A stretch of DNA of 64,000 nt from a phage, in NCBI GenBank assembly GCA_014435945.1, contig GCA_014435945.1_4088.1. The stretch is one strand, 5' to 3'. Under the pieces are notes generated by a model. The model had not been told where the DNA came from and searched no databases. It worked only from the letters and a program-made list of their open reading frames with translations. Position 1 is the stretch's first letter. Each line of letters starts with the position of its first letter. The position numbers and the translations under genes were made by a program. This document shows positions 1-64,000 of the stretch, one piece after another.

Positions 1-162
1 GCCACTGGCTTTAAACGCATCGATGCTGATGTAGTATACGCTAAGATGAATAAGCTGGTAGACAAGATTAACGCGAAAGGTACTATCGATTTACAGTACT
101 GGACCGAAACCGATCCAGAATATGGATCTCACCGCTACCTGAATCCAGGTATTAAAATGTAA
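1..162 (+). CDS. hypothetical protein, C-terminal fragment (gene starts upstream of window)
   Basis: Frame 1 open from window edge to TAA at 160-162; promoter follows. Confidence 0.4.
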   Translation, partial: ATGFKRIDADVVYAKMNKLVDKINAKGTIDLQYWTETDPEYGSHRYLNPGIKM

Positions 163-169
163 AAAGTAC

Positions 170-197
170 TTGCATAGTACTTAGATTCATGTATAAT
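170..197 (+). promoter_or_regulatory. sigma70-like promoter
   Basis: TTGCAT 170-175, 16-nt spacer, TG-extended TATAAT 192-197; AGTACT copies flank the -35. Confidence 0.5.
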
Positions 198-251
198 GTT
201 TTACATAGAGAGGGGGAAATGGTTCTCCCTCCTAAATTAAGGAGTTTTATC

Positions 252-653
252 ATGACCTTCTCAATCACTTCCTTCGCTGACGTTTTAGTACTGGCTCGGA
301 CTTTTGGTAAAGATGCACTGGAGTACGCTGTAAGTAATGGCACTATCCAACCGGAACAGTGCCGCATCATTGGAAACTGCAAACGTTGGGCGGTATCCAA
401 TACTATTGCACTGGAAAACTTCAACGATGGCAACAATGAATATTCTGTTGATGTAGTATTCGAAGCCGTAGACCTGGGCGGTATCTATAACACTAACCTG
501 AATGATGTGCGTATCGTTCGCACTGGCTTCGGTGCTTATGATGTATCTATCCGTGAAGCTATGGACAAGGGATACATTAGCAAGGACTTACTTGCTCACA
601 TCATGCAGCTATGGACGGAACGTAACGAAGCACGTACTATCTTAGGGCTGTAA
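252..653 (+). CDS. hypothetical protein (134 aa)
   Basis: ORF-track ORF 189..653 trimmed to ATG 252 preceded by AAGGAG RBS. Confidence 0.65.
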   Translation: MTFSITSFADVLVLARTFGKDALEYAVSNGTIQPEQCRIIGNCKRWAVSNTIALENFNDGNNEYSVDVVFEAVDLGGIYNTNLNDVRIVRTGFGAYDVSIREAMDKGYISKDLLAHIMQLWTERNEARTILGL

Positions 654-678
654 GCAATACACATCACCAAACATCATA

Positions 679-696
679 GGCCGCTCTCTAGCGGCC
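679..696 (+). terminator. GC-rich hairpin, possible terminator or RNA stability element
   Basis: GGCCGC-CTCTA-GCGGCC perfect stem after stop of 252..653; weak T-tract. Confidence 0.3.
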
Positions 697-721
697 TTAA
701 CTATATCAGGAGTACATACAC

Positions 722-931
722 ATGATCTATACAGTATACAACGTTCTAGGCACTATTGCAGGCGTACATGATAACGTCGATAGTGCTATGCGTACAGTAC
801 TGCAACAGGTTCCACTAAAGCCTAAGACCATTAAGCAGATGACAGCACGACTAACCAGGGCGACGGCTGGCGTGGAAGTATGGCAGGACTATGGGGATAC
901 ACAGATAATCGTAAGCGTAACGAAGGATTAA
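722..931 (+). CDS. hypothetical protein (69 aa)
   Basis: ORF with AGGAG RBS about 10 nt upstream. Confidence 0.6.
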   Translation: MIYTVYNVLGTIAGVHDNVDSAMRTVLQQVPLKPKTIKQMTARLTRATAGVEVWQDYGDTQIIVSVTKD

Positions 932-960
932 TGCGTAAAGGGATCTAGTACTGATTCAGA

Positions 961-1024
961 AAAAAGTCAAGGCGTTTTTAAAATTATGCGTTAAAAAAAT
1001 GCATAGGTAATCCCTTGACTTTTT
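961..1024. repeat. perfect 12-bp inverted repeat with 40-nt spacer
   Basis: AAAAAGTCAAGG 961-972 and its reverse complement CCTTGACTTTTT 1013-1024 in a 250-bp non-coding gap. Confidence 0.5.
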
Positions 1025-1122
1025 TGAAATAAAAGGGATTGGACTATGGCAAAATGCGTAGGGGGCTAAAGGGCGGGTAACCTTAGCGACTTCGATAAAG
1101 GGGTATTACTTATAAAATGTTA

Positions 1123-1150
1123 TTGACTTTTTATATGAATCGTATATTAT
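1123..1150 (+). promoter_or_regulatory. sigma70-like promoter for the small-gene array
   Basis: TTGACT 1123-1128, 16-nt spacer, TATTAT 1145-1150. Confidence 0.45.
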
Positions 1151-1180
1151 TGGATTGATATTATTTTTAATGGAGTCCCT

Positions 1181-1378
1181 ATGCGTATTTTAACTCAAGA
1201 AGAGCACAACCACACACTCATATCCAACATGGCATATATCCTACATATGTCACATATCCGTGGTATTGCATATAAGCGTGAATTGGTTATGAAACTTTTC
1301 ATAGGAACTAACTATCAAGAAAAGTATATCGAACTATACTTACAAGAATTACGAAGGGACATAAAAGGTAGACTATGA
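1181..1378 (+). CDS. small protein, tandem paralog family 1 (GTNYQE motif)
   Basis: motif FIGTNYQEKY; first gene of array; stop overlaps next start. Confidence 0.65.
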   Translation: MRILTQEEHNHTLISNMAYILHMSHIRGIAYKRELVMKLFIGTNYQEKYIELYLQELRRDIKGRL

Positions 1379-1575
1379 AAATGCGTATTTTAAATAAAGA
1401 AGATTATCAAGAACTGTTACGTAAAAACATGGTAAAGATTTATAACACAGACACAAACTTAGAACGAATTGAGTTATACCTTTTGATTACATTGGGAACA
1501 AGCTATCAGGGAAGATGGGTGATTCAATATATGGATGCATTGAAAAATGAAATATTATCCACGAGGAAACAATGA
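1375..1575 (+). CDS. small protein, tandem paralog family 1
   Basis: motif LGTSYQGRW; ATGA overlaps both sides. Confidence 0.65.
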   Translation: MKMRILNKEDYQELLRKNMVKIYNTDTNLERIELYLLITLGTSYQGRWVIQYMDALKNEILSTRKQ

Positions 1576-1781
1576 AAACTATAACACGAACCCAATCATA
1601 CGGTCTTATCTTGAGATACATGGACTTAATGTTGGATATCAGAAAAGACCTTCCTAAAACTGCAATTGAAGTTGCAAGAGCAGAGATCCGCATGTTGGCT
1701 GTACTGAACACAAACCATCAGGAAGAGTATGTTGACGATTGGATTCGATTTTTAATAGAAGATATTAAGAGGAAACTATGA
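1572..1781 (+). CDS. small protein, tandem paralog family 1
   Basis: motif LNTNHQEEY; ATGA overlaps. Confidence 0.65.
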   Translation: MKTITRTQSYGLILRYMDLMLDIRKDLPKTAIEVARAEIRMLAVLNTNHQEEYVDDWIRFLIEDIKRKL

Positions 1782-1990
1782 TTTTTTTAACACCAGAAGA
1801 ATATAAGATACGTTTTGTTTCTGTCCAGAATAAAATCTTAATTATATACAATTCAAATGCAGACCTTAACTTATCAAGGGTATTAGAAAAAGATTTACTT
1901 ATGGGTGCATTTTTGGATACAGACTTTCAGGTGTATTATGTAGGGGAATACTTAATTGCACTCCAGAATTACATTAAGAGTAAACTATGA
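1778..1990 (+). CDS. small protein, tandem paralog family 1
   Basis: motif FLDTDFQVYY; ATGA overlaps. Confidence 0.65.
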   Translation: MIFLTPEEYKIRFVSVQNKILIIYNSNADLNLSRVLEKDLLMGAFLDTDFQVYYVGEYLIALQNYIKSKL

Positions 1991-2199
1991 ATAGCATTAA
2001 CTCAAATCTATATACCGAACGCGTCGCTGCCAGACAACTTGAAATTCTCATAGTATATGAAGAGACTGATGATTTAAACTTAGCATTAGTATTGGAAAAT
2101 GATATACTATTGGGTGCATTCCTCGGCACAGACTATCAGGAGCACTTCTTGAATGAGTATATAATTGCACTCCAGAAATACATTAAGAGCAAACTATGA
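1987..2199 (+). CDS. small protein, tandem paralog family 1
   Basis: motif LGTDYQEHF; C-terminus near-identical to previous gene (IALQKYIKSKL). Confidence 0.65.
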   Translation: MNSINSNLYTERVAARQLEILIVYEETDDLNLALVLENDILLGAFLGTDYQEHFLNEYIIALQKYIKSKL

Positions 2200-2414
2200 A
2201 ACATTTAAGTAATTACGAGAAGAATAAAATTATCGTTGCTGCAATAAACAAATATTTTACACTTCCTCACACAGAAGGTTTATGTGTAAGGGAACACAGG
2301 ATAAACACCACCGATATACGCATGATGGCTGTACTGGGGACGAACTTTCAGGAAGAGTATGTTGTTGCACACATAGTTGCCCTCACTGATTTAATAAGGG
2401 ACAAATGCAAATGA
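2196..2414 (+). CDS. small protein, tandem paralog family 1
   Basis: motif LGTNFQEEY. Confidence 0.65.
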   Translation: MKHLSNYEKNKIIVAAINKYFTLPHTEGLCVREHRINTTDIRMMAVLGTNFQEEYVVAHIVALTDLIRDKCK

Positions 2415-2629
2415 AAGACATAAACACTCAAGAATATCTTAAACGATTAGAACAAGGGAAGAACTTTAGACTTCAAGTTTACGATGATGAATCACTAACA
2501 TCCAATGAAAAGTATGTTATACTAACAGACTCAACATTAATACCATTTGTAGGAACAAACTATCAGGAGGTTATGGTAGACAACCACATCACGGCCTTAA
2601 AATGTCATGTCAGGGATTTAGGTAAATGA
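2405..2629 (+). CDS. small protein, tandem paralog family 1
   Basis: motif VGTNYQEVM. Confidence 0.65.
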   Translation: MQMKDINTQEYLKRLEQGKNFRLQVYDDESLTSNEKYVILTDSTLIPFVGTNYQEVMVDNHITALKCHVRDLGK

Positions 2630-2883
2630 AACACTTAACTGATGATGAATTTGAAACTATAATTCGTAAACTAACCCCCATCACAAGGATAGTCTACGGT
2701 GACCCCAGCCTTACATGGAACCAAATGCGAGCTAAAGTTAATGAGCTATGGTTGCTGTACTTTATGGGGACTCAATATCAAGATAAGTTTTGCACAGAAT
2801 ATATCGAACAATTAACGAATGTTATACAGGATAAACTAGATGATTATTTGCTCACAAAACATGAAGACTTTATCAGGAGTTGA
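2626..2883 (+). CDS. small protein, tandem paralog family 1
   Basis: motif MGTQYQDKF. Confidence 0.65.
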   Translation: MKHLTDDEFETIIRKLTPITRIVYGDPSLTWNQMRAKVNELWLLYFMGTQYQDKFCTEYIEQLTNVIQDKLDDYLLTKHEDFIRS

Positions 2884-3112
2884 GTATCAAACTGCCCTAT
2901 TCTCTTTAATCCATACCCTTAGAAAAAACAATGCCTTACATGGTGCACCTGAAGTGGATGTTATCAACGGTGAACTTTATCTTATGAAATTCATTGGAAC
3001 AAACTATCAAGATCTGTTCATTCAACGATACTTATCAGCATTAAGAAACCAAATCCAATATAAAACCATCAAGGCCAAAAAAGAATGGAATAAACAATGC
3101 GACACAGACTAA
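2861..3112 (+). CDS. small protein, tandem paralog family 1
   Basis: motif IGTNYQDLF; start set to internal ATG (MKTLSGVEY) by family N-terminal pattern; ORF-track start 2840. Confidence 0.55.
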   Translation: MKTLSGVEYQTALFSLIHTLRKNNALHGAPEVDVINGELYLMKFIGTNYQDLFIQRYLSALRNQIQYKTIKAKKEWNKQCDTD

Positions 3113-3348
3113 ATCACAAAATGTATTGTAAACTATTACAGACACTGGCACAGAAACACTATGACACGGTATCTGAAATATTACCCTATGATATCATGCG
3201 TTTACTTCACTGTGAGGCCGAGATGCTTGTACTGATGACAGGCACAGATAAAAAAGCAATTGCCAAATCAATAGATATGTTCATCGAAGCACAATGTCAA
3301 CACATTAGAACCGAGATATGGAGGCGAGAGAATGATAACCCTAAATGA
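3097..3348 (+). CDS. small protein, tandem paralog family 1 (divergent)
   Basis: motif degenerated to MTGTDKKAI; same size and position in array. Confidence 0.55.
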   Translation: MRHRLNHKMYCKLLQTLAQKHYDTVSEILPYDIMRLLHCEAEMLVLMTGTDKKAIAKSIDMFIEAQCQHIRTEIWRRENDNPK

Positions 3349-3547
3349 GTATCAGTATCATTGGAGGTTACAAGCTATAAGAAGGAAAGTTGTTAGTATT
3401 TCTTTAGACAAGTCTATTGCACAAGAGGACAAATGTGTTATAATAGCTGAAATGAAGTTGGGTGCTTTCGTAGGAACAAACTATCAAAACATCTACACTG
3501 ACGTATTGTTAAGTGCCTTACGTAACAAGGTGATATCAAAAGAATGA
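3332..3547 (+). CDS. small protein, tandem paralog family 1
   Basis: motif VGTNYQNIY. Confidence 0.65.
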   Translation: MITLNEYQYHWRLQAIRRKVVSISLDKSIAQEDKCVIIAEMKLGAFVGTNYQNIYTDVLLSALRNKVISKE

Positions 3548-3762
3548 GAAAATTACAAGGCTTTGAATACATCAGACTCCTGAAAACATGTGCCAACAGA
3601 AGAGTAAAGATTCAATCTGATAAGAGCATCCCTGCCAACCTAAAACATGCAATGATAGCTGAACTCTATGCAGGGGCACTCATAGGGACAAACTATCAAC
3701 AAATGTATATAGACATGTGGGTTGATGCATTAGTCAAGGAGATCCAAAGTAAATGCAAATGA
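3544..3762 (+). CDS. small protein, tandem paralog family 1
   Basis: motif IGTNYQQMY. Confidence 0.65.
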   Translation: MRKLQGFEYIRLLKTCANRRVKIQSDKSIPANLKHAMIAELYAGALIGTNYQQMYIDMWVDALVKEIQSKCK

Positions 3763-3971
3763 TTAATTTAAGTAAAGATGAATATTATGATCGTCTTGCA
3801 AAAACTTATCCAGCACGTAACGCCGTTTATAATAGTAACATTATTGAACGCTCAAAGAAGTTGATTGTAGTGAATGAGATTAAGATGCTTTCAGTCTTAG
3901 GAACAAACTATCAAGAGAATGCTGTACTGTTGTTAATTGATGCCCTCCAGAGAGAGATACAAAGTAAATGA
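3753..3971 (+). CDS. small protein, tandem paralog family 1
   Basis: motif LGTNYQENA. Confidence 0.65.
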   Translation: MQMINLSKDEYYDRLAKTYPARNAVYNSNIIERSKKLIVVNEIKMLSVLGTNYQENAVLLLIDALQREIQSK

Positions 3972-4204
3972 TTAATTTATCTTTCCATGAATATCAAAAA
4001 CGTTTAAATGCATCAAGGGATATAAGGATTCAAATCTTCAATAACAAAAAATTGAAACCTGACACCAGAAGAATCAAAATAATAGAAGCAGAGTTATGCA
4101 ACTTCCTGGGGACGAACCATCAGGAAGGTAAGATAAAAAACTATCTTAGAGAACTAATGAATTGTATCGAAAATAAATGCGATGCTTTGGAGAATAAAAA
4201 ATGA
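3968..4204 (+). CDS. small protein, tandem paralog family 1
   Basis: motif LGTNHQEGK. Confidence 0.65.
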   Translation: MINLSFHEYQKRLNASRDIRIQIFNNKKLKPDTRRIKIIEAELCNFLGTNHQEGKIKNYLRELMNCIENKCDALENKK

Positions 4205-4458
4205 TCAATTTAAGTAAAGATGAATATACCGAGCGTATGACAAAAATCTCACCTAAACGTAATGCAATCTATTACAGCCAAGAAATTCCACACAGTAAGA
4301 AGATGATTATGTATCGTGAGTTAAAGATGGGTATGTTCTTAGGAACAAACTATCAAGAACCAGAAGTAAATCGCTTAATAAATGAATTACTCATGGAAAT
4401 CAGAGGTAAGCTGTACTTTCATCAAATGACCCAGCCACTGAGGTGTACTAAGAAATGA
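4201..4458 (+). CDS. small protein, tandem paralog family 1
   Basis: motif LGTNYQEPE. Confidence 0.65.
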   Translation: MINLSKDEYTERMTKISPKRNAIYYSQEIPHSKKMIMYRELKMGMFLGTNYQEPEVNRLINELLMEIRGKLYFHQMTQPLRCTKK

Positions 4459-4670
4459 TCAACATCACATTGCAAGAAAGATTCATCCGAATCAACTATG
4501 CAATTACCAAATTAGATGCTACTATAGACAACCAAAGTTTACCGTTCAAAACAAGAATGATATTAGAGTGCGAAGCCAAGTTAGGTGTACTGTTAGGGAC
4601 GCAACACCAACAACGATATGTGGAAATCTGGATTGATCTTTTAACCCAAAATGCACATGAGAGAATGTAA
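4455..4670 (+). CDS. small protein, tandem paralog family 1
   Basis: motif LGTQHQQRY. Confidence 0.65.
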   Translation: MINITLQERFIRINYAITKLDATIDNQSLPFKTRMILECEAKLGVLLGTQHQQRYVEIWIDLLTQNAHERM

Positions 4671-4901
4671 ATGCAAAAGGAAATGATATACTTAACACAT
4701 GATGAATTTCAAGAGAAGATGTTAAAAGCCAATAACATTACTCTTAAGTTCGTTCCAAATCAATCAATATATGAAATGTCTGCGAATGTATTGTTTCAGA
4801 AGCTACCATACGTTCTTGGAACTGATAAACAAGAATTTATGGTTCAAAATATGATTGAGCATCTTGCAATGAGTATTATGGAAAAAGTAAATGCAAAATG
4901 A
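4671..4901 (+). CDS. small protein, tandem paralog family 1
   Basis: motif LGTDKQEFM preceded by VLFQKLPY. Confidence 0.65.
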   Translation: MQKEMIYLTHDEFQEKMLKANNITLKFVPNQSIYEMSANVLFQKLPYVLGTDKQEFMVQNMIEHLAMSIMEKVNAK

Positions 4902-5133
4902 AATGAAATACTTAACATATAATGAATACGTCGAGAGATTAGTTAGTGCCAAGAGATATGCCAATCAACTTCCTAATGATCCAAACCAAACCCCAGAGGA
5001 AAAGAATGCGGAAGCTCTATTCCAAGCACTACCATACCTTCTTGGAACTGATAGGCAGGAGTATCACGTTGAACGTATAATTAAATCTCTTAAAATCACT
5101 ATTAAGGAAAAAGTAAATGCAAAAGCAAAATGA
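4891..5133 (+). CDS. small protein, tandem paralog family 1
   Basis: motif LGTDRQEYH preceded by ALFQALPY. Confidence 0.65.
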   Translation: MQNEMKYLTYNEYVERLVSAKRYANQLPNDPNQTPEEKNAEALFQALPYLLGTDRQEYHVERIIKSLKITIKEKVNAKAK

Positions 5134-5380
5134 AATGAAATACTTAACAGACGATGAGTTAAAAGAACGATTAATTAAATCCAGAAAACTTACAAATCAA
5201 CTTCCAATCGACACAAACAAGTCACATGCCGAAAGGAGTGCAGAAGTTTTATACATTCAACTCCTGTACTTTCTTGGAACTGACAGACAAGAGTATTACA
5301 TTGAAAGTATGCTTCGATATCTTAAATTCTCTATAAAGGAAAAGGTACATGCTCAAGAATTTAAAAATCCTAACAGTTAA
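5117..5380 (+). CDS. small protein, tandem paralog family 1
   Basis: motif LGTDRQEYY. Confidence 0.65.
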   Translation: MQKQNEMKYLTDDELKERLIKSRKLTNQLPIDTNKSHAERSAEVLYIQLLYFLGTDRQEYYIESMLRYLKFSIKEKVHAQEFKNPNS

Positions 5381-5591
5381 TGAATATCATAAGATTGTAA
5401 TGAAAACTAATAGTGAAATTTCTAAAAAATCAAACCCAAAGTACATACTGGAACACACATTCGAAGAACGTCAATTAGCTCTAGTTGAAGCAAAACTTCT
5501 TGCACTCCTAGGAACAAACTATCAGGAAGAATACATCAGAAAACTAATATACCTTTTAACTAAACACATCAGGAAAAGAAAAAAAGCATGA
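5349..5591 (+). CDS. small protein, tandem paralog family 1
   Basis: motif LGTNYQEEY. Confidence 0.65.
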   Translation: MLKNLKILTVNEYHKIVMKTNSEISKKSNPKYILEHTFEERQLALVEAKLLALLGTNYQEEYIRKLIYLLTKHIRKRKKA

Positions 5592-5818
5592 AACACTTGA
5601 CAGATGATGAACATGGGCTTATAGTAATGGATGTAATCAACATCGAATACAAAAAGTTGATACGCTACCGTTGTTATGAAGATAAGCAACTCGTTCTAGC
5701 AGAACAGAAGTTGTTTCGACTCTTAAACACAAACTTCCAAGCACAATACGAAGAATCGTATTTGTACCTACTGTCGAGGAAAGCAAAAAGAGATTATGAA
5801 AATTTTAAACCACAGTGA
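5588..5818 (+). CDS. small protein, tandem paralog family 1
   Basis: motif LNTNFQAQY. Confidence 0.6.
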   Translation: MKHLTDDEHGLIVMDVINIEYKKLIRYRCYEDKQLVLAEQKLFRLLNTNFQAQYEESYLYLLSRKAKRDYENFKPQ

Positions 5819-6011
5819 ACAAACAGAATTGTTAATCTTTAATACAAGTAAATTCTTAAACATAACATTGTCTGATATAGATGAGGATGAAAAAGAGTTA
5901 CTTAGAGCAGATTTAAGAGTTCTTTTATATGTTGGAACTAACTTCCAAGAGCAATTCGTTGAGGACTACATCGATGAACTTAAAGAATCTGTACTGAGAA
6001 CATGCAAATGA
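5796..6011 (+). CDS. small protein, tandem paralog family 1
   Basis: motif VGTNFQEQF. Confidence 0.65.
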   Translation: MKILNHSEQTELLIFNTSKFLNITLSDIDEDEKELLRADLRVLLYVGTNFQEQFVEDYIDELKESVLRTCK

Positions 6012-6235
6012 AAATCCTTTCACCAAGTGAATACCACGAACTATTAAGTAGTTTAATTCTAAAATTGTATATAGCAAAGACCACAGATTTACCTGATGAA
6101 GAAAAAAATATTCTAATGAGTGAAATCTATGTTAATTCTACCCTAGGGACTAACTATCAAGAATGTAATATTAATGATTACATCAATGAACTAAAAAGGT
6201 TTATCCAATGCAAATGCGAATCATTACCGAAGTAG
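6002..6235 (+). CDS. small protein, tandem paralog family 1
   Basis: motif LGTNYQECN. Confidence 0.65.
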   Translation: MQMKILSPSEYHELLSSLILKLYIAKTTDLPDEEKNILMSEIYVNSTLGTNYQECNINDYINELKRFIQCKCESLPK

Positions 6236-6450
6236 AATACCTAACAATCATAAATGGACTGTTTTCGAAGTTATTTGCCATTAACACATCAAAACTTCCA
6301 GATACTGATAAAATTATTAAGTTAAATGAAATCTACGTTCAAGCTACTCTAGGAACAAACTATCAAGAAGCCAATGTGTATAATTACATTAATACACTCA
6401 AAAGGGTAATACAATTAAAATGCACAGACAGCACACACACAAACCCCTAG
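6208..6450 (+). CDS. small protein, tandem paralog family 1
   Basis: motif LGTNYQEAN; close paralog of previous gene. Confidence 0.65.
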   Translation: MQMRIITEVEYLTIINGLFSKLFAINTSKLPDTDKIIKLNEIYVQATLGTNYQEANVYNYINTLKRVIQLKCTDSTHTNP

Positions 6451-6650
6451 GAACAGCAGAATACATTGAACTAATGGCTGCAAACTTCTCATCCTTTAAG
6501 AAACTGATGCAAGAATCAAATAATGATTTAGAATATCATATCAAAAGTTCAGATTTAAGATTACTACTCACTCTAGGAACAGACAGTCAGTACAAATTCG
6601 TACAGGAGCATATTAGAGCACTTTTAAATGGCATCAGGGATAAACTATGA
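6420..6650 (+). CDS. small protein, tandem paralog family 1
   Basis: motif LGTDSQYKF; start overlaps previous gene by about 30 nt. Confidence 0.55.
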   Translation: MHRQHTHKPLGTAEYIELMAANFSSFKKLMQESNNDLEYHIKSSDLRLLLTLGTDSQYKFVQEHIRALLNGIRDKL

Positions 6651-6862
6651 AGGAAATATCAAATCAAGAGTACTTGGCACTGTTCAGAAAAAATAGTCAA
6701 GAATTTCTGAATATTGATACAAGGACTGATATAAGTGAACTTCAGAAAAATCTTTTGCGTTCAGAGATGATAGTACTGACACTCTTAGGAACACAGCATC
6801 AAGAGAGAACTGTTAATTCACACATAGGTATTCTTATACAGATTGTACAGGAAAAGATATGA
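6647..6862 (+). CDS. small protein, tandem paralog family 1
   Basis: motif LGTQHQERT. Confidence 0.65.
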   Translation: MKEISNQEYLALFRKNSQEFLNIDTRTDISELQKNLLRSEMIVLTLLGTQHQERTVNSHIGILIQIVQEKI

Positions 6863-7080
6863 GAATCATAACACAACAAGATATTCTTAAGTTCACAAGG
6901 GTTCATGCATCTGAATTTGATGCTATATTATCAAAAAGTTACAATGACCCTTATACAGAAGATGTACTCTACAATGAATTATGGGTGTATATACTTTTAG
7001 GTACAGATCATCAAGAGCAAGCCGTACAGAAGTATTTGACAGCTTTACGTGATGCTACAGCTAATGGAGTACATGTTTAA
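6859..7080 (+). CDS. small protein, tandem paralog family 1
   Basis: motif LGTDHQEQA. Confidence 0.65.
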   Translation: MRIITQQDILKFTRVHASEFDAILSKSYNDPYTEDVLYNELWVYILLGTDHQEQAVQKYLTALRDATANGVHV

Positions 7081-7081
7081 T

Positions 7082-7333
7082 ATGAAAGTACTGACAGAAT
7101 TAGAAATGTATCATAGATTTAACAAGTACTATCATTTACTTAAACCTATACAGAGGATTAAGTGTCCCTTTGTAGTGAAACAGGTATTAATTTATGAGCA
7201 TAAGTTATTTGTATCATTAGGTACGAATGAACAAGAGTATTATTTGAAGTTGTACTTAATTACATTAATAGATTTAATTCACTATAAAACCACACAATCC
7301 AAACAAGCTAATAAAGAGAAATATGAAAACTAA
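7082..7333 (+). CDS. small protein, tandem paralog family 1
   Basis: motif LGTNEQEYY; start moved to ATG just after upstream stop (ORF-track start 7049). Confidence 0.6.
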   Translation: MKVLTELEMYHRFNKYYHLLKPIQRIKCPFVVKQVLIYEHKLFVSLGTNEQEYYLKLYLITLIDLIHYKTTQSKQANKEKYEN

Positions 7334-7661
7334 TATACAACTCAAGGTTTATAAATCATTTGCAAGTACATACATCAAATGCTATACATGTAACTATGTA
7401 ATGGACTACAAAGGTAAGCCATTTACACTTACTTACGATAATACAAGAGGTTTTTATATATCTTTTGCTGATTACAAATATAACATATACGAACACATTG
7501 ACATTGAAGATTTAAGTACTTTATCACCAGAGGAATACTTTCAGGAATCGTTAGTATGGGATTTGGAGTTTCCTATGCCATTAGTACATAAAATGGTAGT
7601 CCAAATGAAAGAAGCTAAACCGGAGTTTAACGGTTATGAAGAATACACAATTGAGTATTAA
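7323..7661 (+). CDS. hypothetical protein, paralog family 2 (acidic-FQ-S motif)
   Basis: motif PEEYFQESLVWD. Confidence 0.65.
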   Translation: MKTNIQLKVYKSFASTYIKCYTCNYVMDYKGKPFTLTYDNTRGFYISFADYKYNIYEHIDIEDLSTLSPEEYFQESLVWDLEFPMPLVHKMVVQMKEAKPEFNGYEEYTIEY

Positions 7662-7877
7662 ATGAAAAGATTATCATACGAAGATTACACCAATCTTATC
7701 AGGACTTTACAACCAGAAATTAAAAGAATTAATTCTCTTCCTATATCTAATGAAGAATGTTCAGTACTGAAAGATGAGTTAATCTTAAAACACACAGTAG
7801 GAACAAACTATCAAGCAGATAGTGTTCGATATTTAATTTGGGGGTTGATGTGTCAAATAAAGTCCAGACAAGCTTGA
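7662..7877 (+). CDS. small protein, tandem paralog family 1
   Basis: motif VGTNYQADS; ATG directly follows upstream TAA. Confidence 0.65.
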   Translation: MKRLSYEDYTNLIRTLQPEIKRINSLPISNEECSVLKDELILKHTVGTNYQADSVRYLIWGLMCQIKSRQA

Positions 7878-7932
7878 CAGTACTCTTCATTACTGCTATA
7901 GTACACTAACGTTAATCATTAGGGTAAAAATT

Positions 7933-8178
7933 ATGTTAAATTTTTTAAATTTCCTTATCGTCTTGTGTATTGTTCTTGGGATTGCACCATTTGTATTGTA
8001 TTTCATGGATTCAGATGAAATGCAGAAGATGAATTGCACAAGGACAGGACAGAGTAGAGAAGAGACGATTCTTATGCCTGTTACGGTTATTGTTAACAAC
8101 ATGCCCATTACAAACATGGTCCCTACCCTAACGACAACGTACCAGTACTCTTGTACAGACGGAGAGAGGTGGAGATAA
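7933..8178 (+). CDS. small membrane protein (one N-terminal TM helix)
   Basis: hydrophobic N-terminus LNFLIVLCIVLGIAPFVLYF. Confidence 0.55.
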   Translation: MLNFLNFLIVLCIVLGIAPFVLYFMDSDEMQKMNCTRTGQSREETILMPVTVIVNNMPITNMVPTLTTTYQYSCTDGERWR

Positions 8179-8501
8179 TGTGTAAGTTCAATTGTATTGT
8201 ACGTAAGAATTCATGTTACATTGTAGTAGCTGATTTTAATACAGGTTCTGGGTTGAAGATATTTGAGTACAGAAAATGCAATAATTCTTTTCATTGGAAA
8301 TTGGGTGCAAGAAAAACAAAAACAATTTCAGTACCGAATTTATGTTCTATCTCTGAAGAAGAAGAGTTTCAGTACTTGTTAGTACATGATGATTCTTTAG
8401 GATTTACATTCGAAGACATGAAGGAAGTACAAAAGCAGATGATTGCACATTGTCATCTTCCAAAGAATTTTGTTCAACGCGTATGTGAATTCTACATATA
8501 A
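8178..8501 (+). CDS. hypothetical protein, paralog family 2
   Basis: motif EEEEFQYLLVHDD; start at ATG overlapping upstream TAA with GGAG RBS (ORF-track start 8151). Confidence 0.6.
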   Translation: MCKFNCIVRKNSCYIVVADFNTGSGLKIFEYRKCNNSFHWKLGARKTKTISVPNLCSISEEEEFQYLLVHDDSLGFTFEDMKEVQKQMIAHCHLPKNFVQRVCEFYI

Positions 8502-8510
8502 GAGAAGAAT

Positions 8511-8822
8511 ATGAAATTTAATATAGCAAAAACATCGAGTATATGTATTTTTGGTTATGCAGAAGAGTTAGGTGATATTGACATTCTTTTGTACAAAAAG
8601 GATGGTGTTATGCATTTCAAGTACCAGGATGAAGAGGCAGACAATTATCTTTTACCTAATTTAGTACAAATGCAGGAAGAGGAATTATTCCAGTACAGCT
8701 TAATATACGACATTGATATTTGCACGATGCCAGTATTAATTAGTATTCAAAAAGTGATGCTCGATATGTATGATAAGCTAATACAAGGTATGTCAGGGAG
8801 GATCATTGAAATTGACATATAA
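8511..8822 (+). CDS. hypothetical protein, paralog family 2
   Basis: motif QEEELFQYSLIYD. Confidence 0.65.
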   Translation: MKFNIAKTSSICIFGYAEELGDIDILLYKKDGVMHFKYQDEEADNYLLPNLVQMQEEELFQYSLIYDIDICTMPVLISIQKVMLDMYDKLIQGMSGRIIEIDI

Positions 8823-8850
8823 GAATATACCTAAAGGAGATGCAATATAA

Positions 8851-9102
8851 ATGTACAAAAAAATAAACCGTTATTTGTATGCATCAAAGTACAGGGATTT
8901 TTGTTTACGAGGGGGAGAGGAAGATTTTGCTCTGAGGTTATCGGAATTTAATATGTTATTTTATCTTGGGTCAAAAGAACAAGAAGATACAGTACAGAAA
9001 TTTCTCAATCATCTTGTACAAAAAATTAATATGCAAATTTTGATGCTTAAGTTACAGGATGAGATAAATGAATATGAATCCAGAAATAGTTCAGGATCTT
9101 AA
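8851..9102 (+). CDS. small protein, family-1-like
   Basis: degenerate motif YLGSKEQEDT; AGGAG RBS. Confidence 0.55.
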   Translation: MYKKINRYLYASKYRDFCLRGGEEDFALRLSEFNMLFYLGSKEQEDTVQKFLNHLVQKINMQILMLKLQDEINEYESRNSSGS

Positions 9103-9457
9103 AAAAGTAATATTTCTTTTGAATACAAGAAGCTCTTTATATAAGGAATTCAAAGATAATGATGGTTCTTTTAAACCATTATGTATAGAATTCAATGATT
9201 TAATTACAGATGCATTGTTTGAATTTTCAGAGAAATATCAAGATACCGTGTTTGGTGTTAAGAATGTTATTAGTCCAAGTTCAAGGAAGATAACGTTATC
9301 TCATTTTACATTTGACAATAAAGATTTATTCAGTTATAATCCTAGTACATCTTTATATTTTATTCCTAAAGGAGAAAAGAATAGTCCTATTCATTACGGA
9401 TGGATTATATCTTATACAATAAATGGAACGGAGTATCCTATCAAATGGCACGATTAG
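9068..9457 (+). CDS. hypothetical protein (129 aa)
   Basis: ORF in tight series; overlaps upstream gene by about 35 nt. Confidence 0.55.
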   Translation: MNMNPEIVQDLKKVIFLLNTRSSLYKEFKDNDGSFKPLCIEFNDLITDALFEFSEKYQDTVFGVKNVISPSSRKITLSHFTFDNKDLFSYNPSTSLYFIPKGEKNSPIHYGWIISYTINGTEYPIKWHD

Positions 9458-9597
9458 GGAGTGGAGATTATAATATGAATATATTATTAAGAAATATTAA
9501 TGCAGATTATTGTGTATGGGTTAAGAATCGAGATATGATGTATTATGATTTTTATTTAGATTGTGCCATTAAGCGTTTTTTAAGAGAAGAACATTAA
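9445..9597 (+). CDS. hypothetical small protein
   Basis: ORF-track ORF 9400..9597 trimmed to internal ATG; start uncertain. Confidence 0.4.
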   Translation: MARLGSGDYNMNILLRNINADYCVWVKNRDMMYYDFYLDCAIKRFLREEH

Positions 9598-9779
9598 TGA
9601 AAGACGTTAATACAAAAGCAATAAATGATTTAAATGATTCTTTATTAGTAAGTATCAAGATGTATTACAATATACATTTAAAGGGTGGTATTGATGATTA
9701 CAATTATTATCTTTCATTAGTTACAATAGAACATTTAAATTATATAGATCATTTATTACATCCAAATCCACCAATTTAA
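9597..9779 (+). CDS. hypothetical small protein (60 aa)
   Basis: ATG overlaps upstream TAA. Confidence 0.5.
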   Translation: MKDVNTKAINDLNDSLLVSIKMYYNIHLKGGIDDYNYYLSLVTIEHLNYIDHLLHPNPPI

Positions 9780-9790
9780 GGAATACCAAT

Positions 9791-10120
9791 ATGAATAAAA
9801 TTATTTTAGCTCTAACATTTATTTTATCAATGTTCTCTAATACAGTACAGGCCGCTGATTATGAAGTATATCAATTTGATTGCAGATTACAAAACAATGA
9901 TAAAATTGATATATTTTTACATAGCACAGAAATTCCGTATTTGCAAATTGAGTCCACAAAGTACATTTATTTTGGTGAGAATTCAGTACAGGAATTTTTA
10001 TTCAAGCACACATCAGAAGATGTAATTGTATCATTACAATACGTTGATGCATCATTATCGTTAATGCATTTCAAGAACGCAAAAGGTTTAGTTACAGTGC
10101 TTAAATGCACAAGGGTATAA
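9791..10120 (+). CDS. predicted secreted protein with signal peptide
   Basis: N-terminus MNKIILALTFILSMFSNTVQA then AD: typical Sec signal with AxA cleavage site. Confidence 0.6.
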   Translation: MNKIILALTFILSMFSNTVQAADYEVYQFDCRLQNNDKIDIFLHSTEIPYLQIESTKYIYFGENSVQEFLFKHTSEDVIVSLQYVDASLSLMHFKNAKGLVTVLKCTRV

Positions 10121-10121
10121 T

Positions 10122-10682
10122 ATGAATGATATTGAGTTATTGGTACATAAGATTTGCACAATATCGTTAGTGCTGAACAATGCGAATACAGTACAGAGTT
10201 CCCTTTTAAGAATTAATAAAGTTGGGAGTAGTTTATATTTGGAAGTAAAAGCTGGTTTTGCAGGTCAGTACAATGATAAAATCAAAGAAGAAGTTAAGGG
10301 AAGTGAAGATGCTTTCATTGAGGTTTGTGCAACAGTTGGTTCAAATCCAATTTCAGTATCACCGTTAATGCGAAATGAAAATTCAGAATTTAATTCCATT
10401 TTTGAAGGTTATTTGTGGTATAATGCTGGAGATGATTATTTTATATATCAGAATTCCAAAACGGATTACAGTGAAGAAGGTATAAAATTCATTGATCCTT
10501 ACAATGAAGCAGAAGTATTTCAGACATCCCTAATATACAATGCAAATCAAATGAAGTATCTTATGTTGTTTAGTACAATGCATTTGAATCCATTGAAAGA
10601 TAATTTAAAATTTTTCATTCGTTTAGAATTAGTTGATATTGCTTATGATCTTTTAATGCAAGGATACAGTTATGAAGTATAA
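10122..10682 (+). CDS. hypothetical protein, paralog family 2
   Basis: motif EAEVFQTSLIYNA; C-terminus LLMQGYSYEV shared with 10759..11265. Confidence 0.65.
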   Translation: MNDIELLVHKICTISLVLNNANTVQSSLLRINKVGSSLYLEVKAGFAGQYNDKIKEEVKGSEDAFIEVCATVGSNPISVSPLMRNENSEFNSIFEGYLWYNAGDDYFIYQNSKTDYSEEGIKFIDPYNEAEVFQTSLIYNANQMKYLMLFSTMHLNPLKDNLKFFIRLELVDIAYDLLMQGYSYEV

Positions 10683-10752
10683 AATGCTTTATACAAAAGA
10701 TATGATTTATGTTGAATTAGAAGGCAATGACGATGTATCCATCAATAGGTAA
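10672..10752 (+). pseudogene. truncated N-terminal remnant of a family-2 paralog (26 codons)
   Basis: encodes MKYKMLYTKDMIYVELEGNDDVSINR, matching the N-terminus of 11255..11566 (MKYKMLYTLTLIYVELESDSDAW); junction sequence duplicated at 11235-11285. Confidence 0.6.
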
Positions 10753-10758
10753 TAATAT

Positions 10759-11265
10759 ATGAATGAGATAGAATTATTAGCACACAAGATTAGTACAGTA
10801 ATGCTTATGCTCAAGAATAATCATTCTATGCATAAGTACATTTTTATAGGTGATTTACGCATAGAAGATAGATATGATAAATTATCGTTTATGTTTAAAG
10901 ATGAAAGTAATGCAAAAGTTTGTTTTGCAGCATTTGCCCAAGGCAATCCAGAACAAGCATCTCCTGTTATATACGAAAATAGTGAAGGGTATTTGTGGGT
11001 CAACACAAACGATTATTTCTTTTATGTTTTGAAACAAGATGATGAAGTAGAAGCACGAATTGATTTAATTGATATTAGTACAGATTGTAGTGCTGAATTA
11101 TTTCAGAAATCGTTATTATACAGTCCTCGTCAAATACATTATCTAAAGTTATTCAGTTCATTGTACGCGAATCCTTTAATTAAGGGTTTTAAATTTTATA
11201 TCAAAATTCCGCACCTTTCAAACGTTTATGATTTATTAATGCAAGGATATAGTTATGAAGTATAA
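10759..11265 (+). CDS. hypothetical protein, paralog family 2
   Basis: motif SAELFQKSLLYSP; ends LLMQGYSYEV. Confidence 0.65.
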   Translation: MNEIELLAHKISTVMLMLKNNHSMHKYIFIGDLRIEDRYDKLSFMFKDESNAKVCFAAFAQGNPEQASPVIYENSEGYLWVNTNDYFFYVLKQDDEVEARIDLIDISTDCSAELFQKSLLYSPRQIHYLKLFSSLYANPLIKGFKFYIKIPHLSNVYDLLMQGYSYEV

Positions 11266-11566
11266 AATGCTTTATACATTAACATTAATATATGTAGAAT
11301 TAGAATCCGATTCAGATGCATGGAATTTGGTTAAAGAGGTCGATACCAATCAATGGTACATGGCAAATTTAGACGCACAGGTTGTTACGGATTATTTTAT
11401 AGATTTTAATACATTATCTGAAGAAGAATTTTTCCAAATGCAATTGGTGGTTGACATGTACGGGCATGACATGGTAACATTACGAAATATACAGAAAGCC
11501 GTTAATGAAATCCAAAGCAAGAAAGATTATGAGGTAGGAGAGTATTATGAGATCGACGTACAGTGA
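11255..11566 (+). CDS. hypothetical protein, paralog family 2
   Basis: motif SEEEFFQMQLVVD. Confidence 0.65.
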   Translation: MKYKMLYTLTLIYVELESDSDAWNLVKEVDTNQWYMANLDAQVVTDYFIDFNTLSEEEFFQMQLVVDMYGHDMVTLRNIQKAVNEIQSKKDYEVGEYYEIDVQ

Positions 11567-11904
11567 AAGCAATGAGTACAATAGTTATGATATATAAAAT
11601 GCTTTATACAGTATCGGGGATATATGTAGAATTAGAACCCGATTATCCAGATGGATGGAATTTTATTAAACGCTCCGATAGAAATACATGGCAAATGGAA
11701 CATTTGGATAATGACGTAATATTAGACAATTTTGTGGATTTTAATACATTATCAGAAGAAGAATTCTTCCAAATGCAATGTGTGCTTGACACAAAAGGAT
11801 TTGATGTGCTATTATTAAAGAATATACAGAAAGCTGTTAACGAATTAATATCCAATGACGAGTTAGGCAAAGTGAGGCTGTTCCATGATCTCGAAGTACA
11901 ATGA
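11563..11904 (+). CDS. hypothetical protein, paralog family 2
   Basis: motif SEEEFFQMQCVLD; close paralog of previous gene. Confidence 0.65.
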   Translation: MKAMSTIVMIYKMLYTVSGIYVELEPDYPDGWNFIKRSDRNTWQMEHLDNDVILDNFVDFNTLSEEEFFQMQCVLDTKGFDVLLLKNIQKAVNELISNDELGKVRLFHDLEVQ

Positions 11905-12460
11905 AAGCAATGAGTACAATGAAATTCAGTACACCTACGCTAATGCAATCCTTATGGGACAAAAGTTAGCTTGTATTGTTGCAGCCTTATATAATGCACA
12001 GAAAGATTACAAGCGTCACATCCACAAATGTATTGGTATTATTCCATCGAAGTACAATACATATATTGCGTGCACGAGTCATTTTGATAAACGATTCAAT
12101 ACACCTGATACCCCAAATGCCCATAGTGTTATTGGTCTTTTGGATTTTGCCCCTGGTGCTGTTATTGGAAAGAATGATTTAGAGTACGCATGGTATAATA
12201 AAAATGCCCCGTTAGTAATGGTAAAATATGATACAGAAACGAACAAAGCAATAGAGTACAATACATATAAATCAGAGGAAGAATTTTTCCAAGGTTCATT
12301 GCTTGTACCAGTGCGATTGTTATTTTATAATGTCATAATGAGTACAGTACACGATAGTCCATTACACAAGAATCACAAAATTAATTTCAATTTTTGTGCT
12401 TATGCGATTGATGGTGTTTATGAGTGCTTAATGGAGGTATTGAGTTATGAAGCTGAATAA
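11885..12460 (+). CDS. hypothetical protein, paralog family 2
   Basis: motif SEEEFFQGSLLVP. Confidence 0.65.
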   Translation: MISKYNESNEYNEIQYTYANAILMGQKLACIVAALYNAQKDYKRHIHKCIGIIPSKYNTYIACTSHFDKRFNTPDTPNAHSVIGLLDFAPGAVIGKNDLEYAWYNKNAPLVMVKYDTETNKAIEYNTYKSEEEFFQGSLLVPVRLLFYNVIMSTVHDSPLHKNHKINFNFCAYAIDGVYECLMEVLSYEAE

Positions 12461-12788
12461 TACATTTGATATTAAGAAGTTAAGAGAATGGTTTTATAGT
12501 ATTGAAATTGAAGCCATTCCTTATCATAGATATGAACAAAGTGATTTACAAAGTATTGATATCAGAGAGTTGTACAAATATTATCAGAGTGCATTAGAGA
12601 TGCATAAGTTATTTTTGAGTACAAATTTCATCCTAAATTACAATTTTGAGGAATTTAATAATTATAATTTAGTACAGAAATATGTAGTAGCAAAGTACAT
12701 GTACAATCAAGGTATCAAAGGTTGCCTCGAATTCAATACCGTTCTTATTTTAGTTGAGGTAATTTTATGCACCGCATGTCTGATTTAG
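12447..12788 (+). CDS. hypothetical protein
   Basis: ORF in series; only a degenerate motif (NFEEFNNYNLV). Confidence 0.5.
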   Translation: MKLNNTFDIKKLREWFYSIEIEAIPYHRYEQSDLQSIDIRELYKYYQSALEMHKLFLSTNFILNYNFEEFNNYNLVQKYVVAKYMYNQGIKGCLEFNTVLILVEVILCTACLI

Positions 12789-13264
12789 AGTTCAGTTTAG
12801 ATGCAGCCTTTAAATTTGTTCACAAAATAGAAACAATATATCGTACATTATGTGCAATAACATCAGTATCAAAAGAGTTTGATGTTGGTGAAAGGTATCA
12901 GGTGTGGAATAATTCATTTTATAATAAAGAACATTCTGCGACGGCATTTTATATTTTAGCATTTAATCCCAGCAATTGTTACCCAGAGAAGCATGAACGT
13001 TATCCAAATGACGACATGTGGTTTGAGTACAAAGAAGATGCTGATATGTCGTCAATTGTAGTTCCTGATGATTTTAATGCACAAGATTTAACAGAAGAGT
13101 GGTGGTTCCAGCAGAATTTAGTACATGATGATATTGATTTATTTTTCTATATAGTGTTTAAAATGCTTTATCACAACAATATAGTTAAAGAAAGTTTATC
13201 GTTTTCATGTCTATATATTGATGATTTGTACAATGAAATTCAAATAAACATGCCTGTATCGTAA
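12767..13264 (+). CDS. hypothetical protein, paralog family 2
   Basis: motif TEEWWFQQNLVHDD. Confidence 0.65.
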   Translation: MHRMSDLEFSLDAAFKFVHKIETIYRTLCAITSVSKEFDVGERYQVWNNSFYNKEHSATAFYILAFNPSNCYPEKHERYPNDDMWFEYKEDADMSSIVVPDDFNAQDLTEEWWFQQNLVHDDIDLFFYIVFKMLYHNNIVKESLSFSCLYIDDLYNEIQINMPVS

Positions 13265-13280
13265 GATATGGGCTTTTTTT
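13253..13280 (+). terminator. possible rho-independent terminator
   Basis: 8-bp stem with two G-U pairs and GTAA loop around stop codon, followed by CTTTTTTTGTTT. Confidence 0.4.
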
Positions 13281-13282
13281 GT

Positions 13283-13311
13283 TTGACACGAGTACAAATG
13301 CATGGTACAAT
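13283..13311 (+). promoter_or_regulatory. sigma70-like promoter
   Basis: TTGACA 13283-13288, 17-nt spacer, TACAAT 13306-13311. Confidence 0.5.
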
Positions 13312-13337
13312 GTGTAATCATTTTTAAGGAGATACCT

Positions 13338-13886
13338 ATGGAAAATTTTAAAATACCAGATGATTTCAATTCAGTACAAGAGATGGTACACAAGGTTCAT
13401 TACATTTTTAATGAATTAATTATTGCCAATTCATCCAGTATGCAAATTGAGTTAAAGGATATTGATAGAGAAGAAGTTTTTTTGGGTTCCCCAAATTCAA
13501 TCATTCCTTTTTATGGTCAGGACCGTTTATGGTTCATGAGAGATACCCCAATTGACAAATACAAAATACAAAACAAATCAGAGAATGATTTTTCTTATTA
13601 TTATCTTAAAATTTCATTACAAGTACAAGATATTAGTGCAATGGGTGAAATAAGTGCAGAGGATTATTTTCAGTACAGTACATTGCATAGTCCAGAAGAA
13701 ATCTTTGTTGCTATGCTCGTTGCAAAATTGAGCACAGTTGATTTTGGGACATACCCACATAAATCATTCAAGATTATTATTCCTGCATTCGTCGATCTTT
13801 ATGATTTCATTGTGCACAAGAAAGAAAGTACAGTGTACGATATGTATCGTTCAAATTTCAGTATGATTACAGGGGCATTAAAATGA
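13338..13886 (+). CDS. hypothetical protein, paralog family 2
   Basis: motif AEDYFQYSTLHSP; start at ATG with AAGGAG RBS (ORF-track start 13302 lies in promoter). Confidence 0.65.
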   Translation: MENFKIPDDFNSVQEMVHKVHYIFNELIIANSSSMQIELKDIDREEVFLGSPNSIIPFYGQDRLWFMRDTPIDKYKIQNKSENDFSYYYLKISLQVQDISAMGEISAEDYFQYSTLHSPEEIFVAMLVAKLSTVDFGTYPHKSFKIIIPAFVDLYDFIVHKKESTVYDMYRSNFSMITGALK

Positions 13887-14491
13887 ACATAGATCAATTA
13901 ATGAAGTACAGTACAAATGCAATTCCAGTGCTAAGTAAAGCATTAGATGCATTCAATGCTAAGTACCCTGAAGGTTCAGAGTTAAATATTCCTTTTACCA
14001 CAGAGGGGATTGTTGATACGTACATTGTAAACATCAGTAGTACAGGTATTGTTTTGAAGCAGAAGTACGGCGAAGGTGAATATTATGGATTGAAGCTGGA
14101 TAATATTTCAGGAGAGAAAACACCTTATGAGTTTTGGGTTCCGAATAACATTGAGTCATGGAAAACAAATATTAATAAGAGAGACGAAAGAAATTTACCT
14201 CTTGTACAAAATAATGAAAAAAGAATTGACGTATTTTATTATTACAGTACAGACCAGTTTCCAGAAGAGATTTATTTAAATTCAGAGGTGCATGAAGATA
14301 TTGAATCATTTTTCTTTCAGTTATCATTGGTACAGGATATCATGCCTGTGCAAATGTTCAGGGATGAAATAAATTTAGCGAAAGAGATTTCGGATATGTT
14401 ACCTGAATTTAGTGTTCTTTATGGTAGTAGAGCTTTACCTGAAAATGTATACAAAGAATTTATTTCCATTGTTAAAGGGTTGAATATATAA
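13883..14491 (+). CDS. hypothetical protein, paralog family 2
   Basis: motif IESFFFQLSLVQD. Confidence 0.65.
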   Translation: MNIDQLMKYSTNAIPVLSKALDAFNAKYPEGSELNIPFTTEGIVDTYIVNISSTGIVLKQKYGEGEYYGLKLDNISGEKTPYEFWVPNNIESWKTNINKRDERNLPLVQNNEKRIDVFYYYSTDQFPEEIYLNSEVHEDIESFFFQLSLVQDIMPVQMFRDEINLAKEISDMLPEFSVLYGSRALPENVYKEFISIVKGLNI

Positions 14492-14492
14492 T

Positions 14493-14687
14493 ATGACCGC
14501 CTATGATATCAAACAAAGGCATACGAAGTTTGATTTGTTCACATACCAATTCCACAATGATATAGTGAATTTTAACATCAATGCGTCATTGCATCCTACA
14601 TCACAAGATGATTTTGACAACAGAGTGCTTAACATAGTGGTGCTTTTGTGTTATAATCATTTCAGTGAATATTTTAACACAAGATAA
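14493..14687 (+). CDS. hypothetical small protein
   Basis: ORF in series; no family motif. Confidence 0.45.
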   Translation: MTAYDIKQRHTKFDLFTYQFHNDIVNFNINASLHPTSQDDFDNRVLNIVVLLCYNHFSEYFNTR

Positions 14688-14700
14688 GGTTGAGGCACAC

Positions 14701-15219
14701 ATGTATCAGGCCAAGTACAATACATCATATGTATTTGCACACAACATTTTGAAGATCATCAAAGCGTTAGAGGGTGGATTGCTTAGTCATAAGTACACCA
14801 AAGTAGGTGACAATTGGTTCAGAAATGATGATGAGTTCAGAAGTCATAAGATTGTTTACAGCAATAATTACAGTGCCAATTACCTTCAGGATGTTGCTAT
14901 GTGCTTCGAATACGTGTTACAGTTCAGGGGTTCCATCAGTCCAGAGCTAAGAGAACACATGTACATTCGATACCTACCAATGCTTAAGGATGAGAAATCA
15001 ATATTCAATTCAGTACACCACAGAGTACGAGAGAGAACATTCAGGGATATTTTAGAAGATGAAGCTGCCTATTTTCAGCAATCATTGATTGATGCTCCTG
15101 ATGTGTTACAGATGCAGAATTTGTATAATGTATTAGATGCGAACATCGATACGGATATCTTTTTTTCCTTAAGTGATTATGAAACATTTTTGGAAGATTT
15201 AAAGGAAATAGGATTATGA
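14701..15219 (+). CDS. hypothetical protein, paralog family 2
   Basis: motif DEAAYFQQSLIDAPD; start at internal ATG with GAGG RBS (ORF-track start 14665). Confidence 0.6.
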   Translation: MYQAKYNTSYVFAHNILKIIKALEGGLLSHKYTKVGDNWFRNDDEFRSHKIVYSNNYSANYLQDVAMCFEYVLQFRGSISPELREHMYIRYLPMLKDEKSIFNSVHHRVRERTFRDILEDEAAYFQQSLIDAPDVLQMQNLYNVLDANIDTDIFFSLSDYETFLEDLKEIGL

Positions 15220-15560
15220 GTAGATTTTCAGTGTATATAGTGAACGTCAGTAAAGATGGTAGTTTAATTGAATTTGATGTAGTTGATAACAATGATAATT
15301 CATATGGTATTAAGGTACAGGACAATGATGTACAGTTCAGTACAAGGACAAATTTTGAGAATCCAGTCCAAGTTCCGAATTTCATAGAAGATGAAGCTGC
15401 ACGATTCCAATACGAAACGGCCTTTGATAATGTAGCGATGCATATTATTATGCAACAAAGTTTAGTTCAATTGCTTCAGGTATTCAGACAAAATATATAT
15501 ATACATGAAGTGTCGATTAATGGCATTCAAAGTTCCGTTTTGTTCGGTACAAATATGTAA
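15216..15560 (+). CDS. hypothetical protein, paralog family 2
   Basis: motif DEAARFQYETAFDN. Confidence 0.6.
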   Translation: MSRFSVYIVNVSKDGSLIEFDVVDNNDNSYGIKVQDNDVQFSTRTNFENPVQVPNFIEDEAARFQYETAFDNVAMHIIMQQSLVQLLQVFRQNIYIHEVSINGIQSSVLFGTNM

Positions 15561-15570
15561 GGAAAGTACA

Positions 15571-16125
15571 ATGAGTTCAATGAGTTTATTAGATACATTA
15601 GAAAAAGACAGAAGTGCCATTAAGAGATTAAAAAATCTTGTCCAGAGCATTGCGAACAACGCTGAGAAGTTCAGTGACAATCTTAGTATAGGTGATATAA
15701 CCAGTACAGGAATAAAATCCCTGAAGTCAGATTTATTAATTCATAAGGAAGATAAATTATTATTTGTATTGAGTTCAGATTTAATGGTTGCAAGTAATGG
15801 TTTCAATTCGATATCAACACAAGATGGTAGCACAGGATTATATCTATCACAGGGTGTCCAGACGAACGAACAAAAGTGTTTTAGTTCAGGAGTACAGAAT
15901 CCCTTTAAGTTCAGTACAGAACAAGCTACAGAGCTTTTAGATGCATCAGAAGAGATGTTATTTCAGTACAAAACGGTTCATACAGATTTTGAATTACGAT
16001 GCATGTACGCTGTTAAGCATTATGTTCAGGAGTTCGAGGATTTAAGTTATCTTTTAGTTCGAACGAATACAAAGAACATTGGTGCATTAGAAGATTACAT
16101 TTCAAAAGTTGTTAAAGGGTGCTAA
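15571..16125 (+). CDS. hypothetical protein, paralog family 2
   Basis: motif SEEMLFQYKTVHTD; start MSSMSLLD with AAGGAAAG RBS (ORF-track start 15505). Confidence 0.6.
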   Translation: MSSMSLLDTLEKDRSAIKRLKNLVQSIANNAEKFSDNLSIGDITSTGIKSLKSDLLIHKEDKLLFVLSSDLMVASNGFNSISTQDGSTGLYLSQGVQTNEQKCFSSGVQNPFKFSTEQATELLDASEEMLFQYKTVHTDFELRCMYAVKHYVQEFEDLSYLLVRTNTKNIGALEDYISKVVKGC

Positions 16126-16134
16126 AGGGTGCTG

Positions 16135-16296
16135 ATGAAAGAGTTATTTGAAGAACAGTTCGATACATATGTGGATAATATTCTTTATTCTAGCCGTGCT
16201 AGTCAACGAGGAAATCGTGCTTACAACATAGATTACCTATTAACGGTGCTGAGTTCACAGTACACCTACGCTGTACAGAGGACATATTATGAATAA
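16135..16296 (+). CDS. hypothetical small protein (53 aa), below the ORF-track length cutoff
   Basis: ATG 16135 to TAA 16294-16296 overlapping the next start (ATGAATAA); fills an otherwise empty 160-bp gap. Confidence 0.45.
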   Translation: MKELFEEQFDTYVDNILYSSRASQRGNRAYNIDYLLTVLSSQYTYAVQRTYYE

Positions 16297-16492
16297 TTTT
16301 AGAGATGTTGCAAAGGAGAAGTTCAAGTGCAGTTTAGATTACGGTTTAAATGATTTTCTTACATGCACAATGTACAGGAATGATGATTATGAGCAATCCG
16401 TAATTTCGTTGCACAGATATTTCGAAATAATTTATGCAAGATATCTTAGAAGGTTAGATGGGATAGGGGATTGGAATTATGATTACGTTTGA
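16289..16492 (+). CDS. hypothetical small protein
   Basis: ORF; degenerate motif NDDYEQSVISL. Confidence 0.5.
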   Translation: MNNFRDVAKEKFKCSLDYGLNDFLTCTMYRNDDYEQSVISLHRYFEIIYARYLRRLDGIGDWNYDYV

Positions 16493-16703
16493 AGAGCCGG
16501 AAGTGGTATATTGCTTTAGTGTGAAAGGTTTTGAATACATGATGGATTCGATTTTGAAGGATACATATTTGGTTCAGATTGAAGTTACAGATAATACAGA
16601 TAATGCATTACAACGAGTATTGAATATATACGAGAGGACGAGTCGAAGGCTTTGTGCAATGAAAAGGATTGAAGAAATCAAGCTTTCTAGGCTGAATAAA
16701 TAG
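16479..16703 (+). CDS. hypothetical small protein
   Basis: ORF overlapping upstream gene; followed by 160-bp gap. Confidence 0.5.
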   Translation: MITFEEPEVVYCFSVKGFEYMMDSILKDTYLVQIEVTDNTDNALQRVLNIYERTSRRLCAMKRIEEIKLSRLNK

Positions 16704-16900
16704 AGACGTTTCGTTTTCACAGGCCGCAGGAGGGGGGTCAAAAAAATTTTCGCTGAAAAACATGTTAAGGTATATGTTTAATATAAAGTTTTAAAATGTG
16801 TTCACAGAGTACAGTTCATGTTTCCTGAAACAAAAAATACCCCGCCGCGAACGTTCTCCTTATATTGGAGTTTACCTTATTAATTACAGTTGAGATTAAG

Positions 16901-17278
16901 ATGGAAATAAAATATAAAGAATTTTGTATAGGGACATGGATGTACACGGGTGAGTTGATTACGTGTTGTAATTTGTACAAAGGTGATTTAAACTACACAA
17001 GGGGCAAGGTTATAAAGTTCTGGAATTCACAATTTTATTTAATGGATCTTGGTACTGGATTTAGTTGTAAAGCAACCGATATGCTGGACTATACCTTAAT
17101 GGATGATGCTGCACTATTTCAGGAGTCATTAGTATTTGACAAGAAGTACATCTGTACATTAGAAGAGATTGTTGAAATCCAGCGTAGAATTAAATGTATT
17201 CACAGGGAATGTATAGATAAATGGTGTAAAACTGGTGAAACTAATTTTAGTAATCATTTCAATCTAGGGGAAGAGTGA
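16901..17278 (+). CDS. hypothetical protein, paralog family 2 (LFQESLVFDKKY subgroup)
   Basis: motif DAALFQESLVFDKKY; first ATG used (ORF-track start 16865 is TTG). Confidence 0.6.
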   Translation: MEIKYKEFCIGTWMYTGELITCCNLYKGDLNYTRGKVIKFWNSQFYLMDLGTGFSCKATDMLDYTLMDDAALFQESLVFDKKYICTLEEIVEIQRRIKCIHRECIDKWCKTGETNFSNHFNLGEE

Positions 17279-17634
17279 TGGAATTTGATTTTGTAATATC
17301 AGTACATTCTTTTAAGAACAGTTTTCAGTACTTTTGTAATTTAAACAAAGGTGATTTAATGCACAGTGCAAATGAGTATATTCATTACACTCAGGGTAAA
17401 TTTACATTCATTGATTACAGTTCATTACAGTATCCGCATCAGGATATGCCGGATTATACAGTACTTGATGAGGCTGAACTATTTCAGGAGTCATTAGTAT
17501 TTGATAAGAAGTACTTGTGTACATTTGAAGAAGTAATTGCAATACAAAATGAAATGAAAGAGTATGACTCTTTGAATAAAGGCAATGTCAGTATTAATCA
17601 AGAATACAAATTCAATATAGGAATTCCAGAATGA
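17275..17634 (+). CDS. hypothetical protein, paralog family 2 (LFQESLVFDKKY subgroup)
   Basis: motif EAELFQESLVFDKKYLCTFEEV. Confidence 0.65.
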   Translation: MMEFDFVISVHSFKNSFQYFCNLNKGDLMHSANEYIHYTQGKFTFIDYSSLQYPHQDMPDYTVLDEAELFQESLVFDKKYLCTFEEVIAIQNEMKEYDSLNKGNVSINQEYKFNIGIPE

Positions 17635-17975
17635 CATTTGATTTTTCTATGTTTATACCTAAGATTAGTACTTCACTGGAAGTGTATTGCAATCTTAACA
17701 AAGGTGATTATGAACACAAAATGGATCAGTACATTAAATTTAATGGTTCTTACTTTAGCTTCATTGATTATCAGACCAAAGGAACAGTTGTAGAAAATAT
17801 GAAAGACTATACAACAGTACAGGGTGAGGCTGAAATATTTCAAGAGTCATTAATATTTGACAAGAAGTACTTGTGTACACTAGAGGAAGTAATTGAACTC
17901 CAACAGAAGATGAAAGAATATAGAAGAATCTGTATAGAGACTGATTCCAAAGATAGGTATTGTTTTAAGCTATGA
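17631..17975 (+). CDS. hypothetical protein, paralog family 2 (LFQESLVFDKKY subgroup)
   Basis: motif EAEIFQESLIFDKKYLCTLEEV. Confidence 0.65.
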   Translation: MTFDFSMFIPKISTSLEVYCNLNKGDYEHKMDQYIKFNGSYFSFIDYQTKGTVVENMKDYTTVQGEAEIFQESLIFDKKYLCTLEEVIELQQKMKEYRRICIETDSKDRYCFKL

Positions 17976-18157
17976 ATAAAAAAGAACAAATGGAATCATT
18001 CATGAATACAATGCTTCGACGATTCGTAATTGATATTAGACATAACAACAGCATTAGGAATGACATGTACTTCGGTACATATGATATTAGTGAATTGTAT
18101 ATAGCTAATATTCACATGGTGTACCGAGATTATATCAAGACACAACACAGGAGTTGA
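17972..18157 (+). CDS. hypothetical small protein
   Basis: ORF in series; no family motif. Confidence 0.45.
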   Translation: MNKKEQMESFMNTMLRRFVIDIRHNNSIRNDMYFGTYDISELYIANIHMVYRDYIKTQHRS

Positions 18158-18158
18158 T

Positions 18159-18629
18159 ATGAGTTTTGCAAGAGCATTAGAAATTGCTAAGTTAATTGAT
18201 TTATGTAAAAAGGAAATAGTACTCAATCGACTCAATGGGTATCTATTCAAGGAAGGTAAAGCTTATTGTCGAATGATATACGATGACAGTAGTGAGTACA
18301 TTCACATGTACGAAGAAAACTTAGATTCTTCTGAAACAACACTCACTGGGTGTGATGTTAATCTGGAAGATAATTACATGTACTTCTGTCGTGATGCTGA
18401 TATTTTAATACAATATACTGACATTATAACTGGTGCAGCAGAAAAACATCTTCCGTATTCAGTACTGGATAATGACTGGGGAAGTGAAGAGTTCTACTTC
18501 CAGCAGAATACTATCTACGAGGAATATGTGCTTGACAAGCTTGTCATTCTGTGGTACTTTAATAATACCGATTGTCCTAGCTTCTATCTGGACTTGGATC
18601 TACTACGAGTTATTAAAGAGGATATATGA
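18159..18629 (+). CDS. hypothetical protein, paralog family 2 (WGSEEYYFQ subgroup)
   Basis: N-terminus MSFARALEIAK; motif WGSEEFYFQQNTIYEE; LVILWYF. Confidence 0.65.
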   Translation: MSFARALEIAKLIDLCKKEIVLNRLNGYLFKEGKAYCRMIYDDSSEYIHMYEENLDSSETTLTGCDVNLEDNYMYFCRDADILIQYTDIITGAAEKHLPYSVLDNDWGSEEFYFQQNTIYEEYVLDKLVILWYFNNTDCPSFYLDLDLLRVIKEDI

Positions 18630-19066
18630 GTTTAGCAAGTGCACTTAAACTGGCACACAAAATACATCACTTCCACGATAACATAAAAAGTGGTTTCTAT
18701 GGTGATAAAGTAAGTGCATTTGGTAATGAGTATTATCTATCAGGTATAAAGACATACTCTGATGATATTTTACTTATGGGCCATGATAAAGACAATACTA
18801 TACAGTACTCTTCATGTAGTCAATATACTAGTTTTTTTGTATATATTCCAGGTACTAAGATTACTTTTGACACATCAAATACACCTGTTGACTTCGGGGT
18901 ACTTGATGGGCCGTGGGGTACTGAAGAGTATTACTTCCAACAGAGTCTTATTTTTAACCAAGAAATGCTTGATTCCTTGGTTGTTTTGTGGTACTTTAAG
19001 GAATTGAATTTTGAACCCTTCTTCCTTGACTGGGGAGCATGTGAATATTTAAGTACAGGGGATTAG
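18626..19066 (+). CDS. hypothetical protein, paralog family 2 (WGSEEYYFQ subgroup)
   Basis: motif WGTEEYYFQQSLIFNQ; VVLWYFK. Confidence 0.65.
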   Translation: MSLASALKLAHKIHHFHDNIKSGFYGDKVSAFGNEYYLSGIKTYSDDILLMGHDKDNTIQYSSCSQYTSFFVYIPGTKITFDTSNTPVDFGVLDGPWGTEEYYFQQSLIFNQEMLDSLVVLWYFKELNFEPFFLDWGACEYLSTGD

Positions 19067-19068
19067 TA

Positions 19069-19557
19069 ATGTCATTACAAAGTGCATTGAAAGAAGCAAA
19101 GAAGATTCATGAGTACATGATTATGGTACAAGAAGGTTCAGTGCCTGGTGTGTATAAAACATCTGATACTGAATTTTTTGTAAAAGACCGCGACGATTAT
19201 GATGAGTCAGAGATACATGCAGAAACGTTAGTACTACACACTGATACGGGTGATACTGATGACTGTGAATATCATATGTACAATCAGTACATTAGTTATT
19301 GTAGAGATGAAGATATTATAATTTACAGCCCTGATTACGATGATTATGACACAATCATTCCGTATTCAGTACTGGAAGGTCCGTGGGATAGTGAAGAATA
19401 TTACTTCCAGAACAGTACTGTGTACAATGAAGAAGAATTAGATGTTATTGTAATTATGTGGTACTTTAAAAGTATTGGTTCTGGTAGTTTCTATTTCGAT
19501 TATGAATACGTAGAGAATACTGTAGGGGAAGATAATGTCATTACGAAGTGCTCTTGA
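19069..19557 (+). CDS. hypothetical protein, paralog family 2 (WGSEEYYFQ subgroup)
   Basis: motif WDSEEYYFQNSTVYNEE; VIMWYFK. Confidence 0.65.
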   Translation: MSLQSALKEAKKIHEYMIMVQEGSVPGVYKTSDTEFFVKDRDDYDESEIHAETLVLHTDTGDTDDCEYHMYNQYISYCRDEDIIIYSPDYDDYDTIIPYSVLEGPWDSEEYYFQNSTVYNEEELDVIVIMWYFKSIGSGSFYFDYEYVENTVGEDNVITKCS

Positions 19558-19978
19558 TAAAGCAAAAGAACTACAGGCATATATTGAAGATATTAAGGCT
19601 GGGAAGTTCGAAGAAGTATACAAAGCCGAGAATGGTAACTACTACAAGGATATTGATTTTGCTACAACTACAGTTATTCTTGGGTTGAATTCCAAAAGTC
19701 CCGCAGATTTTTCACAATACAATCCAGATGCAGAATTTATCAGTTATGCTTATGGTGGTGAAATCCGTTTTTATAATCGCAGTAGACCGTTAAAATTGAA
19801 CTTTGAAGTACTGAAAGGTCCGTGGGATAGTGAAGAATACTACTTTCAGAATAGTACTTTGTATGATGATGAAGTAATAGATACTTTAGTTATTATGTGG
19901 TACTTTAAAAGTATTGATAGTACAAGATTTTATTTGGATTATGAATATGTACGTGAAGTATATAAGGGTAAACGATGA
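19535..19978 (+). CDS. hypothetical protein, paralog family 2 (WGSEEYYFQ subgroup)
   Basis: motif WDSEEYYFQNSTLYDDE; VIMWYFK. Confidence 0.65.
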   Translation: MSLRSALDKAKELQAYIEDIKAGKFEEVYKAENGNYYKDIDFATTTVILGLNSKSPADFSQYNPDAEFISYAYGGEIRFYNRSRPLKLNFEVLKGPWDSEEYYFQNSTLYDDEVIDTLVIMWYFKSIDSTRFYLDYEYVREVYKGKR

Positions 19979-20289
19979 AATTCTTATACAGTATTCAGTA
20001 CATTCCAGGTACAATTAGTTTAATGTATTTCTTCGATCATGATAATTTCCAGCACCTTGCCGTTAGAAGATGTAATGAATCTTTAATGATTGAATATCTT
20101 CACGATTGTGATTATATTCCTGACTTCCTTGAATGTGATTACAGAGATGATCATGAAACATTTCTTTTTCAGGAATCACTTATATGGGATAAGAGAATTA
20201 ATTTTCATGCCTTAATTGAGATACAAAAACAAGTGAAGTACTACTGGGATTACTTAATTACCCAAGAATATATAGAGATTGAAATATAA
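19975..20289 (+). CDS. hypothetical protein, paralog family 2
   Basis: motif HETFLFQESLIWDKR. Confidence 0.65.
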   Translation: MKFLYSIQYIPGTISLMYFFDHDNFQHLAVRRCNESLMIEYLHDCDYIPDFLECDYRDDHETFLFQESLIWDKRINFHALIEIQKQVKYYWDYLITQEYIEIEI

Positions 20290-20732
20290 TGTACGAAAGT
20301 GATCTTAAGCACGCTGAGGAATTAGTTAATATAGTAAAGTTCTTTCAAAATAATGTAAAGTACTTAGACGACAAAGGGGCATATATTAGTACTATAAGTG
20401 TTGGTACAGATATTCTAGGATTAGGTAATGAATATAAGTACGAGTCCCATGATTATGATTTGGAATTCAAGTACTTCGAATGGAATTCTGGAACTTTCTA
20501 TTCAATCGATGAAAGTGGGGGATACATTGAATTCACAGAAGAAGAAGTACTATTCTTAAATTCAGAATATGCTTACTTCCAGTACAGTACTATATACCCA
20601 AATAGTGCATTAAGAGCTTTAGTAGTTTTTAATGCATTTCTGAAAGAGAACTTTAATAATTCTATATTCATTGATTTAAATTATGTATATGAACTAAATC
20701 AGGTGATATATATGGAGTCCAGAAAAAAATGA
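20289..20732 (+). CDS. hypothetical protein, paralog family 2
   Basis: motif SEYAYFQYSTIYPN. Confidence 0.65.
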   Translation: MYESDLKHAEELVNIVKFFQNNVKYLDDKGAYISTISVGTDILGLGNEYKYESHDYDLEFKYFEWNSGTFYSIDESGGYIEFTEEEVLFLNSEYAYFQYSTIYPNSALRALVVFNAFLKENFNNSIFIDLNYVYELNQVIYMESRKK

Positions 20733-21175
20733 GTTACGAAAGTGCAATCAAGAAAGCAAATGATATTCTAAAAGTTGTTAAGTTCTTCAAAGAAAATCCT
20801 GAATACGTAGATGATGAACGAAGAGAAGTTTCTAATGGCACGAAGATTACAATTGATTCTTTATTTGACACTAGCAACAACAACTGTAGTACTATTGAAT
20901 TAGCATACGATTATATTTCATTGAACAGAAAATATGATGAAGTTACGATAGAGCGTCATGAGAATGAAGAATCTTTTAAAATTTCTGATATTTTATCTCT
21001 GAGTACAGAAGAAGGGTACTTCCAGGGAAGTACTGTTTATAATGAAGGAACACTAGACAATCTATGTACATTTAGTGTACTATATCAGAAGTCAGTACTG
21101 GATATATTTTATCTAGACACTGAAAAACTTGATAGGTTAGTTGATTTCGTTACTATAGAAGAGGCATCCGTTTGA
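20729..21175 (+). CDS. hypothetical protein, paralog family 2
   Basis: motif TEEGYFQGSTVYNEG. Confidence 0.65.
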   Translation: MSYESAIKKANDILKVVKFFKENPEYVDDERREVSNGTKITIDSLFDTSNNNCSTIELAYDYISLNRKYDEVTIERHENEESFKISDILSLSTEEGYFQGSTVYNEGTLDNLCTFSVLYQKSVLDIFYLDTEKLDRLVDFVTIEEASV

Positions 21176-21705
21176 GAAAAATTAACATTAATGATTATGA
21201 TGCATTACAAGATTTATCAAAAAAGATTCGCACTATCGTACCAGTACTGAAAAAATGCAGTACTGGATTAATTGATCCTAGTACAGTTATTAGTGAGAAG
21301 TACGATTTCCATAAACTGTTACAAGGGAATGGTGCATTCCAGAAGTGTGAGATACGTGAGAAACACGTCATTGATACATCATTGCTTTCAATTGGTTCAG
21401 CCGTTCATAAGAATGTTGTATACCTTGAATCCAGATCTGAAACTATTCGACAGATGACTTTTAAGAAAAAGTGTACTGAAATTGACGTGTACACTATGAT
21501 ATGGGGTTATCCAGAGTTATATCGTACTATTAATATTCCTAAGTACAATTACAATTCATTTGAAGAACAGTGCTTTCAACTATCTTGTACTGATCCTGAC
21601 TATGCTATTATTCAGTTCTATATGGAATTACAGATGGCATTTAACAGTAATTTAAATATCAATTTATTAAAGGTTGATTTCGATGAAGTATTCAAAAACA
21701 TTTAA
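21172..21705 (+). CDS. hypothetical protein, paralog family 2
   Basis: motif FEEQCFQLSCTDPD; no in-frame ATG near 5' end, so probable TTG start at 21172. Confidence 0.5.
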   Translation: MRKININDYDALQDLSKKIRTIVPVLKKCSTGLIDPSTVISEKYDFHKLLQGNGAFQKCEIREKHVIDTSLLSIGSAVHKNVVYLESRSETIRQMTFKKKCTEIDVYTMIWGYPELYRTINIPKYNYNSFEEQCFQLSCTDPDYAIIQFYMELQMAFNSNLNINLLKVDFDEVFKNI

Positions 21706-21901
21706 TCGAATTGAATACATGAGAACTGTGAGTGCAGTGTGGGACATATGGTTCACTACTAAACCAAAAATGGATTACCATGACTTTAAGCTATTGTTTT
21801 TCGTTGGCTCTAACAAACAGGATGTTGCAATGAAGGGTTATATTCAGCACTTACAGGAACTAATACAGAAGAGGGTTTATGAAAATAATAAACCAAGATG
21901 A
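21674..21901 (+). CDS. small protein, family-1-like
   Basis: motif FVGSNKQDVAMKGYIQHLQELI; start ambiguous (21674 or 21719). Confidence 0.5.
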   Translation: MISMKYSKTFNRIEYMRTVSAVWDIWFTTKPKMDYHDFKLLFFVGSNKQDVAMKGYIQHLQELIQKRVYENNKPR

Positions 21902-22070
21902 TATTGCTAAACTATTCAATATATATTCTTCTAAAATGATGCAAACCGACTCATATAGTACTGAATTCAAAGAATTAAAAGTACTGATGTATTTGGGCAC
22001 ACAGTATCAGGAACAAGTTGTTAAAGAATATATTGATTCTTTACAGAAGGATATCCGTTATGTACAATGA
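21879..22070 (+). CDS. small protein, family 1
   Basis: motif YLGTQYQEQVVKEYIDSL. Confidence 0.6.
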   Translation: MKIINQDDIAKLFNIYSSKMMQTDSYSTEFKELKVLMYLGTQYQEQVVKEYIDSLQKDIRYVQ

Positions 22071-22614
22071 ACTTGACTTGGCATTTGAGCGTGTAAAAAT
22101 CTTCATTGAAACTTATCTTATGCATGAAACTATACTGAAAACAAAAGGAATATGGTTCACTGATAAATTTCTTACTCTAGCTATGAGAGGTGGAATGAAA
22201 CATCTGTACTGCACAGATAATGCAAGAATTTCAGTACTGAATTATGATGAAAGTGTAGCATCCAGTACCAGTTTAATTTCTACATACAATGATAATGTTA
22301 TTAGTATTATGTGCAATATGAATGTCCCATCTATTTCTGTATATAAAAACTGTGATAGTTCATTGGAGTACAAGATTGAGCAGTACTTATATCCTAACAC
22401 AGAAGAAAACATCTTTCAAAATAGTCTTATGTGGGATGATACATCTACTAAGTGCATATATCTTTATAATAAATTAAAAGAGTACATTGTTGATAGTTCA
22501 ATTAGTACTGCTGTATTCAGTGTTACTGTTTTTAATGATAATCGTGAAGATATGAGTTATTACAGAGACATTGTAAGAATACATGCAATGTATAAGGATC
22601 TACTATGTTATTAA
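22060..22614 (+). CDS. hypothetical protein, paralog family 2
   Basis: motif TEENIFQNSLMWDD; start at ATG overlapping upstream stop (ORF-track start 22018). Confidence 0.6.
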   Translation: MYNELDLAFERVKIFIETYLMHETILKTKGIWFTDKFLTLAMRGGMKHLYCTDNARISVLNYDESVASSTSLISTYNDNVISIMCNMNVPSISVYKNCDSSLEYKIEQYLYPNTEENIFQNSLMWDDTSTKCIYLYNKLKEYIVDSSISTAVFSVTVFNDNREDMSYYRDIVRIHAMYKDLLCY

Positions 22615-23207
22615 ATGTAAATAAATGTTGTAGTACTGAGGTTCATTTGTATTTTAAGAAATTAGTAAATGATATTATCTATATGCAAGAAATCATTTAT
22701 CACAAAAGAATGGACTTAGAAAAAGCATTAGTTCAGTTCTCTTTTAATCTCGATGGTGATATATCGTTAGATGGTGATGGATTGCGTATAGCATTTGACG
22801 GTAATACAAATAGGGTTTTCTTTTGGATAGATAATAAATTATGTTCATCAATATGTCGTACTTTTTATAACCCTATTTCGGACTTATATCAATTGGTGTA
22901 TTCTAAAGGTGCAGTTGAAGCATCATACGGTGATAGCTTTGCACTAGGGAAGAGTATCCCATATATGCAATCATTTGATATTGAATTAGTCAGTACTGAT
23001 GAAGATGCGATGTTCACAAATGATATAACAATGCAGCGTGAATCTGCAATGAGATATATTACAAATTCTATGCATACATTCTTCGAAAGAACAGAATTTG
23101 ATAATGTGTATATAGCAAATGTAAATATTTTTACTGACCTTTGTCAGTTCTTGAGAAGTATTTTTGATTTCGATGAAAGCTATTGTAAGCTTTATACTGA
23201 GGTTTAA
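22605..23207 (+). CDS. hypothetical protein (family-2-like, motif degenerate)
   Basis: DEDAMFTNDITMQ at the equivalent position. Confidence 0.5.
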   Translation: MLLNVNKCCSTEVHLYFKKLVNDIIYMQEIIYHKRMDLEKALVQFSFNLDGDISLDGDGLRIAFDGNTNRVFFWIDNKLCSSICRTFYNPISDLYQLVYSKGAVEASYGDSFALGKSIPYMQSFDIELVSTDEDAMFTNDITMQRESAMRYITNSMHTFFERTEFDNVYIANVNIFTDLCQFLRSIFDFDESYCKLYTEV

Positions 23208-23212
23208 ATGCC

Positions 23213-23572
23213 ATGAATACCATTAGTATTACGTACTACACAACGAAAAAATACGTTTGTTGTTTACTTTCGTTAAAGACAAATGATGATATGTTTGAAA
23301 TGGCGGCATATACATTAGAATTGTCAGAAGATGGATTTCAATGTCATGAAGCGTACTCAAATACACGTGAAGATACAATTGATACTACGCTAATGCAAGA
23401 AGATGAGTTATTTCAAGAAAGTTTAGTATGGGATAAAAAATACTATTGTGATTTTGATTTTCTTTGTTTAATCCAGAAAGAAATGAAAAGGATCTTCGAC
23501 AATTATCCGGTGAAGAGATTGAGTACTAAGCCGGAGCAGTACAGGAGAATTTTATTCCGTTATGAAGACTGA
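23213..23572 (+). CDS. hypothetical protein, paralog family 2
   Basis: motif QEDELFQESLVWDKKYYC. Confidence 0.65.
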   Translation: MNTISITYYTTKKYVCCLLSLKTNDDMFEMAAYTLELSEDGFQCHEAYSNTREDTIDTTLMQEDELFQESLVWDKKYYCDFDFLCLIQKEMKRIFDNYPVKRLSTKPEQYRRILFRYED

Positions 23573-23900
23573 ATTAGTAAAAATAATGTACGCAACTCAC
23601 ACCAAGTTATTATTGGTTAAAATGGATTACAACAGAAAACATAATGAATTCTGTACATTAATCCGAAATGAGGAATCATTTACATTGCGTACAAATGATA
23701 AGCCAATGCTAACTATAAATGATTTTTCATGTTTAGATACAGGTGAATTGTTCCAGGAGTCATTAGTACTGGATAGTAGTATACATTTGGAAATTGAAGT
23801 ACTACAACAGTACCAGATACTTTTGAATCGTATTATGGAAAATTATCCATGTGAAGTTGGTGGACCAATGCAATTCAAATCAAAGATGTATGAACTATGA
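23562..23900 (+). CDS. hypothetical protein, paralog family 2
   Basis: motif DTGELFQESLVLDSS. Confidence 0.65.
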   Translation: MKTELVKIMYATHTKLLLVKMDYNRKHNEFCTLIRNEESFTLRTNDKPMLTINDFSCLDTGELFQESLVLDSSIHLEIEVLQQYQILLNRIMENYPCEVGGPMQFKSKMYEL

Positions 23901-23907
23901 GGTTAGT

Positions 23908-24441
23908 ATGTTAGATAAAATAAAGAACGAGGGAACTCTATACAATCATCTTAAGTTGGATACGTTCGAGGCAGCAATCAGTACTGCACAAGATATAATT
24001 GATATTATCAAGTACATTAAAGAAAATAAGTTAAAATGTGTGAAAACGCCAGAACGTACAATGTACAAAGATGACGACCTTCACGTATCAGTTGTTAAGC
24101 CAAAAGATAAGGATGGTAATAGAGATTTCTATAATAACAGTGGACAGTATGAATGTGAATATGATCCCGAATTTAGAGGTGGATTCATGTGCTTCAGTAA
24201 AACAGATACTTCACATGTTGAGATACGTACATTAAAAGGTCTAGGTAGATTTGAGTTCATGGATATAGAACTAAATGAAGAAAACTACTTCCAACAATCA
24301 TTACTTAATACTGAATACAATTTAGGTGTACTATTCATGTACAAGTACTTATATGAGCACTTAAATGAAGACTTCTATCTGGACTTAGAAGATTACCATT
24401 TAGTATGGAAAGAAATGGTAGAACTTCGTGAGAACTCTTGA
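23908..24441 (+). CDS. hypothetical protein, paralog family 2
   Basis: motif NEENYFQQSLLNTEY; start at ATG with GAGG RBS (ORF-track start 23851). Confidence 0.6.
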   Translation: MLDKIKNEGTLYNHLKLDTFEAAISTAQDIIDIIKYIKENKLKCVKTPERTMYKDDDLHVSVVKPKDKDGNRDFYNNSGQYECEYDPEFRGGFMCFSKTDTSHVEIRTLKGLGRFEFMDIELNEENYFQQSLLNTEYNLGVLFMYKYLYEHLNEDFYLDLEDYHLVWKEMVELRENS

Positions 24442-24467
24442 CACCCTCCAAATCTTTGTGATATAAT
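24438..24467 (+). promoter_or_regulatory. sigma70-like promoter
   Basis: TTGACA 24438-24443, 18-nt spacer, TG-extended TATAAT 24462-24467. Confidence 0.55.
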
Positions 24468-24500
24468 CTCTTTATATTAATTGTAAAGGGTTATATCACA

Positions 24501-24983
24501 ATGTCCAAAGACCTATCATTTAGCAATGCACAAAAAATCGCACAAAATATCATTAAACTTCATAAGTTCCTTTTAACAGTTAAAGAGAATATAATTCTCC
24601 CACGATGCACACTTTATGCGTACAAAAATTATTTGTCAATGAATAGCAATTTGTTGTATACTACAGATGAGAATTTCTGTGGTATTCGTGTACTTGACGA
24701 TGCACCAACAGGGGATTTTATCTCATATTGTTTCCATACATCTGATAGTTTTAAGTACTATCATCCTAGATTTAATGATGATGAATATGAATATGACACA
24801 TTTAATGTTAGATCAGAAGAAGAATTCTTCCAGTACAGTACTTTGTACAATGAGAGAATCGTGTTTAGTTCTACAATTTTTACAGTACTTAAAGATGAAC
24901 TCAATGACGCAGATGATAGATTCTATATGGATTTAAACTTCGTAGATGAAATCATTGAGTACATGGAGAAAAATGGTCTATGA
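24501..24983 (+). CDS. hypothetical protein, paralog family 2
   Basis: motif SEEEFFQYSTLYNE. Confidence 0.65.
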   Translation: MSKDLSFSNAQKIAQNIIKLHKFLLTVKENIILPRCTLYAYKNYLSMNSNLLYTTDENFCGIRVLDDAPTGDFISYCFHTSDSFKYYHPRFNDDEYEYDTFNVRSEEEFFQYSTLYNERIVFSSTIFTVLKDELNDADDRFYMDLNFVDEIIEYMEKNGL

Positions 24984-25462
24984 TTACAACAGAATATGAT
25001 TACGATGGTGTTTTAGAATTTGCATCTAACATTCATCGCATTGCAAAGGAGTTCAGAAGTCCCCAACCTTTCGGTGGAATGCCTTTTGGTGGAATGTTCC
25101 AATATGACCAATTCAGTTCAACCAAAGGAAGACTTGCCTTTAAAAATAATAGGGACAATCAAGTATATGCTGAGTACTTTGACGATAATGACTTTCATTA
25201 CAGAGGTGAATATATTTCATATTGCCAAGGGTCCGATTTGAAGATTAACATTGATACATTTAGAGATTCAGTGCTTATCCCTTACAATGAGTTAGTTTTC
25301 ATGACTGAAGAAATGTACTTCCAAGGGTCTTGTATTCATGATGCAAAAGTACTTAATGCTATATTACTTTATGGTGCACTACTTCATCATTACAAATACA
25401 AACAACGATTCTTTTTAGATTTAGATGTATACCATAAATGCGTGGATTATTTGAATGCATAA
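24980..25462 (+). CDS. hypothetical protein, paralog family 2
   Basis: motif TEEMYFQGSCIHDA; in-frame 9-nt tandem duplication encoding FGGMPFGGM. Confidence 0.65.
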   Translation: MITTEYDYDGVLEFASNIHRIAKEFRSPQPFGGMPFGGMFQYDQFSSTKGRLAFKNNRDNQVYAEYFDDNDFHYRGEYISYCQGSDLKINIDTFRDSVLIPYNELVFMTEEMYFQGSCIHDAKVLNAILLYGALLHHYKYKQRFFLDLDVYHKCVDYLNA

Positions 25463-25817
25463 TACAACAACAATTCAGTACATGACGGATGGCAATGATT
25501 GCTTTGCTTCAAGATATGAATTCACCAAGAACCATTTCGTAACCTATATCCCTGAATATAATCAGTTTTATCTACAGATTTACCAAAATGATTCATATAT
25601 GAATGAGATATATTCTGAAATAAAAATCCCTGATTATAGTACTTTATCAGAAGAGGAATTGTTTCAGGAGAGCACTGTCAATACTGAAGATGTGTACGAA
25701 CTAATGGAATACCAGAAGGTACTTAAATATTTCCATGAAGTTCAGGATATACAAATGGATAGTGTTAAAACGTGGAATTATAACACATACGAGGTAAATT
25801 ATGTTCGAAATGATTAA
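25455..25817 (+). CDS. hypothetical protein, paralog family 2
   Basis: motif SEEELFQESTVNTED. Confidence 0.65.
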   Translation: MHNTTTIQYMTDGNDCFASRYEFTKNHFVTYIPEYNQFYLQIYQNDSYMNEIYSEIKIPDYSTLSEEELFQESTVNTEDVYELMEYQKVLKYFHEVQDIQMDSVKTWNYNTYEVNYVRND

Positions 25818-26214
25818 AATTATGCAACGATGCATTGTTGACCAACATGGAATATATGGATATAGTTTAAGTGCAGCTATTGACAAAAACAAAACAACCT
25901 ATGTAAGCTATAATTCAGTACTTGGATTTGATATATTCATTGATGCCAACAATAAAATCAAACAAGCCAAGGATGTATCTATAATGACCCCTGATGAGCT
26001 ATTTCAGTACAGCTTAGTTCTGCCCACCTGTATTGATTTACAACGCCTAGGAGCTATACAGAAGGTTTTACGCGAACATAAAGTACAACCAAATAAAATT
26101 ACACACATTCCAGAAACATTCTACAAACCCATAGAAGTAGAAACACCTGATTATATGTTAAGTGATGATGAGTTCTACAAGAAACACTTCCCTGGTAAAG
26201 TTTGGAGAGACTAA
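25801..26214 (+). CDS. hypothetical protein, paralog family 2
   Basis: motif TPDELFQYSLVLPT. Confidence 0.65.
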   Translation: MFEMIKIMQRCIVDQHGIYGYSLSAAIDKNKTTYVSYNSVLGFDIFIDANNKIKQAKDVSIMTPDELFQYSLVLPTCIDLQRLGAIQKVLREHKVQPNKITHIPETFYKPIEVETPDYMLSDDEFYKKHFPGKVWRD

Positions 26215-26696
26215 TGAACCGAAAGTACAGAGAAACTATGAAGTTCGCTAAGGAGTGTTTAGAGACAGTTGATTTCATTTTCGATAACAAAGACTCATTG
26301 GGTCGCCACTTCGTAATTACAAAGAAAGAAGATAAGAGATACAAATGTCAACGATTAGGATACAGTATTGAGTTCTCCTTAATGATTGATGGCATGATAA
26401 ACTCCTTATATGAATGTGGTAAGACTGATTACATTTCATTTAGATCTTGGAGTGAACGTGTCATGTTCTTGACTCCAAATGGAGTTGTATATCCTTTTCT
26501 TGATGATTTATCAGAAGAAAGTTACTTTCAAAATAGTTTAATTTACACAGAAAAAGAACTCAAAATGCTATTCATTATGTCGTACTTTAAAAAGTACTGC
26601 AATTTTAAATCATTATCTTTTGAGATCTCTGCAATGAAAGTATTCATTAAAAATGTAAAAGAATTAAAGAGGATTTACGATGTACATAGAAAATGA
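26202..26696 (+). CDS. hypothetical protein, paralog family 2
   Basis: motif SEESYFQNSLIYTEKE; MSYFKK resembles the WYFK subgroup. Confidence 0.65.
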   Translation: MERLMNRKYRETMKFAKECLETVDFIFDNKDSLGRHFVITKKEDKRYKCQRLGYSIEFSLMIDGMINSLYECGKTDYISFRSWSERVMFLTPNGVVYPFLDDLSEESYFQNSLIYTEKELKMLFIMSYFKKYCNFKSLSFEISAMKVFIKNVKELKRIYDVHRK

Positions 26697-27222
26697 TAAT
26701 GTAAAATGCATTGCCGACATTTGTATAAAATTAATGAAAATTTTCATTAACCCAAAATACAAGACTCGTTCTTTACGTCATAATATTGATGATCATTGTG
26801 TAATTACTATTCTAGGTAGTATGCTTGATGTAAAGTACGATGGTAAATTGTTATTCGGTGTCCGAGAAGAGAAGATAGATGATGTCTTCTTTTCTCCTAA
26901 AGATAAGTTTGAACCTTCTGATTATAAAGTAATTATTCGTGATGATAGTATCTACATTAGTAGTGACTATTCAAATTACGTCGAACAGATATACACTGAA
27001 AATGTTGACTACAACCATGAACTACTAGATTTACCAACATCAGACATAGATATGGAGAGAATCAAATTTTCATTATCAAATAATGAGTACTTAGGTATAC
27101 AAACATATTATGCACTTCAGGGAAAGATTCCACCTGCGATGTATATAAGAATTGAGATTGGTAATGTATTCAGTGATACGGTTATATCAATTGCTGATAA
27201 AATATTGAAGGTACAATTATGA
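26680..27222 (+). CDS. hypothetical protein (family-2-like, motif degenerate)
   Basis: ORF with AGAGGA RBS; no clear FQ motif. Confidence 0.5.
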   Translation: MYIENDNVKCIADICIKLMKIFINPKYKTRSLRHNIDDHCVITILGSMLDVKYDGKLLFGVREEKIDDVFFSPKDKFEPSDYKVIIRDDSIYISSDYSNYVEQIYTENVDYNHELLDLPTSDIDMERIKFSLSNNEYLGIQTYYALQGKIPPAMYIRIEIGNVFSDTVISIADKILKVQL

Positions 27223-27776
27223 ATTTTACTAATTATAATTTACATAGACTTGAATTACGTCATTGTATTGCATTTGCAAAAACATTAATGTGCATCATTG
27301 ATACACTATCATCTAAAACTTTTCGAAAGGATAATGATTTATGCCTTAAAAAAGGTAAAGTACAAAAATACGATTATACAGATGAAACGTATTTTGATAT
27401 CTTTTTGGGAACAAATGATAGTACAAGAGTAGGATGTTTGGGAACAGTTGGGACACATTGCTTTACATGGAATCCAAATTCAAGTACAGTACGAATTGAC
27501 ACCAACGATACATGTTATGCTGACCTTAGTACTGAATCTGATTTAGAATCAGTTATGTTCCAACACATGTTAATCCATAAACCAAATGAAATTCTTTATC
27601 TTGTTGCTTTTAGTTATCTCTTACAAAATTATAAATCAGGTTTTACTATTGAAACTGATATCGATGAGATTATGGATGAGATTCCTAGTTTAAAAGATAT
27701 TCTTGAAGAAAAAGATTTCTATCAGGACTTTAGAGATTTATACAACATGCACAGGGAGTTATCTGATAATGAATAA
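27219..27776 (+). CDS. hypothetical protein, paralog family 2
   Basis: motif DLESVMFQHMLIHKPNE. Confidence 0.6.
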   Translation: MNFTNYNLHRLELRHCIAFAKTLMCIIDTLSSKTFRKDNDLCLKKGKVQKYDYTDETYFDIFLGTNDSTRVGCLGTVGTHCFTWNPNSSTVRIDTNDTCYADLSTESDLESVMFQHMLIHKPNEILYLVAFSYLLQNYKSGFTIETDIDEIMDEIPSLKDILEEKDFYQDFRDLYNMHRELSDNE

Positions 27777-28287
27777 AGATGATATTCTAATCAGACTAAT
27801 CAACAGTCTGTTAAATTTCGTGAATAGTGGCAGTGATACACACAATGTAGGTGACATTGAATTCAAATCATTTGGAATGTACGGTGAGGAAAAAACATAT
27901 TATGCATCAATGAAATTCCAAGATTATTATGAAATGTTAATTGCGTTAACATACGAAGATGTGGACCCAAGATGGAGTTCCAGTATTTCTCTGTCGAGAA
28001 TGGTAATTCGTAGTAAACATCGTTACATTTCGTCAAAGAATACTCCTAATTTGTTTGATATTGTTTTGAATGAAAATACCAACCCCCCATCTAAACATGA
28101 TATCGTACCTTTAACTGATGAAGTACAGTTTCAATTGAGTACCATTTGTGATGAAGATGTGATATCATGTATGAAAATTTACGAGAAGATTGGTAGTGAT
28201 ATCCCTAAGAACTATTACATAACAATAGATGGAACGTACCTCCGAGATGAGGCTCTAGCGTACATTGACAGCGTTTTACCAAAATAA
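27769..28287 (+). CDS. hypothetical protein, paralog family 2
   Basis: motif TDEVQFQLSTICDED; start at ATGA overlap (ORF-track start 27703). Confidence 0.6.
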   Translation: MNKDDILIRLINSLLNFVNSGSDTHNVGDIEFKSFGMYGEEKTYYASMKFQDYYEMLIALTYEDVDPRWSSSISLSRMVIRSKHRYISSKNTPNLFDIVLNENTNPPSKHDIVPLTDEVQFQLSTICDEDVISCMKIYEKIGSDIPKNYYITIDGTYLRDEALAYIDSVLPK

Positions 28288-28310
28288 AGACCCTTATGGG
28301 TCTTTTTGTG
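28288..28310 (+). terminator. rho-independent terminator
   Basis: AGACCC-TTAT-GGGTCT hairpin then TTTTTGTGTTT, right after the stop. Confidence 0.65.
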
Positions 28311-28318
28311 TTTAGTGC

Positions 28319-28347
28319 TTTACATGAGCATTCAGGTGTGTTATAAT
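28319..28347 (+). promoter_or_regulatory. sigma70-like promoter
   Basis: TTTACA 28319-28324, 17-nt spacer, TG-extended TATAAT 28342-28347. Confidence 0.5.
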
Positions 28348-28374
28348 CGCTTTTAACAGAGTACAGGAGAAGAT

Positions 28375-28938
28375 ATGAGTACTGAATTAATTAAAGAAAT
28401 CACATTGTTGGTAAAGCATTGTTTTAAGTTCATTGATGATAATGGTTCACGCCAGTACATTAAAGTTAATGAGAAATATAACATTAACGTCCTAAAGAAT
28501 GAAACCGTTAACAGTTATGCAAACATTGAGTTAGATGTTGAGGACAAATACACAGCATTACACATCATTTCGTCCGGCGATAGAAAACAAGATTATCGTT
28601 CTACATTTTATGATGATAGTGTTACTGTTGGTTATAAATTTCATAAAAATAAAATTGCTTATAAGAATACATACACACATGAAGTAATTGAAGAGTACAA
28701 TTATAAAATTAAAAAAGACGAGTACGATGTACTTTTATTCAATGCGAACCTCATACACAACGCTGGTACTGTTCGCAATCTTATGTTAGCATATGAAATT
28801 CCAAAGATTATAGAAAGAAATGAATTGATAATCTTTAAAACTATATTAAAATTCAGTACAGAAGAATTAGAAGATCTAGTACTGGCTCTTAAGACGTTCA
28901 TCAATGAACATGTACCTGTTAAATTAGAGGACTTATAA
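28375..28938 (+). CDS. hypothetical protein (family-2-like, motif degenerate)
   Basis: AGGAG RBS; EYDVLLFNANLIHNAGT at the equivalent position. Confidence 0.55.
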   Translation: MSTELIKEITLLVKHCFKFIDDNGSRQYIKVNEKYNINVLKNETVNSYANIELDVEDKYTALHIISSGDRKQDYRSTFYDDSVTVGYKFHKNKIAYKNTYTHEVIEEYNYKIKKDEYDVLLFNANLIHNAGTVRNLMLAYEIPKIIERNELIIFKTILKFSTEELEDLVLALKTFINEHVPVKLEDL

Positions 28939-29522
28939 TGCAAGCTGAACACATTCAAATTATGAAATTGATGCATGACATTGCAGAACTATCTGAAAAG
29001 CACAACATTACTGAACATGAGCCTATTGGAAATTATCGTCTTAAAGTTGAATGCAAATCACCATATCGTTTTGGTTCAGTAGTACTGGAGTCTTATAAAG
29101 TTTACGATTATGGAACGACGAAAAAAGGTTCATGGGATACTATGGCAATGTATATCCGCACATCAAGGCATAGTGAGCAAATCGGTTCCATTACTCCAAA
29201 CATGATATTTGTCAATGCTTTACACGAAGATATTAATCGAATTGTTGAATCTAATTTTGATGACGTAGAGAATGATACATATTTGGAAATTCCACCAGAA
29301 CTAGATCAATGTGAAGACATTCGCGAAGGATACATTTTTCAGAGATCAGTACTTGACAACTTCAAGGAATTTGAGTACATGATGCTTTGCTATGAAACTG
29401 CAAAAGCTATTGACACTGGTGAATTGGTAATGTATAGTAAGTTCATTAACTGTGAATCCGATACATTAAAAGAGCTACACACGGCAATCAAAAACATCAA
29501 GGATACATATGAACGCTTATAG
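28938..29522 (+). CDS. hypothetical protein, paralog family 2
   Basis: motif REGYIFQRSVLDNF. Confidence 0.6.
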   Translation: MQAEHIQIMKLMHDIAELSEKHNITEHEPIGNYRLKVECKSPYRFGSVVLESYKVYDYGTTKKGSWDTMAMYIRTSRHSEQIGSITPNMIFVNALHEDINRIVESNFDDVENDTYLEIPPELDQCEDIREGYIFQRSVLDNFKEFEYMMLCYETAKAIDTGELVMYSKFINCESDTLKELHTAIKNIKDTYERL

Positions 29523-30087
29523 TTATATGACAGCCCGACACCAACAGCTATATGATATCAGTACAAAGATGCTACACATTGTTGGTAGTGCCAAAGAAAT
29601 TAACAAACATTACCTCATTCGTGATGTGTCATTTTCATCTAAATGTTTGTCCAAAGAATATTACGATCACGGTATTCTTACTATTTCTGGTGCCAGGAAT
29701 ATTTGTATTGTAAAAAATAATAGTAAAAGTAATGAAGAGTGCGAGATTAGATCCGATATCCAAATTAATGATGATGGAAGTTTTTCACACCATCCATTTC
29801 ATATTAGTACTGTTGGTGTTTTATATAATATTAAAGTAATATTCGGTGATGAAGAGTATAAGTTAAAAGCTATCAATCCAGAATCAAGTACAGTTGATGA
29901 AGAACTGTTTCAGATGAGCACCGTTATACCTGAAGAGGTTCTTAGTACTGTTGTTTTTTGTAGTTTAATTTATCACACATACAAAAAGAACCAGTTCGAT
30001 TTCCACATTTTAGGAACGTACATCTTCAATACTTTGAATGTTGATCGTTTAAAAGCATTAAATGCAGCAATGGATAAGGTGCTATAA
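29509..30087 (+). CDS. hypothetical protein, paralog family 2
   Basis: motif DEELFQMSTVIPEE. Confidence 0.6.
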   Translation: MNAYSYMTARHQQLYDISTKMLHIVGSAKEINKHYLIRDVSFSSKCLSKEYYDHGILTISGARNICIVKNNSKSNEECEIRSDIQINDDGSFSHHPFHISTVGVLYNIKVIFGDEEYKLKAINPESSTVDEELFQMSTVIPEEVLSTVVFCSLIYHTYKKNQFDFHILGTYIFNTLNVDRLKALNAAMDKVL

Positions 30088-30515
30088 TGACAAGAGATGA
30101 TTGTTTGTACATATGGGATATAATTGAAACTACACTTTCAAATCCAGAAAATTATAAAACAAAAAAAAGACAACGACACAAAATATGGATAGATTTGTTC
30201 GTTGAGGGCATACACGCAGTGACTATTTGGGATTCACCGAGGGCATCATCATCTACTCTGTTGGACAATGAATGCATTGATTGCATTAATTCCAATTTTC
30301 ATCTCCACGGTACTACATATTTCGGCACATTTCTGGATATTGAAAGTAAAGATGATATTGATTCACTTGCTTTACAATACGGAGTACTGTATGATACTAA
30401 ATTAATTTACGATTTAGTACTAGCTTCTTATGTGTATAAATTAATGATGAAATACAATCACATTTCTGTATCAGTTTATACTAAGGATATTCTTTCATTA
30501 AGAGACAAAACATGA
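30087..30515 (+). CDS. hypothetical protein (family-2-like, motif degenerate)
   Basis: DSLALQYGVLYDTK at the equivalent position. Confidence 0.5.
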   Translation: MTRDDCLYIWDIIETTLSNPENYKTKKRQRHKIWIDLFVEGIHAVTIWDSPRASSSTLLDNECIDCINSNFHLHGTTYFGTFLDIESKDDIDSLALQYGVLYDTKLIYDLVLASYVYKLMMKYNHISVSVYTKDILSLRDKT

Positions 30516-31018
30516 GTTTATTAAATGCACGAGAATTAGTTGAGATGTATGAGATCTTATCTTCATATAAAAATTCCCCAAAAGATGTAATTCTAAACAA
30601 AAAGTTCCATGTCAATGTTGATCATATGAAAAATATAGATATGATTTCTTTAGTGGAAAGTCGCAAATCGGGTATTGAGCGTGATATCATGCGTTTGATT
30701 TATATTACCAAACCATCATATACTAATGATAGTTCAATTAGTAATGAGACGTTTTTGTACACTCCTTATACTGATTGTACTTTAGTTTCAATGTCTAATC
30801 AGAAACAAGATACTATCCAATTCATCAATACCAGTACTGATAACATTGAAGAAAATGAATTCCAAAACAATACATTAAGTTCATGTAGTAGTGTTATAAC
30901 CTTTATGTCATATCTGTGGTCAATCAAATCAAATGCAATTGTATATAGTTCTAATTACACACAAGATAGTATTGTTGAATCATTTAAAGTTCTAAAGGAA
31001 TACTATGAAAATAACTAA
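30512..31018 (+). CDS. hypothetical protein, paralog family 2
   Basis: motif EENEFQNNTLSSCS. Confidence 0.6.
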   Translation: MSLLNARELVEMYEILSSYKNSPKDVILNKKFHVNVDHMKNIDMISLVESRKSGIERDIMRLIYITKPSYTNDSSISNETFLYTPYTDCTLVSMSNQKQDTIQFINTSTDNIEENEFQNNTLSSCSSVITFMSYLWSIKSNAIVYSSNYTQDSIVESFKVLKEYYENN

Positions 31019-31586
31019 TGATTTTATTAGAAGCTTAGTGCACCCTATGCTTGGTGTTATGAAAAAATTACAAACTCTACCTGAAGACAACGATTACAAG
31101 TTTAATCGTTTTGATTCAGATGTGTTTTGTATTGAAATGGAAATTAATAACAATCGTTATTTTCATTTAAAATTCAAAGAATCGTCGAGTTCGCACTACA
31201 ACTTTGACATGAATTTTAAAATAAGCAATGATATTGAAGAAAACGCAATATCAAATCATATTAGCAGAAATGGTTTCATGCATAGAACTAATATGTTCAA
31301 TAATAAAAACAGTATTATATCTAAATGGAATCATCAATTCACTAAAATTTGTGATATTGATTGCAGTACATTTGGTGAAGAACAATACTTTCAGTTAAGT
31401 ACAATACATGAACTTCCACCATATGATTGTGTAAAAACATGGTTTGATATTCATAATATAATTGATGATGCAATCGTACTTCCATTTGGGTTGTCAATAT
31501 CATATACTGCACCTAAAACGTTTGTTTTTACTGAAGATATGATTATGAAAAAGATATGGGCGATGATCCCACTTATGCTTGATTAA
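31005..31586 (+). CDS. hypothetical protein, paralog family 2 (FQLSTIH subgroup)
   Basis: motif GEEQYFQLSTIHELP. Confidence 0.65.
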   Translation: MKITNDFIRSLVHPMLGVMKKLQTLPEDNDYKFNRFDSDVFCIEMEINNNRYFHLKFKESSSSHYNFDMNFKISNDIEENAISNHISRNGFMHRTNMFNNKNSIISKWNHQFTKICDIDCSTFGEEQYFQLSTIHELPPYDCVKTWFDIHNIIDDAIVLPFGLSISYTAPKTFVFTEDMIMKKIWAMIPLMLD

Positions 31587-31597
31587 CGGAGAACTAC

Positions 31598-32149
31598 ATG
31601 AATCAAAGTCATGATCTTTTTAAATTATGTGCATCCAAAGATGTGGAAGGATGGGCAGATAAAATCAATACAATTATTAACCGTTATCTTGGCTTCTGTG
31701 CACGTTCACGAAGTGAAGGTTCAATGCGTTTCCAAATAACCATGACAATCGATGGTGTTACGATTTATGTCAACGAAGAACGTCTTGGTATTAATCTCTA
31801 TGATAGTTGTGTCTTTGCTATTCACCAGAAAATGGGGGCAGGTTGGGGTTGTAATAATATGAACACCAATGCTTTTTTCTGGGTAGGTCATAGCAACACA
31901 GTACTTGATCCTTCAAAGAAATCAAACCTTTTAGATGATAATTTGGTATATGATTTAGCTTACTCTGAAGAACAACATTTCCAGTTAAGTACAATACATA
32001 GCTTAGTTCAATATGAAGATTGTATCAAAGCATTAGAATTATGCCATTCACTTGAACTTAAAGAAAAATTGATACAAATTTACCCATTGTTCTTCCATGA
32101 AGAAGTACAATGCACACTAGATCATATTTTATATGGGTACGACAAATGA
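31598..32149 (+). CDS. hypothetical protein, paralog family 2 (FQLSTIH subgroup)
   Basis: motif SEEQHFQLSTIHSL. Confidence 0.65.
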   Translation: MNQSHDLFKLCASKDVEGWADKINTIINRYLGFCARSRSEGSMRFQITMTIDGVTIYVNEERLGINLYDSCVFAIHQKMGAGWGCNNMNTNAFFWVGHSNTVLDPSKKSNLLDDNLVYDLAYSEEQHFQLSTIHSLVQYEDCIKALELCHSLELKEKLIQIYPLFFHEEVQCTLDHILYGYDK

Positions 32150-32748
32150 GAAAAAGTTATCAAGAAGCTATTGACCTAATTCGAGAAGTTATTAAGGTGG
32201 CTCCTGGTGCGATAGCATTCAAGAAGTCCCTATATAAAAAGTATGGCTCTATGTCAAGTATGTGCTGTCAAAAGAAACGTAGTAAATTCACTACGCAGTA
32301 CTGGCACGATTCTATTATCCTGAGTAATGAACATCAGCGTATTTTAACAATCGAATCAGTAGATAATCAATATGGTGAAGGAATGATTTGTGTTCCTGAC
32401 TATGATGAAATTAATTTCAATTGTGGAGATTATGAGACAACATTATTATTACACGAGGGTTACCCTGAAGGTGATGTAATGGCAGAGTATAATCCAAAAA
32501 CCAAAATACTGAAACATGGTATGCAGTTCAAAATCAATAATAAAGATGATGTGGAAGCAGCACTAATGCAACTTAGTACTAGTGAACCTATCACTATTGA
32601 TGTAGAAGAGTTATGGGGCATCATTTCAGTACTTAATGAGTGTTATAAAATTAAATCATTACATAAGTACTCTATCATTTTACATACTAATTGTGCAATG
32701 ATAAAATGCAAGAACATACAAGAGATGGTGGTTCCAGATGAACTTTAA
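32146..32748 (+). CDS. hypothetical protein (family-2-like, motif degenerate)
   Basis: DVEAALMQLSTSEP; start at ATGA overlap (ORF-track start 32110). Confidence 0.5.
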   Translation: MRKSYQEAIDLIREVIKVAPGAIAFKKSLYKKYGSMSSMCCQKKRSKFTTQYWHDSIILSNEHQRILTIESVDNQYGEGMICVPDYDEINFNCGDYETTLLLHEGYPEGDVMAEYNPKTKILKHGMQFKINNKDDVEAALMQLSTSEPITIDVEELWGIISVLNECYKIKSLHKYSIILHTNCAMIKCKNIQEMVVPDEL

Positions 32749-33322
32749 AGAAATAGAAAGTAAAATTAAGTACTTCAAAGATATTAAAAAACTTTGGGAA
32801 AAGTATAAAATTGATTATCAGTTCCAAGATGATGATACGGTTCAAAGCATTGATATTAATATTCGTGTGAAGTTCAAGAATGGCAATTATGGCGAAGTTA
32901 AATTGAATGCTATTGGTGTATTCCTTAAGGATTATGATGGTTCTTCACTCGCTCAATTCGATTTCACACCTGATCCTGATGATATGTTATTGAGTGAAGT
33001 CAATGCATATGACCTTGAGATGTTTAATGGTAAACCTTTACTATTCCGCTTATCAGATGAATGGGATGAGATTTACTACACATACAAAGATGGTGTGATT
33101 CGAGACGTAAATGATGAAGTAGTAAATGATATGGAAGAACGTCTATTTCAAGAATCATGTGTGTCATCGGAGTCATATACATATCAATATCTACTTGACA
33201 TGTTCGATTTGTATAGTAAAATAGATTCAGAAATGAGTACATTGGGTATTCATTATCTTACAATCAACGACTTTGCACAACTTGAAACAGCGGTTAAAGC
33301 CCTGGTCAAAGTACTGAAATAG
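32738..33322 (+). CDS. hypothetical protein, paralog family 2
   Basis: motif MEERLFQESCVSSES. Confidence 0.6.
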   Translation: MNFKEIESKIKYFKDIKKLWEKYKIDYQFQDDDTVQSIDINIRVKFKNGNYGEVKLNAIGVFLKDYDGSSLAQFDFTPDPDDMLLSEVNAYDLEMFNGKPLLFRLSDEWDEIYYTYKDGVIRDVNDEVVNDMEERLFQESCVSSESYTYQYLLDMFDLYSKIDSEMSTLGIHYLTINDFAQLETAVKALVKVLK

Positions 33323-33331
33323 GAATGAATA

Positions 33332-33745
33332 ATGAAACTGTATCATGCGAGTACTGTAAAAATTGATAACTTTTATATCCCGTATGGTGGCCTTCATATG
33401 GGAGGTAAACACAGTGCTTTAGAAGCTGCATTACGCAAACTGAGAAGCCCACTAAACGTCGTTGACGCTGATACAGTATACTTGCATACATTAGAAGTTG
33501 ATGTTGATAACGTGCTTCTATGGACGGATATGGGCAGTGATGATGAATGGCGTGGAGTGATTGAGTACTGCGAAATTAACGGCTATGATGCAGTTCAGTA
33601 CCAAAACGATTACGAACCAGATACAGTTCCTAGCTATATGATTTGGGATACGTCTAAGGTTCGCATTATTGAAGTTGATGCGATGCATATGGATGAAGCT
33701 GAAATGATCATCGAAGATTTCCTTGATGAATATGAAGGTGTATAA
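33332..33745 (+). CDS. hypothetical protein (137 aa), not a family-2 member
   Basis: AGGAATGAATA RBS region; visibly GC-richer than neighbours; no FQ motif. Confidence 0.6.
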   Translation: MKLYHASTVKIDNFYIPYGGLHMGGKHSALEAALRKLRSPLNVVDADTVYLHTLEVDVDNVLLWTDMGSDDEWRGVIEYCEINGYDAVQYQNDYEPDTVPSYMIWDTSKVRIIEVDAMHMDEAEMIIEDFLDEYEGV

Positions 33746-34263
33746 TGATTGAACCTATGACAGTACTAGCACGTACTAAATTATTATTGAAGATTGGTGA
33801 GATATTCACTGATATTTTGTACAGTGGGATTGATATACATGAATTAGGCATTAAGCAACCGTGGGAAATAACCAAGTTCTCTGCGTTCTATCGTTTATCA
33901 TATAAAGGGGAAACGGTTCTGGACTGGAACCCCAAAGCCAAATTCATGGAATATGCGGCGTTATATGGAAGCAATGGTGGTATAACAAATAATTTTAAAG
34001 AAATTAAAGTCCTAATTGGGTCAAAGGAATTTAATGATCTACTATATCCAGAATTTAAGTTAACAGAAGAATTAATATTTCAGTACTCATTGATTTTAAA
34101 AGATCTTAATGATTTAAAGTACTACAAAGAGTTAGTAGATATTTTTATTAATACTCGACTTTCAAAAGATATTGTGATATTCTGGTATGTTGAGTATGTT
34201 ACAGAGGAATTGCTTGAAGAATTTCTTCTAAATATGACAGCAATCAAGGAGAAGTTATGTTAG
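33745..34263 (+). CDS. hypothetical protein, paralog family 2
   Basis: motif TEELIFQYSLILKD. Confidence 0.65.
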   Translation: MIEPMTVLARTKLLLKIGEIFTDILYSGIDIHELGIKQPWEITKFSAFYRLSYKGETVLDWNPKAKFMEYAALYGSNGGITNNFKEIKVLIGSKEFNDLLYPEFKLTEELIFQYSLILKDLNDLKYYKELVDIFINTRLSKDIVIFWYVEYVTEELLEEFLLNMTAIKEKLC

Positions 34264-34730
34264 ATATTTTAGGAAACATCGATACAGCAAATTATTTTAT
34301 TCAAGATGCACTGTTCAATACAGTACAGAAAGGGTTGGATGTACGATGTAATATCCATCAGGGAGATGGGTATTTTGTTGATATCACTGAAACACGCAAG
34401 AACGTGTTCAATTTAAACATTACAACATTAGCACGTCAGAACATTGCACGTATTTTGGTCAATAAAGATGAAGTAGTTCTTCGTTATAATTCCAAATTCT
34501 TGTTCACATACAAGAAGAAGACTGACATGTTCAGTACTAATTTGTTTGATGAACCCTTCAATCTGGAAGACTTAGAAGCAACTTTCTTTACACAGAACAC
34601 TATGCTGAAATTCAATGATGTTGAATTTTCATCAGAAGTAATGTCTGAAACACTACAAATGGTTAAGGTAGTATTCTATGCTTTTCAACAGTTTAACGAA
34701 GAACGAAACAAGGTTAACAACAACAGATGA
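34257..34730 (+). CDS. hypothetical protein (family-2-like, motif degenerate)
   Basis: LEATFFTQNTMLKF at the equivalent position. Confidence 0.5.
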   Translation: MLDILGNIDTANYFIQDALFNTVQKGLDVRCNIHQGDGYFVDITETRKNVFNLNITTLARQNIARILVNKDEVVLRYNSKFLFTYKKKTDMFSTNLFDEPFNLEDLEATFFTQNTMLKFNDVEFSSEVMSETLQMVKVVFYAFQQFNEERNKVNNNR

Positions 34731-34743
34731 ACTAATCGCGGCG

Positions 34744-35091
34744 ATGGGAGCCAATGAGAAATACTTCAATGGGATTCATTTTTTTAAAACGGATCTTAGT
34801 GAAAGTAAAGTACTATATGTGTATGGTTCCCAGTACTGCATTGTTACAAAGCACCCCGACGCGATTTCACTAAAATTTAATACTTATTCAAAAAACTTCT
34901 TGACGATTAATAAAAGCAATGTTACTATGTCTGGTATAGGGAATCAGGTTGTTGAGATTCCTTTGGACTCAATTGATTCTATTGAGTTCTTTCAATACGA
35001 GTGCTTAGGTGTTGATTTTGGTACGGTCAGTACTGAATCTATGCGAACATTAATTAATCTACTTAAAGGTAAAGTTCATGCTTTTAACTAA
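34744..35091 (+). CDS. hypothetical protein, paralog family 2
   Basis: motif SIEFFQYECLGVD; start at first ATG after upstream stop (ORF-track start 34678); weak RBS. Confidence 0.5.
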   Translation: MGANEKYFNGIHFFKTDLSESKVLYVYGSQYCIVTKHPDAISLKFNTYSKNFLTINKSNVTMSGIGNQVVEIPLDSIDSIEFFQYECLGVDFGTVSTESMRTLINLLKGKVHAFN

Positions 35092-35578
35092 TTCGATGAA
35101 GAATTCATTTAAAATTATCAAAGAAATACTAAATGGTTCTAAAAATCATAGTGGGTCTTCCTTTACTAGTGACCAGATCCAACACAGTACAAAGGATTGT
35201 ACTGTAATCTTTGGGTTACATAGTCTGCGTTTGACAATAGTAAATAATATTGATAACACAGCAATTGTAATCACCCCATGTCATATTCAGAATGAAACTG
35301 GTGTATACTTACACCACATGGGGACTGTATTCTACATCTTCAATACTGAAGAAAATATTGTTAAAGAATACAACACACTCAATGTTGATGCGGGTGAGTT
35401 ATTTCAATTGAGTACTGTCAATGATTGTAACTTCAGTGACAATGCAGAAGTACTTCCATTGTTTCTAAGTCTTCTCAATAACATGGAAAAACTAACCACT
35501 GCATACAACAAAAATGACGTACCGCAAGCAGTATTGAATATCACCGAAGCAATGGAGAAATACAAAGCTGTGACCTAA
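35078..35578 (+). CDS. hypothetical protein, paralog family 2
   Basis: motif DAGELFQLSTVNDC. Confidence 0.6.
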   Translation: MLLTNSMKNSFKIIKEILNGSKNHSGSSFTSDQIQHSTKDCTVIFGLHSLRLTIVNNIDNTAIVITPCHIQNETGVYLHHMGTVFYIFNTEENIVKEYNTLNVDAGELFQLSTVNDCNFSDNAEVLPLFLSLLNNMEKLTTAYNKNDVPQAVLNITEAMEKYKAVT

Positions 35579-35620
35579 TATATGTGCACATGGAGTGCCT
35601 TTGAAGATCAAGGATAGATC

Positions 35621-36094
35621 ATGGAGATTAAAACTGTTGAGAATGGAAAGATAGATGACATTTTAGAGTTGGACGCATTCAAAGTTCATGATATAATGTT
35701 CAATGTAAAGGACATAATTCAGTGCTTGTTTTTATGCAGTAAAACTATGCACGACTTCTTTCACAATCCAAATACTAATGTTTTTATACTAACAATCAGT
35801 ACTAGCAATTCGTTTATCATGGGTATGCCTATGAGTACAAATGACGAGTACATTGATTGTGTTATTCGTAACAATGATAATATTACCCCACAATCTGAAG
35901 TACGTAAGAAAAAGAATACATACACTATCAAAGATGATAAAATCATGATGTGTTGTAGTAAAGGGTTTATTTTGGATAATTTTAAAGTGAAAGATAGTTA
36001 TCATGATTTTAAAGTATCAGAGACACAAACTAATGTAGTTCTTTACGCAAGTGATATTGAAAGCCTAACAGTTAAAGATCCCGATTTGGAGTAA
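35621..36094 (+). CDS. hypothetical protein (157 aa)
   Basis: ORF; no family motif. Confidence 0.55.
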   Translation: MEIKTVENGKIDDILELDAFKVHDIMFNVKDIIQCLFLCSKTMHDFFHNPNTNVFILTISTSNSFIMGMPMSTNDEYIDCVIRNNDNITPQSEVRKKKNTYTIKDDKIMMCCSKGFILDNFKVKDSYHDFKVSETQTNVVLYASDIESLTVKDPDLE

Positions 36095-36096
36095 GT

Positions 36097-36228
36097 ATGG
36101 CTAAAAATGTAAACAACTTTGTACAAAAGCATATGAATGAGTTTAATAAACCTCAAACACATGTGGACCGTAAAAAAGCAATGAAGAATGGTAAAGTAAA
36201 ACACAAGTCGAGATTTATTCTCGACTAA
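36097..36228 (+). CDS. hypothetical small basic protein (43 aa), below the ORF-track cutoff
   Basis: ATG 2 nt after upstream TAA; encodes MAKNVNNFVQKHMNEFNKPQTHVDRKKAMKNGKVKHKSRFILD. Confidence 0.4.
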   Translation: MAKNVNNFVQKHMNEFNKPQTHVDRKKAMKNGKVKHKSRFILD

Positions 36229-36261
36229 TTTTTTGTCCGAAATTTAGGAGATTGTATTACT

Positions 36262-37110
36262 ATGGATACAACAGATTTTCGTAATTTCAAAAAGTATTCA
36301 GTACTTGAACATATCAACGAATTTCTGAATTCCCCAACACCATTTGGTATCAGTACATCAGATACATACGATGGATATAGAATCTTCCCATGCAATGACT
36401 TTCAAATTTCTGTCAAAAAAGGTACTTCAAAAGAAGTTGCAATTCGTGATGTAGTACTGTATAGCGATTCTTCTATTTCTTACTGTCATGATGTGAACAA
36501 TTTTGAATCTCTTTCAACACCTAATTGTTCATACTACAAATCGAATGACACTATGATGTACAAAGAAGAACACATCAATGGGGTTTCGTTTTATAAAACC
36601 GCCAGTGATAAATCTTATACATCTAGAGATGATTTTGGAAAATATACATGCACTATGTATACGGATGATGAAAAATCAAATCGTATTCATTCATTCGAAT
36701 CCAAATTCAAAGAGAGTGAAGTTTCAAATATCACTATACAAGAACAGGTTACCGAAGATGGTGTTGTGTATCGTAGTACTGCATTCTTCCGAATGAAAGA
36801 TATTGCAACTGGTCGCCCAATGATGTATAATATTGACATATTCATGAAAGGTGAAACATCGGAAGTGGTGATTAGTACTGGTTATCGTGCCAACTACACA
36901 TTTACAATGCATTCACCTGATGCATCGTTGGTACATCTATTCAACAATTTATATACTTTTCAATTCGAACTTGGTTTCGAAACAAATGAATATCAAATAT
37001 TTGAGATATTAAAAAGTAATATTATTAAGAAATTGGAATATTACTTCCAGTTAGGCGGGAAGATGAACATAGTTAATACTATGTTGTGCAACATAAAAGA
37101 AACAATGTAA
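36262..37110 (+). CDS. hypothetical protein (282 aa) with family-2-like motif near C-terminus
   Basis: AGGAG RBS; KLEYYFQLGGK close to the C-terminus. Confidence 0.6.
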   Translation: MDTTDFRNFKKYSVLEHINEFLNSPTPFGISTSDTYDGYRIFPCNDFQISVKKGTSKEVAIRDVVLYSDSSISYCHDVNNFESLSTPNCSYYKSNDTMMYKEEHINGVSFYKTASDKSYTSRDDFGKYTCTMYTDDEKSNRIHSFESKFKESEVSNITIQEQVTEDGVVYRSTAFFRMKDIATGRPMMYNIDIFMKGETSEVVISTGYRANYTFTMHSPDASLVHLFNNLYTFQFELGFETNEYQIFEILKSNIIKKLEYYFQLGGKMNIVNTMLCNIKETM

Positions 37111-37126
37111 TTATGGAGGATTTGGT

Positions 37127-37420
37127 ATGGATACTAAATTCAAACTTATTTTCAAAACAGAACCGTATATCCCTTATACTGGTGAACGTTTTATTCCACC
37201 TGGTGCTGTGGAGATTGAGCATCCTGATGGAACAAAATTGTATCTCAGCCCATGTTCATATGAACGTGCAGTTGAAATGCTAATTATGAATAGCAAACAC
37301 TGTAGTAATAAGTACATTAGCTACTTATACAATGAACACATTCTAGAATTTAATGATGAGAATATGTTTATGCTGGCTATTAACGATTTCAATAACTGGC
37401 ACGAAAGTTTGACTATTTGA
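37127..37420 (+). CDS. hypothetical protein (97 aa)
   Basis: ORF with GGAGGA RBS. Confidence 0.6.
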   Translation: MDTKFKLIFKTEPYIPYTGERFIPPGAVEIEHPDGTKLYLSPCSYERAVEMLIMNSKHCSNKYISYLYNEHILEFNDENMFMLAINDFNNWHESLTI

Positions 37421-37427
37421 TAAAATA

Positions 37428-37458
37428 TTGTGGACATAACAATTCCTTGTGATATAAT
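37428..37458 (+). promoter_or_regulatory. sigma70-like promoter
   Basis: TTGTGG 37428-37433, TG-extended TATAAT 37453-37458. Confidence 0.45.
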
Positions 37459-37491
37459 GTTCACATCTTTTTTTGATAAATGGAGATATAG

Positions 37492-37878
37492 ATGAATACA
37501 AGTTCTGTTCTAAAAGCGATTGGTGGTGTACTTCTGATTGAAGTCCAGGGTGAACCTAAGCTATGTTGCTTAGAAGACATGAAGAATACTAAACACTTCA
37601 GTACTGGACAGATTTTCAATGCTATTCGTGTTCTTAACGACAAATCAGTACAAGACTATGGAAAGGTATGGCCTTCGTATGTAAATCCTGAAGGTGAAAT
37701 TAGTGCTGATTGGAAAACAATTGAAGCAGTACGTGTGAGTTGTGAGAGCGATTGGGATTTCATCGTTGAAGTATGTGACCAACTGCAAGAAGATGTGCCA
37801 GAGATTGTCGAACGTAAAGAAGTTCTTGCACAACTTGATAAATTCCGTCACGGTACTCTACCGTATGACGTAATCTAA
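37492..37878 (+). CDS. hypothetical protein (128 aa)
   Basis: ORF with GGAGA RBS. Confidence 0.6.
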   Translation: MNTSSVLKAIGGVLLIEVQGEPKLCCLEDMKNTKHFSTGQIFNAIRVLNDKSVQDYGKVWPSYVNPEGEISADWKTIEAVRVSCESDWDFIVEVCDQLQEDVPEIVERKEVLAQLDKFRHGTLPYDVI

Positions 37879-37929
37879 TCTGATTTATTAAAAACTATCT
37901 AACTAACATTATATAAAAAGGAATTTAAA

Positions 37930-38235
37930 ATGGAAGACAACGGAATGAAATTTGATATGTTTGAAGGTGTACCAGAGTTCGATTTCAATAAACTTGAAAA
38001 TGGTGAAGAATCAGAACTAGTAAGTGTTACACTAAAATCAGATACCAAAAAGAAATATTCCCCATCAGTTCGTTCACGTTCTCAAGAAGAATATGAAACC
38101 TTCATTGATAGTATTCATTACGAAACGTTCCATCATGCAGATGGTACTCCGTATGAAGTTCGTGTTACAGTACTGAAGCCTGAAGTAAACCCAATGGAAA
38201 ATCTACGTCCTGTTTACTGCTGGGCAAGCCACTAA
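37930..38235 (+). CDS. hypothetical protein (101 aa)
   Basis: ORF with AAAGGAA RBS. Confidence 0.6.
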   Translation: MEDNGMKFDMFEGVPEFDFNKLENGEESELVSVTLKSDTKKKYSPSVRSRSQEEYETFIDSIHYETFHHADGTPYEVRVTVLKPEVNPMENLRPVYCWASH

Positions 38236-38241
38236 TAAACC

Positions 38242-38276
38242 AAAGGACGGGATATAATATCTCGTCCTTTTTTTGT
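38242..38276 (+). terminator. rho-independent terminator
   Basis: long hairpin AAAGGACGGGAT...ATCTCGTCCTTT followed by a T7 run. Confidence 0.65.
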
Positions 38277-38286
38277 CTGGAGATAT

Positions 38287-39144
38287 ATGAAACTTTATCT
38301 AATCGTTGACTACAGTAAGGGTTATTATGACTACGCAGAAGAATCTGAAGGGTATTGCTCGTCTACTAATGTCAATGTACGCACCAGTAATACACATGAG
38401 CATGAATCTATTACAAACCTAAAAGATTTCATCGCATATCGAGCATTTGAAAAGAATTTCTGTCGTAGTAGATATTCGAAGTTTGAGTACCCGTTGATTG
38501 ATGTTCCTGATGAATTGATGTTCCAGTTAATGCTCACTGGAGTACAAGATTATGATTACATCGCGTACAATCACATTACTAAGAAAATTTATATCGGTAC
38601 GTCAACACATGACATTTCTATGTATGCATCATGCCCGGATGATCGAATGAAGGATAGAAATTCACGAAATTCATACAGTAGTGGTTCAGTTGGTTTAAAT
38701 GATGCATTAAATAAAAATTTATTCTTTGAGTACGAGTTTGATAATCATCGAAGGAAAAAAGACCGAGAAGATTATTGTACTGAAATTGATAGTACCAATG
38801 GATATGAAGAAGTGAAAGAAGCGTTAATGCCATATATCCTTGACAAGTACTACAAAGATTTTCAGTACTGTAGTAATTTTCTAATCCGAAATTCTATCAT
38901 AATCGGTCGTCAAAGTACTGCATTCTCTAAGTACTACAATGATTCCCCTGTTGCTGAAAATGAAAACTGTAATGTTCTCTCAATCCCACGTGAAGATATG
39001 GTATTCATGTTCACATCTTTCATTGAAGATGATGAGTTGTATGTAAAAAACAAGCACAGGTTCATGCCAAGTAAGATTGAGGTTATGAGAAGCTTAAGTG
39101 CAGATATCTTAACGAATTTCACTGAAAAAACAGAATACAACTGA
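38287..39144 (+). CDS. hypothetical protein (285 aa) with family-2 motif
   Basis: motif PDELMFQLMLTGVQD. Confidence 0.6.
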   Translation: MKLYLIVDYSKGYYDYAEESEGYCSSTNVNVRTSNTHEHESITNLKDFIAYRAFEKNFCRSRYSKFEYPLIDVPDELMFQLMLTGVQDYDYIAYNHITKKIYIGTSTHDISMYASCPDDRMKDRNSRNSYSSGSVGLNDALNKNLFFEYEFDNHRRKKDREDYCTEIDSTNGYEEVKEALMPYILDKYYKDFQYCSNFLIRNSIIIGRQSTAFSKYYNDSPVAENENCNVLSIPREDMVFMFTSFIEDDELYVKNKHRFMPSKIEVMRSLSADILTNFTEKTEYN

Positions 39145-39170
39145 GACATACCATAAGTTTATGATATAAT
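39142..39170 (+). promoter_or_regulatory. sigma70-like promoter (TGAGACATA type)
   Basis: TGAGAC 39142-39147, 17-nt spacer, TG-extended TATAAT 39165-39170; same architecture as 52730-52758. Confidence 0.4.
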
Positions 39171-39174
39171 GTAA

Positions 39175-39205
39175 GGTGACAGCAGAATATGTTGTCACCT
39201 TTTTT
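39175..39205 (+). terminator. rho-independent terminator or attenuator hairpin
   Basis: GGTGACAGC-loop-GTTGTCACC stem then TTTTTT; lies just downstream of the preceding -10 box. Confidence 0.6.
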
Positions 39206-39735
39206 AATCCTGAAAGGTTCCATATGGAAATGATTGAAGCCTAATCCACTCGAAAAGTAGAGGGTAGATGAGTAGTCCTTTCAGTACGAACAGCAAATGA
39301 AACCCGTTAGATGATGGCATAGTTTGAACCACTCACGGCAATGCGGCTGTATAAAGAACTCCAATAGGATAAAGAGAGTTCCTCGATAGACATATAAGGA
39401 TCGCACCTTACCAATTATCTAAGGGAGATTTCATGAGAAATTTGCGGTCGTAATTTATACAATATAGTTGCGTCCAAAATTCGTGAAATCAAATACAAGT
39501 ACTGGTCATATGGTATTTGTATTATGTGTCGGGATGTTTAAGACCGACGACCGTTGCTACAAGAACCGCGATAGAGAGAAACAGAGCAACCCGCTTTCGC
39601 CTCGTAAGAGAATTCGTGATATGAACTATGTGAAGGCCACCAGCGTCAAACTTTTTTTGTTCTTTCCCCTGCGGGGGGATGAAATATGCTCAAGCAAACC
39701 CCGTCAATATTAATTAAAACAAATCATAGTACTTT
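39205..39735 (+). other. non-coding region, candidate structured RNA or decayed gene remnant
   Basis: about 530 bp with stops in all frames, visibly higher GC than flanks, bounded by terminator and promoter; the only listed ORF (39468..39713) has atypical composition. Confidence 0.3.
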
Positions 39736-39737
39736 CG

Positions 39738-39766
39738 TTGAATTAGACATGCGAAGCGTGTATAAT
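39738..39766 (+). promoter_or_regulatory. sigma70-like promoter
   Basis: TTGAAT 39738-39743, 17-nt spacer, TATAAT 39761-39766. Confidence 0.5.
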
Positions 39767-39779
39767 TCGACTGGTGTTG

Positions 39780-40370
39780 ATGAAGTCAACGCCATGTACA
39801 GTCATTGATGTTTCCATAGGAATAATGATGTCATTTATTAAAAAATCTAAAAGCGTCACTTATAAAACACTAGAATTTGTTGATTCAGACAATCAGAACC
39901 AAGACCAAGAGAATTTTACTGGTTTTGTTGTGATTAAAGAAAAGGGATGTATTTCGTACATCAAAGAGTTGCAGTGCGGTTTTGAATTAACTTCCATTAA
40001 GTTATTCCCAACCAAGAAGCCTACAATTCTTAAAGCTCGTTATGGGAACTACTACGAAGAGCGTTATAGTAATAATCTAATCAGTGCGAAAGCACATATC
40101 GTCAATGGAGAACTAGAAGGAGAATATAGAAAATTCAACCCACAAGGAAAATGTGTTTGGGTTAAATACTTCAATTCAGGAAATGATGTAACATCAGAAA
40201 TTATTGAGTTTTTAGGTTTAACATGTACCCTTGAAACTCTTCATGATTACAAATTTAATACTGAAGAAGAGTTTAATCTGATGATGCGTTATGGATCACA
40301 TTTTAAATTTTTATATGAATACAACATTGACAGTAGTACTTTTGATGACATAGTACTTAACTGTCTATAA
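39780..40370 (+). CDS. hypothetical protein
   Basis: ORF-track ORF 39774 begins with GTG; first ATG is 39780, alternative ATG 39825. Confidence 0.55.
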   Translation: MKSTPCTVIDVSIGIMMSFIKKSKSVTYKTLEFVDSDNQNQDQENFTGFVVIKEKGCISYIKELQCGFELTSIKLFPTKKPTILKARYGNYYEERYSNNLISAKAHIVNGELEGEYRKFNPQGKCVWVKYFNSGNDVTSEIIEFLGLTCTLETLHDYKFNTEEEFNLMMRYGSHFKFLYEYNIDSSTFDDIVLNCL

Positions 40371-40386
40371 TCAAAGGAAATTATGT

Positions 40387-40911
40387 ATGTCGAAGAAGGA
40401 TGCTTCGAAGAAAAAACAATCAGTACATTTCAGTACTGGAAAAGATAACTGGACTACTCCAAAGGATTTCTTTGAAGATTTGGATGAACTCTGGGAATTT
40501 ACACTAGATGCAGCGTGTGTCAAAGAAACTGCATTGTGTGATAAGTTCTTTACACCAGAAGACAATTCACTTGAACAGGACTGGGGAAACAATATCGTGT
40601 GGCTCAACCCACCGTACAGTGATTTGAAAACGTGGTTATCTAAGGCAGTTGATGCATATAACAAAGGTGCTACAGTACTGATTCTCGTACCATCAAGAAC
40701 TGATACTATAGCCTTTCAGGATTATGCTGCGAAAGTTTGTGATTGTATTTGTTTTATAAAAGGTCGCTTAAAGTTCGGTATCCCTGAAGAACCAGATAAA
40801 AAGACGGACAGTGCTCCATTCCCTAGTTGTTTAATAGTACTGGATAAGTATTTGACTCCAGCTAAAATCAACTATCTTAAATCTATTGGTCAGGTGATGA
40901 AGAACATATGA
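40387..40911 (+). CDS. DNA N6-adenine methyltransferase (phage Dam family)
   Basis: AAGGA RBS; motif region WTTPKDFFEDL...FTLDAA...VWLNPPYSDL...ILVPSRTDT matches the phage N6A-methylase family with its NPPY catalytic motif. Confidence 0.8.
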   Translation: MSKKDASKKKQSVHFSTGKDNWTTPKDFFEDLDELWEFTLDAACVKETALCDKFFTPEDNSLEQDWGNNIVWLNPPYSDLKTWLSKAVDAYNKGATVLILVPSRTDTIAFQDYAAKVCDCICFIKGRLKFGIPEEPDKKTDSAPFPSCLIVLDKYLTPAKINYLKSIGQVMKNI

Positions 40912-41441
40912 AAGAAACATGCGTAGTGACATTCGGAAGAATTAACCCTGTACATCGAGGTCATGGTTTAGTGTTTGAAAAAGCTCAAGCACTACAAGAA
41001 CAGTACAATGCTGATTTGAAAATATTCCTTAGTACCAGTACTGATGCCGTCAAAAACCCATTACCTCCTGAACTGAAAATGTACTATACAGAAGGATTTT
41101 ACCCATCTGTACAAGAAAATATCTATACAGAAGATAATCTGTTTGATATAATGAGAGAACTGGATGGAAAGTACTTAGATGTTCTTTTCATATGTGGTTC
41201 AGACAGACTTGAACCATTCCAAAAAACGCTTGACACGTACAATGGGAAGTTATATAATTTTTGTTCAATCAAGGCAGTTCAAGCTGGAATTGATCGAAAT
41301 GTAAGTCGCTACAGTTCCACACAGATGCGTGAGTTTGCCAAGAATGAAGATTTTAATAGCTTCAGTACTTTTCTACCTGGTAATGATGATGCACTGAAAA
41401 CTAAACTATTTGAAGATGTAATAAAATACATGAGGAAATAA
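40908..41441 (+). CDS. nucleotidyltransferase (HxGH cytidylyltransferase superfamily; NMN adenylyltransferase-like?)
   Basis: N-terminal TFGRINPVHRGH is the (T/H)xGH signature; ATGA overlap with methyltransferase gene. Confidence 0.6.
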   Translation: MKETCVVTFGRINPVHRGHGLVFEKAQALQEQYNADLKIFLSTSTDAVKNPLPPELKMYYTEGFYPSVQENIYTEDNLFDIMRELDGKYLDVLFICGSDRLEPFQKTLDTYNGKLYNFCSIKAVQAGIDRNVSRYSSTQMREFAKNEDFNSFSTFLPGNDDALKTKLFEDVIKYMRK

Positions 41442-41443
41442 CT

Positions 41444-41737
41444 ATGTCAGTACTGTTTAAAACTAACCCAGTACTTTGGGATCAGAATGAGGATTCGGGT
41501 TTCCGTTCAATCCATGTTGAATTCAAAGGTAATACGGTGGTTGCAATCATTGCAAACAAAACTTTAGGAAACTGGACTGCACAAGTTGTTCCTATGGGAT
41601 ATTCTTATACATCTGATGAAGTTGCGTTTCTGGCTGAATTATATAGTCAAACACCATTCATCATCAATGTTTTAGAGCGTAGTGATAAGTTAACACATGA
41701 CGAAGTAATTGACTTCCTGGCGAACTTACATGTCTGA
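41444..41737 (+). CDS. hypothetical protein (97 aa)
   Basis: ORF 2 nt after upstream stop. Confidence 0.55.
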   Translation: MSVLFKTNPVLWDQNEDSGFRSIHVEFKGNTVVAIIANKTLGNWTAQVVPMGYSYTSDEVAFLAELYSQTPFIINVLERSDKLTHDEVIDFLANLHV

Positions 41738-42017
41738 TGATTCGAATCTAACAGGTTATTTTTTACAAGAATCAATGATCAAATTCAGTGAACATTTTCC
41801 AGTACTAGATGGTGTGGAGATGTGGCATGTAAAACCACTCTTCCACACTTTCAGTAAAGAGCACAAAATGTTATTGACTGAGGCTTGTAAATCGAATAAA
41901 ATATGCCAAATCAAGATTGGTGTAAATGTCTACAAAGGATTAGTCATCTTTTTTGACAACAACAGCAACTACTTTTATATTGTTAAGGAGCATTACGTTG
42001 ACAAATACAAATACTAA
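41730..42017 (+). CDS. hypothetical protein
   Basis: ORF-track ORF 41709..42017 trimmed to ATG overlapping upstream stop; stop codon lies inside a hexamer repeat. Confidence 0.5.
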   Translation: MSDDSNLTGYFLQESMIKFSEHFPVLDGVEMWHVKPLFHTFSKEHKMLLTEACKSNKICQIKIGVNVYKGLVIFFDNNSNYFYIVKEHYVDKYKY

Positions 42018-42615
42018 TACATACTTTCGTTATCTTCGCCTAGGGCTTTCCCTACGCCCAATCCGTGGTAAGTGTGATTCACTTGCTGATTTGGATTATG
42101 CATATGCATTACATTGTGATGGTGTTCAATATGTATTAGGTGACTATGGCACATTCGAAGAATCCAATGACAGTTCAGAAATTATTGCTGGTGTTGCTAA
42201 CCTTAACAACATTGCCAATAGTTCTCGTCATGAAATCGTTCTTGAAATTCAGAACTTCATTGAGAAAAATACTGGCAAGCGTACATGGTCATATGTCGGT
42301 ACTGATGCACAAATGTCAATCGCATTTGGTAACGAAGATGGTTATGTAGCACAACTTATTATGGATTTCGAATCAGAAGAGAAGTTCCTAGAATACAAGG
42401 AAAAAATCATCCAATCCTTGTTGCAAATGGGTATTCCTGAAGATCGTATGCCTGAAATTCAAAGCATTGATGAGTTTGTTCTTATCCCATCTGATGAAAA
42501 ATATGATGCGATGTTTACAGCACTGAACATTCCTGGTGTAGTTGTTGAGTACTTCGATGATGGTGATGCTGACATTTACCTAGATCTCGACGACGATGAT
42601 GACGATGATGAATAA
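41953..42615 (+). CDS. hypothetical acidic protein with poly-Asp C-terminal tail; start unresolved
   Basis: ORF opens with TTG, no in-frame ATG for about 100 codons; ends DLDDDDDDDE; terminator follows. Confidence 0.5.
   Translation: MTTTATTFILLRSITLTNTNTNTYFRYLRLGLSLRPIRGKCDSLADLDYAYALHCDGVQYVLGDYGTFEESNDSSEIIAGVANLNNIANSSRHEIVLEIQNFIEKNTGKRTWSYVGTDAQMSIAFGNEDGYVAQLIMDFESEEKFLEYKEKIIQSLLQMGIPEDRMPEIQSIDEFVLIPSDEKYDAMFTALNIPGVVVEYFDDGDADIYLDLDDDDDDDE
42001..42024 (+). repeat. tandem hexanucleotide repeat at gene junction
   Basis: ACAAAT ACAAAT ACTAAT ACATAC; contains the stop codon of 41730..42017. Confidence 0.5.
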
Positions 42616-42621
42616 TACATA

Positions 42622-42649
42622 TAGCCCGACATAAGTTCGGGCTATTTTT
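42622..42649 (+). terminator. rho-independent terminator
   Basis: TAGCCCGA-loop-TCGGGCTA then TTTTTG. Confidence 0.7.
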
Positions 42650-42661
42650 GTAAGGGGAAAT

Positions 42662-42931
42662 ATGAATTACAAACATATACAATTCACTTATATGGAATTA
42701 TTTAAATTACACCATAATCACAGAAGTACTAACACAATTAATAAAAATGCGTTTACTCATAAATTATGGTCAAATTACCTAGAAGAATTACGTGAGTATT
42801 TTATTGATACTGAAATTTTCATTAATGGAAAAAAACGAAAGATACTTAGAGTCGATAGTTTTGGTGGTAGATTAGTACTTTCATATAAATTTGATAACGA
42901 CTTATTCTCTGTTGATTTGGTGAATATATGA
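42662..42931 (+). CDS. hypothetical protein, tandem paralog family 3 (QFTYK motif)
   Basis: N-terminus MNYKHIQFTYMELFKL. Confidence 0.6.
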   Translation: MNYKHIQFTYMELFKLHHNHRSTNTINKNAFTHKLWSNYLEELREYFIDTEIFINGKKRKILRVDSFGGRLVLSYKFDNDLFSVDLVNI

Positions 42932-43188
42932 ATTATAAAGATTTCCAATTAACATTCAAGTGCATTCGTGACCTAGCAAATAAAAATAATAGTATATTTT
43001 TAGAAGATACATGTATTGAAATGATTAATATTGTGCGTGAGAGGATTAAAGAAAAATTCAGTACTGTAATTATCAACAACGATCATGCAGAATTTTCAGA
43101 TATAATCATTAAGCTCGATGGTAAAGTAGAGGTACAGTTCTACACTGATTTTGGATTTACGAGTGTTCCTCTGGAGATATTCCCTTGA
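42928..43188 (+). CDS. hypothetical protein, tandem paralog family 3
   Basis: N-terminus MNYKDFQLTFKCIRDL. Confidence 0.6.
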   Translation: MNYKDFQLTFKCIRDLANKNNSIFLEDTCIEMINIVRERIKEKFSTVIINNDHAEFSDIIIKLDGKVEVQFYTDFGFTSVPLEIFP

Positions 43189-43496
43189 AATTAAATTTGA
43201 ATGATGTTCAATTCACGTATAAAAATATATATGGTTTGTATGACATGTATCTTTTTAGTGGGAAGATTGGTGAACATGTCGAATCAAAAGAATCACCATT
43301 TATTAATAATTACTATGATTACTTAGATTCTATTGCTGAATATATAAAAAAGAATTACAGTACTTACACTGATGGAGATGATATATTCGAATATTCAGGT
43401 GTAAAATCTTATCAAGGTATTATCCATGTAGAATTTCTTGAAAAAACTGATAGGGAATTTATGGAGATTAAAGTTTTGAAGTTAACGGACCTATAA
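43185..43496 (+). CDS. hypothetical protein, tandem paralog family 3
   Basis: N-terminus MKLNLNDVQFTYKNIYGLY. Confidence 0.6.
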   Translation: MKLNLNDVQFTYKNIYGLYDMYLFSGKIGEHVESKESPFINNYYDYLDSIAEYIKKNYSTYTDGDDIFEYSGVKSYQGIIHVEFLEKTDREFMEIKVLKLTDL

Positions 43497-43506
43497 GAGT
43501 TGACAT

Positions 43507-43818
43507 ATGAATATTAATGATATACAATTCACATACAAATTTTTGTATATCCAATACGCTACGGTTGATGCTGGAGAATATCTCTACGGTGAAATCTATC
43601 GTTCGGTATGGATAAAGTTTTTGGATGAATTACATGAATATTACCATGATTTGTGTATAGTTCGTGATAATAAAATATACAAATTCCGCGATATTGTTAG
43701 TCATAGCGGTAAGCTACGATTGGAATTAAGTACTGATAGTGATGTTGATTGGATTGGTGTAAATTTACTGGAGTTGGAGAATGAAAAACAACTTAAAGGA
43801 AATACAAGTATTTTATAA
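43507..43818 (+). CDS. hypothetical protein, tandem paralog family 3
   Basis: N-terminus MNINDIQFTYKFLYIQY. Confidence 0.6.
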   Translation: MNINDIQFTYKFLYIQYATVDAGEYLYGEIYRSVWIKFLDELHEYYHDLCIVRDNKIYKFRDIVSHSGKLRLELSTDSDVDWIGVNLLELENEKQLKGNTSIL

Positions 43819-44065
43819 ATTCTTATACTTGTCATATGTAAAAGATGAGTACTATGAAAGTGTGTATTATTTTTTATGGCAACATTACCGTACTATAGTA
43901 AGAGATTTATATATAGGAAAATCTATCATATCCAATGGTGAAAAATGTATATGTACGGATGTCGTGAGTTATAATGGTTCTTTAACACTGTGTTTCAGAT
44001 GCGTTAATAATAGTGGGTCATTTTCATTAAACATATATCAGTTAGAAGGAATAAATTTTGAATAA
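43781..44065 (+). CDS. hypothetical protein, tandem paralog family 3
   Basis: N-terminus MKNNLKEIQVFYKFLYLSY. Confidence 0.55.
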   Translation: MKNNLKEIQVFYKFLYLSYVKDEYYESVYYFLWQHYRTIVRDLYIGKSIISNGEKCICTDVVSYNGSLTLCFRCVNNSGSFSLNIYQLEGINFE

Positions 44066-44258
44066 ATGTCCATATTGCAACAGTACTCAATTAGCTCGTT
44101 TCCGTTTAGATTCAGACTGGGCCTCTGGTGCTGGGGATTTCTTTCCTATCAATGATGATGCGGAATACACTGAAGAACAGCACAAAGATTTCGATAAATC
44201 ATGGCGACCTGACATTGAGTGCATTTATTGTCTGGCATGTGAGCGTATTCATGACTAA
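44058..44258 (+). CDS. small zinc-ribbon protein
   Basis: CPYC ... CIYCLAC double CxxC pair; no in-frame ATG so probable TTG start with GAAGGA RBS. Confidence 0.5.
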   Translation: MNKCPYCNSTQLARFRLDSDWASGAGDFFPINDDAEYTEEQHKDFDKSWRPDIECIYCLACERIHD

Positions 44259-44514
44259 AGCTGAACTGATCGTGCAAACACTGCGTTTATTGAGGGATTT
44301 AGATATACCACGCATGGATGTGAAACTTGAAGATATCTACATTGAATCTCTTAGTGAAGATTACACCGATACCGTAATGATGCTGAATGACGTGCTTTAT
44401 CGTATAGATAGCATTAGTCGTATTGGAAGAACTTTAAAAGTTAATATGGAACGAGTTGATAAACTTTATGTACATATATATAGTCTTCCCATTTCAATAT
44501 TAAACTATAGATGA
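44251..44514 (+). CDS. hypothetical protein (87 aa)
   Basis: ORF-track ORF 44128..44514 trimmed to ATGACTAA overlap with upstream stop. Confidence 0.55.
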   Translation: MTKAELIVQTLRLLRDLDIPRMDVKLEDIYIESLSEDYTDTVMMLNDVLYRIDSISRIGRTLKVNMERVDKLYVHIYSLPISILNYR

Positions 44515-44801
44515 ATATCATATTAATACAAAAAACATATGCTCTACTGATGAAAGAATATACTAATACTTATGATGAAAAGTGTAGTGCAAATCATCAT
44601 ATGTATAAATTCATTACTCAAGAGTACAGGGATTATATATATGCTGCGTTAGTGGGTAGATATTTCAGTACTAAAAAACGAAAAGAACTAAAAGTTGTGG
44701 ATGTTACATTTTTCTACAACGGGCATATAACAATTCATGGTGTGGAACATAATTCACAAATATATCGTAACTACTCATCTAACGAGGTAACATTTTTATG
44801 A
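44511..44801 (+). CDS. hypothetical protein (96 aa)
   Basis: ATGA overlap; faint similarity to family 3 (IQKTYALL). Confidence 0.55.
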   Translation: MNIILIQKTYALLMKEYTNTYDEKCSANHHMYKFITQEYRDYIYAALVGRYFSTKKRKELKVVDVTFFYNGHITIHGVEHNSQIYRNYSSNEVTFL

Positions 44802-44971
44802 GAGCATTATTTTTTATCTGGAGTCTTTTCTCACTAGCAGTACTGACAGTAAGTGGGATTTGTTTCCTTTCAACAATGAATGTCTGGTACATTAATTTAC
44901 TATTCCCATTCGTAGGTGTAGGTTTAGGATTTACTTTACATAGTGTTTGTAAGGATTTTAATGGCAAATAA
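44798..44971 (+). CDS. small membrane protein (57 aa, two predicted TM helices), below the ORF-track cutoff
   Basis: ATGA overlap with upstream stop; encodes MRALFFIWSLFSLAVLTVSGICFLSTMNVWYINLLFPFVGVGLGFTLHSVCKDFNGK. Confidence 0.5.
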   Translation: MRALFFIWSLFSLAVLTVSGICFLSTMNVWYINLLFPFVGVGLGFTLHSVCKDFNGK

Positions 44972-45245
44972 ATCGAATGAAGTACTTGTTGCTGAAACAA
45001 TGAAGATGGTTTATGCCATAACAACTAGTAATGATATGTCTTACCCAATTAAGTCCAAGTTGAGGGATATAACTCTTCAGGTTATACAGCAGTACTACAA
45101 ATCTAAACACAAAAGTATTATTAATGTTTATCGTGACTATGAAAGGATTCGCATTTTGTTCTGGAACAAGAATCGAGTTCGTTCGGAATGTGATATAGAA
45201 AACTTTAAATTTGAGAATCTTTATTGTTACAGAGCGGGACAATAG
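44961..45245 (+). CDS. hypothetical protein
   Basis: ORF-track ORF 44943 trimmed to ATG overlapping upstream stop. Confidence 0.55.
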   Translation: MANKSNEVLVAETMKMVYAITTSNDMSYPIKSKLRDITLQVIQQYYKSKHKSIINVYRDYERIRILFWNKNRVRSECDIENFKFENLYCYRAGQ

Positions 45246-45263
45246 CTCAAGTAGTGATATAAT
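45236..45263 (+). promoter_or_regulatory. possible promoter (extended -10 only)
   Basis: TG-extended TATAAT 45258-45263; weak -35 GGGACA. Confidence 0.35.
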
Positions 45264-45303
45264 ATTGGATGAGGAACAATAACTAACACAAGGAGTGTGT
45301 AAA

Positions 45304-46032
45304 GTGCTTGACCGTATCCGTTTCGCTACAGAGATGGCGAATGAATTAAACATGGCAAATTTTCAAATGTTAACATCAGTGATGGCTGAACATGCATGTG
45401 CTTATTCTGTAAGTGGTGTGCAGTGCGGTCAGGAGAATATGTTAGCAGATGTATATAGCGAAGTTCAAAGTAAACAATACAGTGTAAAGACGTACAAGGA
45501 TAAGTTCGTTAGTCTTTATATGAATGAAGACATTGCAGAAGACCGCAAATATACTGATTTTATTATTGAACGAAGAGTATCAGGTGTATCCAACCCAAAT
45601 GCTGACAGTACTACAGTATTTGAAGAAGTACTTCAAGATATATATGAAAATGAATTGAAAAGTAAGAATCATTACAATGTACGTGAAACTAACACAGTGC
45701 TCTTGGGATATGATGAAGACGATCAATATTATTATTTCCGTATGACTGAAGTTCCTTTTGAATATAAATCACCAAGTACTACTGCTGTAAAAGAATTTAC
45801 CGAGAAAAGCAAGAACTACAAGAAACATGAAGGTAACCGTTGTAGTATAAATGGTTATAATGAAGATGGTGTTCATATATATGAATGGGTTCATCCTAAT
45901 TGCCAGACATATACCCGTTGCTTGAAGAAACGTTATAATTTAGAAGACAATGAATCCTTCTACTTTAAAGTTAAGAAACAAGGCTATACTCGCCCTGAAG
46001 ATTCAGAATTGATGGGTATGGTATATTTCTAA
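45304..46032 (+). CDS. hypothetical protein (about 243 aa)
   Basis: AAGGAG RBS at 45289-45294; GTG 45304 chosen for spacing (ORF-track start 45295; alternative ATG 45334). Confidence 0.55.
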   Translation: MLDRIRFATEMANELNMANFQMLTSVMAEHACAYSVSGVQCGQENMLADVYSEVQSKQYSVKTYKDKFVSLYMNEDIAEDRKYTDFIIERRVSGVSNPNADSTTVFEEVLQDIYENELKSKNHYNVRETNTVLLGYDEDDQYYYFRMTEVPFEYKSPSTTAVKEFTEKSKNYKKHEGNRCSINGYNEDGVHIYEWVHPNCQTYTRCLKKRYNLEDNESFYFKVKKQGYTRPEDSELMGMVYF

Positions 46033-46041
46033 GGAACTGTT

Positions 46042-46323
46042 ATGGATTTTTACCTACACACATGGTCATACGAACAATACATTACATTATATCTTGAGAT
46101 TATTAATACTGATCCCAGATATGGTTGTGATTTTGCTGATATTATAAAAGAGTATGCAGATGAGTTTGAGTTTGTATATCTTGGCTCTGACCTATTCGTG
46201 AAGAGTGTAGGTAAAACCGGACGCATCACTGAGATTGATTATGATACTGTTAGTGTGAATTTCTATGTTGATTTTCCTTGTGATGGCGTTGATGGTGTAT
46301 ATTGTCTATATGAAATAATTTAA
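46042..46323 (+). CDS. hypothetical protein (93 aa)
   Basis: ORF with AAGGAA RBS. Confidence 0.6.
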   Translation: MDFYLHTWSYEQYITLYLEIINTDPRYGCDFADIIKEYADEFEFVYLGSDLFVKSVGKTGRITEIDYDTVSVNFYVDFPCDGVDGVYCLYEII

Positions 46324-46328
46324 ATTTT

Positions 46329-46356
46329 GAGGCCAGCGTTTGCTGGTCTTTTTTCG
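46329..46356 (+). terminator. rho-independent terminator
   Basis: GGCCAGC-GTTT-GCTGGTC hairpin then TTTTTT. Confidence 0.6.
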
Positions 46357-46367
46357 CAGGTACAAAG

Positions 46368-46670
46368 ATGATTAGTATAGATTTAATTAACAGTACTATA
46401 AAGTTGTTGGCTGATGTAGTAAGAGAATCCAATGGAACTTTATACCCATCAATGTATAAAATCTTTGAACGATACATCAAGGATTGTAACATATCCTTAT
46501 ATGGACTGGCGGTTGATATAGACGACCACTATGAAATTAATACTTCATATAAAACTGGAATGTTAATTGGTATTAATATAAAGATGGGATATTTTCCTTA
46601 TTACTGTATAGGATTACCAGATAGTACTATGGTAGATTATCCAGCCAGTATTATTAAACTAAGAGGATAA
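46368..46670 (+). CDS. hypothetical protein (100 aa)
   Basis: ORF after terminator. Confidence 0.55.
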   Translation: MISIDLINSTIKLLADVVRESNGTLYPSMYKIFERYIKDCNISLYGLAVDIDDHYEINTSYKTGMLIGINIKMGYFPYYCIGLPDSTMVDYPASIIKLRG

Positions 46671-46677
46671 AACTAAA

Positions 46678-47256
46678 ATGAATGTATTAGAATTATGTAC
46701 TAAGCTGATTACTATGCGTAATGAGTGGTACGATTGGTTTTATAATGGTACTGATATGGATTTTTCAAAATATCCATTTATGGAATCAGGATGTGATGCA
46801 AGATACCGCTGGTTGAGCAAAGATTGTTCTGGTTTACATATTCTAGTTGACGATAGTGGTCAGGGAATTATAAAAGATTTACTTCAAGTTCAACAACTCG
46901 TCCATGATAATTTGTGTGATAACGATCCATACCTTGGAAATATGATTTATGTAAGTGAAGATGATTGCATATTCGTTATCCAGCGTCATGGTAATTCTAT
47001 GTTTTATATAGCAGACAGCAGTACTCCAGAAGGTGCAGCAGCAGATGGACTTATGCCTAAGATTGATATATTGGAATTTGGATTACCTGAGCACTTCCAG
47101 ATTGGTACTTTATACGATATTCCCCCACTTGAGTTCTTTGAAGAATTTAAATTGTACTACAATGATCTTCAAAAATTGAGTACTGATCGTCGCATTGAAA
47201 TAACTGTTAAGTACATGGACGGAACGAAATTAACCGATACGAGGATAGAATTTTGA
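46678..47256 (+). CDS. hypothetical protein with family-2 motif
   Basis: motif LPEHFQIGTLYDIPP. Confidence 0.6.
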   Translation: MNVLELCTKLITMRNEWYDWFYNGTDMDFSKYPFMESGCDARYRWLSKDCSGLHILVDDSGQGIIKDLLQVQQLVHDNLCDNDPYLGNMIYVSEDDCIFVIQRHGNSMFYIADSSTPEGAAADGLMPKIDILEFGLPEHFQIGTLYDIPPLEFFEEFKLYYNDLQKLSTDRRIEITVKYMDGTKLTDTRIEF

Positions 47257-47942
47257 TTAAAGATTTAGATAGAATTTTATATGTACTGAGGGGTGTAATT
47301 ACATTACAACCACAGGTTAATCGTATGGAGAGAGCCTTTGAATTAAAATCAAGAGAAACTCCATATTCACATATATCAAATGTAGTTGGTTCATTCAGTA
47401 CTGAAGACTCGCCTTATGATATTTGTGTATGTGAAGTACAGCCAAGTTCGGATCTTGGATTTGCTATTTTTGATAAAAATCAAAATCTCATTAGTATGTT
47501 TCAGTGCAATAATCCTTTTTGGAAAACATGCCTGTATCCAGAGTGGGCTATGCTTGATCCAACAAAGAGTTCCATTAAAGTATATGACTCTAAAAATGAT
47601 GAAGTCGTTATTGATTTGGATGAGTCAATGTCAGAGGAAGAACACTTTCAGCTAATGATGATGCGTGCTATGCCTGAGTACAATGCAATGATTAACACGG
47701 TGCAATACATTAAGGATACCATGCCATCATTGCGTACACATGAGTTTTGCCATCCTGTATTGTATGAACATTTGGATTTAGATTTCAGTACTATTAAATT
47801 TAAAGATAATGTTATTAATTACATTCAAGAGAATGTTAAATTTGATTTTATTAGTACAATGACAAATAATCCAAATACTAATTTCAGGCATCAGTACAAT
47901 GAATCTTTGTCTGGTGGTCGTGATACAACTTGGTGGAAATAA
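47253..47942 (+). CDS. hypothetical protein with family-2 motif
   Basis: motif SEEEHFQLMMMRAMPE. Confidence 0.6.
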   Translation: MIKDLDRILYVLRGVITLQPQVNRMERAFELKSRETPYSHISNVVGSFSTEDSPYDICVCEVQPSSDLGFAIFDKNQNLISMFQCNNPFWKTCLYPEWAMLDPTKSSIKVYDSKNDEVVIDLDESMSEEEHFQLMMMRAMPEYNAMINTVQYIKDTMPSLRTHEFCHPVLYEHLDLDFSTIKFKDNVINYIQENVKFDFISTMTNNPNTNFRHQYNESLSGGRDTTWWK

Positions 47943-47943
47943 T

Positions 47944-48207
47944 ATGAATATCCAAGATAGATTGCAATTATTGCACACACTTGAAGAAGCTGCTTTTGAA
48001 CTTGTTAATAAAATTGCACAAGAACTCCCAAAAGGAACCAAAGTTCGTGTTCGTGAAATGGATTATTTAACGGGAAAAATTGATGAAAAAGTTCTAACAG
48101 TGATCAAAGTAACATACTATGAATCAGAGTTATCAATTCAATGTAATTCAGATAATGGTTACGTTTCCTACTATGGTACAGATGTAGATATAGAGGTAAT
48201 AAAATGA
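47944..48207 (+). CDS. hypothetical small protein (loose family 4)
   Basis: ORF-track ORF 47899 trimmed to ATG after upstream stop with GGTGG RBS. Confidence 0.55.
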   Translation: MNIQDRLQLLHTLEEAAFELVNKIAQELPKGTKVRVREMDYLTGKIDEKVLTVIKVTYYESELSIQCNSDNGYVSYYGTDVDIEVIK

Positions 48208-49346
48208 CCCTTTTACAAATATATGAAGATTTAATGCACTTATGTAATACCCGTGAGGCTTTCTTTTATGTGGATCATAAAAGTCCTGCTGGTGGAACAT
48301 ATCGTGTATTCAGTTATCGTCTAGCATCATATACCGATTTCATGCAACCCAATGCATTAGAAACCCGTGGTTCTATGTGGGAAATTGATGAAGACGGTGA
48401 TATGATTCGTTGTGCTGCTCGTACTATGAAAAAGTTCTTCAATGCTTACGAAAATCCTGCTACAATGTTCCCTGCTGATACCTCATTCGATGACATTGCA
48501 GTAGTGATGCCTAAGTTGGATGGTTCAGTAATCAGTACTTACCGTGATAATGATGGTGTAATTCGTTGTAAATCACATACTGCATTGTATTCAGATCATG
48601 CGATTAACAGTACTCGTCTTCTCAATGAGAACCAAAATTTGTATCAATACATTGACGAAGCAGACCGTTTGGGCTATACTGTTAATCTGGAGTATACAAG
48701 TCCAGAGTACCGTATTGTATTACCATACCAGGTTGAACAATTATTTGTACTAAACGTTCGCCATCGCAAGAGTGGTGAACTATTATGTGGTTCTGCATTA
48801 CGTAATAAGTTCCCATGCCTTGCACAGTACAGTACTAACATGACAGGTAAAGATATTCATTACACTTTCCCTGCTCGTGCTACATTCAAAGAAAGTGTTG
48901 AAGAAGTTAAGAAAATGCTTGACATTGAAGGTTTTGTGTGCATCCTAAATAATGGTACAATGTGCAAAATCAAAACCGACTGGTATTGTTCTTTGCATTT
49001 AACGAAAGACAGTATTATAATCGATTCCCATTTATATGAAGCTGTATTAAATGGTTCGAGTGATGATTTAAAACAGTTGTTCAGTACTGACGAATATGCT
49101 ACCCAAAAGATATTAAGAATGGAACAACTAGTCTTTTCGTGCTATAATGCTTTACAAGATGAAGTTGAAAGCTTCGTCAAGGAACACAAGCACTTGGAGC
49201 GAAAGGAATTCGCTAAGAAGGTTCAGGAGTGTTTAACTAATGAACTGAATCGTCAGGGCTTGGCCTTTGCAATGTACAACAATAAGAAAGTCGATTACAA
49301 AGAGACTCTTATTAAGTACATGAAAATTGTACTAAAGGATTTTTAG
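48204..49346 (+). CDS. rnlA: RNA ligase 1 (T4 RnlA-like)
   Basis: N-terminal region ...CNTREAFFYVDHKSPAGGTYRVFSYRLASYTDFMQPNALETRGSMWEID closely parallels T4 RnlA; nucleotidyltransferase motif I KLDGS. Confidence 0.85.
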   Translation: MTLLQIYEDLMHLCNTREAFFYVDHKSPAGGTYRVFSYRLASYTDFMQPNALETRGSMWEIDEDGDMIRCAARTMKKFFNAYENPATMFPADTSFDDIAVVMPKLDGSVISTYRDNDGVIRCKSHTALYSDHAINSTRLLNENQNLYQYIDEADRLGYTVNLEYTSPEYRIVLPYQVEQLFVLNVRHRKSGELLCGSALRNKFPCLAQYSTNMTGKDIHYTFPARATFKESVEEVKKMLDIEGFVCILNNGTMCKIKTDWYCSLHLTKDSIIIDSHLYEAVLNGSSDDLKQLFSTDEYATQKILRMEQLVFSCYNALQDEVESFVKEHKHLERKEFAKKVQECLTNELNRQGLAFAMYNNKKVDYKETLIKYMKIVLKDF

Positions 49347-49375
49347 TACTATCTAGCCTAGCACAAGGAGAAGTG

Positions 49376-49630
49376 ATGGCTAAACCTAAGTATAAAAATG
49401 ACGGTTCCCTTTCTCCGACAGAATTCAGGAAAATACAAGAAGAAATCGATGAATTACAGCACAAACGCTCTAAGAAAGGTGTGAAGATTAGTAAGAAACG
49501 AATCGAGAATACTTTCGGGTGTAGTAGTACTGAATACAAGAAGAAAAGGAAACCAAAAGGTGTTAAGCCGAGAATACATGATGTAACTCGCTATACATCG
49601 AAACGTGAAAATAAATTCGACCCACTATAA
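49376..49630 (+). CDS. small lysine-rich basic protein, possible nucleic-acid-binding
   Basis: AAGGAG RBS 7 nt upstream of ATG 49376 (ORF-track start 49373 is GTG); K/R-rich. Confidence 0.55.
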   Translation: MAKPKYKNDGSLSPTEFRKIQEEIDELQHKRSKKGVKISKKRIENTFGCSSTEYKKKRKPKGVKPRIHDVTRYTSKRENKFDPL

Positions 49631-49639
49631 GGAGTTCAT

Positions 49640-49876
49640 ATGAAAGTTGAAGTTCAGCATAGTATTGTTCAGGATATGTCAGTAGTTAAATTTCTTTCCT
49701 TGAAAGATTATTTCAGATGTATCAAGTTCCTAGAAGAATCTCAATTACAGTGGACCCCATTAAAGTACAGTTCATCCAATGATACTGCTAGTATTCGTTG
49801 TGATGAATCTGTACTTGTGAAAATCTCCAAGCGATTTGGGATTGGGAAATACAATGATAAACAATGCACAAAGTAA
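49640..49876 (+). CDS. hypothetical protein (78 aa)
   Basis: ORF with AGGAG RBS. Confidence 0.55.
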   Translation: MKVEVQHSIVQDMSVVKFLSLKDYFRCIKFLEESQLQWTPLKYSSSNDTASIRCDESVLVKISKRFGIGKYNDKQCTK

Positions 49877-50165
49877 TTTACTATATATAAAGTCAGTAGA
49901 AGCTGAAATTAAAAATTCAGTACAAACTATCGTCGATGAAATGATTGACAAATACAAGAGCAATCTTATTGGAAAGAAAGTCAGATGTTGGGATTACACA
50001 TTCAAACACTGGTACGATTCCGAGATTGTGAAAGTTGATGTGAATACTGATAGTAATGGTCTAATTAATGGTATTGCGTATATTGGTGTTTTAATACGCA
50101 AGGGAACACCACAGGAATGGCTCACATATCATAATATAGAGCATGTTAAATTTTTAGAGGATTAA
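49854..50165 (+). CDS. hypothetical small protein (loose family 4)
   Basis: start ambiguous (49836 or 49854). Confidence 0.45.
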   Translation: MINNAQSNLLYIKSVEAEIKNSVQTIVDEMIDKYKSNLIGKKVRCWDYTFKHWYDSEIVKVDVNTDSNGLINGIAYIGVLIRKGTPQEWLTYHNIEHVKFLED

Positions 50166-50168
50166 AGG

Positions 50169-51101
50169 ATGCCAACTATCACACTAACAGTTGGATTGCC
50201 AGGGTGTGGTAAAACTACATGGGCAGTGCAAGAGATTAAAAAAGCCAAATCCAAGACTATCAACATCAACCGTGATGATATTCGTGAATCTATGGCTGGG
50301 TCACATGATGCTTACAAATTCAACGATGCTAATGAGCAGTACGTAACTAATTTACAGTTCAGTGCAGCAAATTCAGCCGCAGAGAATGGTTGGAACATCA
50401 TCATATCCGATACGAACCTTAAACAACATTTCCGTAATCTATGGAAAGTATGGGCTACAGATAATGGTTATGATTACAAAGAAAAGAATTTCTATGATGA
50501 TTTTGTACCTAATGAAGACCGTGGTGCAGATGTTCATGAATTCTTTAAGATTAAAGAGTTCGTAAAACTTTGTAAGAAATATAACCTCCAGCGTGAGCGT
50601 TCAGTACAAGATAATATCATTGACACTATGGCAGATACGTACTATTATAGTAAGGCATTACACATTGGTTACTATGGTAATTCACGCGAAGCTGCTATTA
50701 TCGTTGATATCGACGGTACTCTTGCTCATAAATGGGGACGTAACCCGTTCGATGAAAGTACTGTTCTCCAGGACACACCAGACGAAGAAGTTATTTTGTC
50801 TATTATCGCAGAAGCAGTTTTTCATAAACGCAAGATTATCGTCATGAGTGGGCGTACTGAAGGGTGTCGTGCTGATACCGAACAGTGGCTTAAGAATTGG
50901 GGTATTCCTTACGATGCATTGTTTATGCGAGACATTGATGATAAACGTCCTGATGATGTTGTCAAATTCGACCTGTACATGAAAAATGTGGTTGATCATT
51001 ACGATGTTAAAAAGGTATATGATGACCGCAATCAAGTTGTGTTCATGTGGCGTAAGTTACTTGGGTTGAAAGTTTTTCAAGTGGCTGAAGGAAATTTCTA
51101 A
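50169..51101 (+). CDS. pseT: polynucleotide 5'-kinase/3'-phosphatase (T4 PseT-like)
   Basis: P-loop GLPGCGKTT in N-terminal kinase domain; HAD phosphatase motif DIDGTLA; C-terminus VFQVAEGNF parallels T4 Pnk. Confidence 0.85.
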   Translation: MPTITLTVGLPGCGKTTWAVQEIKKAKSKTININRDDIRESMAGSHDAYKFNDANEQYVTNLQFSAANSAAENGWNIIISDTNLKQHFRNLWKVWATDNGYDYKEKNFYDDFVPNEDRGADVHEFFKIKEFVKLCKKYNLQRERSVQDNIIDTMADTYYYSKALHIGYYGNSREAAIIVDIDGTLAHKWGRNPFDESTVLQDTPDEEVILSIIAEAVFHKRKIIVMSGRTEGCRADTEQWLKNWGIPYDALFMRDIDDKRPDDVVKFDLYMKNVVDHYDVKKVYDDRNQVVFMWRKLLGLKVFQVAEGNF

Positions 51102-51104
51102 TAC

Positions 51105-51137
51105 AAAAGGGATCATATATTGGTCCCTTTTTCTTTT
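51105..51137 (+). terminator. rho-independent terminator
   Basis: AAAGGGATC-loop-GGTCCCTTT hairpin then T-rich run. Confidence 0.55.
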
Positions 51138-51168
51138 AAGGTACATTATAGTGAATGTAACAACACAG

Positions 51169-51327
51169 ATGTTATTACGAAAAGACTACTTAGAAAATAT
51201 AGAACGATACTATAGATTGTCTTTGTATGAAAATAAGCATAAAAATTATAGTTTTGATAAACTACTAAATTCTAGTACTGAAGATTATCTATTTTCATCA
51301 ATGTTTTATGTGAGAGGATTATTGTAA
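51169..51327 (+). CDS. hypothetical small protein (52 aa), below the ORF-track cutoff
   Basis: open frame from ATG 51169 (or GTG 51151) to TAA overlapping next ATG; no clear RBS. Confidence 0.3.
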   Translation: MLLRKDYLENIERYYRLSLYENKHKNYSFDKLLNSSTEDYLFSSMFYVRGLL

Positions 51328-51587
51328 TGGATAAATTTCACACAGATATATCACAGATAGGTAATCTTATCAATAGTCTAATTACTGATTTAGAAGAAAA
51401 GTACTTAGGACGAAATGTATACTTAGAAATGTATGAAACATATGGTGTTATTGATATGATTTATTACAGTGCATTGAAGTATGAAATACGTTTAACTGTA
51501 TGTTTATATGAAAAAGGTACATTTAAAAGAAGTACTGCAATTCGCCAAGTTGGAGTTGATGACATGGAATTATACGAGGAACACTGA
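51327..51587 (+). CDS. hypothetical small protein (loose family 4)
   Basis: ORF; EEKYLGRNVY pattern. Confidence 0.55.
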   Translation: MDKFHTDISQIGNLINSLITDLEEKYLGRNVYLEMYETYGVIDMIYYSALKYEIRLTVCLYEKGTFKRSTAIRQVGVDDMELYEEH

Positions 51588-51838
51588 TGTTTGAGCAGGA
51601 CTTAGAGCTATTCAAAAGTTATGTCGAGTACTTAGTTACATTAGAAAAAGAGCTAACGACAAAGTACAAAGGTATTCGTGTTCTGTGCTGGTATGATGAT
51701 TCGGATTATAAACGTGAACTCACCATTGACCGAATCTATTTCATCGACGGTGTATTGAATGTGCATGGTGTAAATGATTTTGGACATTCATATACTTATT
51801 CGAATAATGCTAAATTCAAGAGGATTGACAATGAATGA
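51587..51838 (+). CDS. hypothetical small protein (loose family 4)
   Basis: ORF; TTKYKGIRVLCW pattern. Confidence 0.55.
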   Translation: MFEQDLELFKSYVEYLVTLEKELTTKYKGIRVLCWYDDSDYKRELTIDRIYFIDGVLNVHGVNDFGHSYTYSNNAKFKRIDNE

Positions 51839-52133
51839 GTACTATCAAAATTTATTCAATTACATAAAACTAATAGATGATCTTGCTTTCGATTTTCTTA
51901 GTACTGATAAAGTTGGTGAGCCTTTATATTATGATTGTATTGGAACACTTTGTTCAGATGAAAAGAATATATTAGAAAATAAATTACCGTCATCACAGTG
52001 CTTAATCAATGGTTCCAAAGCAGTAATAACTGATGTTAATTTTTATAAATCTCTTAATACTATTTGTTATGTATTCAATAACACTGTGTTTAAACATGTA
52101 ACAAGTAATATTAAATCTGTGAGGTTCTTATGA
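51831..52133 (+). CDS. hypothetical protein
   Basis: ORF-track ORF 51774 trimmed to ATG overlapping upstream stop. Confidence 0.5.
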   Translation: MNEYYQNLFNYIKLIDDLAFDFLSTDKVGEPLYYDCIGTLCSDEKNILENKLPSSQCLINGSKAVITDVNFYKSLNTICYVFNNTVFKHVTSNIKSVRFL

Positions 52134-52426
52134 ATTTAAAACTTTTGTTAGAACAGGTACATTTATTGTATAGCTGTGCTGATGGTTCTGATAAGGAGTA
52201 TAGTGAAGTTTATTTAGAACTGTTTAGAACGGAAATACACATAATTAGAAGATACTTAATTGATAATAAAACTGAAGTAAAAGTTAGATACCATAATGGT
52301 ACTTTAAAGAATGGTATAATTATTGGATTGATAGTTACACGAATGTCTAGTAATATTAAAGTTGCAGTTAGATTAATGACTGATGATGGTGTCTACACCA
52401 TAGAAGTAAGTGAGATTATATATTAA
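52130..52426 (+). CDS. hypothetical small protein
   Basis: ATGA overlap. Confidence 0.55.
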   Translation: MNLKLLLEQVHLLYSCADGSDKEYSEVYLELFRTEIHIIRRYLIDNKTEVKVRYHNGTLKNGIIIGLIVTRMSSNIKVAVRLMTDDGVYTIEVSEIIY

Positions 52427-52732
52427 ATGGATATACAAACATTCAATAAACTAAAGTACTATGACAATGGTTTTGCTATTATCATTGATGAACTAGATGG
52501 AATACCATATGAGTATCATAATGATGTAATGAAGATAGTAAAAAGTATTTGTAATGATTTAAAAACTATTTTCGAAAATGAATATGTATACGACTTAGGT
52601 ACAAACAATAAGAAACTATACATAAAGAAATTCTGTGGAACGCATTGTGGTCTGATGGTTGATTTAGGTTTAAGTGCTGACAACAATTTCGAAGCATGTA
52701 GTTTATATCTGGATGAAATGCGAATCTCATGA
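52427..52732 (+). CDS. hypothetical small protein
   Basis: ATG directly follows upstream TAA. Confidence 0.55.
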   Translation: MDIQTFNKLKYYDNGFAIIIDELDGIPYEYHNDVMKIVKSICNDLKTIFENEYVYDLGTNNKKLYIKKFCGTHCGLMVDLGLSADNNFEACSLYLDEMRIS

Positions 52733-52758
52733 GACATATCTTGATTCGGTGATATAAT
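52730..52758 (+). promoter_or_regulatory. sigma70-like promoter (TGAGACATA type)
   Basis: TGAGAC at about 52730, TG-extended TATAAT 52753-52758. Confidence 0.4.
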
Positions 52759-52789
52759 TTCATTACAACACTGACATGGAGTAGTTGTT

Positions 52790-53119
52790 GTGAATAACGA
52801 TTTTTTAAAAATGTGGGAAAAAACAATAGTAATTCTATCTAGTTCATTAATGCACATTATCAGTACTGATAATTCTTATAGTTCACATACATTTGATTTA
52901 ATATGTAATAACTATGTAAATGGTATATCAGATGAAATATGTCCATTCATTGCGTATTCACCGGATGGTATTGAAGAATTTAATATATGCAACATCAGTT
53001 GTGGTTTTGGTGATTGGCTTGTGTTAAATGATCGAGGTGGAATATGTTTATACATCGAAGATATTGGTAAATTTATATACAAAGGAGTAGAATATGTTAA
53101 CAATCGCAGCAGTTATTAG
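52790..53119 (+). CDS. hypothetical protein
   Basis: probable GTG start with GGAG RBS 8 nt upstream. Confidence 0.5.
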   Translation: MNNDFLKMWEKTIVILSSSLMHIISTDNSYSSHTFDLICNNYVNGISDEICPFIAYSPDGIEEFNICNISCGFGDWLVLNDRGGICLYIEDIGKFIYKGVEYVNNRSSY

Positions 53120-53690
53120 TGTACTTGGTGTAGTTATTGCAGGTATGCTTGCATACAATTACAATCGTAGTGTTATCGGCTATGTACTACTTAGTCTAGT
53201 ACTAACCCCAGTACTCACCATCGTTACTTTATTAGTTCTAGGTGAACGTAATATCAACTTCATGATTAATGATAAACGTGATCAGGTTACACCAGAACCT
53301 GAAAAAGTTATTCCTGAAGAACAAGAAGAACTTAAAGTTGAAGTTCAAATGCAAGTGAATGTTCACAATGCACTTGATGAAACTGATCCAAAAGTTAATG
53401 TTACTGTTGTTCCTGTCGTCAATGAAGTAAAGCCTAAAGCAGCACCGAAAAGTACTAAAGCACCAAAGAGCACCAAGACTACAAAGAAAGCTCGCTATAC
53501 TAAAGGGAAGAATAAAAACAAAGTCCAAGATGAACCACAACAAGGTACACACGACCATACTTCCCATATTATTACAGCAGCCACCACCGCAGCAATCGTA
53601 ACGCCATATATCTCTTCTGCTGATACTGGTTCATATGATAGCTCTAGCTGTGATTCAAGCTCTAGTTCAAGTTCCGGTAGCTGTGATTAA
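53094..53690 (+). CDS. membrane protein with two TM helices, K/P-rich repeat region and Ser-rich C-terminus
   Basis: hydrophobic N-terminal segments; APKSTKAPKSTKTTKK repeats; tail SSSCDSSSSSSSGSCD. Confidence 0.6.
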   Translation: MLTIAAVISVLGVVIAGMLAYNYNRSVIGYVLLSLVLTPVLTIVTLLVLGERNINFMINDKRDQVTPEPEKVIPEEQEELKVEVQMQVNVHNALDETDPKVNVTVVPVVNEVKPKAAPKSTKAPKSTKTTKKARYTKGKNKNKVQDEPQQGTHDHTSHIITAATTAAIVTPYISSADTGSYDSSSCDSSSSSSSGSCD

Positions 53691-53692
53691 CA

Positions 53693-54025
53693 ATGAAACA
53701 TCTTGCACAATATAATCAGTACTTGATTGCGTTGCATCAAATGAAAGATGATTTCTATAAAAGTGCAGAAACAGAACTCGTCGGTAAGATAGTAAAATTT
53801 ACTGACGAGTACATCAACCGATATGCGGAAATGGACGATGATCCAGAGTATGAATCATACTACCAGTACATAAATTCCAATACAAGAATGAGAATTATTG
53901 AAATTATGAAATACGGTATACGTTTAATTGCACAAGTAGAATACATCAATCACGATGCAATTGATGCCGCTGCCTTTGGTGATGAAATAAGTTTAGAATA
54001 TCTTATTCAAGTTGATGAGGAATAA
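53693..54025 (+). CDS. hypothetical small protein (loose family 4)
   Basis: ORF 2 nt after upstream stop. Confidence 0.55.
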   Translation: MKHLAQYNQYLIALHQMKDDFYKSAETELVGKIVKFTDEYINRYAEMDDDPEYESYYQYINSNTRMRIIEIMKYGIRLIAQVEYINHDAIDAAAFGDEISLEYLIQVDEE

Positions 54026-54027
54026 TA

Positions 54028-54243
54028 ATGACTACCTTTTTTGCAATATATGGATTTGTTGCGTTTTGCTCATTTATATGTAACTTTCTAGTACTGAATT
54101 GGAAATGTTTCAAAGATGAAATCATAACTGCAATGAGTCTACAATCAGCAGCACTAATGGCTATAATTTGGCCTGTAACTATGGTGTATCTTTTTATCTC
54201 AATAACAAAAGATATCATATCCCACTTCAAGAGAAAGAAATAA
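54028..54243 (+). CDS. small membrane protein with two TM helices and basic C-terminus (holin-like topology)
   Basis: two hydrophobic segments; C-terminal HFKRKK. Confidence 0.5.
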   Translation: MTTFFAIYGFVAFCSFICNFLVLNWKCFKDEIITAMSLQSAALMAIIWPVTMVYLFISITKDIISHFKRKK

Positions 54244-54494
54244 TGTTCAACACCGACTATTCACATTTGCGATATCTTATGTCTTTGGCTGATGATTTTA
54301 TTAATGATTTGAAGCCGAAGTATATTGGACAAGAAGTATCTTTGATAAACTCAAGGGGTTATGGGAAGTACATTATCGCTGATATGTATATTAGCGGTGG
54401 TGAATGGCGTTTCAAAGTTAATACGTATCTTAAAGATGGTTCTTTTGCAGGTACACAAGTTACAAAACACACTAACATTATATGGTTGAAATAA
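54243..54494 (+). CDS. hypothetical small protein (loose family 4)
   Basis: ORF-track ORF 54168 trimmed to TAATG overlap; LKPKYIGQEVSL pattern. Confidence 0.5.
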   Translation: MFNTDYSHLRYLMSLADDFINDLKPKYIGQEVSLINSRGYGKYIIADMYISGGEWRFKVNTYLKDGSFAGTQVTKHTNIIWLK

Positions 54495-54496
54495 TA

Positions 54497-55240
54497 ATGA
54501 AACATTTTTTGGAAATTACAGTACCGGATGATAAAGATTTATATATCGTTGGTGATTTACACGGCAATGGAAAACTGTGGGATGCTACCAAGAAAGAATT
54601 TGGTATCACCAATAATGACTATGTTTTTTGTGTAGGTGATGTTATTGACCGTGGTGACCAGAATTCCAAACTACTATTTGAATTCCTTTTCGGTGAAAAC
54701 CGTTTTATGATTGCTGGGAACCACGAGATCATGTGTGTTGATTCTGAAACTCACCGTGACTGGCATCACTGTTGGGTACAAAATGGTGGAGATAAGTTCA
54801 TTGATGAAGTTGGTGAGACAGGTATACAGTTCTTCCGTCAGTACTTAAAGGATCTCCCTATGATTATCCAAATCAATCACCGAGGATTGAAGATTGGTCT
54901 AGTTCATGCTGGTGTTCCATTGGAATATACCACATGGGAACGTTTCGTTAGTGGGACAAAATCACTTAGTGCTGATATAATTGAGAAGTGCTTGTGGGAC
55001 CGTGATACATTCGACTACTGCAAGAAAAATAACACATATTACGTCCCTAGACTTGATGGCATCCATTGCGTCTTTAGTGGTCATACCGCAGTATCCGACC
55101 CACTCATCTACGGTAATCGTATCTGGATTGATAGTCAGTTTTTAACTGGTGATTTGACTCTTGCAACTCCCCAAAGTGGCGGGATGAGATACTTACGTAA
55201 AGAAAAAGATGAGTATTCATTTAACCGCTTCAAAAGGTAA
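54497..55240 (+). CDS. Ser/Thr protein phosphatase (PPP-family metallophosphoesterase, lambda-PPase-like)
   Basis: GDLHG, GDVIDRG and GNHE metallophosphatase motifs in canonical order; start at ATG just after upstream TAA. Confidence 0.75.
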   Translation: MKHFLEITVPDDKDLYIVGDLHGNGKLWDATKKEFGITNNDYVFCVGDVIDRGDQNSKLLFEFLFGENRFMIAGNHEIMCVDSETHRDWHHCWVQNGGDKFIDEVGETGIQFFRQYLKDLPMIIQINHRGLKIGLVHAGVPLEYTTWERFVSGTKSLSADIIEKCLWDRDTFDYCKKNNTYYVPRLDGIHCVFSGHTAVSDPLIYGNRIWIDSQFLTGDLTLATPQSGGMRYLRKEKDEYSFNRFKR

Positions 55241-55244
55241 TAAT

Positions 55245-55514
55245 ATGCATGATGATATTAAAAAATCATTGTATGATTTATATATTATGAAAAAAACCAT
55301 CAATTCTATACTTGCCGACCAGATCAAACAGGTACGTAACTTCCTATCAAAAAAACTTATTGGTGCAGAGGTTAAATTCCATTACAAAAAAAATGTCGTG
55401 GTTGATGGTGTTATTAGAAGAGTAGTTACAATTTCAGACCAAACAATATATGTTGAAGTTGAATATGATGGTAAATTATCACAATTAAGTACTGAAGATT
55501 TAACATTTTTATAA
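55245..55514 (+). CDS. hypothetical small protein (loose family 4)
   Basis: ORF-track ORF 55209 trimmed to ATG after upstream stop. Confidence 0.5.
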   Translation: MHDDIKKSLYDLYIMKKTINSILADQIKQVRNFLSKKLIGAEVKFHYKKNVVVDGVIRRVVTISDQTIYVEVEYDGKLSQLSTEDLTFL

Positions 55515-55524
55515 GGAAATAGAA

Positions 55525-55752
55525 ATGAAAGTAATTCAAGTTATGGTAGAAAAATACCAAACTGAAGATGGCCGTATTTTTGATTCAGCTAAACAAGCTG
55601 AACATCATGAACGTATTATTTCTGGTGCACGTAAAGTATGCCCTACATGTAATGGAACACAACAAGTACCATCTGAAGACTATCGCAGTTATTATGCTTG
55701 TCCACATTGTGATGGTAAAGGGTTTGTAGAAAAACAAGAGGTATGGAAATGA
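55525..55752 (+). CDS. small zinc-finger protein (DnaJ-type CxxCxGxG-like)
   Basis: CPTCNGTQ and CPHCDGKG motifs. Confidence 0.6.
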   Translation: MKVIQVMVEKYQTEDGRIFDSAKQAEHHERIISGARKVCPTCNGTQQVPSEDYRSYYACPHCDGKGFVEKQEVWK

Positions 55753-56162
55753 AATTATATTGCTTAACAAACATGTACTGCCAAGGTGTACAAGCTGGAA
55801 TTCAAGCATTTCATGCTGGCGTAAAACTAATTAAAGAATATGAAGGTACTGCTTTCAGTACTATTATTGATGAATGGTATTATGACCACGAAACTATTGT
55901 AGTACTAAATGCTGGCGGTCATGATAAGTTAAATTCTTATTATGATGACCTTTGTAAGCAGGGAAAAGTGCCATTCGCTAAATTCAATGAAGCCGGATTA
56001 AATGATGCAACTACATGTGTAGCAGTACTGTGTACATCTGAAATGGTTGAAGACATGTCTGTTATGCGTATGAATCTTCCTGCTGGGGATCAACTAATGC
56101 AAGTAAAATATGGTGCATTGTTTAACACATTAAAAGCAATTAGTACAATGAGGACTGTTTGA
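55743..56162 (+). CDS. hypothetical protein (about 139 aa)
   Basis: ORF overlapping upstream stop; start 55743 or 55749. Confidence 0.55.
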   Translation: MEMKLYCLTNMYCQGVQAGIQAFHAGVKLIKEYEGTAFSTIIDEWYYDHETIVVLNAGGHDKLNSYYDDLCKQGKVPFAKFNEAGLNDATTCVAVLCTSEMVEDMSVMRMNLPAGDQLMQVKYGALFNTLKAISTMRTV

Positions 56163-57361
56163 TGGATTTTCCAGAGAAGTTATTTGTTGCTCGTTCGTAT
56201 GTAAATCATAACCAAGTTACTGGTTACATTATAGATGCCACAAAATCGCACACAAAAGCGTTTGAGACTAAAAAAGAAAAGGCCGAGTACTGGGCTAAGA
56301 AAAACAATCTACCTTCACTATGGATTGATAATGTGCCTACAATTGGGTTTTCTGTGGTACATAAGCTCACTGTTCATGCTCGTGAAACATACTTCACCAT
56401 ACGTCACCCTGAAGGTTTCGAGTTCTTGGTGAGTGCTAAAAACATGAACGACCTTATCATCAACAATGATATTGTTAAGGGTGTATTTGTTGAACCTATG
56501 TTCTTCAATAATAGTTTAGAACTAATTAACGGTAAAACTAAAACCTTTGCTAAATTGGTTGAGAAGGAAAATAAGAAAGAACAACAAAAAGAAGTTGTTT
56601 CTAAATTGAAAGTGGGTGATGGTTTTAGACACAATAAAGAAGATTACTATTATTGTGGTAAAGTAAATGCTATTTGTATCAAGAAAACTAAAGAGTTTTC
56701 ATTTTCTGATAAGAGTTCCAAGTATCACTTAGTATATAATACTACTCGTGGGACATATGCTCTTAATGCTCGTCTTGAAACTTATGCATTAGAACCAAGT
56801 GCTGCACTGAATGTGAAAACTACAGTTCAAGATGAAATTGTTAAAGCTAATGCATTTTGGCAAAATATCCAACGAAATCGCCATAACCCATTATGTGAAA
56901 GCAATGTACCAGTACTGATAAGTGATAAGTCGTTTAAAGCACAAGATTTGAAAGTAAAGTACGAAGAAATCAATCCTGATGATATAATGAGTAATGGACG
57001 ATTCAACGAGAACGTACCGTTCATGTGTAAAGTTGATGAACAGGCATATCGTGTTTTCTTTGGTGTAAAGAACAATACAACCAGAAGTTATTATGGTCGT
57101 AATGGTGATTATATTCTTCAATACACTGATGTATTTGAACGATACAGTGCGTATCCAGTTGAAATTGATGCTAATGGCATTATGACAATGGATGTGGATT
57201 TAAACGAACATGTATCATTTGGTACATGGAATGGATACCGTTCTCCTTTCTTCCCACCAACAGAAAATAAAACATCATCAACTCGTTACTACCAAGAAAA
57301 ACCTTGTCACGTCCAGCTATCACTAAGTAATACACTTTACATTGGAAAGTATTATCTATAA
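56162..57361 (+). CDS. hypothetical protein (about 400 aa)
   Basis: long ORF; ATG overlaps upstream TGA (ORF-track start 56159 is TTG). Confidence 0.65.
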   Translation: MDFPEKLFVARSYVNHNQVTGYIIDATKSHTKAFETKKEKAEYWAKKNNLPSLWIDNVPTIGFSVVHKLTVHARETYFTIRHPEGFEFLVSAKNMNDLIINNDIVKGVFVEPMFFNNSLELINGKTKTFAKLVEKENKKEQQKEVVSKLKVGDGFRHNKEDYYYCGKVNAICIKKTKEFSFSDKSSKYHLVYNTTRGTYALNARLETYALEPSAALNVKTTVQDEIVKANAFWQNIQRNRHNPLCESNVPVLISDKSFKAQDLKVKYEEINPDDIMSNGRFNENVPFMCKVDEQAYRVFFGVKNNTTRSYYGRNGDYILQYTDVFERYSAYPVEIDANGIMTMDVDLNEHVSFGTWNGYRSPFFPPTENKTSSTRYYQEKPCHVQLSLSNTLYIGKYYL

Positions 57362-57372
57362 GGGAATATATA

Positions 57373-58791
57373 ATGAGCATTTTAGCAATTCTTGAAAGCA
57401 TTAAAAATACTAGCAGTACTCTGGGTAAAAAAGCTATCCTTGAACAAAACAAAGATAACCAAACATTACAAAAAGTACTGAAATATACACTAGACCCTTC
57501 AATTGTAAGTGGGTATAAAAAGCTACCACAAGCTGATGATGTATATCAACATATGACATTAGACGAAGCTATTGATAAGCTAGAATGCATTTACAAACGT
57601 GGTGTGACCGGAAATGCTGGACGTGACTTCATTGCTTCAGTACTGGGTTCAGTATCAGAAGATGACCAAGAAGTTCTTCGTAAAATGCTCACGAAGAACC
57701 TTGATTGTGGTATCCAAGAAAAGAACTGCAATGATGTGTTCGGGAAAGGTTTCATCAAAGACGAACCATACATGCGTTGTTCGTTGATTGACAAAAAGAC
57801 TGCAAAGAACATTAACTTCAAAGATTATGGTTATGCTATATCAGAAGTGAAAATGGATGGTCAGTACTTGAACCACGTTGTCATTAATGGTTCATTAACT
57901 TCTACATCCCGTAATGGTAAACTATACGACTTCCTGGGTTGTCGTGATGGTGAGATGGCAGGTCTTGCTCACATCATCCAAAGTAAAGATGAACGTTTTA
58001 GTAGTGGTGTAGTCTTTATGGGTGAAGGTGTAGTACTGGACAATGATGGAGAAACCATTCTCCCACGCACTACTGGTAACGGTATTATCCAGAAAGCTGG
58101 TAAAGATAGCATCAGTCAGAATGAAGCAATGCGTACTGTATTCGTTCTATGGGATGTTGTTCCATATGATGCATTTTGTGAAGGTGTATGGGATGTAAAA
58201 CGTAAAGAACGCCGTGAGATCTTAGTAGATGCAATTAACGAACTCGGTAGTGATTTTGTTCGTATGGTTGGATTCCGTAAAGTTCTAAACATCAAAGAAG
58301 CATTTGAGTACAATAGTGAACTAATGAACGAAGGTGAAGAGGGTTCAGTACTGAAATGTGAAGATGGTATCTGGAAATCTCACACTTCTCCTAAGCAGTT
58401 GAAAATGAAACTTAAAATGCAATTGGACTTGCGTATTGTTGGTTTCAATGAAGGTGAAGGTAAGCGTAAAGGTAGCCTTGGTTCTTTACAACTGGAAAGT
58501 GCTTGTGGTACATTGAAAGTTAATGTAGGTACTGGAATTAAAGAGAAAGACGCAGAATGGACGTTTAAAACCATTTGGGAAAGAATGCAAGAACTCATTG
58601 GTCAAGTAGTGACAGTAGAGTGCAATGATATTGTATTCGATAAGCGTACTGGTGAGCCATCACTATTTTTACCAGTGTTTATTGAATTTAGATTTGACAA
58701 AAACACCTGTGACGACTATACTCGTATCTTAGAAATTCGTGATAGTGCTGTTGAGGTGTTCTCTAATAGTATTCTTGAATCACTCGGTTAA
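57373..58791 (+). CDS. ATP-dependent DNA ligase (T4 gp30-like)
   Basis: N-terminus MSILAILESIKNTSSTLGKKAILEQNKDNQ parallels T4 DNA ligase; adenylation motif KMDGQ; 472 aa. Confidence 0.85.
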   Translation: MSILAILESIKNTSSTLGKKAILEQNKDNQTLQKVLKYTLDPSIVSGYKKLPQADDVYQHMTLDEAIDKLECIYKRGVTGNAGRDFIASVLGSVSEDDQEVLRKMLTKNLDCGIQEKNCNDVFGKGFIKDEPYMRCSLIDKKTAKNINFKDYGYAISEVKMDGQYLNHVVINGSLTSTSRNGKLYDFLGCRDGEMAGLAHIIQSKDERFSSGVVFMGEGVVLDNDGETILPRTTGNGIIQKAGKDSISQNEAMRTVFVLWDVVPYDAFCEGVWDVKRKERREILVDAINELGSDFVRMVGFRKVLNIKEAFEYNSELMNEGEEGSVLKCEDGIWKSHTSPKQLKMKLKMQLDLRIVGFNEGEGKRKGSLGSLQLESACGTLKVNVGTGIKEKDAEWTFKTIWERMQELIGQVVTVECNDIVFDKRTGEPSLFLPVFIEFRFDKNTCDDYTRILEIRDSAVEVFSNSILESLG

Positions 58792-58810
58792 TCATTTATA
58801 GGAGGTAATT

Positions 58811-59602
58811 ATGAAATTTGTTGTAACGTCAGACGTACACGGTGGCACTGATTACCTCCATAGTGGTGATTACAGTGATACAGTACTGATTATTGCAGGG
58901 GACTTTGATGAAGCTAAACGCAGTCGTTATCGTACTGGTATCGAATCCCTGTGCAAGCAGTTCAAGAATGTAGTACTGGTTCCTGGTAATCATGAGTACT
59001 ACGGTTCAAACATTCACAAGACTAATAAAGTACTGTCCGATATGCAAGATGAGATTCCAAATTTCATCTTTTTGCAAAACAAATTTGTATGGCTGGATGG
59101 TGTACTGCTGGTTGGTAGTACACTGTGGACTGACTTTGATAAAGGCAATGCACTGGTTAAGTTTGATGCTCATCAAAAGATGAATGATTATAAACACATT
59201 CGTCATGGAACAACATCAGAACCGTGGAAACGTAAGCTCAAACCTGATGATGTTGAGTTCATGCATTATCAGGATAAACAATTTATCAAAAATTCAGTTG
59301 ACACAGTTCGTCTAATGAATGATAATGATTTCAAGGTTGTGGTGGTAACACATCATGCACCAAGTTATCAGAGTGTATCTCCGAGATACAAGAATGACTC
59401 ACTGAATGGATGTTATTGTTCTGATATGGACCAGTACATCGAAGATTTGGGTGCTGATGTTTGGATTCATGGTCACGTTCATAGTAGCTTTGACTACAAT
59501 ATTGGGAAAACTCGTATCATTTGTAACCCAAGAGGTTATGAATCTTACAGTGGTGCATGTGAGAACTTCGATTACGATCCTAAATTTGTATTTGAAATCT
59601 AA
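58811..59602 (+). CDS. calcineurin-like metallophosphoesterase
   Basis: motifs SDVHGG, GDFDE, GNHEYY, VTHHAP, GHVHSS; AGGAGG RBS. Confidence 0.75.
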   Translation: MKFVVTSDVHGGTDYLHSGDYSDTVLIIAGDFDEAKRSRYRTGIESLCKQFKNVVLVPGNHEYYGSNIHKTNKVLSDMQDEIPNFIFLQNKFVWLDGVLLVGSTLWTDFDKGNALVKFDAHQKMNDYKHIRHGTTSEPWKRKLKPDDVEFMHYQDKQFIKNSVDTVRLMNDNDFKVVVVTHHAPSYQSVSPRYKNDSLNGCYCSDMDQYIEDLGADVWIHGHVHSSFDYNIGKTRIICNPRGYESYSGACENFDYDPKFVFEI

Positions 59603-59611
59603 GGTAATGTT

Positions 59612-60007
59612 ATGATACATACACTTCACATTGATGATAAAATGCTTGTTATATTGGGTAGTTGTCATATGTTTCGACAATTGGGTATGCGTATGCTATA
59701 CTCTTGTGACAAAACCCAATACTACAATCCTGATGGTACTGGTACTGTGATGAAAGATAGGCATCACTTCACCAGTGATGTAAAACAAGCAGACGATTTA
59801 GATTCATTTGTGGGAAAGGTGTATGTTCTAATTAATGATGATAGACGTGGTGGTGTGTTACCATTCAGTACTTTATCAATTAATATGTTCTTTAGATACG
59901 AACAATTTTCAAATTCACTAAGAATGATTGAGATTGATTTTGATGACATCCCAGTTGGTATACGATATGAATTTCTTCATGCTCTTGCGTCAATAGGGGT
60001 GTACTGA
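59612..60007 (+). CDS. hypothetical protein (131 aa)
   Basis: ORF with AAGG RBS. Confidence 0.55.
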   Translation: MIHTLHIDDKMLVILGSCHMFRQLGMRMLYSCDKTQYYNPDGTGTVMKDRHHFTSDVKQADDLDSFVGKVYVLINDDRRGGVLPFSTLSINMFFRYEQFSNSLRMIEIDFDDIPVGIRYEFLHALASIGVY

Positions 60008-60390
60008 TGGAAAATGTTGTTGTATATATAATTGAGTACAATGATGAAATCAAGTACGTGATTAATGGTTATAAACATTACTCCAGTGCAGCCAGAAAGC
60101 TGGAAATATATTCAAAAGAAGCAAGAAACTACTGCTTAGATGATGATTCAGTTGAGGTTTGGATTGATGGAAATGCAGAGTACTTTGATGCTGACTTCTA
60201 TGAAGATCTTGACAAATCAAATGACTTATACATTTATGTAGAAAATGAACGTTATTACACAAATTCTTTGTTTGACATTACCGACTCTACGGTGTATGAT
60301 AATGCTATGGTTAAGTTGTTAAAGATTGACCACGATATGTTTAATAAACATACAATTTGCGGTTTACTAGATTTTTTAAGAAACTTGTAG
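60007..60390 (+). CDS. hypothetical protein (127 aa)
   Basis: ATG overlaps upstream TGA. Confidence 0.55.
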   Translation: MENVVVYIIEYNDEIKYVINGYKHYSSAARKLEIYSKEARNYCLDDDSVEVWIDGNAEYFDADFYEDLDKSNDLYIYVENERYYTNSLFDITDSTVYDNAMVKLLKIDHDMFNKHTICGLLDFLRNL

Positions 60391-60415
60391 ACAAATACGA
60401 ACACTGTGATATAAT
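60385..60415 (+). promoter_or_regulatory. sigma70-like promoter (TAGACA type)
   Basis: TAGACA 60388-60393, 16-nt spacer, TG-extended TATAAT 60410-60415. Confidence 0.5.
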
Positions 60416-60449
60416 ACTCACATCAATGAAACAATAGAGGAAAATAACA

Positions 60450-61145
60450 ATGGTTGAACAATTCAATTTTGGTGGTTATGCTGGTGGTGAAGTTCGCAAC
60501 ATTTCTATTCCTTATGTAGTTGAAAAAGTTAATGGTGCAGAACGTACTTATGACCTAGCATCTCGTATGATGCAAGACCGTATCATTTTCCTTGATACTG
60601 ACTTCAATGACCAAATGGCACATATCATCAAGCAACAATTGGTGTGGTTGGATTCTCAGGGTTCGGAACCAATTACCTTCTACATTAGTTCTCCTGGTGG
60701 TTCAGTACACGCAGGTTTGGGTATCGCTGACATTGCTAAGTCTTGTGTATCTCCTATCCGTACAGTAGTAATGGGTTATGCAGCATCAATGGGTTGTTAT
60801 ACTCAATCAGTAGTTGGTACTAAAGGTTTCCGTCTAGGCGGGAAGCGTTCTTACTTCATGTGTCACCAAGTAAGTTCTGGTACTCAGGGTTTGATTACTG
60901 ACCAGAAGATTTCTTTGAAACACTCTGACGCATTGAACACACTACTAACTAAAGAAATTGCTGAAGCAGTTGGTGTATCACACGAACAACTACTGAAAGA
61001 TGCGGACCGTGACCTGTGGTTGAACGCTGAAGAAGCACTCGAATACGGCGAACATGGTTTCATTGATGGTATCATCCTTGGACCACGCAACGAAGAAGGT
61101 AAGTATCTCGTCAAACGTCGCGGCGGCGTGGAAGAGTGGGTCTAA
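60450..61145 (+). CDS. ClpP-family serine protease homolog
   Basis: YISSPGGSV, GYAASMGCY (Ser) and MCHQVSSG (His) match the ClpP core; GAGGAAAA RBS. Confidence 0.8.
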   Translation: MVEQFNFGGYAGGEVRNISIPYVVEKVNGAERTYDLASRMMQDRIIFLDTDFNDQMAHIIKQQLVWLDSQGSEPITFYISSPGGSVHAGLGIADIAKSCVSPIRTVVMGYAASMGCYTQSVVGTKGFRLGGKRSYFMCHQVSSGTQGLITDQKISLKHSDALNTLLTKEIAEAVGVSHEQLLKDADRDLWLNAEEALEYGEHGFIDGIILGPRNEEGKYLVKRRGGVEEWV

Positions 61146-61196
61146 TTTGAATTTCATTTGATGCCTCATTTGGGGCATCTTATTTCTGGAGATTAT

Positions 61197-61487
61197 ATGA
61201 AAGTTCTTGTACGTAATAATACTGAAGTCAATGATGTGTTGGATGATTCAGAGTTTATTAATGTCGCATTAGATCAGATTAGTGCAGTAGCTCTTGAATT
61301 GAAAGGTGTTGACGAGGCAGAACGAGTACTCAATGGTTTTTCTATTGTTCTCGAACTAATGCAAGAAGTTCTTATTAAAAAGAACATTAATCCAATTAAC
61401 GCAGTTCAACACGCAGAAGCTATGCGTCAAGAACATGGCACATTCTCAGATAAAAAATTCATCAGTACTGACGAGGGGAAAGAATAA
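61197..61487 (+). CDS. hypothetical protein
   Basis: ORF-track ORF 61158 trimmed to ATG with GGAG RBS. Confidence 0.55.
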   Translation: MKVLVRNNTEVNDVLDDSEFINVALDQISAVALELKGVDEAERVLNGFSIVLELMQEVLIKKNINPINAVQHAEAMRQEHGTFSDKKFISTDEGKE

Positions 61488-61488
61488 T

Positions 61489-61935
61489 ATGTCTAATGCA
61501 CAATACAAAGAAGGTTCTGCCGCGTTTAAAAACAAAGTAGTTTTTAACAATGAACAGCTAAAATCACAGCACCCACTATTCCGTCAAGGTTATCGTGCTG
61601 CACAAGCTGAAGCTATGAAGAAAAACAACGTAACATTCCCAACAACTCTGTATGATATTCCTAAACGTCCATCAGTGTTTAAAGCAGAATGGACTGACAT
61701 TATGGCAGCAACTAAACGTCCTCGTTTTGCTAAACTTCACACTGATGAAGGTCGCTGGATGTTGATGGGTATTATGAAAGCAGTTGAGAAACAGGCACAT
61801 ACCATCGTTCGTTACAAAGACGTTGTAGCTATGGTTGATAAAGCATTTGATCTTATTCTCCAGTACGGTTATGATGAAGGTGTACTAACTGTATCTGATT
61901 GTGAGCAGTACCAGTACACTCCATTCCAGAAATAA
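61489..61935 (+). CDS. hypothetical protein
   Basis: ORF-track ORF 61435 trimmed to ATG after upstream TAA. Confidence 0.55.
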   Translation: MSNAQYKEGSAAFKNKVVFNNEQLKSQHPLFRQGYRAAQAEAMKKNNVTFPTTLYDIPKRPSVFKAEWTDIMAATKRPRFAKLHTDEGRWMLMGIMKAVEKQAHTIVRYKDVVAMVDKAFDLILQYGYDEGVLTVSDCEQYQYTPFQK

Positions 61936-61942
61936 TTACTTA

Positions 61943-61970
61943 GGGAATCTTTCATGATTCCCATTTTATT
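61943..61970 (+). terminator. rho-independent terminator
   Basis: GGGAATC-TTTCAT-GATTCCC then ATTTTATTT. Confidence 0.6.
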
Positions 61971-62048
61971 TGCTGTATATCAAAAATTATTGATCAAAAA
62001 TTGATCCATACAAGGTAAATACCCAAGGTGTAATTGTTAATAGGGTAG

Positions 62049-62576
62049 GTGGATATGCAGCAATATAAATTATCTGAAGATCAAAGTGATTTATTTTTCA
62101 ATCACATGTTTTTAATTGATGAATTTGCCGAAAGTTTAAATTCAGAGGCAATAGCTATAGTTAAAAAGTGGTATTCTTGCTATAACAAGAACAAAAAATG
62201 GTATTGGTTGAATAGAAATTTAAAATCATTTCTAGGAACAATAACCAGTACTGATAGTATTGAACTAATACATAGTTCCATTGGCTACAGTTACTTAACC
62301 AAGCATAATAATAATACGTCAATAGAGTCTGGCTTCAAAATCAAGCGTCTAATGAAATTGACGGGATTGAGTGCAGAAACTATACAAAACGATACAGAAA
62401 AGTTATGGAAGATTATAGAATTCATGAATAAAAATATGTCATTTATATATAGAAACTACGATATATTCACTGACGTAAGACAATTTTATAATAGTCCATA
62501 TTCACTTGATGAGAAATATTTCAGTCACATGGAATTATGCTCAACTGTGGTTGATGAATGGAATTTAGAGGATTAA
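62049..62576 (+). CDS. hypothetical protein (175 aa)
   Basis: ORF after terminator, GGTGG RBS. Confidence 0.6.
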   Translation: MDMQQYKLSEDQSDLFFNHMFLIDEFAESLNSEAIAIVKKWYSCYNKNKKWYWLNRNLKSFLGTITSTDSIELIHSSIGYSYLTKHNNNTSIESGFKIKRLMKLTGLSAETIQNDTEKLWKIIEFMNKNMSFIYRNYDIFTDVRQFYNSPYSLDEKYFSHMELCSTVVDEWNLED

Positions 62577-62577
62577 C

Positions 62578-63105
62578 ATGAAATACACTGCTCTTAGCCC
62601 AACTGATACTAAAGTATGGTTGAGCAATTTGAACAAAACTATCATTTTGACAAAAAAAGTGATATCAACAGCTAATTCATTAGATGTAAATATCAAGAAG
62701 AATGTTCTTAAATATCATCACCGAAGTAAACTTAGTACTTGGTACTCCAATATTTTTTACGGCTTATATGGGATAGATGATATTATAATTGGTACATCAT
62801 CTGGGTCATGTTTCAGTACTGGCGGGATGTGCTTTATGGATTTGGGTTTTTCATTATCAGATGAAGAAATCGAGTTTAAACAATTCCGTGACAAGTTACT
62901 GGGTTCGGGTGATATCAAGTTCTGTACAGAATTAATGGGAGCATGGGACGTTTATGCAGCGAAACCATTTGACATTGAAGAATCAGATGTGCTAAACTAC
63001 CTTCGTATTCTTAAAATACATTCGAACTGTAAAGCCAAATTACAATCCCTAGGAGTATATGATGAAACACTTGACGTGGTTGAAGATAGCCGAAGTCGTG
63101 GCTGA
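62578..63105 (+). CDS. hypothetical protein (175 aa)
   Basis: ATG 2 nt after upstream stop; 3' end overlaps the deaminase start by about 45 nt. Confidence 0.55.
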   Translation: MKYTALSPTDTKVWLSNLNKTIILTKKVISTANSLDVNIKKNVLKYHHRSKLSTWYSNIFYGLYGIDDIIIGTSSGSCFSTGGMCFMDLGFSLSDEEIEFKQFRDKLLGSGDIKFCTELMGAWDVYAAKPFDIEESDVLNYLRILKIHSNCKAKLQSLGVYDETLDVVEDSRSRG

Positions 63106-63541
63106 AGAGAGTAAATGCATTTCACAGAAAGTTGGTTGTGTTATTGTTAAAAATAACCGAGTATTGAGTACTGGTTATAATGGCACTCCATCTAAACAAC
63201 CTAACTGCTGTGACGCTAATGAGCACTTAGTTAATGGTGGACGTTTCCAAGACTGGGTTAGCGATGACGCAAAGCATGAACACCATGAATGGAGTAATAT
63301 CCATGAAATCCATGCTGAAATGAATGCATTGTTATACAGTTCACCTACCGAACGTCAGGGAGCAACACTTTACACAACGCTGCAACCATGCTATACTTGT
63401 TCTAAGTTGATCGCGGGAAGTGGTATTGCTCGCGTGATTTATCACAAAAGTTATCCTCGCACTCCACCAGAAGCTATTAAAGTACTGGAAGATGCTGGGA
63501 TTATTGTAAATTGCATTTATGATAAGGGGTTGGGACTTTGA
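63059..63541 (+). CDS. cd: dCMP deaminase (T4 Cd-like)
   Basis: zinc-binding HAE (HEIHAEMNAL) and PCxxC (PCYTCSKL) motifs; N-terminus LKIAEVVAEESKC parallels T4 Cd. Confidence 0.85.
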   Translation: MMKHLTWLKIAEVVAEESKCISQKVGCVIVKNNRVLSTGYNGTPSKQPNCCDANEHLVNGGRFQDWVSDDAKHEHHEWSNIHEIHAEMNALLYSSPTERQGATLYTTLQPCYTCSKLIAGSGIARVIYHKSYPRTPPEAIKVLEDAGIIVNCIYDKGLGL

Positions 63542-63798
63542 CTTTCTTGATTTTAGGTATCCCATTTGCAGTTGTGATTCTTGTACTTTTAGTGATGATG
63601 GTATTAAATGATAATACTACTCCACCAGTGATGCGTAATCATGAAGTACGATTTTCAGCACAAAACAACAAGTACTACATAGTAAATTGTTTAACTTGTA
63701 AAGAGTATAAAGTAACTGGTAAATTTGGTTTTACCATTTATTATAAAGACCGTGTTGAAGCTGACATGATTTGTCAGAAACTTAATACGGTAGAATAA
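63538..63798 (+). CDS. small membrane protein (N-terminal TM helix)
   Basis: ATGA overlap; N-terminus MTFLILGIPFAVVILVLLVMMVL. Confidence 0.55.
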   Translation: MTFLILGIPFAVVILVLLVMMVLNDNTTPPVMRNHEVRFSAQNNKYYIVNCLTCKEYKVTGKFGFTIYYKDRVEADMICQKLNTVE

Positions 63799-63830
63799 AA
63801 AAAGGAGCCATAAGGCTCCTTTTTCTTTTG
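63799..63830 (+). terminator. rho-independent terminator
   Basis: AAAAAGGAGCC-ATAA-GGCTCCTTTTT then CTTTTG. Confidence 0.75.
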
Positions 63831-63915
63831 TTAGTACACGATAATTTGAATTTCAGGAAAACTCTTAGAACCAACAACGAGTTCAGTACTACCACGTTAT
63901 TTGTTGACAAAAGCA

Positions 63916-63943
63916 TAGACATTATACATTAGTGTGATATAAT
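63916..63943 (+). promoter_or_regulatory. sigma70-like promoter (TAGACA type)
   Basis: TAGACA 63916-63921, 16-nt spacer, TG-extended TATAAT 63938-63943. Confidence 0.5.
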
Positions 63944-64000
63944 CATTCAAAAGAAGGTAAAAAGGCGGGGCGATTCTGCGAGGGAATGTGTGAAGTGATT

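Follow-up and report, generated by a model that had tools for sequence, protein, structure and literature searches.

Few large RNAs have intricate conserved folds, and those recognised in the past, such as ribosomal RNA, RNase P, group I and II introns, tmRNA, OLE, GOLLD, and ROOL, each opened new biology. GOLLD and ROOL (RF01998 and RF03087), which are encoded by phages and prophages, measure several hundred nucleotides, contain numerous conserved helices and pseudoknots, and lack an associated ORF; they are reported to act as folded RNAs and to form homo-oligomers (PMC12286853). PA5oct, a distant relative of the phage group considered here, encodes RNA-seq-supported non-coding RNAs (ncRNA001-004) of 0.24–0.62 kb on the + strand (PMC7318152). 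The stretch of DNA analysed here (the window; 64,000 nt) comes from an Asteriusvirus (121Q/PBECO4-like) jumbo phage, and the comparison of homologous sequences indicates that positions 39206-39707 are almost certainly a genuine, self-contained gene for a structured RNA on the + strand. The RNA has the attributes of a large ornate phage RNA, a term that denotes a kind of molecule and not a homologous family, in that it is longer than 400 nt, has many covarying helices and pseudoknots, contains no ORF, and is encoded by a phage.

Results

The Locus and Its Coding Content

After the stop codon that ends the ORF upstream of the element, at 39144, an ATG at 39825 or 39828 is the first plausible start, leaving a gene-free gap of about 680 bp. 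The initial annotation had rightly described this stretch as non-coding but had put its length at about 560 bp. The longest ORF within the gap has 81 aa and a TTG start; in 65 non-redundant homologues, the median length of the longest stretch free of stops is 55 aa, and no conserved reading frame with a codon-wise substitution pattern was found in that set. The stretch is also GC-richer than its surroundings, as had been proposed: GC content is 0.420 at 39206-39705 versus a window mean of 0.335 (sd 0.033), which places it at the 98.5th percentile of 500-nt windows. The promoters, hairpins, and T-run listed in the initial annotation were all found, exactly where it had placed them or a few bases away, and the short GC hairpin that it gave as an example, CCCCTGCGGGG, is located within 39660-39683. 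Consensus matches alone are not above chance, with 8 promoter-like sites found versus 8.8 expected and 2 terminator-like sites versus 0.9 expected, and the z-score for folding of the single sequence is modest (−2.0); the features are significant because they are conserved in more than 60 homologues.

Distribution in Phages and Bacterial Islands

The 495-nt core matched 62 phage records from Asteriusvirus, Mimasvirus, Eneladusvirus, and relatives, with 65–99% identity, in 273 places, or four to five per record. The closest genome, OQ718158.1, has exactly four copies, all on the + strand, as determined by nhmmer and by covariance model R1, and no second copy was found within the window using blastn (word size 7), nhmmer, or the covariance model. 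The four copies, near 59.5, 112, 196, and 307 kb of OQ718158.1, are approximately 53, 84, 111, and 109 kb apart on the unique genome, and their common orientation holds also where neighbouring genes are on the opposite strand. Orthologues are 82–98% identical between genera and paralogues within one genome at most 75%, and in a 7-kb comparison with GAP32 no alignment is longer or more significant than that of the RNA. The paralogue beside the genes for endonuclease VII and the baseplate hub is antisense to the late genes around it, which are on the minus strand. Flanking proteins had no Pfam or PHROG assignment, and a 285-aa ORF upstream of the RNA, considered as a possible homologue of a 286-aa island ORF, shows no homology to it. 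A pattern search of IMG/VR (GATAGANNTATN{16,32}TAAGGGA) was unspecific, and 3 of approximately 100 new loci (L055 and above) among the matches listed were true family members. The plasmid collection contained no match to the element.

Single copies are also found next to an integrase gene in low-GC islands of Serratia, Enterobacter, Silvania, Buttiauxella, and E. coli; both this sharing and the repetition across the phage genome had escaped the initial annotation. The bacteria concerned are Enterobacterales, and strains with an island include E. coli LR-29-1 and Serratia fonticola GTA-SR07. The islands encode a serine or tyrosine integrase, a cI-like S24 repressor, and cro, and the island in E. 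coli, which is approximately 10.7 kb, adjoins ffs. In having an integrase and a repressor, a small size, and no structural genes, the islands resemble phage satellites. The RNA, which in the islands points at the convergent cI-like gene, is all that the islands have in common with the phage. Analysis of the island and flanking proteins with Pfam and PHROGs returned nothing informative beyond integrase, ParB-like, cI, and cro proteins, and no recognisable replication genes were found in the islands.

Promoter and 5' Hairpin

A promoter on the + strand (39142-39170) consists of TGAGACA (39142-39148), a 13-nt spacer, and the extended -10 element TGATATAAT (39162-39170), within which the TG-extended TATAAT box is at 39165-39170, as initially described. 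By sequence this is a sigma-70 extended -10 promoter of the phage 'TGAAACG' class, defined by TGnTATAAT with a TGAAAC or TGrGAC motif approximately 13–16 nt upstream. The same arrangement, in which TGAAAC(G/A), TGGAACG, or TGrGACA is separated by approximately 13–16 nt from TGnTATAAT, is present upstream of nearly every homologue in phages and islands. It matches a class of divergent RpoD-like promoters with TGAAACG as the -35 element that is known from CBB and GAP32 and in CBB is mostly found upstream of DNA-synthesis genes (PMC5259590); we infer that it represents a 'middle' class.

The promoter is followed on the + strand by a hairpin and T-run (39173-39206), in which a 12-bp stem-loop with five G-C pairs (39173-39201) directly precedes the T-run. 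A GC-containing hairpin immediately 5' of a T-run is typical of intrinsic terminators, and this hairpin, 29 nt 3' of the upstream stop codon, is the upstream gene's terminator; the transcription start site is predicted to lie within its 5' arm. The initial annotation, which had a transcript begin inside the terminator, was correct regarding this anatomy, and the arrangement is kept in the orthologues of the window copy. The order of promoter, hairpin, and T-run is repeated in ten copies that bear the hairpin, including loci L014 and L182 of GAP32; paralogues 2–4 and the island copies have the same promoter without the hairpin. The stem-loop at 39173-39201 is probably the 5'-terminal hairpin of the RNA.

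Fold of the RNA

To analyze the fold, sets of 38 to 70 non-redundant homologues were used. The RNA body (approximately 39206-39707, + strand, about 500 nt) has 13 conserved helices and two pseudoknots. RNAalifold predicted 72 pairs, 44 of them with double changes. A model of 87 pairs that includes both pseudoknots has 96.6% of cells paired versus 40–43% when partners are slid, and the observed values were reached by none of 500 shuffles; the 3' domain gave the same outcome when re-examined on 70 sequences. G-U pairs are frequent and compatible with the + strand only, and approximately 100 nucleotides, chiefly in junctions and loops, are invariant. A structured non-coding RNA had been among the options initially raised, with folding and covariation against homologous phage regions as the way to check it: compensatory changes on both sides in 64 of the 87 pairs, the two pseudoknots, a conserved promoter of its own, and the four to five paralogues per genome bear this option out.

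All features of the body are on the + strand. The 5' leader (39206-39240) contains the conserved AAUCCUGAAAGG motif (family consensus AAyyCUGnnUGr; alignment A3, columns 10–60) and a variable hairpin (39218-39229) that differs in sequence per lineage with self-complementarity kept in each. Hairpin P1 (39241-39267) has the conserved loop GAAAA(n)GUA, with 93% of cells paired and changes on both sides in seven of eight pairs. P2 (39272-39287; 100% of cells paired, three of four pairs covarying) has invariant GAUGAG just 5' of it and a T-loop-like loop that is UUCAA in most copies. P3 (39290-94 with 39346-50) encloses P4 (39304-07 with 39335-38); 100% of cells are paired in both, covariation is seen in three of five and one of four pairs, respectively, and some paralogues have a longer insert instead of the internal hairpin. 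All six pairs of hairpin P5 (39356-39381) covary. Invariant single strands within 39385-39426, GAUAGAnAUAU and UAAGGGA (39420-39426; alignment A3), lie on either side of P6 (39395-98 with 39407-10; 98.7% paired), and AAGGGAG is retained even in the divergent type B subfamily. Stem P7 (39427-39490) has a main helix in which seven of seven pairs covary and two weaker inner pairs, and it accommodates an optional modular hairpin with the conserved loop UACAAUAUAG, which is missing from some copies, whereas others have a second such hairpin inside P12. The idea that this hairpin forms a palindromic kissing loop (UUGUACAA) was rejected, given that the palindrome is not conserved and the window copy has UUAUACAA.

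The long hairpin P8 (39492-39523) covaries in 11 of 12 pairs, and in 12 of 12 on the 70-sequence alignment. Its loop, UCAUAU (39506-39511), is the 5' strand of PK2 and pairs with AUAUGA (39619-39624); all six pairs covary and are 100% and 99.5% paired, and the four paralogues of one genome have four different PK2 sequences, each matching itself (alignment A1). Hairpin P9 (39527-39549; five of six pairs covarying) is followed by PK1 (39553-39590), formed by GUUGC (39553-57) and GCAAC (39586-90) inside the P11 loop, for which pairing is 100% in both sets examined, of 38 and of 69 distinct sequences, with covariation in three of five pairs. A three-way core (39567-39618) comprises P10 (39567-71 with 39614-18), P11 (39574-78 with 39594-98), and P12 (39601-03 with 39608-10; GUAA loop), each with covariation and 97.4–100% paired, and contains the invariant sequences AGAAAC and ACCCGCUU. 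Covariance model R1, derived from this domain, gives the window copy a score of 116 bits. In the modelled fold, PK1 locks the P10/P11/P12 core and PK2 ties the P8 loop to the strand 3' of P10.

The segment at 39641-39658 contains DR1, the first CGUCA(A/G) repeat, and after it a U7 run; a T-run of at least 5 follows DR1 in 30 of 53 copies, and about half of these have a hairpin before it. The last conserved block (39660-39707) consists of the GC hairpin P13 (39660-39683; UUCUUUCCCC UGC GGGGGGAUGAA), which is 98.4% paired with one-sided (G-U) changes only, and DR2, the second repeat CCCCGUCAA (39699-39707), whose columns are invariant. A long-range pairing of 3 bp between GAUGAG and the CGUCAG repeats in the RNAalifold prediction was rejected: its columns are invariant apart from one position, at which the U to C change of Asteriusvirus disrupts pairing. 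The mini-ORF that follows the SD-like sequence UAAGGGAG is not conserved.

The 3' tail (39729-39798, + strand) contains two GAA-triloop hairpins (39747-39761 and 39776-39790). The second promoter reported in the initial annotation is present here as a putative promoter (39738-39766, + strand) with TTGAAT (39738-43), a 17-nt spacer, and TATAAT (39761-66), and its two hexamers form the two arms of the hairpin GAAUUA..UAAUUC. Equivalent hairpins, of the C-GNA-G triloop and GA-tandem kinds, are found 3' of most family members, island copies included, and the downstream triloop motifs are not enriched within the window. Eleven of the 50 copies with enough downstream sequence have a bidirectional terminator at their end and no ORF; GAP32-type copies have no terminator between the RNA and the next gene.

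Searches for Known RNA Families

An Rfam scan had been suggested with the initial annotation; run with Rfam 15, which includes group I/II introns, RNase P, 6S, GOLLD, ROOL, OLE, raiA, HEARO, riboswitches, and small ribozymes, at the gathering threshold it returned no known family in the window and none on the element in 15 homologous loci, and at E values up to 10 only chance matches were obtained, the best being a snoRNA (E 4.7) and Hatchet (E 9.4). ARAGORN found no tRNA or tmRNA genes in the whole window, which excludes these as had also been suggested. No description of the family was found in the literature searched, and the RNA family is new in the sense that it is without an Rfam entry or a description in that literature. 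The PA5oct non-coding RNAs were ruled out as homologues by nhmmer --max and by covariance model R1 with filters off. The hammerhead ribozyme is defined by CUGAUGA, stem II, GAAA, and a closed three-way junction with an NUH cleavage site. A local resemblance to it is seen in (C)AGAUGAG, the P2 hairpin, and CGAA, together with the GUC that the CGUCA repeats contain; because P1 closes on itself as a hairpin and P3 pairs with a downstream strand, there is no hammerhead three-way junction, nor was there a hammerhead match in Rfam.

Discussion

Proposed Function and Alternatives

Overall, we regard it as somewhat probable that the element is a structured RNA gene whose product acts through its fold. 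Host RNA polymerase would start approximately 7 nt after the -10 box, at about 39177, in the 5' arm of the upstream gene's terminator, so that the hairpin would become the 5' end of the RNA instead of stopping transcription. The RNA would accumulate along with the genes that share its promoter, mostly DNA-synthesis genes in CBB, and would work through its three-dimensional fold rather than as a message or leader. Action in trans, either within a ribonucleoprotein or as an assembly made of RNA alone, is the most likely mode, a suggestion that we make tentatively. The four or five anciently diverged paralogues, each with a self-matching PK2, would be non-redundant. No partner protein was found among the flanking proteins using Pfam and PHROGs, and the islands share only the RNA with the phage. 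A position-dependent function in cis would also suit dispersed, syntenic copies of the same orientation, and the terminator-like hairpin and U-run that precede P13 and DR2 in many copies are unexplained by action in trans.

The main rival, unlikely in our judgment but to be taken seriously, develops the origin-like element that was one of the initial options, namely that the transcript is an origin-type pre-primer RNA acting in cis and that each copy marks a replication origin of the 357-kb genome, with T4 oriF/oriG (a middle promoter and an unwinding element) and the approximately 550-nt RNA II of ColE1 as analogues. After folding, the transcript would hybridise persistently near the G-rich stretch in its 3' part (GGGGGG, 39673-39678), and processing would turn it into a leading-strand primer. 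The spacing of the four copies, with an orientation kept regardless of the strand of the flanking genes, is consistent with origins, as are the hairpin clusters downstream of the element and the location of one copy among baseplate genes, where T4 oriE also sits. The promoter class, which in CBB mostly precedes DNA-synthesis genes, points the same way, and so do islands that share only the RNA with the phage and have no recognisable replication genes: if the copies are origins, a jumbo phage that infects the cell could replicate one-copy islands. Mobilisation of genomic islands by jumbo phages is known from Pseudomonas (PMC12595487), which is a conceptual precedent only. However, near-invariance over approximately 500 nt, a T-loop-like hairpin, and two pseudoknots far exceed the elaboration of any known origin transcript, and a stable intramolecular fold would compete with R-loop formation. 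The element is among the most conserved DNA of its neighbourhood, whereas T4 origins are not known to be conserved between relatives. No iterons were seen, no clear unwinding element was apparent by eye in the sequences downstream of the copies, and a simple scan found no minus-strand promoter-like site inside the RNA that could be an antisense promoter of the RNA I type.

It is improbable that the element acts in cis on transcription, either as a very large analogue of HK022 put (processive antitermination) or as a leader or attenuator, a regulatory leader having been another of the initial options. The nascent RNA would then modify its own polymerase, leading to read-through of the following terminators into downstream genes or, in the islands, antisense into the convergent cI-like repressor gene at which the RNA is directed. 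Its position directly 3' of a promoter, the terminator-like features after it (the T-runs in 30 of 53 copies), and the GAP32-type copies that run into the next gene without a terminator agree with such a role; however, the 11 of 50 copies that stop at a strong bidirectional terminator have no gene behind it, and those are antisense to late genes. Furthermore, the downstream genes are not the same between paralogues, and known put and EAR elements, at 70–120 nt, are much shorter than 500 nt.

The initial annotation had concluded that the promoter gives a tiny RNA or an attenuator. That it fires into the adjacent terminator to give an RNA of approximately 30 nt, the remainder being spacer, is very improbable: although the succession of promoter, hairpin, and T-run is real and kept in the orthologous group of the window copy, the predicted start site truncates the stem, and because the conserved, covarying body is downstream of the hairpin and the hairpin is missing in paralogues 2–4 and island copies with the same promoter, the product would be an RNA of approximately 0.5 kb and not a tiny one. 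A decayed or frameshifted protein-coding gene of foreign origin, also raised initially and suggested by the high GC content and the 81-aa ORF, can be dismissed given the lack of a conserved ORF in the 65 homologues, alignment gaps of many lengths, compensatory substitutions in helices, variable stems that interrupt invariant blocks, and the carefully annotated relatives, all of which leave the stretch empty.

Returning to an RNA that acts through its fold, a broader and rather doubtful reading is that the RNA is a shared 'handle' in a conflict between phages and islands. The four or five paralogues might build a hetero-oligomeric RNA machine or scaffold, or mark origins, needed by the jumbo phage, and the islands, with one copy under the same phage-type promoter, might on infection plug into or poison the phage's RNA machine. 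If so, the islands would either serve defence as decoys or constitute the first satellites for jumbo phages of the Rak2-like group.

The combination of approximately 500 nt, two pseudoknots, approximately 100 invariant positions, paralogues, and capture by islands has not been seen before, and throughout a whole clade of 350-kb phages, whose hosts are E. coli, Salmonella, Klebsiella, Erwinia, Yersinia, and Serratia, every genome has retained four or five ancient paralogues. The proposals are open to direct testing, since E. coli serves as host, the phages are in culture, and antisense oligomers are available for knock-down (PMC12571901). The RNA could bring to light a step of jumbo-phage replication or host takeover that depends on RNA and could supply a molecular link between jumbo phages and candidate satellites. 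Approximately 2 kb per genome, now blank or given spurious small ORFs, merits annotation as RNA genes.

Comparison with Known Systems

HK022 put and other processive antitermination RNAs resemble the element in being located just 3' of a promoter and followed by terminators, and they act as structures of nascent RNA; they differ in consisting of two stem-loops within 70–120 nt, and the copy of the element that is antisense to late genes has no downstream gene to regulate. With ColE1 RNA II the window RNA shares a transcript of approximately 0.5 kb, a promoter of its own, and a defined fold, and with T4 oriF/oriG occurrence at several places per genome and possibly a phage promoter of the middle type; the G-run near its 3' part is a further likeness to origin transcripts. 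Neither RNA II nor oriF/oriG has pseudoknots or near-invariant junctions, unlike the window RNA. The phi29 pRNA is likewise phage-encoded and is a structural component in which covarying loop-loop pairs form between molecules; PK2, in which a loop and a strand pair over 6 bp, varies from paralogue to paralogue, always fits its own partner, and is modelled within one molecule. The pRNA is approximately 170 nt, single-copy, and adjacent to packaging genes, and shows no homology to the window RNA. GOLLD and ROOL share with the window RNA the size of several hundred nucleotides, the many conserved helices and pseudoknots, the phage or prophage location, and the lack of an associated ORF. The window RNA does not match them in sequence or structure and has no tRNA genes beside it, and it is set apart from them by Gammaproteobacteria hosts, by four to five diverged paralogues per genome instead of one copy, and by its additional presence in small integrative islands.

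The Noncoding Locus

The initial annotation described 39142–39770 as a noncoding, GC-richer island, and this observation proves to be real and to reach further than was thought. Between the stop of the upstream ORF (39144) and the next plausible start (ATG at 39825/39828), no ORF is longer than one of 81 aa that begins with TTG; the stretch is also left empty in careful annotations of relatives. The GC content of 39206–39705 is 0.420 versus a window mean of 0.335 (98.5th percentile among 500-nt windows), and other 500-nt windows, at 1–600, about 54701–55200, and 60551–61250, equal or exceed the RNA with values of at least 0.42. The extended −10 element TGATATAAT (39162–39170), the 12-bp hairpin with T-run (39173–39206), the GC hairpin CCCCUGCGGGG (within 39660–39683), and the second promoter-like site, TTGAAT-17-TATAAT (39738–39766), are all present. 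Promoter-like consensus sites, taken alone, are no more frequent than expected by chance (8 found vs. 8.8 expected), and the folding z-score of the single sequence is only −2.0; it is comparison with homologs, not consensus matches alone, that gives the features of the locus their significance. Elsewhere in the window, 1–8000 and 17000–26000 hold long arrays of small paralogous genes, which show up as numerous families of direct repeats whose in-frame motifs are conserved (e.g., TAGGAACAAACTATCAAGA).

Distribution among Jumbo Phages

The 751 bases around the element match Asteriusvirus jumbo phages (121Q/PBECO4 group) at 93–99.7% identity, the top match being Escherichia phage vB_Ec-M-J (OQ718158.1). 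The 495-nt core (39206–39700) matches 62 phage records at 65–99% identity in a total of 273 places, four or five per genome, and these phages include Asteriusvirus, Mimasvirus (GAP32, CBB, XbC2), and Eneladusvirus (Serratia BF, Yersinia fHe-Yen9-04) members as well as Salmonella Munch/7t3 and Erwinia phages. Copies in OQ718158.1 were counted by searching the rest of the record, the window itself covering the remaining stretch. Using nhmmer, with which the covariance model agrees, we found exactly four, all on the plus strand. These are the window copy, at about 59.5 kb, and copies at 112.1, 196.4, and 307.3 kb. An RNA polymerase sigma factor gene immediately precedes the last; the 196.4-kb copy is flanked by late genes of the minus strand, namely endonuclease VII and a small gene adjoining the baseplate hub, an arrangement also found in CBB. 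No second copy was found within the 64-kb window, also with the covariance model. Positions 98783–100097 of OQ718158.1, an unannotated 1.3 kb that follows the anaerobic ribonucleotide reductase genes, are not a copy of the RNA, as nhmmer finds nothing there. Pattern scans identified 42 loci in IMG/VR, each on one of nine roughly 350–380-kb contigs or on a shorter contig, 83 matching stretches in metagenomes, about 70 of which have the element, and full-length copies in bacterial genomes.

A Conserved Pseudoknotted Fold

Three alignments of homologs (A1–A3) revealed long invariant blocks between stems of differing yet complementary sequence. RNAalifold, run on 38 sequences of which no two were 98% or more identical, predicted 72 pairs, 44 of them with double changes, and an all-against-all covariation screen of 65 sequences added two pseudoknots, resulting in a model of 13 helices (P1–P13) plus PK1 and PK2. 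On A3, 96.6% of 3,125 cells are paired under this model compared with 40–43% when partners are slid by 1–3 columns, both sides have changed in 64 of 87 model pairs, and none of 500 shuffles reached any observed measure. Both pseudoknots are 100% paired: PK1 joins GUUGC with GCAAC, and PK2 joins the P8 loop with the strand after P10, all six of its pairs covarying. For the 3′ domain, 70 sequences that include a divergent subfamily lead to the same result. Frequent G-U pairs identify the plus strand as the folded one.

Roughly 100 positions show no variation, most of them in junctions and loops (e.g., GAUGAG, GAUAGAnAUAU, UAAGGGA, GACCGU, AGAAAC, and ACCCGCUU), and a modular hairpin with the loop UACAAUAUAG occurs zero, one, or two times per copy at two different helices. 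The homologs share no conserved reading frame, and their longest stop-free stretches have a median of 55 aa. Among the options raised initially, a structured noncoding RNA is the one borne out, by covarying helices, two pseudoknots, a conserved promoter, and the lack of a conserved frame; on comparative sequence grounds, the window element is judged to be such an RNA.

Predicted Promoter and Transcript Ends

Nearly every phage and island copy is preceded by TGAAAC(G/A), TGGAACG, or TGrGACA, about 13–16 nt, and TGnTATAAT, with roughly 55–105 nt from the promoter end to the P1 loop. The same class has been described as the "divergent RpoD-like promoter" (−35 TGAAACG) of CBB and GAP32, and in CBB a block rich in genes for DNA synthesis is preceded by 11 of 18 such promoters (PMC5259590). 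Four further TGrGACA-N13/14-TGnTATAAT promoters lie on the plus strand of the window (45236–45263, 49120–49148, 52730–52758, and 54952–54981).

Ten copies, the window copy among them, have a hairpin and U-run immediately after the −10 box; the predicted start site falls in the 5′ arm of this hairpin, which would be the terminator of the upstream gene, becoming the 5′-terminal hairpin of the RNA. On the 3′ side, GC hairpin P13 is flanked by two CGUCA(A/G) repeats, the first followed by a T-run of at least 5 in 30 of 53 copies, often with a hairpin before it. Most copies carry further conserved hairpins 3′ of the second repeat, with C-GNA-G triloops and tandem G-A pairs (39747–39761 and 39776–39790 in the window). 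Their motifs, GAACGnAGUGA and UUGACAnnCGnAGnnUGGCAA, lie 3′ of the RNA in phages and islands (e.g., 940–1060 of homologous locus L017) and show no enrichment in the rest of the window. The hexamers of the proposed second promoter exist, but they form the two arms of one downstream hairpin, so that promoter function is uncertain. About 170–200 nt further on, 11 of 50 copies come to an end at a bidirectional terminator without an ORF; they group by sequence with the CBB and 121Q copies adjoining endonuclease VII; these 11 are therefore regarded as stand-alone noncoding units. Sequence features thus predict that the element is a transcription unit of its own.

Ancient Paralogy and a Divergent Subfamily

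Orthologs from Mimasvirus and Eneladusvirus are 82–98% identical, whereas paralogs within one genome are at most 65–75% identical; the duplication is therefore older than these genera, each copy having been kept. When a 7-kb neighborhood is compared with GAP32, no nucleotide match is longer or more significant than that of the RNA. The four paralogs of one genome have four different PK2 sequences, each self-matching (UCAUAU/AUAUGA, UCGAAU/AUUCGA, UUGUAU/AUACAA, and UUGCAU/AUGCAA). A "type B" subfamily from metagenome contigs (L184:9213–9443, L193:1008–1237, L216, L220, L230, and L242) keeps the 3′ domain, PK1, PK2, and P13, has a different 5′ domain, and has both CGUCAG repeats changed together to CGAAG. 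One member adjoins a baseplate hub gene near a portal gene, syntenic with the 196.4-kb copy; none of the cultured phages carries type B.

No Rfam 15 family matches the window or any of 15 homologous loci, and ARAGORN finds no tRNA or tmRNA gene in the window. Likeness to the hammerhead ribozyme core is local, and the topology does not fit. The distant relative PA5oct has four RNA-seq-supported lncRNAs (PMC7318152), which are not homologous to the RNA; one of them, ncRNA004 (L259:517–1135), ends 3′ in a P13-like pyrimidine/G-run hairpin, UUCCUUCCC AAAC GGGGAGGAA, with no homology to the family detectable by nhmmer or the covariance model. The literature searched holds no description of the family. 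It is thus an RNA family absent from Rfam and from that literature, conserved across a jumbo-phage clade and captured by integrative islands.

Copies in Bacterial Islands

The element is present in a single full-length copy in Serratia fonticola (L254:3680–4155, from the complete chromosome NZ_CP183218.1), Serratia sp., Silvania hatchlandensis, Enterobacter chinensis, an Enterobacteriaceae isolate, and Buttiauxella and Enterobacteriaceae MAGs (other island loci L253, L248, L256, L252, L244, and L246); E. coli has a copy in 2 of 5,426 complete genomes, and the plasmid collection has none. In every bacterial locus examined, island GC is 30–40% beside a chromosome of 55–60%. The usual order is a serine- or tyrosine-type integrase, the RNA with the phage-type promoter of the phage copies, and a cI-like S24 repressor in convergent orientation; in one island a cro-like gene comes next. 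The island of E. coli LR-29-1 (L257:15900–26500; about 10.7 kb) adjoins ffs and has no recognized structural or replication genes. At L257:16737–18296, an IS3 element lies directly upstream of an integrase ORF, which is annotated as only 330 nt, so this integrase may be truncated and the island immobilized. Besides the RNA, islands and jumbo phage share only one short match, to a DUF4326-domain protein. The islands are candidate jumbo-phage satellites or decoy islands. The satellite idea has a precedent in Pseudomonas, where a jumbo phage was shown to transduce genomic islands, in a study that makes no mention of an RNA (PMC12595487).

Possible Function

Together, the copies constitute a family of RNA genes that have promoters of their own and a pseudoknotted fold, are under strong constraint, and diverged as paralogs long ago. 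The RNA would be expressed with the TGAAACG promoter class and would act through its fold. The main rival, a cis-acting origin or pre-primer RNA, is in our estimate unlikely but of real weight: the copies are dispersed, co-oriented, and syntenic, their promoter class is linked to replication genes, and T4 origins are middle promoters, one of them among baseplate genes. Islands without replication genes each carry one copy, which likewise counts in its favor. A very large put-like antitermination element fits the data less well than either a fold-dependent or an origin role and appears improbable. A tiny RNA or attenuator had been suggested because the promoter runs into a terminator; the anatomy is as described, but the hairpin precedes the conserved product, which leaves a tiny RNA very improbable. 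A decayed gene, with no frame conserved, fits poorly and merits almost no credence. Other functions hold the remaining probability.

The window element is one of four copies, by the count in OQ718158.1, of a large structured RNA family, and its function is directly testable. We tentatively favor a fold-dependent, probably trans-acting role because its constraint, seen in invariant junctions, two pseudoknots, and the close identity of orthologs, is as deep as that in ribonucleoprotein, ribozyme, or RNA-assembly RNAs.

Follow-up and report, generated by a model that had tools for sequence, protein, structure and literature searches.

Phage pathways of NAD synthesis are by now well documented (10.1101/2024.02.11.579819; PMC13464706; PMC7824862), and one of them, NARP2, occurs in about 1.1% of phages (10.1101/2024.02.11.579819). 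NARP2 requires Nampt, NARP1 requires Adps together with Namat, and NARP3 requires PnuC and a NadR-like NMNAT-kinase; NARP2 and NARP3 both use a HIGH-type NMNAT domain, and in this they resemble the second gene (ORF2) of the pair discussed here. For some phage HIGH nucleotidyltransferases, synthesis of NDP-sugars has been predicted (Iyer et al., PMC7824862). T4-like cyanophages, in turn, encode a so-called 'cytitidyltransferase', the function of which is called unclear in the cyanophage literature (PMC9146016; PMC6918029) and which has been detected in a virion proteome (PMC9146016). The cyanophage papers repeat a GCT-type annotation for this protein.

The window analysed here, a stretch of 64,000 nucleotides of phage DNA, is by its sequence assigned to an Asteriusvirus (121Q/PBECO4-like) jumbo coliphage. 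In nucleotide comparison, the 3 kb around the gene pair are 99.6% identical to Escherichia phage EC.P1; eight further deposited coliphages share 98-99% identity with them, and PBECO4, 121Q and related phages about 83%; the matching Asteriusvirus relatives are jumbo myoviruses of about 350 kb. The complete genome of one relative, TH47 (98% identical over the 3-kb region), was assembled and searched as well, and both ORF1 and ORF2 are single-copy in it. In several GenBank records of relatives the two genes are already labelled 'DNA methyltransferase' and 'cytidyltransferase', while other records carry propagated annotation errors such as 'ribonucleotide reductase A'. Plus-strand coding density of the window is about 96% by a simple gene call, and GATC is under-represented (0.51x). 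No tRNA was found in the whole window, and an Rfam search of positions 38000-44000 gave zero matches, so the upstream gap of 540 nt shows no sign of an RNA gene. The features referred to below are the following (window coordinates):

39173..39201, plus strand: terminator-like hairpin with T-run (12-bp stem, 5 GC pairs), closing the preceding unit
39774..40370, plus strand: first gene of the putative transcription unit (PHROG 16210), with homologues occupying this position in GAP32 and RCIP0023
40387..40911, plus strand: ORF1, predicted orphan Dam-family DNA N6-adenine methyltransferase of 174 aa (Pfam, PHROG and PADLOC matches)
40908..40911, plus strand: ATGA stop/start overlap of the ORF1 TGA and the ORF2 ATG, read directly
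40908..41441, plus strand: ORF2, stand-alone HIGH-superfamily nucleotidyltransferase domain of 177 aa (phage 'cytitidyltransferase' family)
41230..41258, plus strand: perfect match to the sigma-70 consensus (TTGACA-N17-TATAAT) within ORF2, coinciding with the codons of the conserved LDTYNGKLYN
41444..42615, plus strand: three small downstream genes of the putative unit (41444-41737, 41709-42017 and 41953-42615), with a PHROG 14956 match and synteny with GAP32 and RCIP0023
42621..42645, plus strand: terminator-like hairpin with T-run (9-bp stem, 5 GC pairs), closing the ORF1/ORF2 unit
48204-49346: T4 Rnl1-type RNA ligase
50169-51101: T4-type Pnkp
57373-58791: ATP-dependent DNA ligase

A sequence-only reading of this stretch had described a Dam-family methyltransferase gene, joined by an ATGA overlap to a small nucleotidyltransferase gene with an HxGH signature, and had suggested that the pairing with a possible NAD-salvage enzyme could matter in view of NAD-depleting defence systems. 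The components named there are all present, including the overlap at 40908-40911 and the start of ORF2, MKETCVVTFGRINPVHRGH, which the reading had written correctly; it is the pairing and the NAD connection that are largely unsupported. ORF1 and ORF2 lie within a run of six genes flanked by the two terminator-like hairpins (for the first of these genes, the start annotated in a relative corresponds to about position 39828). Their ATGA coupling is not special, because 29 of the 156 plus-strand gene junctions of the window have the same overlap; in some form, 94 of them overlap, and the ATGA overlap is the default joining of genes in this phage genome. Perfect sigma-70 sites occur three times in the window (0.32 expected), and both hexamers of the one inside ORF2 are kept in Klebsiella phage RCIP0023 but not in GAP32; this site is possibly an internal promoter, or else a by-product of the constraint on the protein.

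ORF1 itself is readily placed. It contains the NPPY motif at aa 74-77 (within WLNPPYS, aa 72-78), in agreement with the (D/N)PP(Y/F) pattern demanded of its catalytic motif, and matches the Pfam Dam profile PF05869 with 112.3 bits (E=2.5e-32, gathering cut-off 28.1) over profile positions 7-153 of 169, PHROG 111 'DNA methyltransferase' at 1.1e-56 and the PADLOC 'orphan methyltransferase' (oMTase) model at 4.5e-36. With its length near 170 aa, the NPPY motif and the strong profile match, it resembles the phage methyltransferases of PF05869/TIGR01712, i.e. the orphan Dam of the T1 and Stx-phage type, which it also resembles in that no gene of a cognate endonuclease adjoins; unlike the equivalogs of TIGR01712 (NCBIfam phage_N6A_met), it scores slightly under the curated cut-off (92.5 versus 97.05 bits). 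The earlier reading was right in placing ORF1 in the Dam family, and we classify it as an ordinary, complete orphan Dam-type methylase. The enzyme would methylate N6 of adenine in phage DNA in a SAM-dependent manner, probably, to judge from the characterised members of PF05869, at a GATC-like target, and protection from restriction would be the usual role to be expected.

Is the neighbourhood of the two genes meaningful? The same adjacency is found in Cronobacter phage GAP32, Klebsiella phage RCIP0023 and Salmonella phage 7t3, with a 4-nt overlap in RCIP0023 and a 3-nt gap in GAP32. One could imagine methylase and ORF2 as the two steps of a DNA modification module of Rak2-like phages, in which, for example, a nucleotide-activated group would be placed at or beside N6-adenine, and the persistence of the adjacency across these four lineages, Asteriusvirus included, down to 39-41% protein identity, as well as the stop/start overlap preserved in RCIP0023, could be cited in its favour. 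Yet 7-9 consecutive genes around the pair are collinear with GAP32 and RCIP0023 as one block, so that the adjacency is inherited clade synteny and carries no specific signal, GAP32 has a gap in place of the overlap, and ORF1 is complete in itself. Outside this single collinear clade, moreover, the two do not co-occur: a Dam HMM detected no Dam-like ORF in any of 80 IMG/VR loci with the ORF2 family, and no methylase was present near the family gene in ten further contexts outside the Rak2-like clade (S-SM2, P-SSM3, Pseudomonas phage Deifobo, Vibrio phages EniLVp02 and 2.275.O, and the metagenomic contigs L005, L008, L102, L103 and L104). We consider such a module very improbable, although a functional link specific to the clade may exist, since the adjacency is kept down to 39% identity of the nucleotidyltransferase (GAP32). 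We take the two genes to be neighbours through descent and compaction, not through function.

The interest of the locus moves to ORF2, which has the HIGH fold and intact catalytic motifs. The superfamily is recognised by a Rossmann-like fold, an N-terminal (H/T)xGH and a C-terminal SxTxxR, all of which are found in ORF2; along the protein, the motifs FGRINPVHRGH, KNPL, GSDR, YNGKLYNF, R130 and YSSTQMR can be read. A word-indexed homologue search showed close relatives only, and it was the full HMMER profile search of 1.84 billion representatives that made the family visible, with 3,445 clusters at E<=1e-3, most of which are proteins of 400-1,200 aa carrying the domain near the N-terminus. By tblastn the family is present in 566 phage records, about 460 of them from Synechococcus and Prochlorococcus myoviruses, the remainder including pelagiphage HTVC008M as well as Rak2-like, Pseudomonas, Erwinia, Xanthomonas and Vibrio phages. 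ORF2 matches PHROG 3041 (E=4.1e-54) and PHROG 395 (1.1e-24), both labelled 'cytidyltransferase', and its top structural matches in BFVD, with TM 0.8-0.95, all belong to the same 'cytitidyltransferase' family, with which we accordingly equate the ORF2 family on the strength of sequence and predicted structure. Members of the family share the signature GR-x-N-P-P-[T>>H]-x-G-H, KNPL, GSDR, YNG-x-x-YNF, G-x-R and S-[AS]-[TS]-x-x-R; H19, N50, R100, N112, S136 and R141 are invariant among 38 diverse members and all present in ORF2. The HxGH of ORF2 is a minority form, because 120 of 143 family representatives have Thr in the first position and only 17 have His. The small ORFs downstream of ORF2 were considered as a counterpart of the C-terminal extension that long members of the family have, and rejected, as there is zero similarity.

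Assignment to a family of defined function is much harder. The Pfam profile PF01467 (CTP_transf_like) gives 16.9 bits with ORF2, under the gathering threshold of 21, although 45 of 64 longer members of the family reach E<=1e-3 with it; the other Pfam match of ORF2, to the N-terminus of FAD_syn, is sub-threshold too, and phmmer found zero matches to ORF2 in the PDB. None of the curated thresholds for NadD, NadM, NadR, PPAT or GCT was reached. GCT-type enzymes align with the family over about 110 residues only, and inspection of the ORF2 sequence showed no RTEGISTT-like motif as expected of GCT/CCT enzymes, whose compact domain measures about 130 aa; the terminal Arg of SxTxxR and alignments of about 150 residues favour the adenylyltransferase type over the GCT/CCT type. 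Placement in another defined HxGH family, a GCT for example, was the outcome that the sequence-only reading had named as speaking against itself. What emerged is a separate family of its own, judged from the profiles to stand about as far from NMNAT as from PPAT.

The idea that ORF2 is an NMN/NaMN adenylyltransferase, which would raise NAD+ during infection and thereby counter NAD-depleting defences or recycle the NMN set free by the NAD-dependent ligase of the host, draws on real similarities. GRxNPxHxGH followed by xNPL parallels the GRFQPFHxGH...NPF of archaeal NMNAT and NadM (hhalign against M. jannaschii NMNAT, a single approximate sequence, gave 90% probability over 51 N-terminal columns), NMN is a possible acceptor in view of these NadM-like N-terminal motifs, the NCBIfam NadD/NMNAT models match weakly, and phages with NAD pathways exist, as outlined above. 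But every NAD-family score is far under its curated cut-off (TIGR00482 18.6 bits against 112.45, NF000840 16.9 against 150), the matches of the family profile to NadR, NadM and archaeal NMNAT in the PDB are N-terminal only and end at about residue 65-70, and annotated viral NMNATs are essentially missing from the BFVD matches, the best one appearing at rank 50 with TM 0.50.

Genome context points in the same direction. With human NAMPT and a Felixounavirus Namat and Adps as queries, tblastn of the TH47 genome returned nothing better than E ~0.1, and the same was true of archaeal NMNAT and E. coli NadD queries; the NAMPT search can be regarded as sensitive, since it retrieves 2,020 other phage records with this query. 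ORF2 is a single-domain protein lacking a Nudix or ribosylnicotinamide-kinase (RNK) domain. To our knowledge, E. coli has no Nampt, so that the nicotinamide and ADPR released by TIR/SIR2 cleavage could not be turned back into NAD. In metagenomic phage L103, the gene of a canonical NadM-Nudix protein (IGRFQPFHVGH..., Pfam CTP_transf_like and NUDIX) lies 4.5 kb from that of the ORF2-family member, and the presence of both speaks against redundancy of the two enzymes. In cyanomyoviruses, furthermore, the family is near-universal (tblastn of phage records), in contrast to the rarity of NARP2. Altogether we judge a role of ORF2 in raising NAD+ unlikely, and the gene pair gives no grounds for postulating a new anti-defence NAD pathway.

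TxGH is the form of the motif found in PPAT (CoaD), and the preponderance of TxGH in the family is one reason to think of a PPAT-like enzyme or of some other cofactor or sugar-phosphate nucleotidyltransferase (making dephospho-CoA, FAD, CDP-glycerol or an NDP-sugar), which would act as an auxiliary metabolic gene. The sole full-length alignments of the family profile in the PDB are to bacterial PPAT (E ~3e-4, positions 3-149, including KNPM/KNPL and ISSxxR), and one GenBank record labels the ORF2 gene as PPAT; the NDP-sugar prediction of Iyer et al. for some phage HIGH nucleotidyltransferases may be counted here as well. Their example AGN12290.1 could not be confirmed as the P-SSM3 member of the family, which is AGN12011.1. 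Against such a function, hhalign with E. coli PPAT (a single approximate sequence) reached only 11% probability over 140 columns, ORF2 has no NCBIfam CoaD match, the GCT variant is contradicted by the short alignments and the missing motif mentioned above, and the neighbourhoods examined contain no glycosyltransferase or CoA genes, the contexts being those of replication and repair. We regard a cofactor or sugar-phosphate enzyme as quite doubtful.

In other phages, the family has recurring partners. Upstream of the family gene and on the same strand, DUF6267 (PF19782) is encoded in 41 of the 80 IMG/VR loci, directly adjoining in 15 of these, within 2 kb in 19 and fused in three; it was also found in L010 and precedes the family gene in EniLVp02 and L104, while remote DUF6267-like proteins overlap the start codon of the nucleotidyltransferase in L103 and L008 (hhalign 90% and 72%). 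The three fusions are single proteins of 595-599 aa and, being mutually 54-58% identical, may go back to one fusion event. DUF6267 is abundant (at least 6,564 clusters), with the invariant motifs KWDG, QGD, PNT, PEG[YF]V and VK-x-[VI]-[DN]-R, in which we would recognise motifs I, III, IV and V of the covalent nucleotidyltransferases; a sequence search of the PDB with DUF6267 gave no match, and it was a fold search alone that pointed to ligases. The association of the family with this ligase-like domain, fusions included, is previously unremarked. The window, TH47, GAP32 and RCIP0023 all lack DUF6267, and for the phage studied here the partner evidence is thus carried over from distant relatives.

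Further partners are a Zeta-toxin/AAA_33 P-loop kinase, fused in 5 of 64 long members and also matching PHROG 'polynucleotide kinase', DUF5824 in 14 of the 64, and UvsW.1, fused to the nucleotidyltransferase in EniLVp02. The family gene is positioned between gp41 and gp61, beside DNA polymerase B or near RNR. A search of the literature by name for DUF5824 or 'cytitidyltransferase' gave no results. A domain seemingly shared among the cyanophage neighbours proved to be an artefact, a single-linkage cluster arising from fusion proteins, without pairwise similarity for P-SSM3. Upstream nuclease-like and HAD proteins of different lineages were not joined by jackhmmer. For the HAD domain, Pfam support is weak, yet the DxDxT...T...K...DD motifs are visible.

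These partners point to a metabolism of nucleotides or nucleic-acid ends, not to the methylase and not to Nampt-dependent rebuilding of NAD. On balance, we think it probable, though with some reserve, that the locus holds two unrelated enzymes, which are neighbours in a tight early/middle operon of Asteriusvirus, and that ORF2 is a predicted HIGH adenylyltransferase belonging to a context of ligase- and PNK-like, nucleic-acid-end activities. Its motifs suggest that it is most likely an adenylyltransferase acting on a phosphorylated acceptor, with no relation to the methylase: ORF2 would bind ATP through HRGH and SSTxxR and transfer AMP to the phosphate of the acceptor, by which pyrophosphate would be released and A(5')pp-X formed. 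As to the identity of the acceptor, NMN or NaMN seems unlikely, a ligase-linked dinucleotide or a nucleic-acid 5'-phosphate hardly any more probable and, if anything, somewhat less so, and another small phospho-metabolite less probable again; these estimates are rough and do not sum to one, the remainder going to other acceptors.

A more specific and rather unlikely proposal is that the family forms part of phage systems for nucleic-acid end repair or ligation instead of serving cofactor salvage. In one variant, the family would make and recycle A(5')pp(5')X as an adenylyl donor for the co-encoded or fused DUF6267, so that the phage would have a LigA/NMNAT logic of its own; in the other, it would adenylylate 5'-phosphate ends after their phosphorylation by the fused PNK-like kinase. 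In Rak2-like phages, the lone domain would then serve the Rnl1, Pnkp and DNA ligase genes located 7-17 kb downstream in the window.

The pairing that had drawn attention to this locus has little significance, being the usual packing of genes in a phage for which sequence and annotation already exist. It is the family itself that could matter, as a HIGH-type nucleotidyltransferase shared by most T4-like cyanophages, by pelagiphages and by several lineages of jumbo phages, and finding its acceptor would explain one of the commonest enigmatic enzymes in the replication modules of marine phages. Only the chemistry of the family and its link to the ligase-like DUF merit follow-up.

Set beside the described enzymes, ORF2 is about 15% identical to Francisella NadM (2qjt), M. 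jannaschii NMNAT (1f9a) and the NatV of KVP40, and in profile searches the likeness to NadM and archaeal NMNAT is restricted to the N-terminal third; unlike the NadM-Nudix/Nampt systems, it comes without a Nudix domain and without a Nampt partner detectable in TH47. With bacterial PPAT/CoaD it shares its size, a weak alignment over the full length and, at the level of the family, the TxGH, KNP[ML] and ISSxxR motifs, but it differs in the low significance of this alignment and in having no CoA-pathway context. By far the closest are the cyanophage 'cytitidyltransferases' (T4-like gene cluster 190; S-PM2, P-SSM2, S-SM2, S-SZBM1_140), with 30-37% identity and TM 0.85-0.91 over the whole of ORF2. 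Those proteins are 360-1,070 aa long with N- and C-terminal extensions, mostly carry TxGH and are encoded within the gp41-gp61 replication module, where DUF6267 often precedes them; ORF2 consists of the bare domain, has HxGH and follows a methylase.

Counting tetranucleotides across the whole window (1-64000) and comparing observed with expected numbers revealed extreme biases: GCGC does not occur at all (0 observed versus approximately 49 expected), GATC, CTAG, CCGG and GGCC reach 0.3-0.5 times their expected numbers, and TGCA stands at 1.7 times expectation. That GCGC is missing altogether points to selective pressure from a restriction system. GTAC occurs in excess, 561 times versus 195 expected (2.9 times).

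Perfect sigma-70-type promoter sites are present three times on the plus strand of the window, versus 0.32 expected:
9312-9340, plus strand: perfect TTGACA-N16-18-TATAAT site
24438-24467, plus strand: perfect TTGACA-N16-18-TATAAT site
41230-41258, plus strand: perfect TTGACA-N16-18-TATAAT site within ORF2 (the nucleotidyltransferase gene), overlying the conserved LDTYNGKLYN codons
Both hexamers of the ORF2-internal site are retained in Klebsiella phage RCIP0023; this site may be an internal promoter for downstream genes, or it may be a by-product of protein conservation.

Upstream, approximately 540 nt lack a convincing ORF (39205-39773, between a terminator-like hairpin at 39173-39201 and the following gene), and neither a tRNA nor an Rfam match was found in this stretch. 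Small ORFs of about 65-100 amino acids form long chains of ATGA overlaps at 1181-7080 and 42662-44065. The ORFs of the latter chain have a common N-terminal '(D/N)(I/V)QFTYK' motif, suggestive of tandem paralogue families. A set of RNA-repair and ligation genes lies 7-18 kb downstream of ORF2 and ORF1, its overlapping methyltransferase gene:
48204-49346: T4 Rnl1-type RNA ligase
50169-51101: T4-type polynucleotide kinase-phosphatase
54482-55240: calcineurin-like phosphoesterase, one of two
57373-58791: ATP-dependent DNA ligase
58811-59602: calcineurin-like phosphoesterase, one of two

Several deposited phage genomes mis-annotate the ORF2 homologue as 'ribonucleotide reductase A' or 'NrdB', and ORF1 is labelled in one case as 'type I restriction-modification system methyltransferase subunit' (records showing such errors for either gene: MH791411, PP777464, KM507819, MK773491, JN371769). 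In Vibrio phage EniLVp02 (L010:3626-4513), an N-terminal UvsW.1 domain (PF11637, E=7.8e-19) is fused to the ORF2-family domain; this gene, located between those for the replicative helicase and the primase, was deposited as 'DNA helicase'. A canonical NadM-type NMNAT-Nudix fusion and an ORF2-family member occur together on one metagenomic phage contig (L103:1541-2536, L103:7001-7597); the family member belongs to a cassette in which a 527-aa protein with HAD motifs (DLDLT...VTAR...WDDN) is followed by a DUF6267-like protein and then the nucleotidyltransferase; a second contig (L008) contains the same cassette. In cyanophage S-SZBM1, the product of gene 140, an ORF2 homologue of 362 aa, was matched by two peptides in mass spectrometry of purified virions (PMC9146016); on this evidence, long members of the family might be packaged proteins.

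Follow-up and report, generated by a model that had tools for sequence, protein, structure and literature searches.

The locus and its genome

The window, the whole 64 000 nt stretch of phage DNA analysed here, comes from an Asteriusvirus (121Q/PBECO4-like) jumbo coliphage that is 99.8% identical to Escherichia phage vB_Ec-M-J over the 1.5 kb compared. The 1.5 kb around the junction described below matched 33 phage records, all of them Asteriusvirus (121Q/PBECO4 group) jumbo coliphages or Salmonella phages. In vB_Ec-M-J the counterpart region lies ∼20 kb beyond the end of the direct terminal repeat, inside a long run of small + strand genes.

At the junction, the gene for a 95 aa hypothetical protein is followed by the gene for a very acidic protein, and the final 20 nt of the first gene are shared with the second (Table 1). 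The mechanically called ORFs begin at 41709 and 41953, but the true starts lie elsewhere; in relatives, the upstream gene is annotated from ATG 41730 and the downstream one from TTG 41998. The upstream protein, whose C-terminus reads ...HYVDKYKY, matches its PHROG profile with E = 1.1e-58. Its gene overlaps the preceding 97 aa gene by 8 nt (window 41730–41737, ATGTCTGA), and its start varies between records, an earlier TTG being annotated in 121Q.

Further upstream lies the gene for a Dam-family N6-adenine DNA methyltransferase (PF05869, E = 2.5e-32). The gene after it is annotated as a cytidyltransferase or nucleotidyltransferase; its Pfam matches are sub-threshold only (CTP_transf_like, 16.9 bits against a cut-off of 21; FAD_syn, 18.4 against 27). 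This nucleotidyltransferase gene is found 5′ of the acidic protein gene in all fully annotated relatives examined, RaK2, BF and Munch included.

Table 1. Features at and around the gene junction, in window coordinates
Feature	Position	Strand	Remarks
Dam-family N6-adenine DNA methyltransferase gene and next gene (nucleotidyltransferase)	40387–41441		Upstream of the junction
Upstream gene, 95 aa hypothetical protein, phrog_38105	41730–42017	+	CDS annotated at the same span in vB_Ec-M-J
Shine-Dalgarno sequence TAAGGAG	41984–41990	+	Read from the sequence; 7 nt 5′ of the TTG start
TTG initiation codon of the acidic protein	41998–42000	+	Annotated start in vB_Ec-M-J, 121Q, ph0011, A4 and Turkey5
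Gene for very acidic protein, 205 aa, phrog_15575	41998–42615	+	Stop codon TAA, 42613–42615
Hexamer repeat ACAAAT-ACAAAT-ACTAAT-ACATAC	42001–42024	+	Tandem Repeats Finder (TRF) score 35, 3.5 copies, 86% match
Seven Asp codons (GAC/GAT), then GAA and stop	42589–42609	+	TRF rows at 42589–42611
Intrinsic-terminator-like hairpin	42621–42650	+	9 bp stem with 5 G-C pairs, then T-run; adjoins the 3′ end of the acidic protein gene (terminator scan)

Directly 3′ of the acidic protein gene, six small paralogous genes (86–103 aa) stand in tandem (window 42662–44801). Their products have the N-terminal motif MN.KDIQFTYK.LY in common and align to the first member with 16–30% pairwise identity; Pfam and PADLOC searches with that first member gave no match.

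Two further signal-like sequences were considered. A terminator-like hairpin within the acidic protein gene (42066–42088) has only 3 G-C pairs and was taken as chance. Within the upstream gene (41953–41981) lies a sigma-70-like, near-consensus promoter sequence, TTGACA-17 nt-TATATT (11 of 12 matches), whose predicted transcription start would land in the Shine-Dalgarno (SD) sequence of the acidic protein gene. It is kept in 121Q-type phages, while its spacing is lost in Turkey5 and its sequence in A4. With 18 such sites in the region where 14.1 are expected, and with the different spacing in Turkey5, this site too is probably due to chance.

Initiation codon of the acidic protein gene

The initial annotation described the frame 41953–42615 as opening with TTG and having no in-frame ATG for about 100 codons. 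That is so: the first ATG is codon 121 of this frame, or codon 106 when counted from TTG 41998, which sits in the same frame 15 codons inside the mechanical ORF. The downstream frame is likewise +1 relative to that of the upstream gene, as had been noted (41730 mod 3 = 0; 41998 mod 3 = 1). The proposal of non-ATG initiation holds as to the kind of start, a TTG with the SD sequence TAAGGAG, but not as to its place, the codon being that at 41998 rather than that at 41953.

TAAGGAG is a 7 nt match to the anti-SD sequence. SD-dependent TTG initiation has an SD sequence 5–10 nt 5′ of an NTG codon, as here with the 7 nt spacer, and a start position that is homologous in relatives, with conservation setting in at that point; the relatives display both. 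In the five phages whose annotated start is named in Table 1, independent GenBank annotations give a protein of 203–205 aa and an overlap of 17–20 nt with the upstream gene.

We read the junction in 25 related loci. SD sequence and TTG are found there in all the Asteriusvirus members. The homologous start codon is ATG in RaK2, Hallingskeid, EJP2, the Serratia phage BF and the IMG/VR contigs L015 and L016, and GTG in the Munch-like phages (Munch, L013 and L014). Every relative examined has an SD sequence 5–8 nt 5′ of this codon, in the form AAGGAG, AAGGA, AGGAG, GAAGG or AGGGG. For six loci from five distinct relatives (Turkey5, RaK2 as L005 and L012, BF, L015 and L016), no ATG, GTG or TTG other than the homologous codon occurs from the preceding in-frame stop up to the conserved N-terminal peptide; in Turkey5 that stop is a TAA four codons 5′ of the TTG.

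Protein conservation also begins at this codon. In an alignment of 21 sequences it starts at residues 1–2 with the block NTN(S/T)NTYFRYLRLGLSLRP(I/V)RG; residues T8, R11, Y12, L13 and R14 are nearly invariant, and G16, R20, P21, R23 and G24 are invariant. The alignment to the phrog_15575 profile begins at profile position 1.

Public records disagree on the start. In phAPEC6 the gene (gp390c) is shortened to an internal TTG, giving 158 aa, and in SD-2_S15 it is lengthened to an upstream ATG without an SD sequence, giving 228 aa. The main text of the paper on the phAPEC6 virion proteome (PMC7247149) mentions neither gp390 nor gp391. In 121Q-type genomes an in-frame ATG stands 34 codons 5′ of the conserved RYLRLG motif; this ATG is absent from the clade of the window, which has a stop at −28.

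It is very unlikely that the true start lies elsewhere, whether at an upstream TTG (41953 or 41980) or at a downstream one (42091, or that chosen in phAPEC6). Alternative start codons are indeed present in frame, and the annotators of phAPEC6 and SD-2_S15 picked starts other than TTG 41998, but inspection of the upstream 20-mers found no SD sequence before any alternative. In Turkey5, RaK2 and others, in-frame stops cut off those upstream. Starting further downstream would cost the protein the best-conserved block of its family, YFRYLRLGLSLRPIRG, which is folded in the AlphaFold model of the protein (pLDDT 75–90).

The setting is an ordinary one for this genome. Within the homologous 50 kb of vB_Ec-M-J, TTG starts 6 of the 124 CDSs and GTG starts 2; neighbouring genes overlap at 78 of the 123 junctions; the overlap is 17 nt or more at 16 of these and reaches 38 nt at most. 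Neither the TTG start nor the 20 nt overlap is exceptional for this phage.

Coding frame across the overlap

The window was compared with 121Q-type genomes in two segments, one on either side of the overlap, which hold 14 and 25–27 nt differences, respectively. Between 41860 and 41997 the frame of the upstream gene keeps 41 of 45 codons between window and 121Q, against 35 of 46 for the +1 frame. Between 42018 and 42170 the relation is inverted, the +1 frame keeping 46 of 50 codons and the upstream frame 32 of 51. Codon conservation is thus specific to a different frame on each side, and therefore coding switches frame within the 20 nt overlap. Indels before the TTG in A4 and Turkey5 are 3 nt long. 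The +1 frame read before TTG 41998 is unlike between phages: it gives SSFLTTTATTFILLRSITL in the window and FILEVIIYSISPRRTIL in A4, and is interrupted by a stop in Turkey5.

These observations bear on another proposal of the initial annotation, that a programmed +1 frameshift near the end of the upstream gene joins the 95 aa protein and the acidic protein into a fusion, which would be of ∼295 aa. The downstream +1 frame is open from 41944 across the upstream stop, and an SD-like sequence stands 5′ of that stop, as such a mechanism would have it. The spacing is wrong, however. In the prfB frameshift site the SD sequence is ∼3 nt from the stop; here it lies 24 nt before the stop, at a distance ideal instead for initiation at the TTG. 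The sequence ...GAC AAA TAC AAA TAC TAA holds no slippery or hungry-codon motif and no P-site codon able to re-pair in the +1 frame, so that a shift-prone site with a correctly spaced stimulator is lacking. RNA folding of the junction found no structure (z = −0.64), and an Rfam scan of the junction found no element.

Nor is a fusion conserved among relatives. The two RaK2 genes are read in a single frame but parted by a TAA; in Turkey5 the TAA ahead of the TTG closes the +1 frame; EJP2 and Munch have an unrelated upstream gene, and BF has no counterpart of the upstream gene at all. Ahead of 41998 the +1 frame is not kept as protein, and every downstream ORF has an SD sequence and start codon of its own, where a frameshift product would have a downstream ORF without one. 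With an initiation site of its own for the downstream gene, conservation that switches frame, unfused relatives and no RNA element, the frameshift proposal is not supported, and we regard it as extremely unlikely.

A single record, that of CMSTMSU, has fused frames. There an indel in the T6 run at 41949–41954 fuses the two, and the gene is fragmented in that record. We rejected it as a sequencing error because it shows ∼11 indel sites within 1.5 kb, with roughly half falling in homopolymer runs, and because it carries the flag UNVERIFIED_ORG.

The hexamer repeat

The upstream stop codon (TAA, 42015–42017) does lie inside the tandem repeat ACAAAT-ACAAAT-ACTAAT-ACATAC, as first described. Read in the downstream frame, the repeat is ACA AAT ACA AAT ACT AAT ACA TAC, or T-N-T-N-T-N-T-Y; in the upstream frame it is GAC AAA TAC AAA TAC TAA, or D-K-Y-K-Y-stop. 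It is statistically weak. The window holds 21 micro-repeat loci with a score of at least 35, where 9.6 ± 2.9 are expected from Markov-1 random sequences, and the hexamer repeat shares the lowest of these scores.

The repeat had raised the idea of an indel switch. As a slippage-prone contingency locus, it would change its copy number and so switch the two genes between fused and separate, or on and off, and 3.5 copies of a hexamer placed exactly at a gene junction might invite that reading. We give it virtually no chance. The unit of 6 nt is a multiple of 3, so a change in copy number cannot alter the frame. The number of units, whose variation across isolates had been put forward as a check, is constant across the 14 other Asteriusvirus loci read (81–99.8% identical), which differ by point substitutions such as ACT to AGT. 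About 20 other micro-repeats of the window are at least as strong. Repeats that act as phase-variation switches have a unit that is not a multiple of 3 or sit in a promoter spacer, and vary in copy number between close isolates; this one has a 6 nt unit within coding sequence and a constant copy number.

The repeat is instead a by-product of dual coding and not a regulatory element. The peptide NTN(S/T)NTY is kept as far as RaK2, where the genes do not overlap. Because the (T/S)-N peptide persists even there, the repeat is what a conserved N-terminus built of repeated dipeptides looks like at the nucleotide level, and in Asteriusvirus the C-terminus of the upstream protein extends into it.

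Interpretation of the junction

The junction is very probably that of two separate, ordinary phage genes with a 20 nt overlap, the downstream one being translated from its own SD sequence and TTG 41998, as comparison of the sequences argues. Ribosomes would bind TAAGGAG within the 3′ end of the upstream gene and initiate at the TTG, yielding the 205 aa protein. The same 20 nt encode both the N-terminal T-N-T-N-T-N of the downstream protein and the C-terminal D-K-Y-K-Y of the upstream one.

The overlap may itself explain why TTG is used in place of ATG, a suggestion drawn from no more than three variants of one codon. In the frame of the upstream protein, the leading TT of the start codon supplies the second and third positions of a hydrophobic codon, which in the window is GTT (Val), in A4 TTT (Phe) and in Turkey5 ATT (Ile). 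Were the start ATG, that codon would have to be xAT, placing Asp, His, Tyr or Asn in the upstream protein. Relatives without this overlap use ATG.

Initiation at TTG 41998 could alternatively depend mainly on translational coupling, with ribosomes that finish the upstream gene starting the next, which would link the levels of both proteins. SD sequence and start codon do lie inside the upstream coding sequence, the 20 nt overlap is conserved across Asteriusvirus, and TTG is an intrinsically weaker start codon than ATG in E. coli initiation. Yet the SD sequence is near-perfect and the region unstructured, so independent initiation should work, and the lack of overlap in RaK2, EJP2 and BF means that coupling is not a feature of the family. 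We hold a predominant role of coupling to be a credible but rather unlikely option; it refines the explanation by two overlapping genes, one with its own SD-driven TTG start, and does not replace it.

Four versions of the downstream gene are in public records (TTG start, truncated, extended and frameshifted), and the comparative evidence settles which is correct. The result has little biological import; its practical value lies in annotation consistency.

The acidic protein

The protein has a pI of 4.05, with 43 Asp and Glu residues against 14 Lys and Arg; its core (residues 1–187) has a pI of 4.33 and a net charge of −17. It belongs to phrog_15575 over its full length (E = 5.2e-86, residues 1–200 on profile positions 1–193 of 193). 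A tblastn search found it in 70 phage records, with hosts in Escherichia, Klebsiella, Salmonella, Erwinia, Yersinia, Serratia, Cronobacter, Pectobacterium and, in one record, Xanthomonas; all but the Xanthomonas record are Enterobacterales jumbo phages.

EcMJ_159 of vB_Ec-M-J (WGM49401.1), gp421 of 121Q (YP_009102008.1) and ORF451 of RaK2 (YP_007007606.1) are the same gene. Their tblastn identities to the window protein are 99.5% (residues 1–186), 86.6% and ∼61%, respectively. They share synteny, coming after the Dam methyltransferase, the nucleotidyltransferase and small ORFs, and have the acidic tail in common. The vB_Ec-M-J and 121Q genes start at the same TTG, while RaK2 ORF451 has ATG at the homologous codon and no overlap. 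The poly-Asp run has 7 residues in the window and 6 in 121Q; the orthologues are otherwise without substantive difference.

Conservation of the protein extends over the RaK2/121Q-like jumbo phages, and metagenomes contain distant relatives of its core. When 1.84 billion representatives were searched with a profile, 48 matches were obtained at E ≤ 0.001. Some of these are longer proteins without the acidic tail that share only the core motif DGVQY...RHH..IK.VY.Y....D(I/V)WV....Q.(F)FG...GY(I/V)A(I/Q)L..D. The 37 distant relatives scanned all match phrog_15575 only, which gives no functional lead. Pfam found no family in the protein itself, in 21 family members or in these 37. The sole PADLOC match, a 16 bit hit to Cas8c, was treated as chance.

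An AlphaFold2 model (mean pLDDT 83.9, pTM 0.77) predicts an alpha/beta core at residues 1–187 and a disordered tail, with pLDDT below 50 at residues 188–205; residues 181–205 have a net charge of −14. Searches of solved structures by sequence (phmmer and profile search) returned nothing below E = 0.045, and a Foldseek search of the PDB with the model returned nothing at E ≤ 0.001. A fold search of BFVD with the same model returned orthologues only.

As the initial annotation stated, the product ends in DLDDDDDDDE. The GAC/GAT run that encodes the Asp residues is the only repeat at the locus that truly varies in length among relatives, with 5 Asp in Turkey3 and ph0011, 6 in 121Q, EC.P1 and WPEC5, 7 in the window, vB_Ec-M-J, TH47 and A4, and 8 in BF17. 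Such variation fits trinucleotide slippage and would imply little constraint on the length of the tail.

The location of its gene, which follows soon after the terminal repeat and shares a + strand block with the Dam methyltransferase and the nucleotidyltransferase, makes it probable that the acidic protein is intracellular and not part of the virion. We speculate that the poly-Asp/Glu tail, predicted to be disordered, probably serves as a module for electrostatic interaction or autoinhibition.

A bolder reading makes the protein a host-takeover factor of a new type, such as a polyanionic decoy or an inhibitor that engages a host nucleic-acid-binding protein through its variable poly-Asp tail. 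We think this distinctly improbable; if it were true, the weak TTG and the overlap would set the level of the acidic protein relative to its upstream neighbour. With good conservation, a confident model and no fold relative detected, phrog_15575 would be a sensible, though not an outstanding, choice for functional work.

Comparison with known systems

The tail invites comparison with the acidic C-terminal tails of E. coli SSB, T4 gp32 and T7 gp2.5, and with the DNA mimics Ocr and ArdA, to which the protein is alike in its acidic disordered tail and very low pI. The likeness suggested at the outset to ssDNA-binding proteins or DNA mimics is supported by nothing but charge; neither Pfam nor the PDB gave a match. 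Proteins of the SSB, gp32 and gp2.5 kind combine an acidic disordered C-terminal tail, which is present here, with an OB-fold core, in place of which an alpha/beta fold is predicted. For the anti-restriction mimics Ocr and ArdA, no sequence or fold similarity to a known mimic was found.

The resemblance of the junction to +1 frameshift sites of the prfB type or of phages is superficial only, consisting in a +1 frame open across the stop and an SD-like element upstream. It differs from them in the spacing of that element, in its lack of shift-prone codons, in that the fusion is unconserved and in the downstream start.

The closest parallel is canonical TTG or GTG initiation in overlapping phage genes, with which the junction shares a strong SD sequence, a 7 nt spacer, TTG read as fMet and a 5′ end nested in the previous gene. 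Its 20 nt overlap is longer than the commonest overlaps of 1 or 4 nt, though within the range of this genome (up to 38 nt). TTG start and overlap are already annotated in near-identical GenBank records, and the junction is a case of textbook SD-driven TTG initiation.
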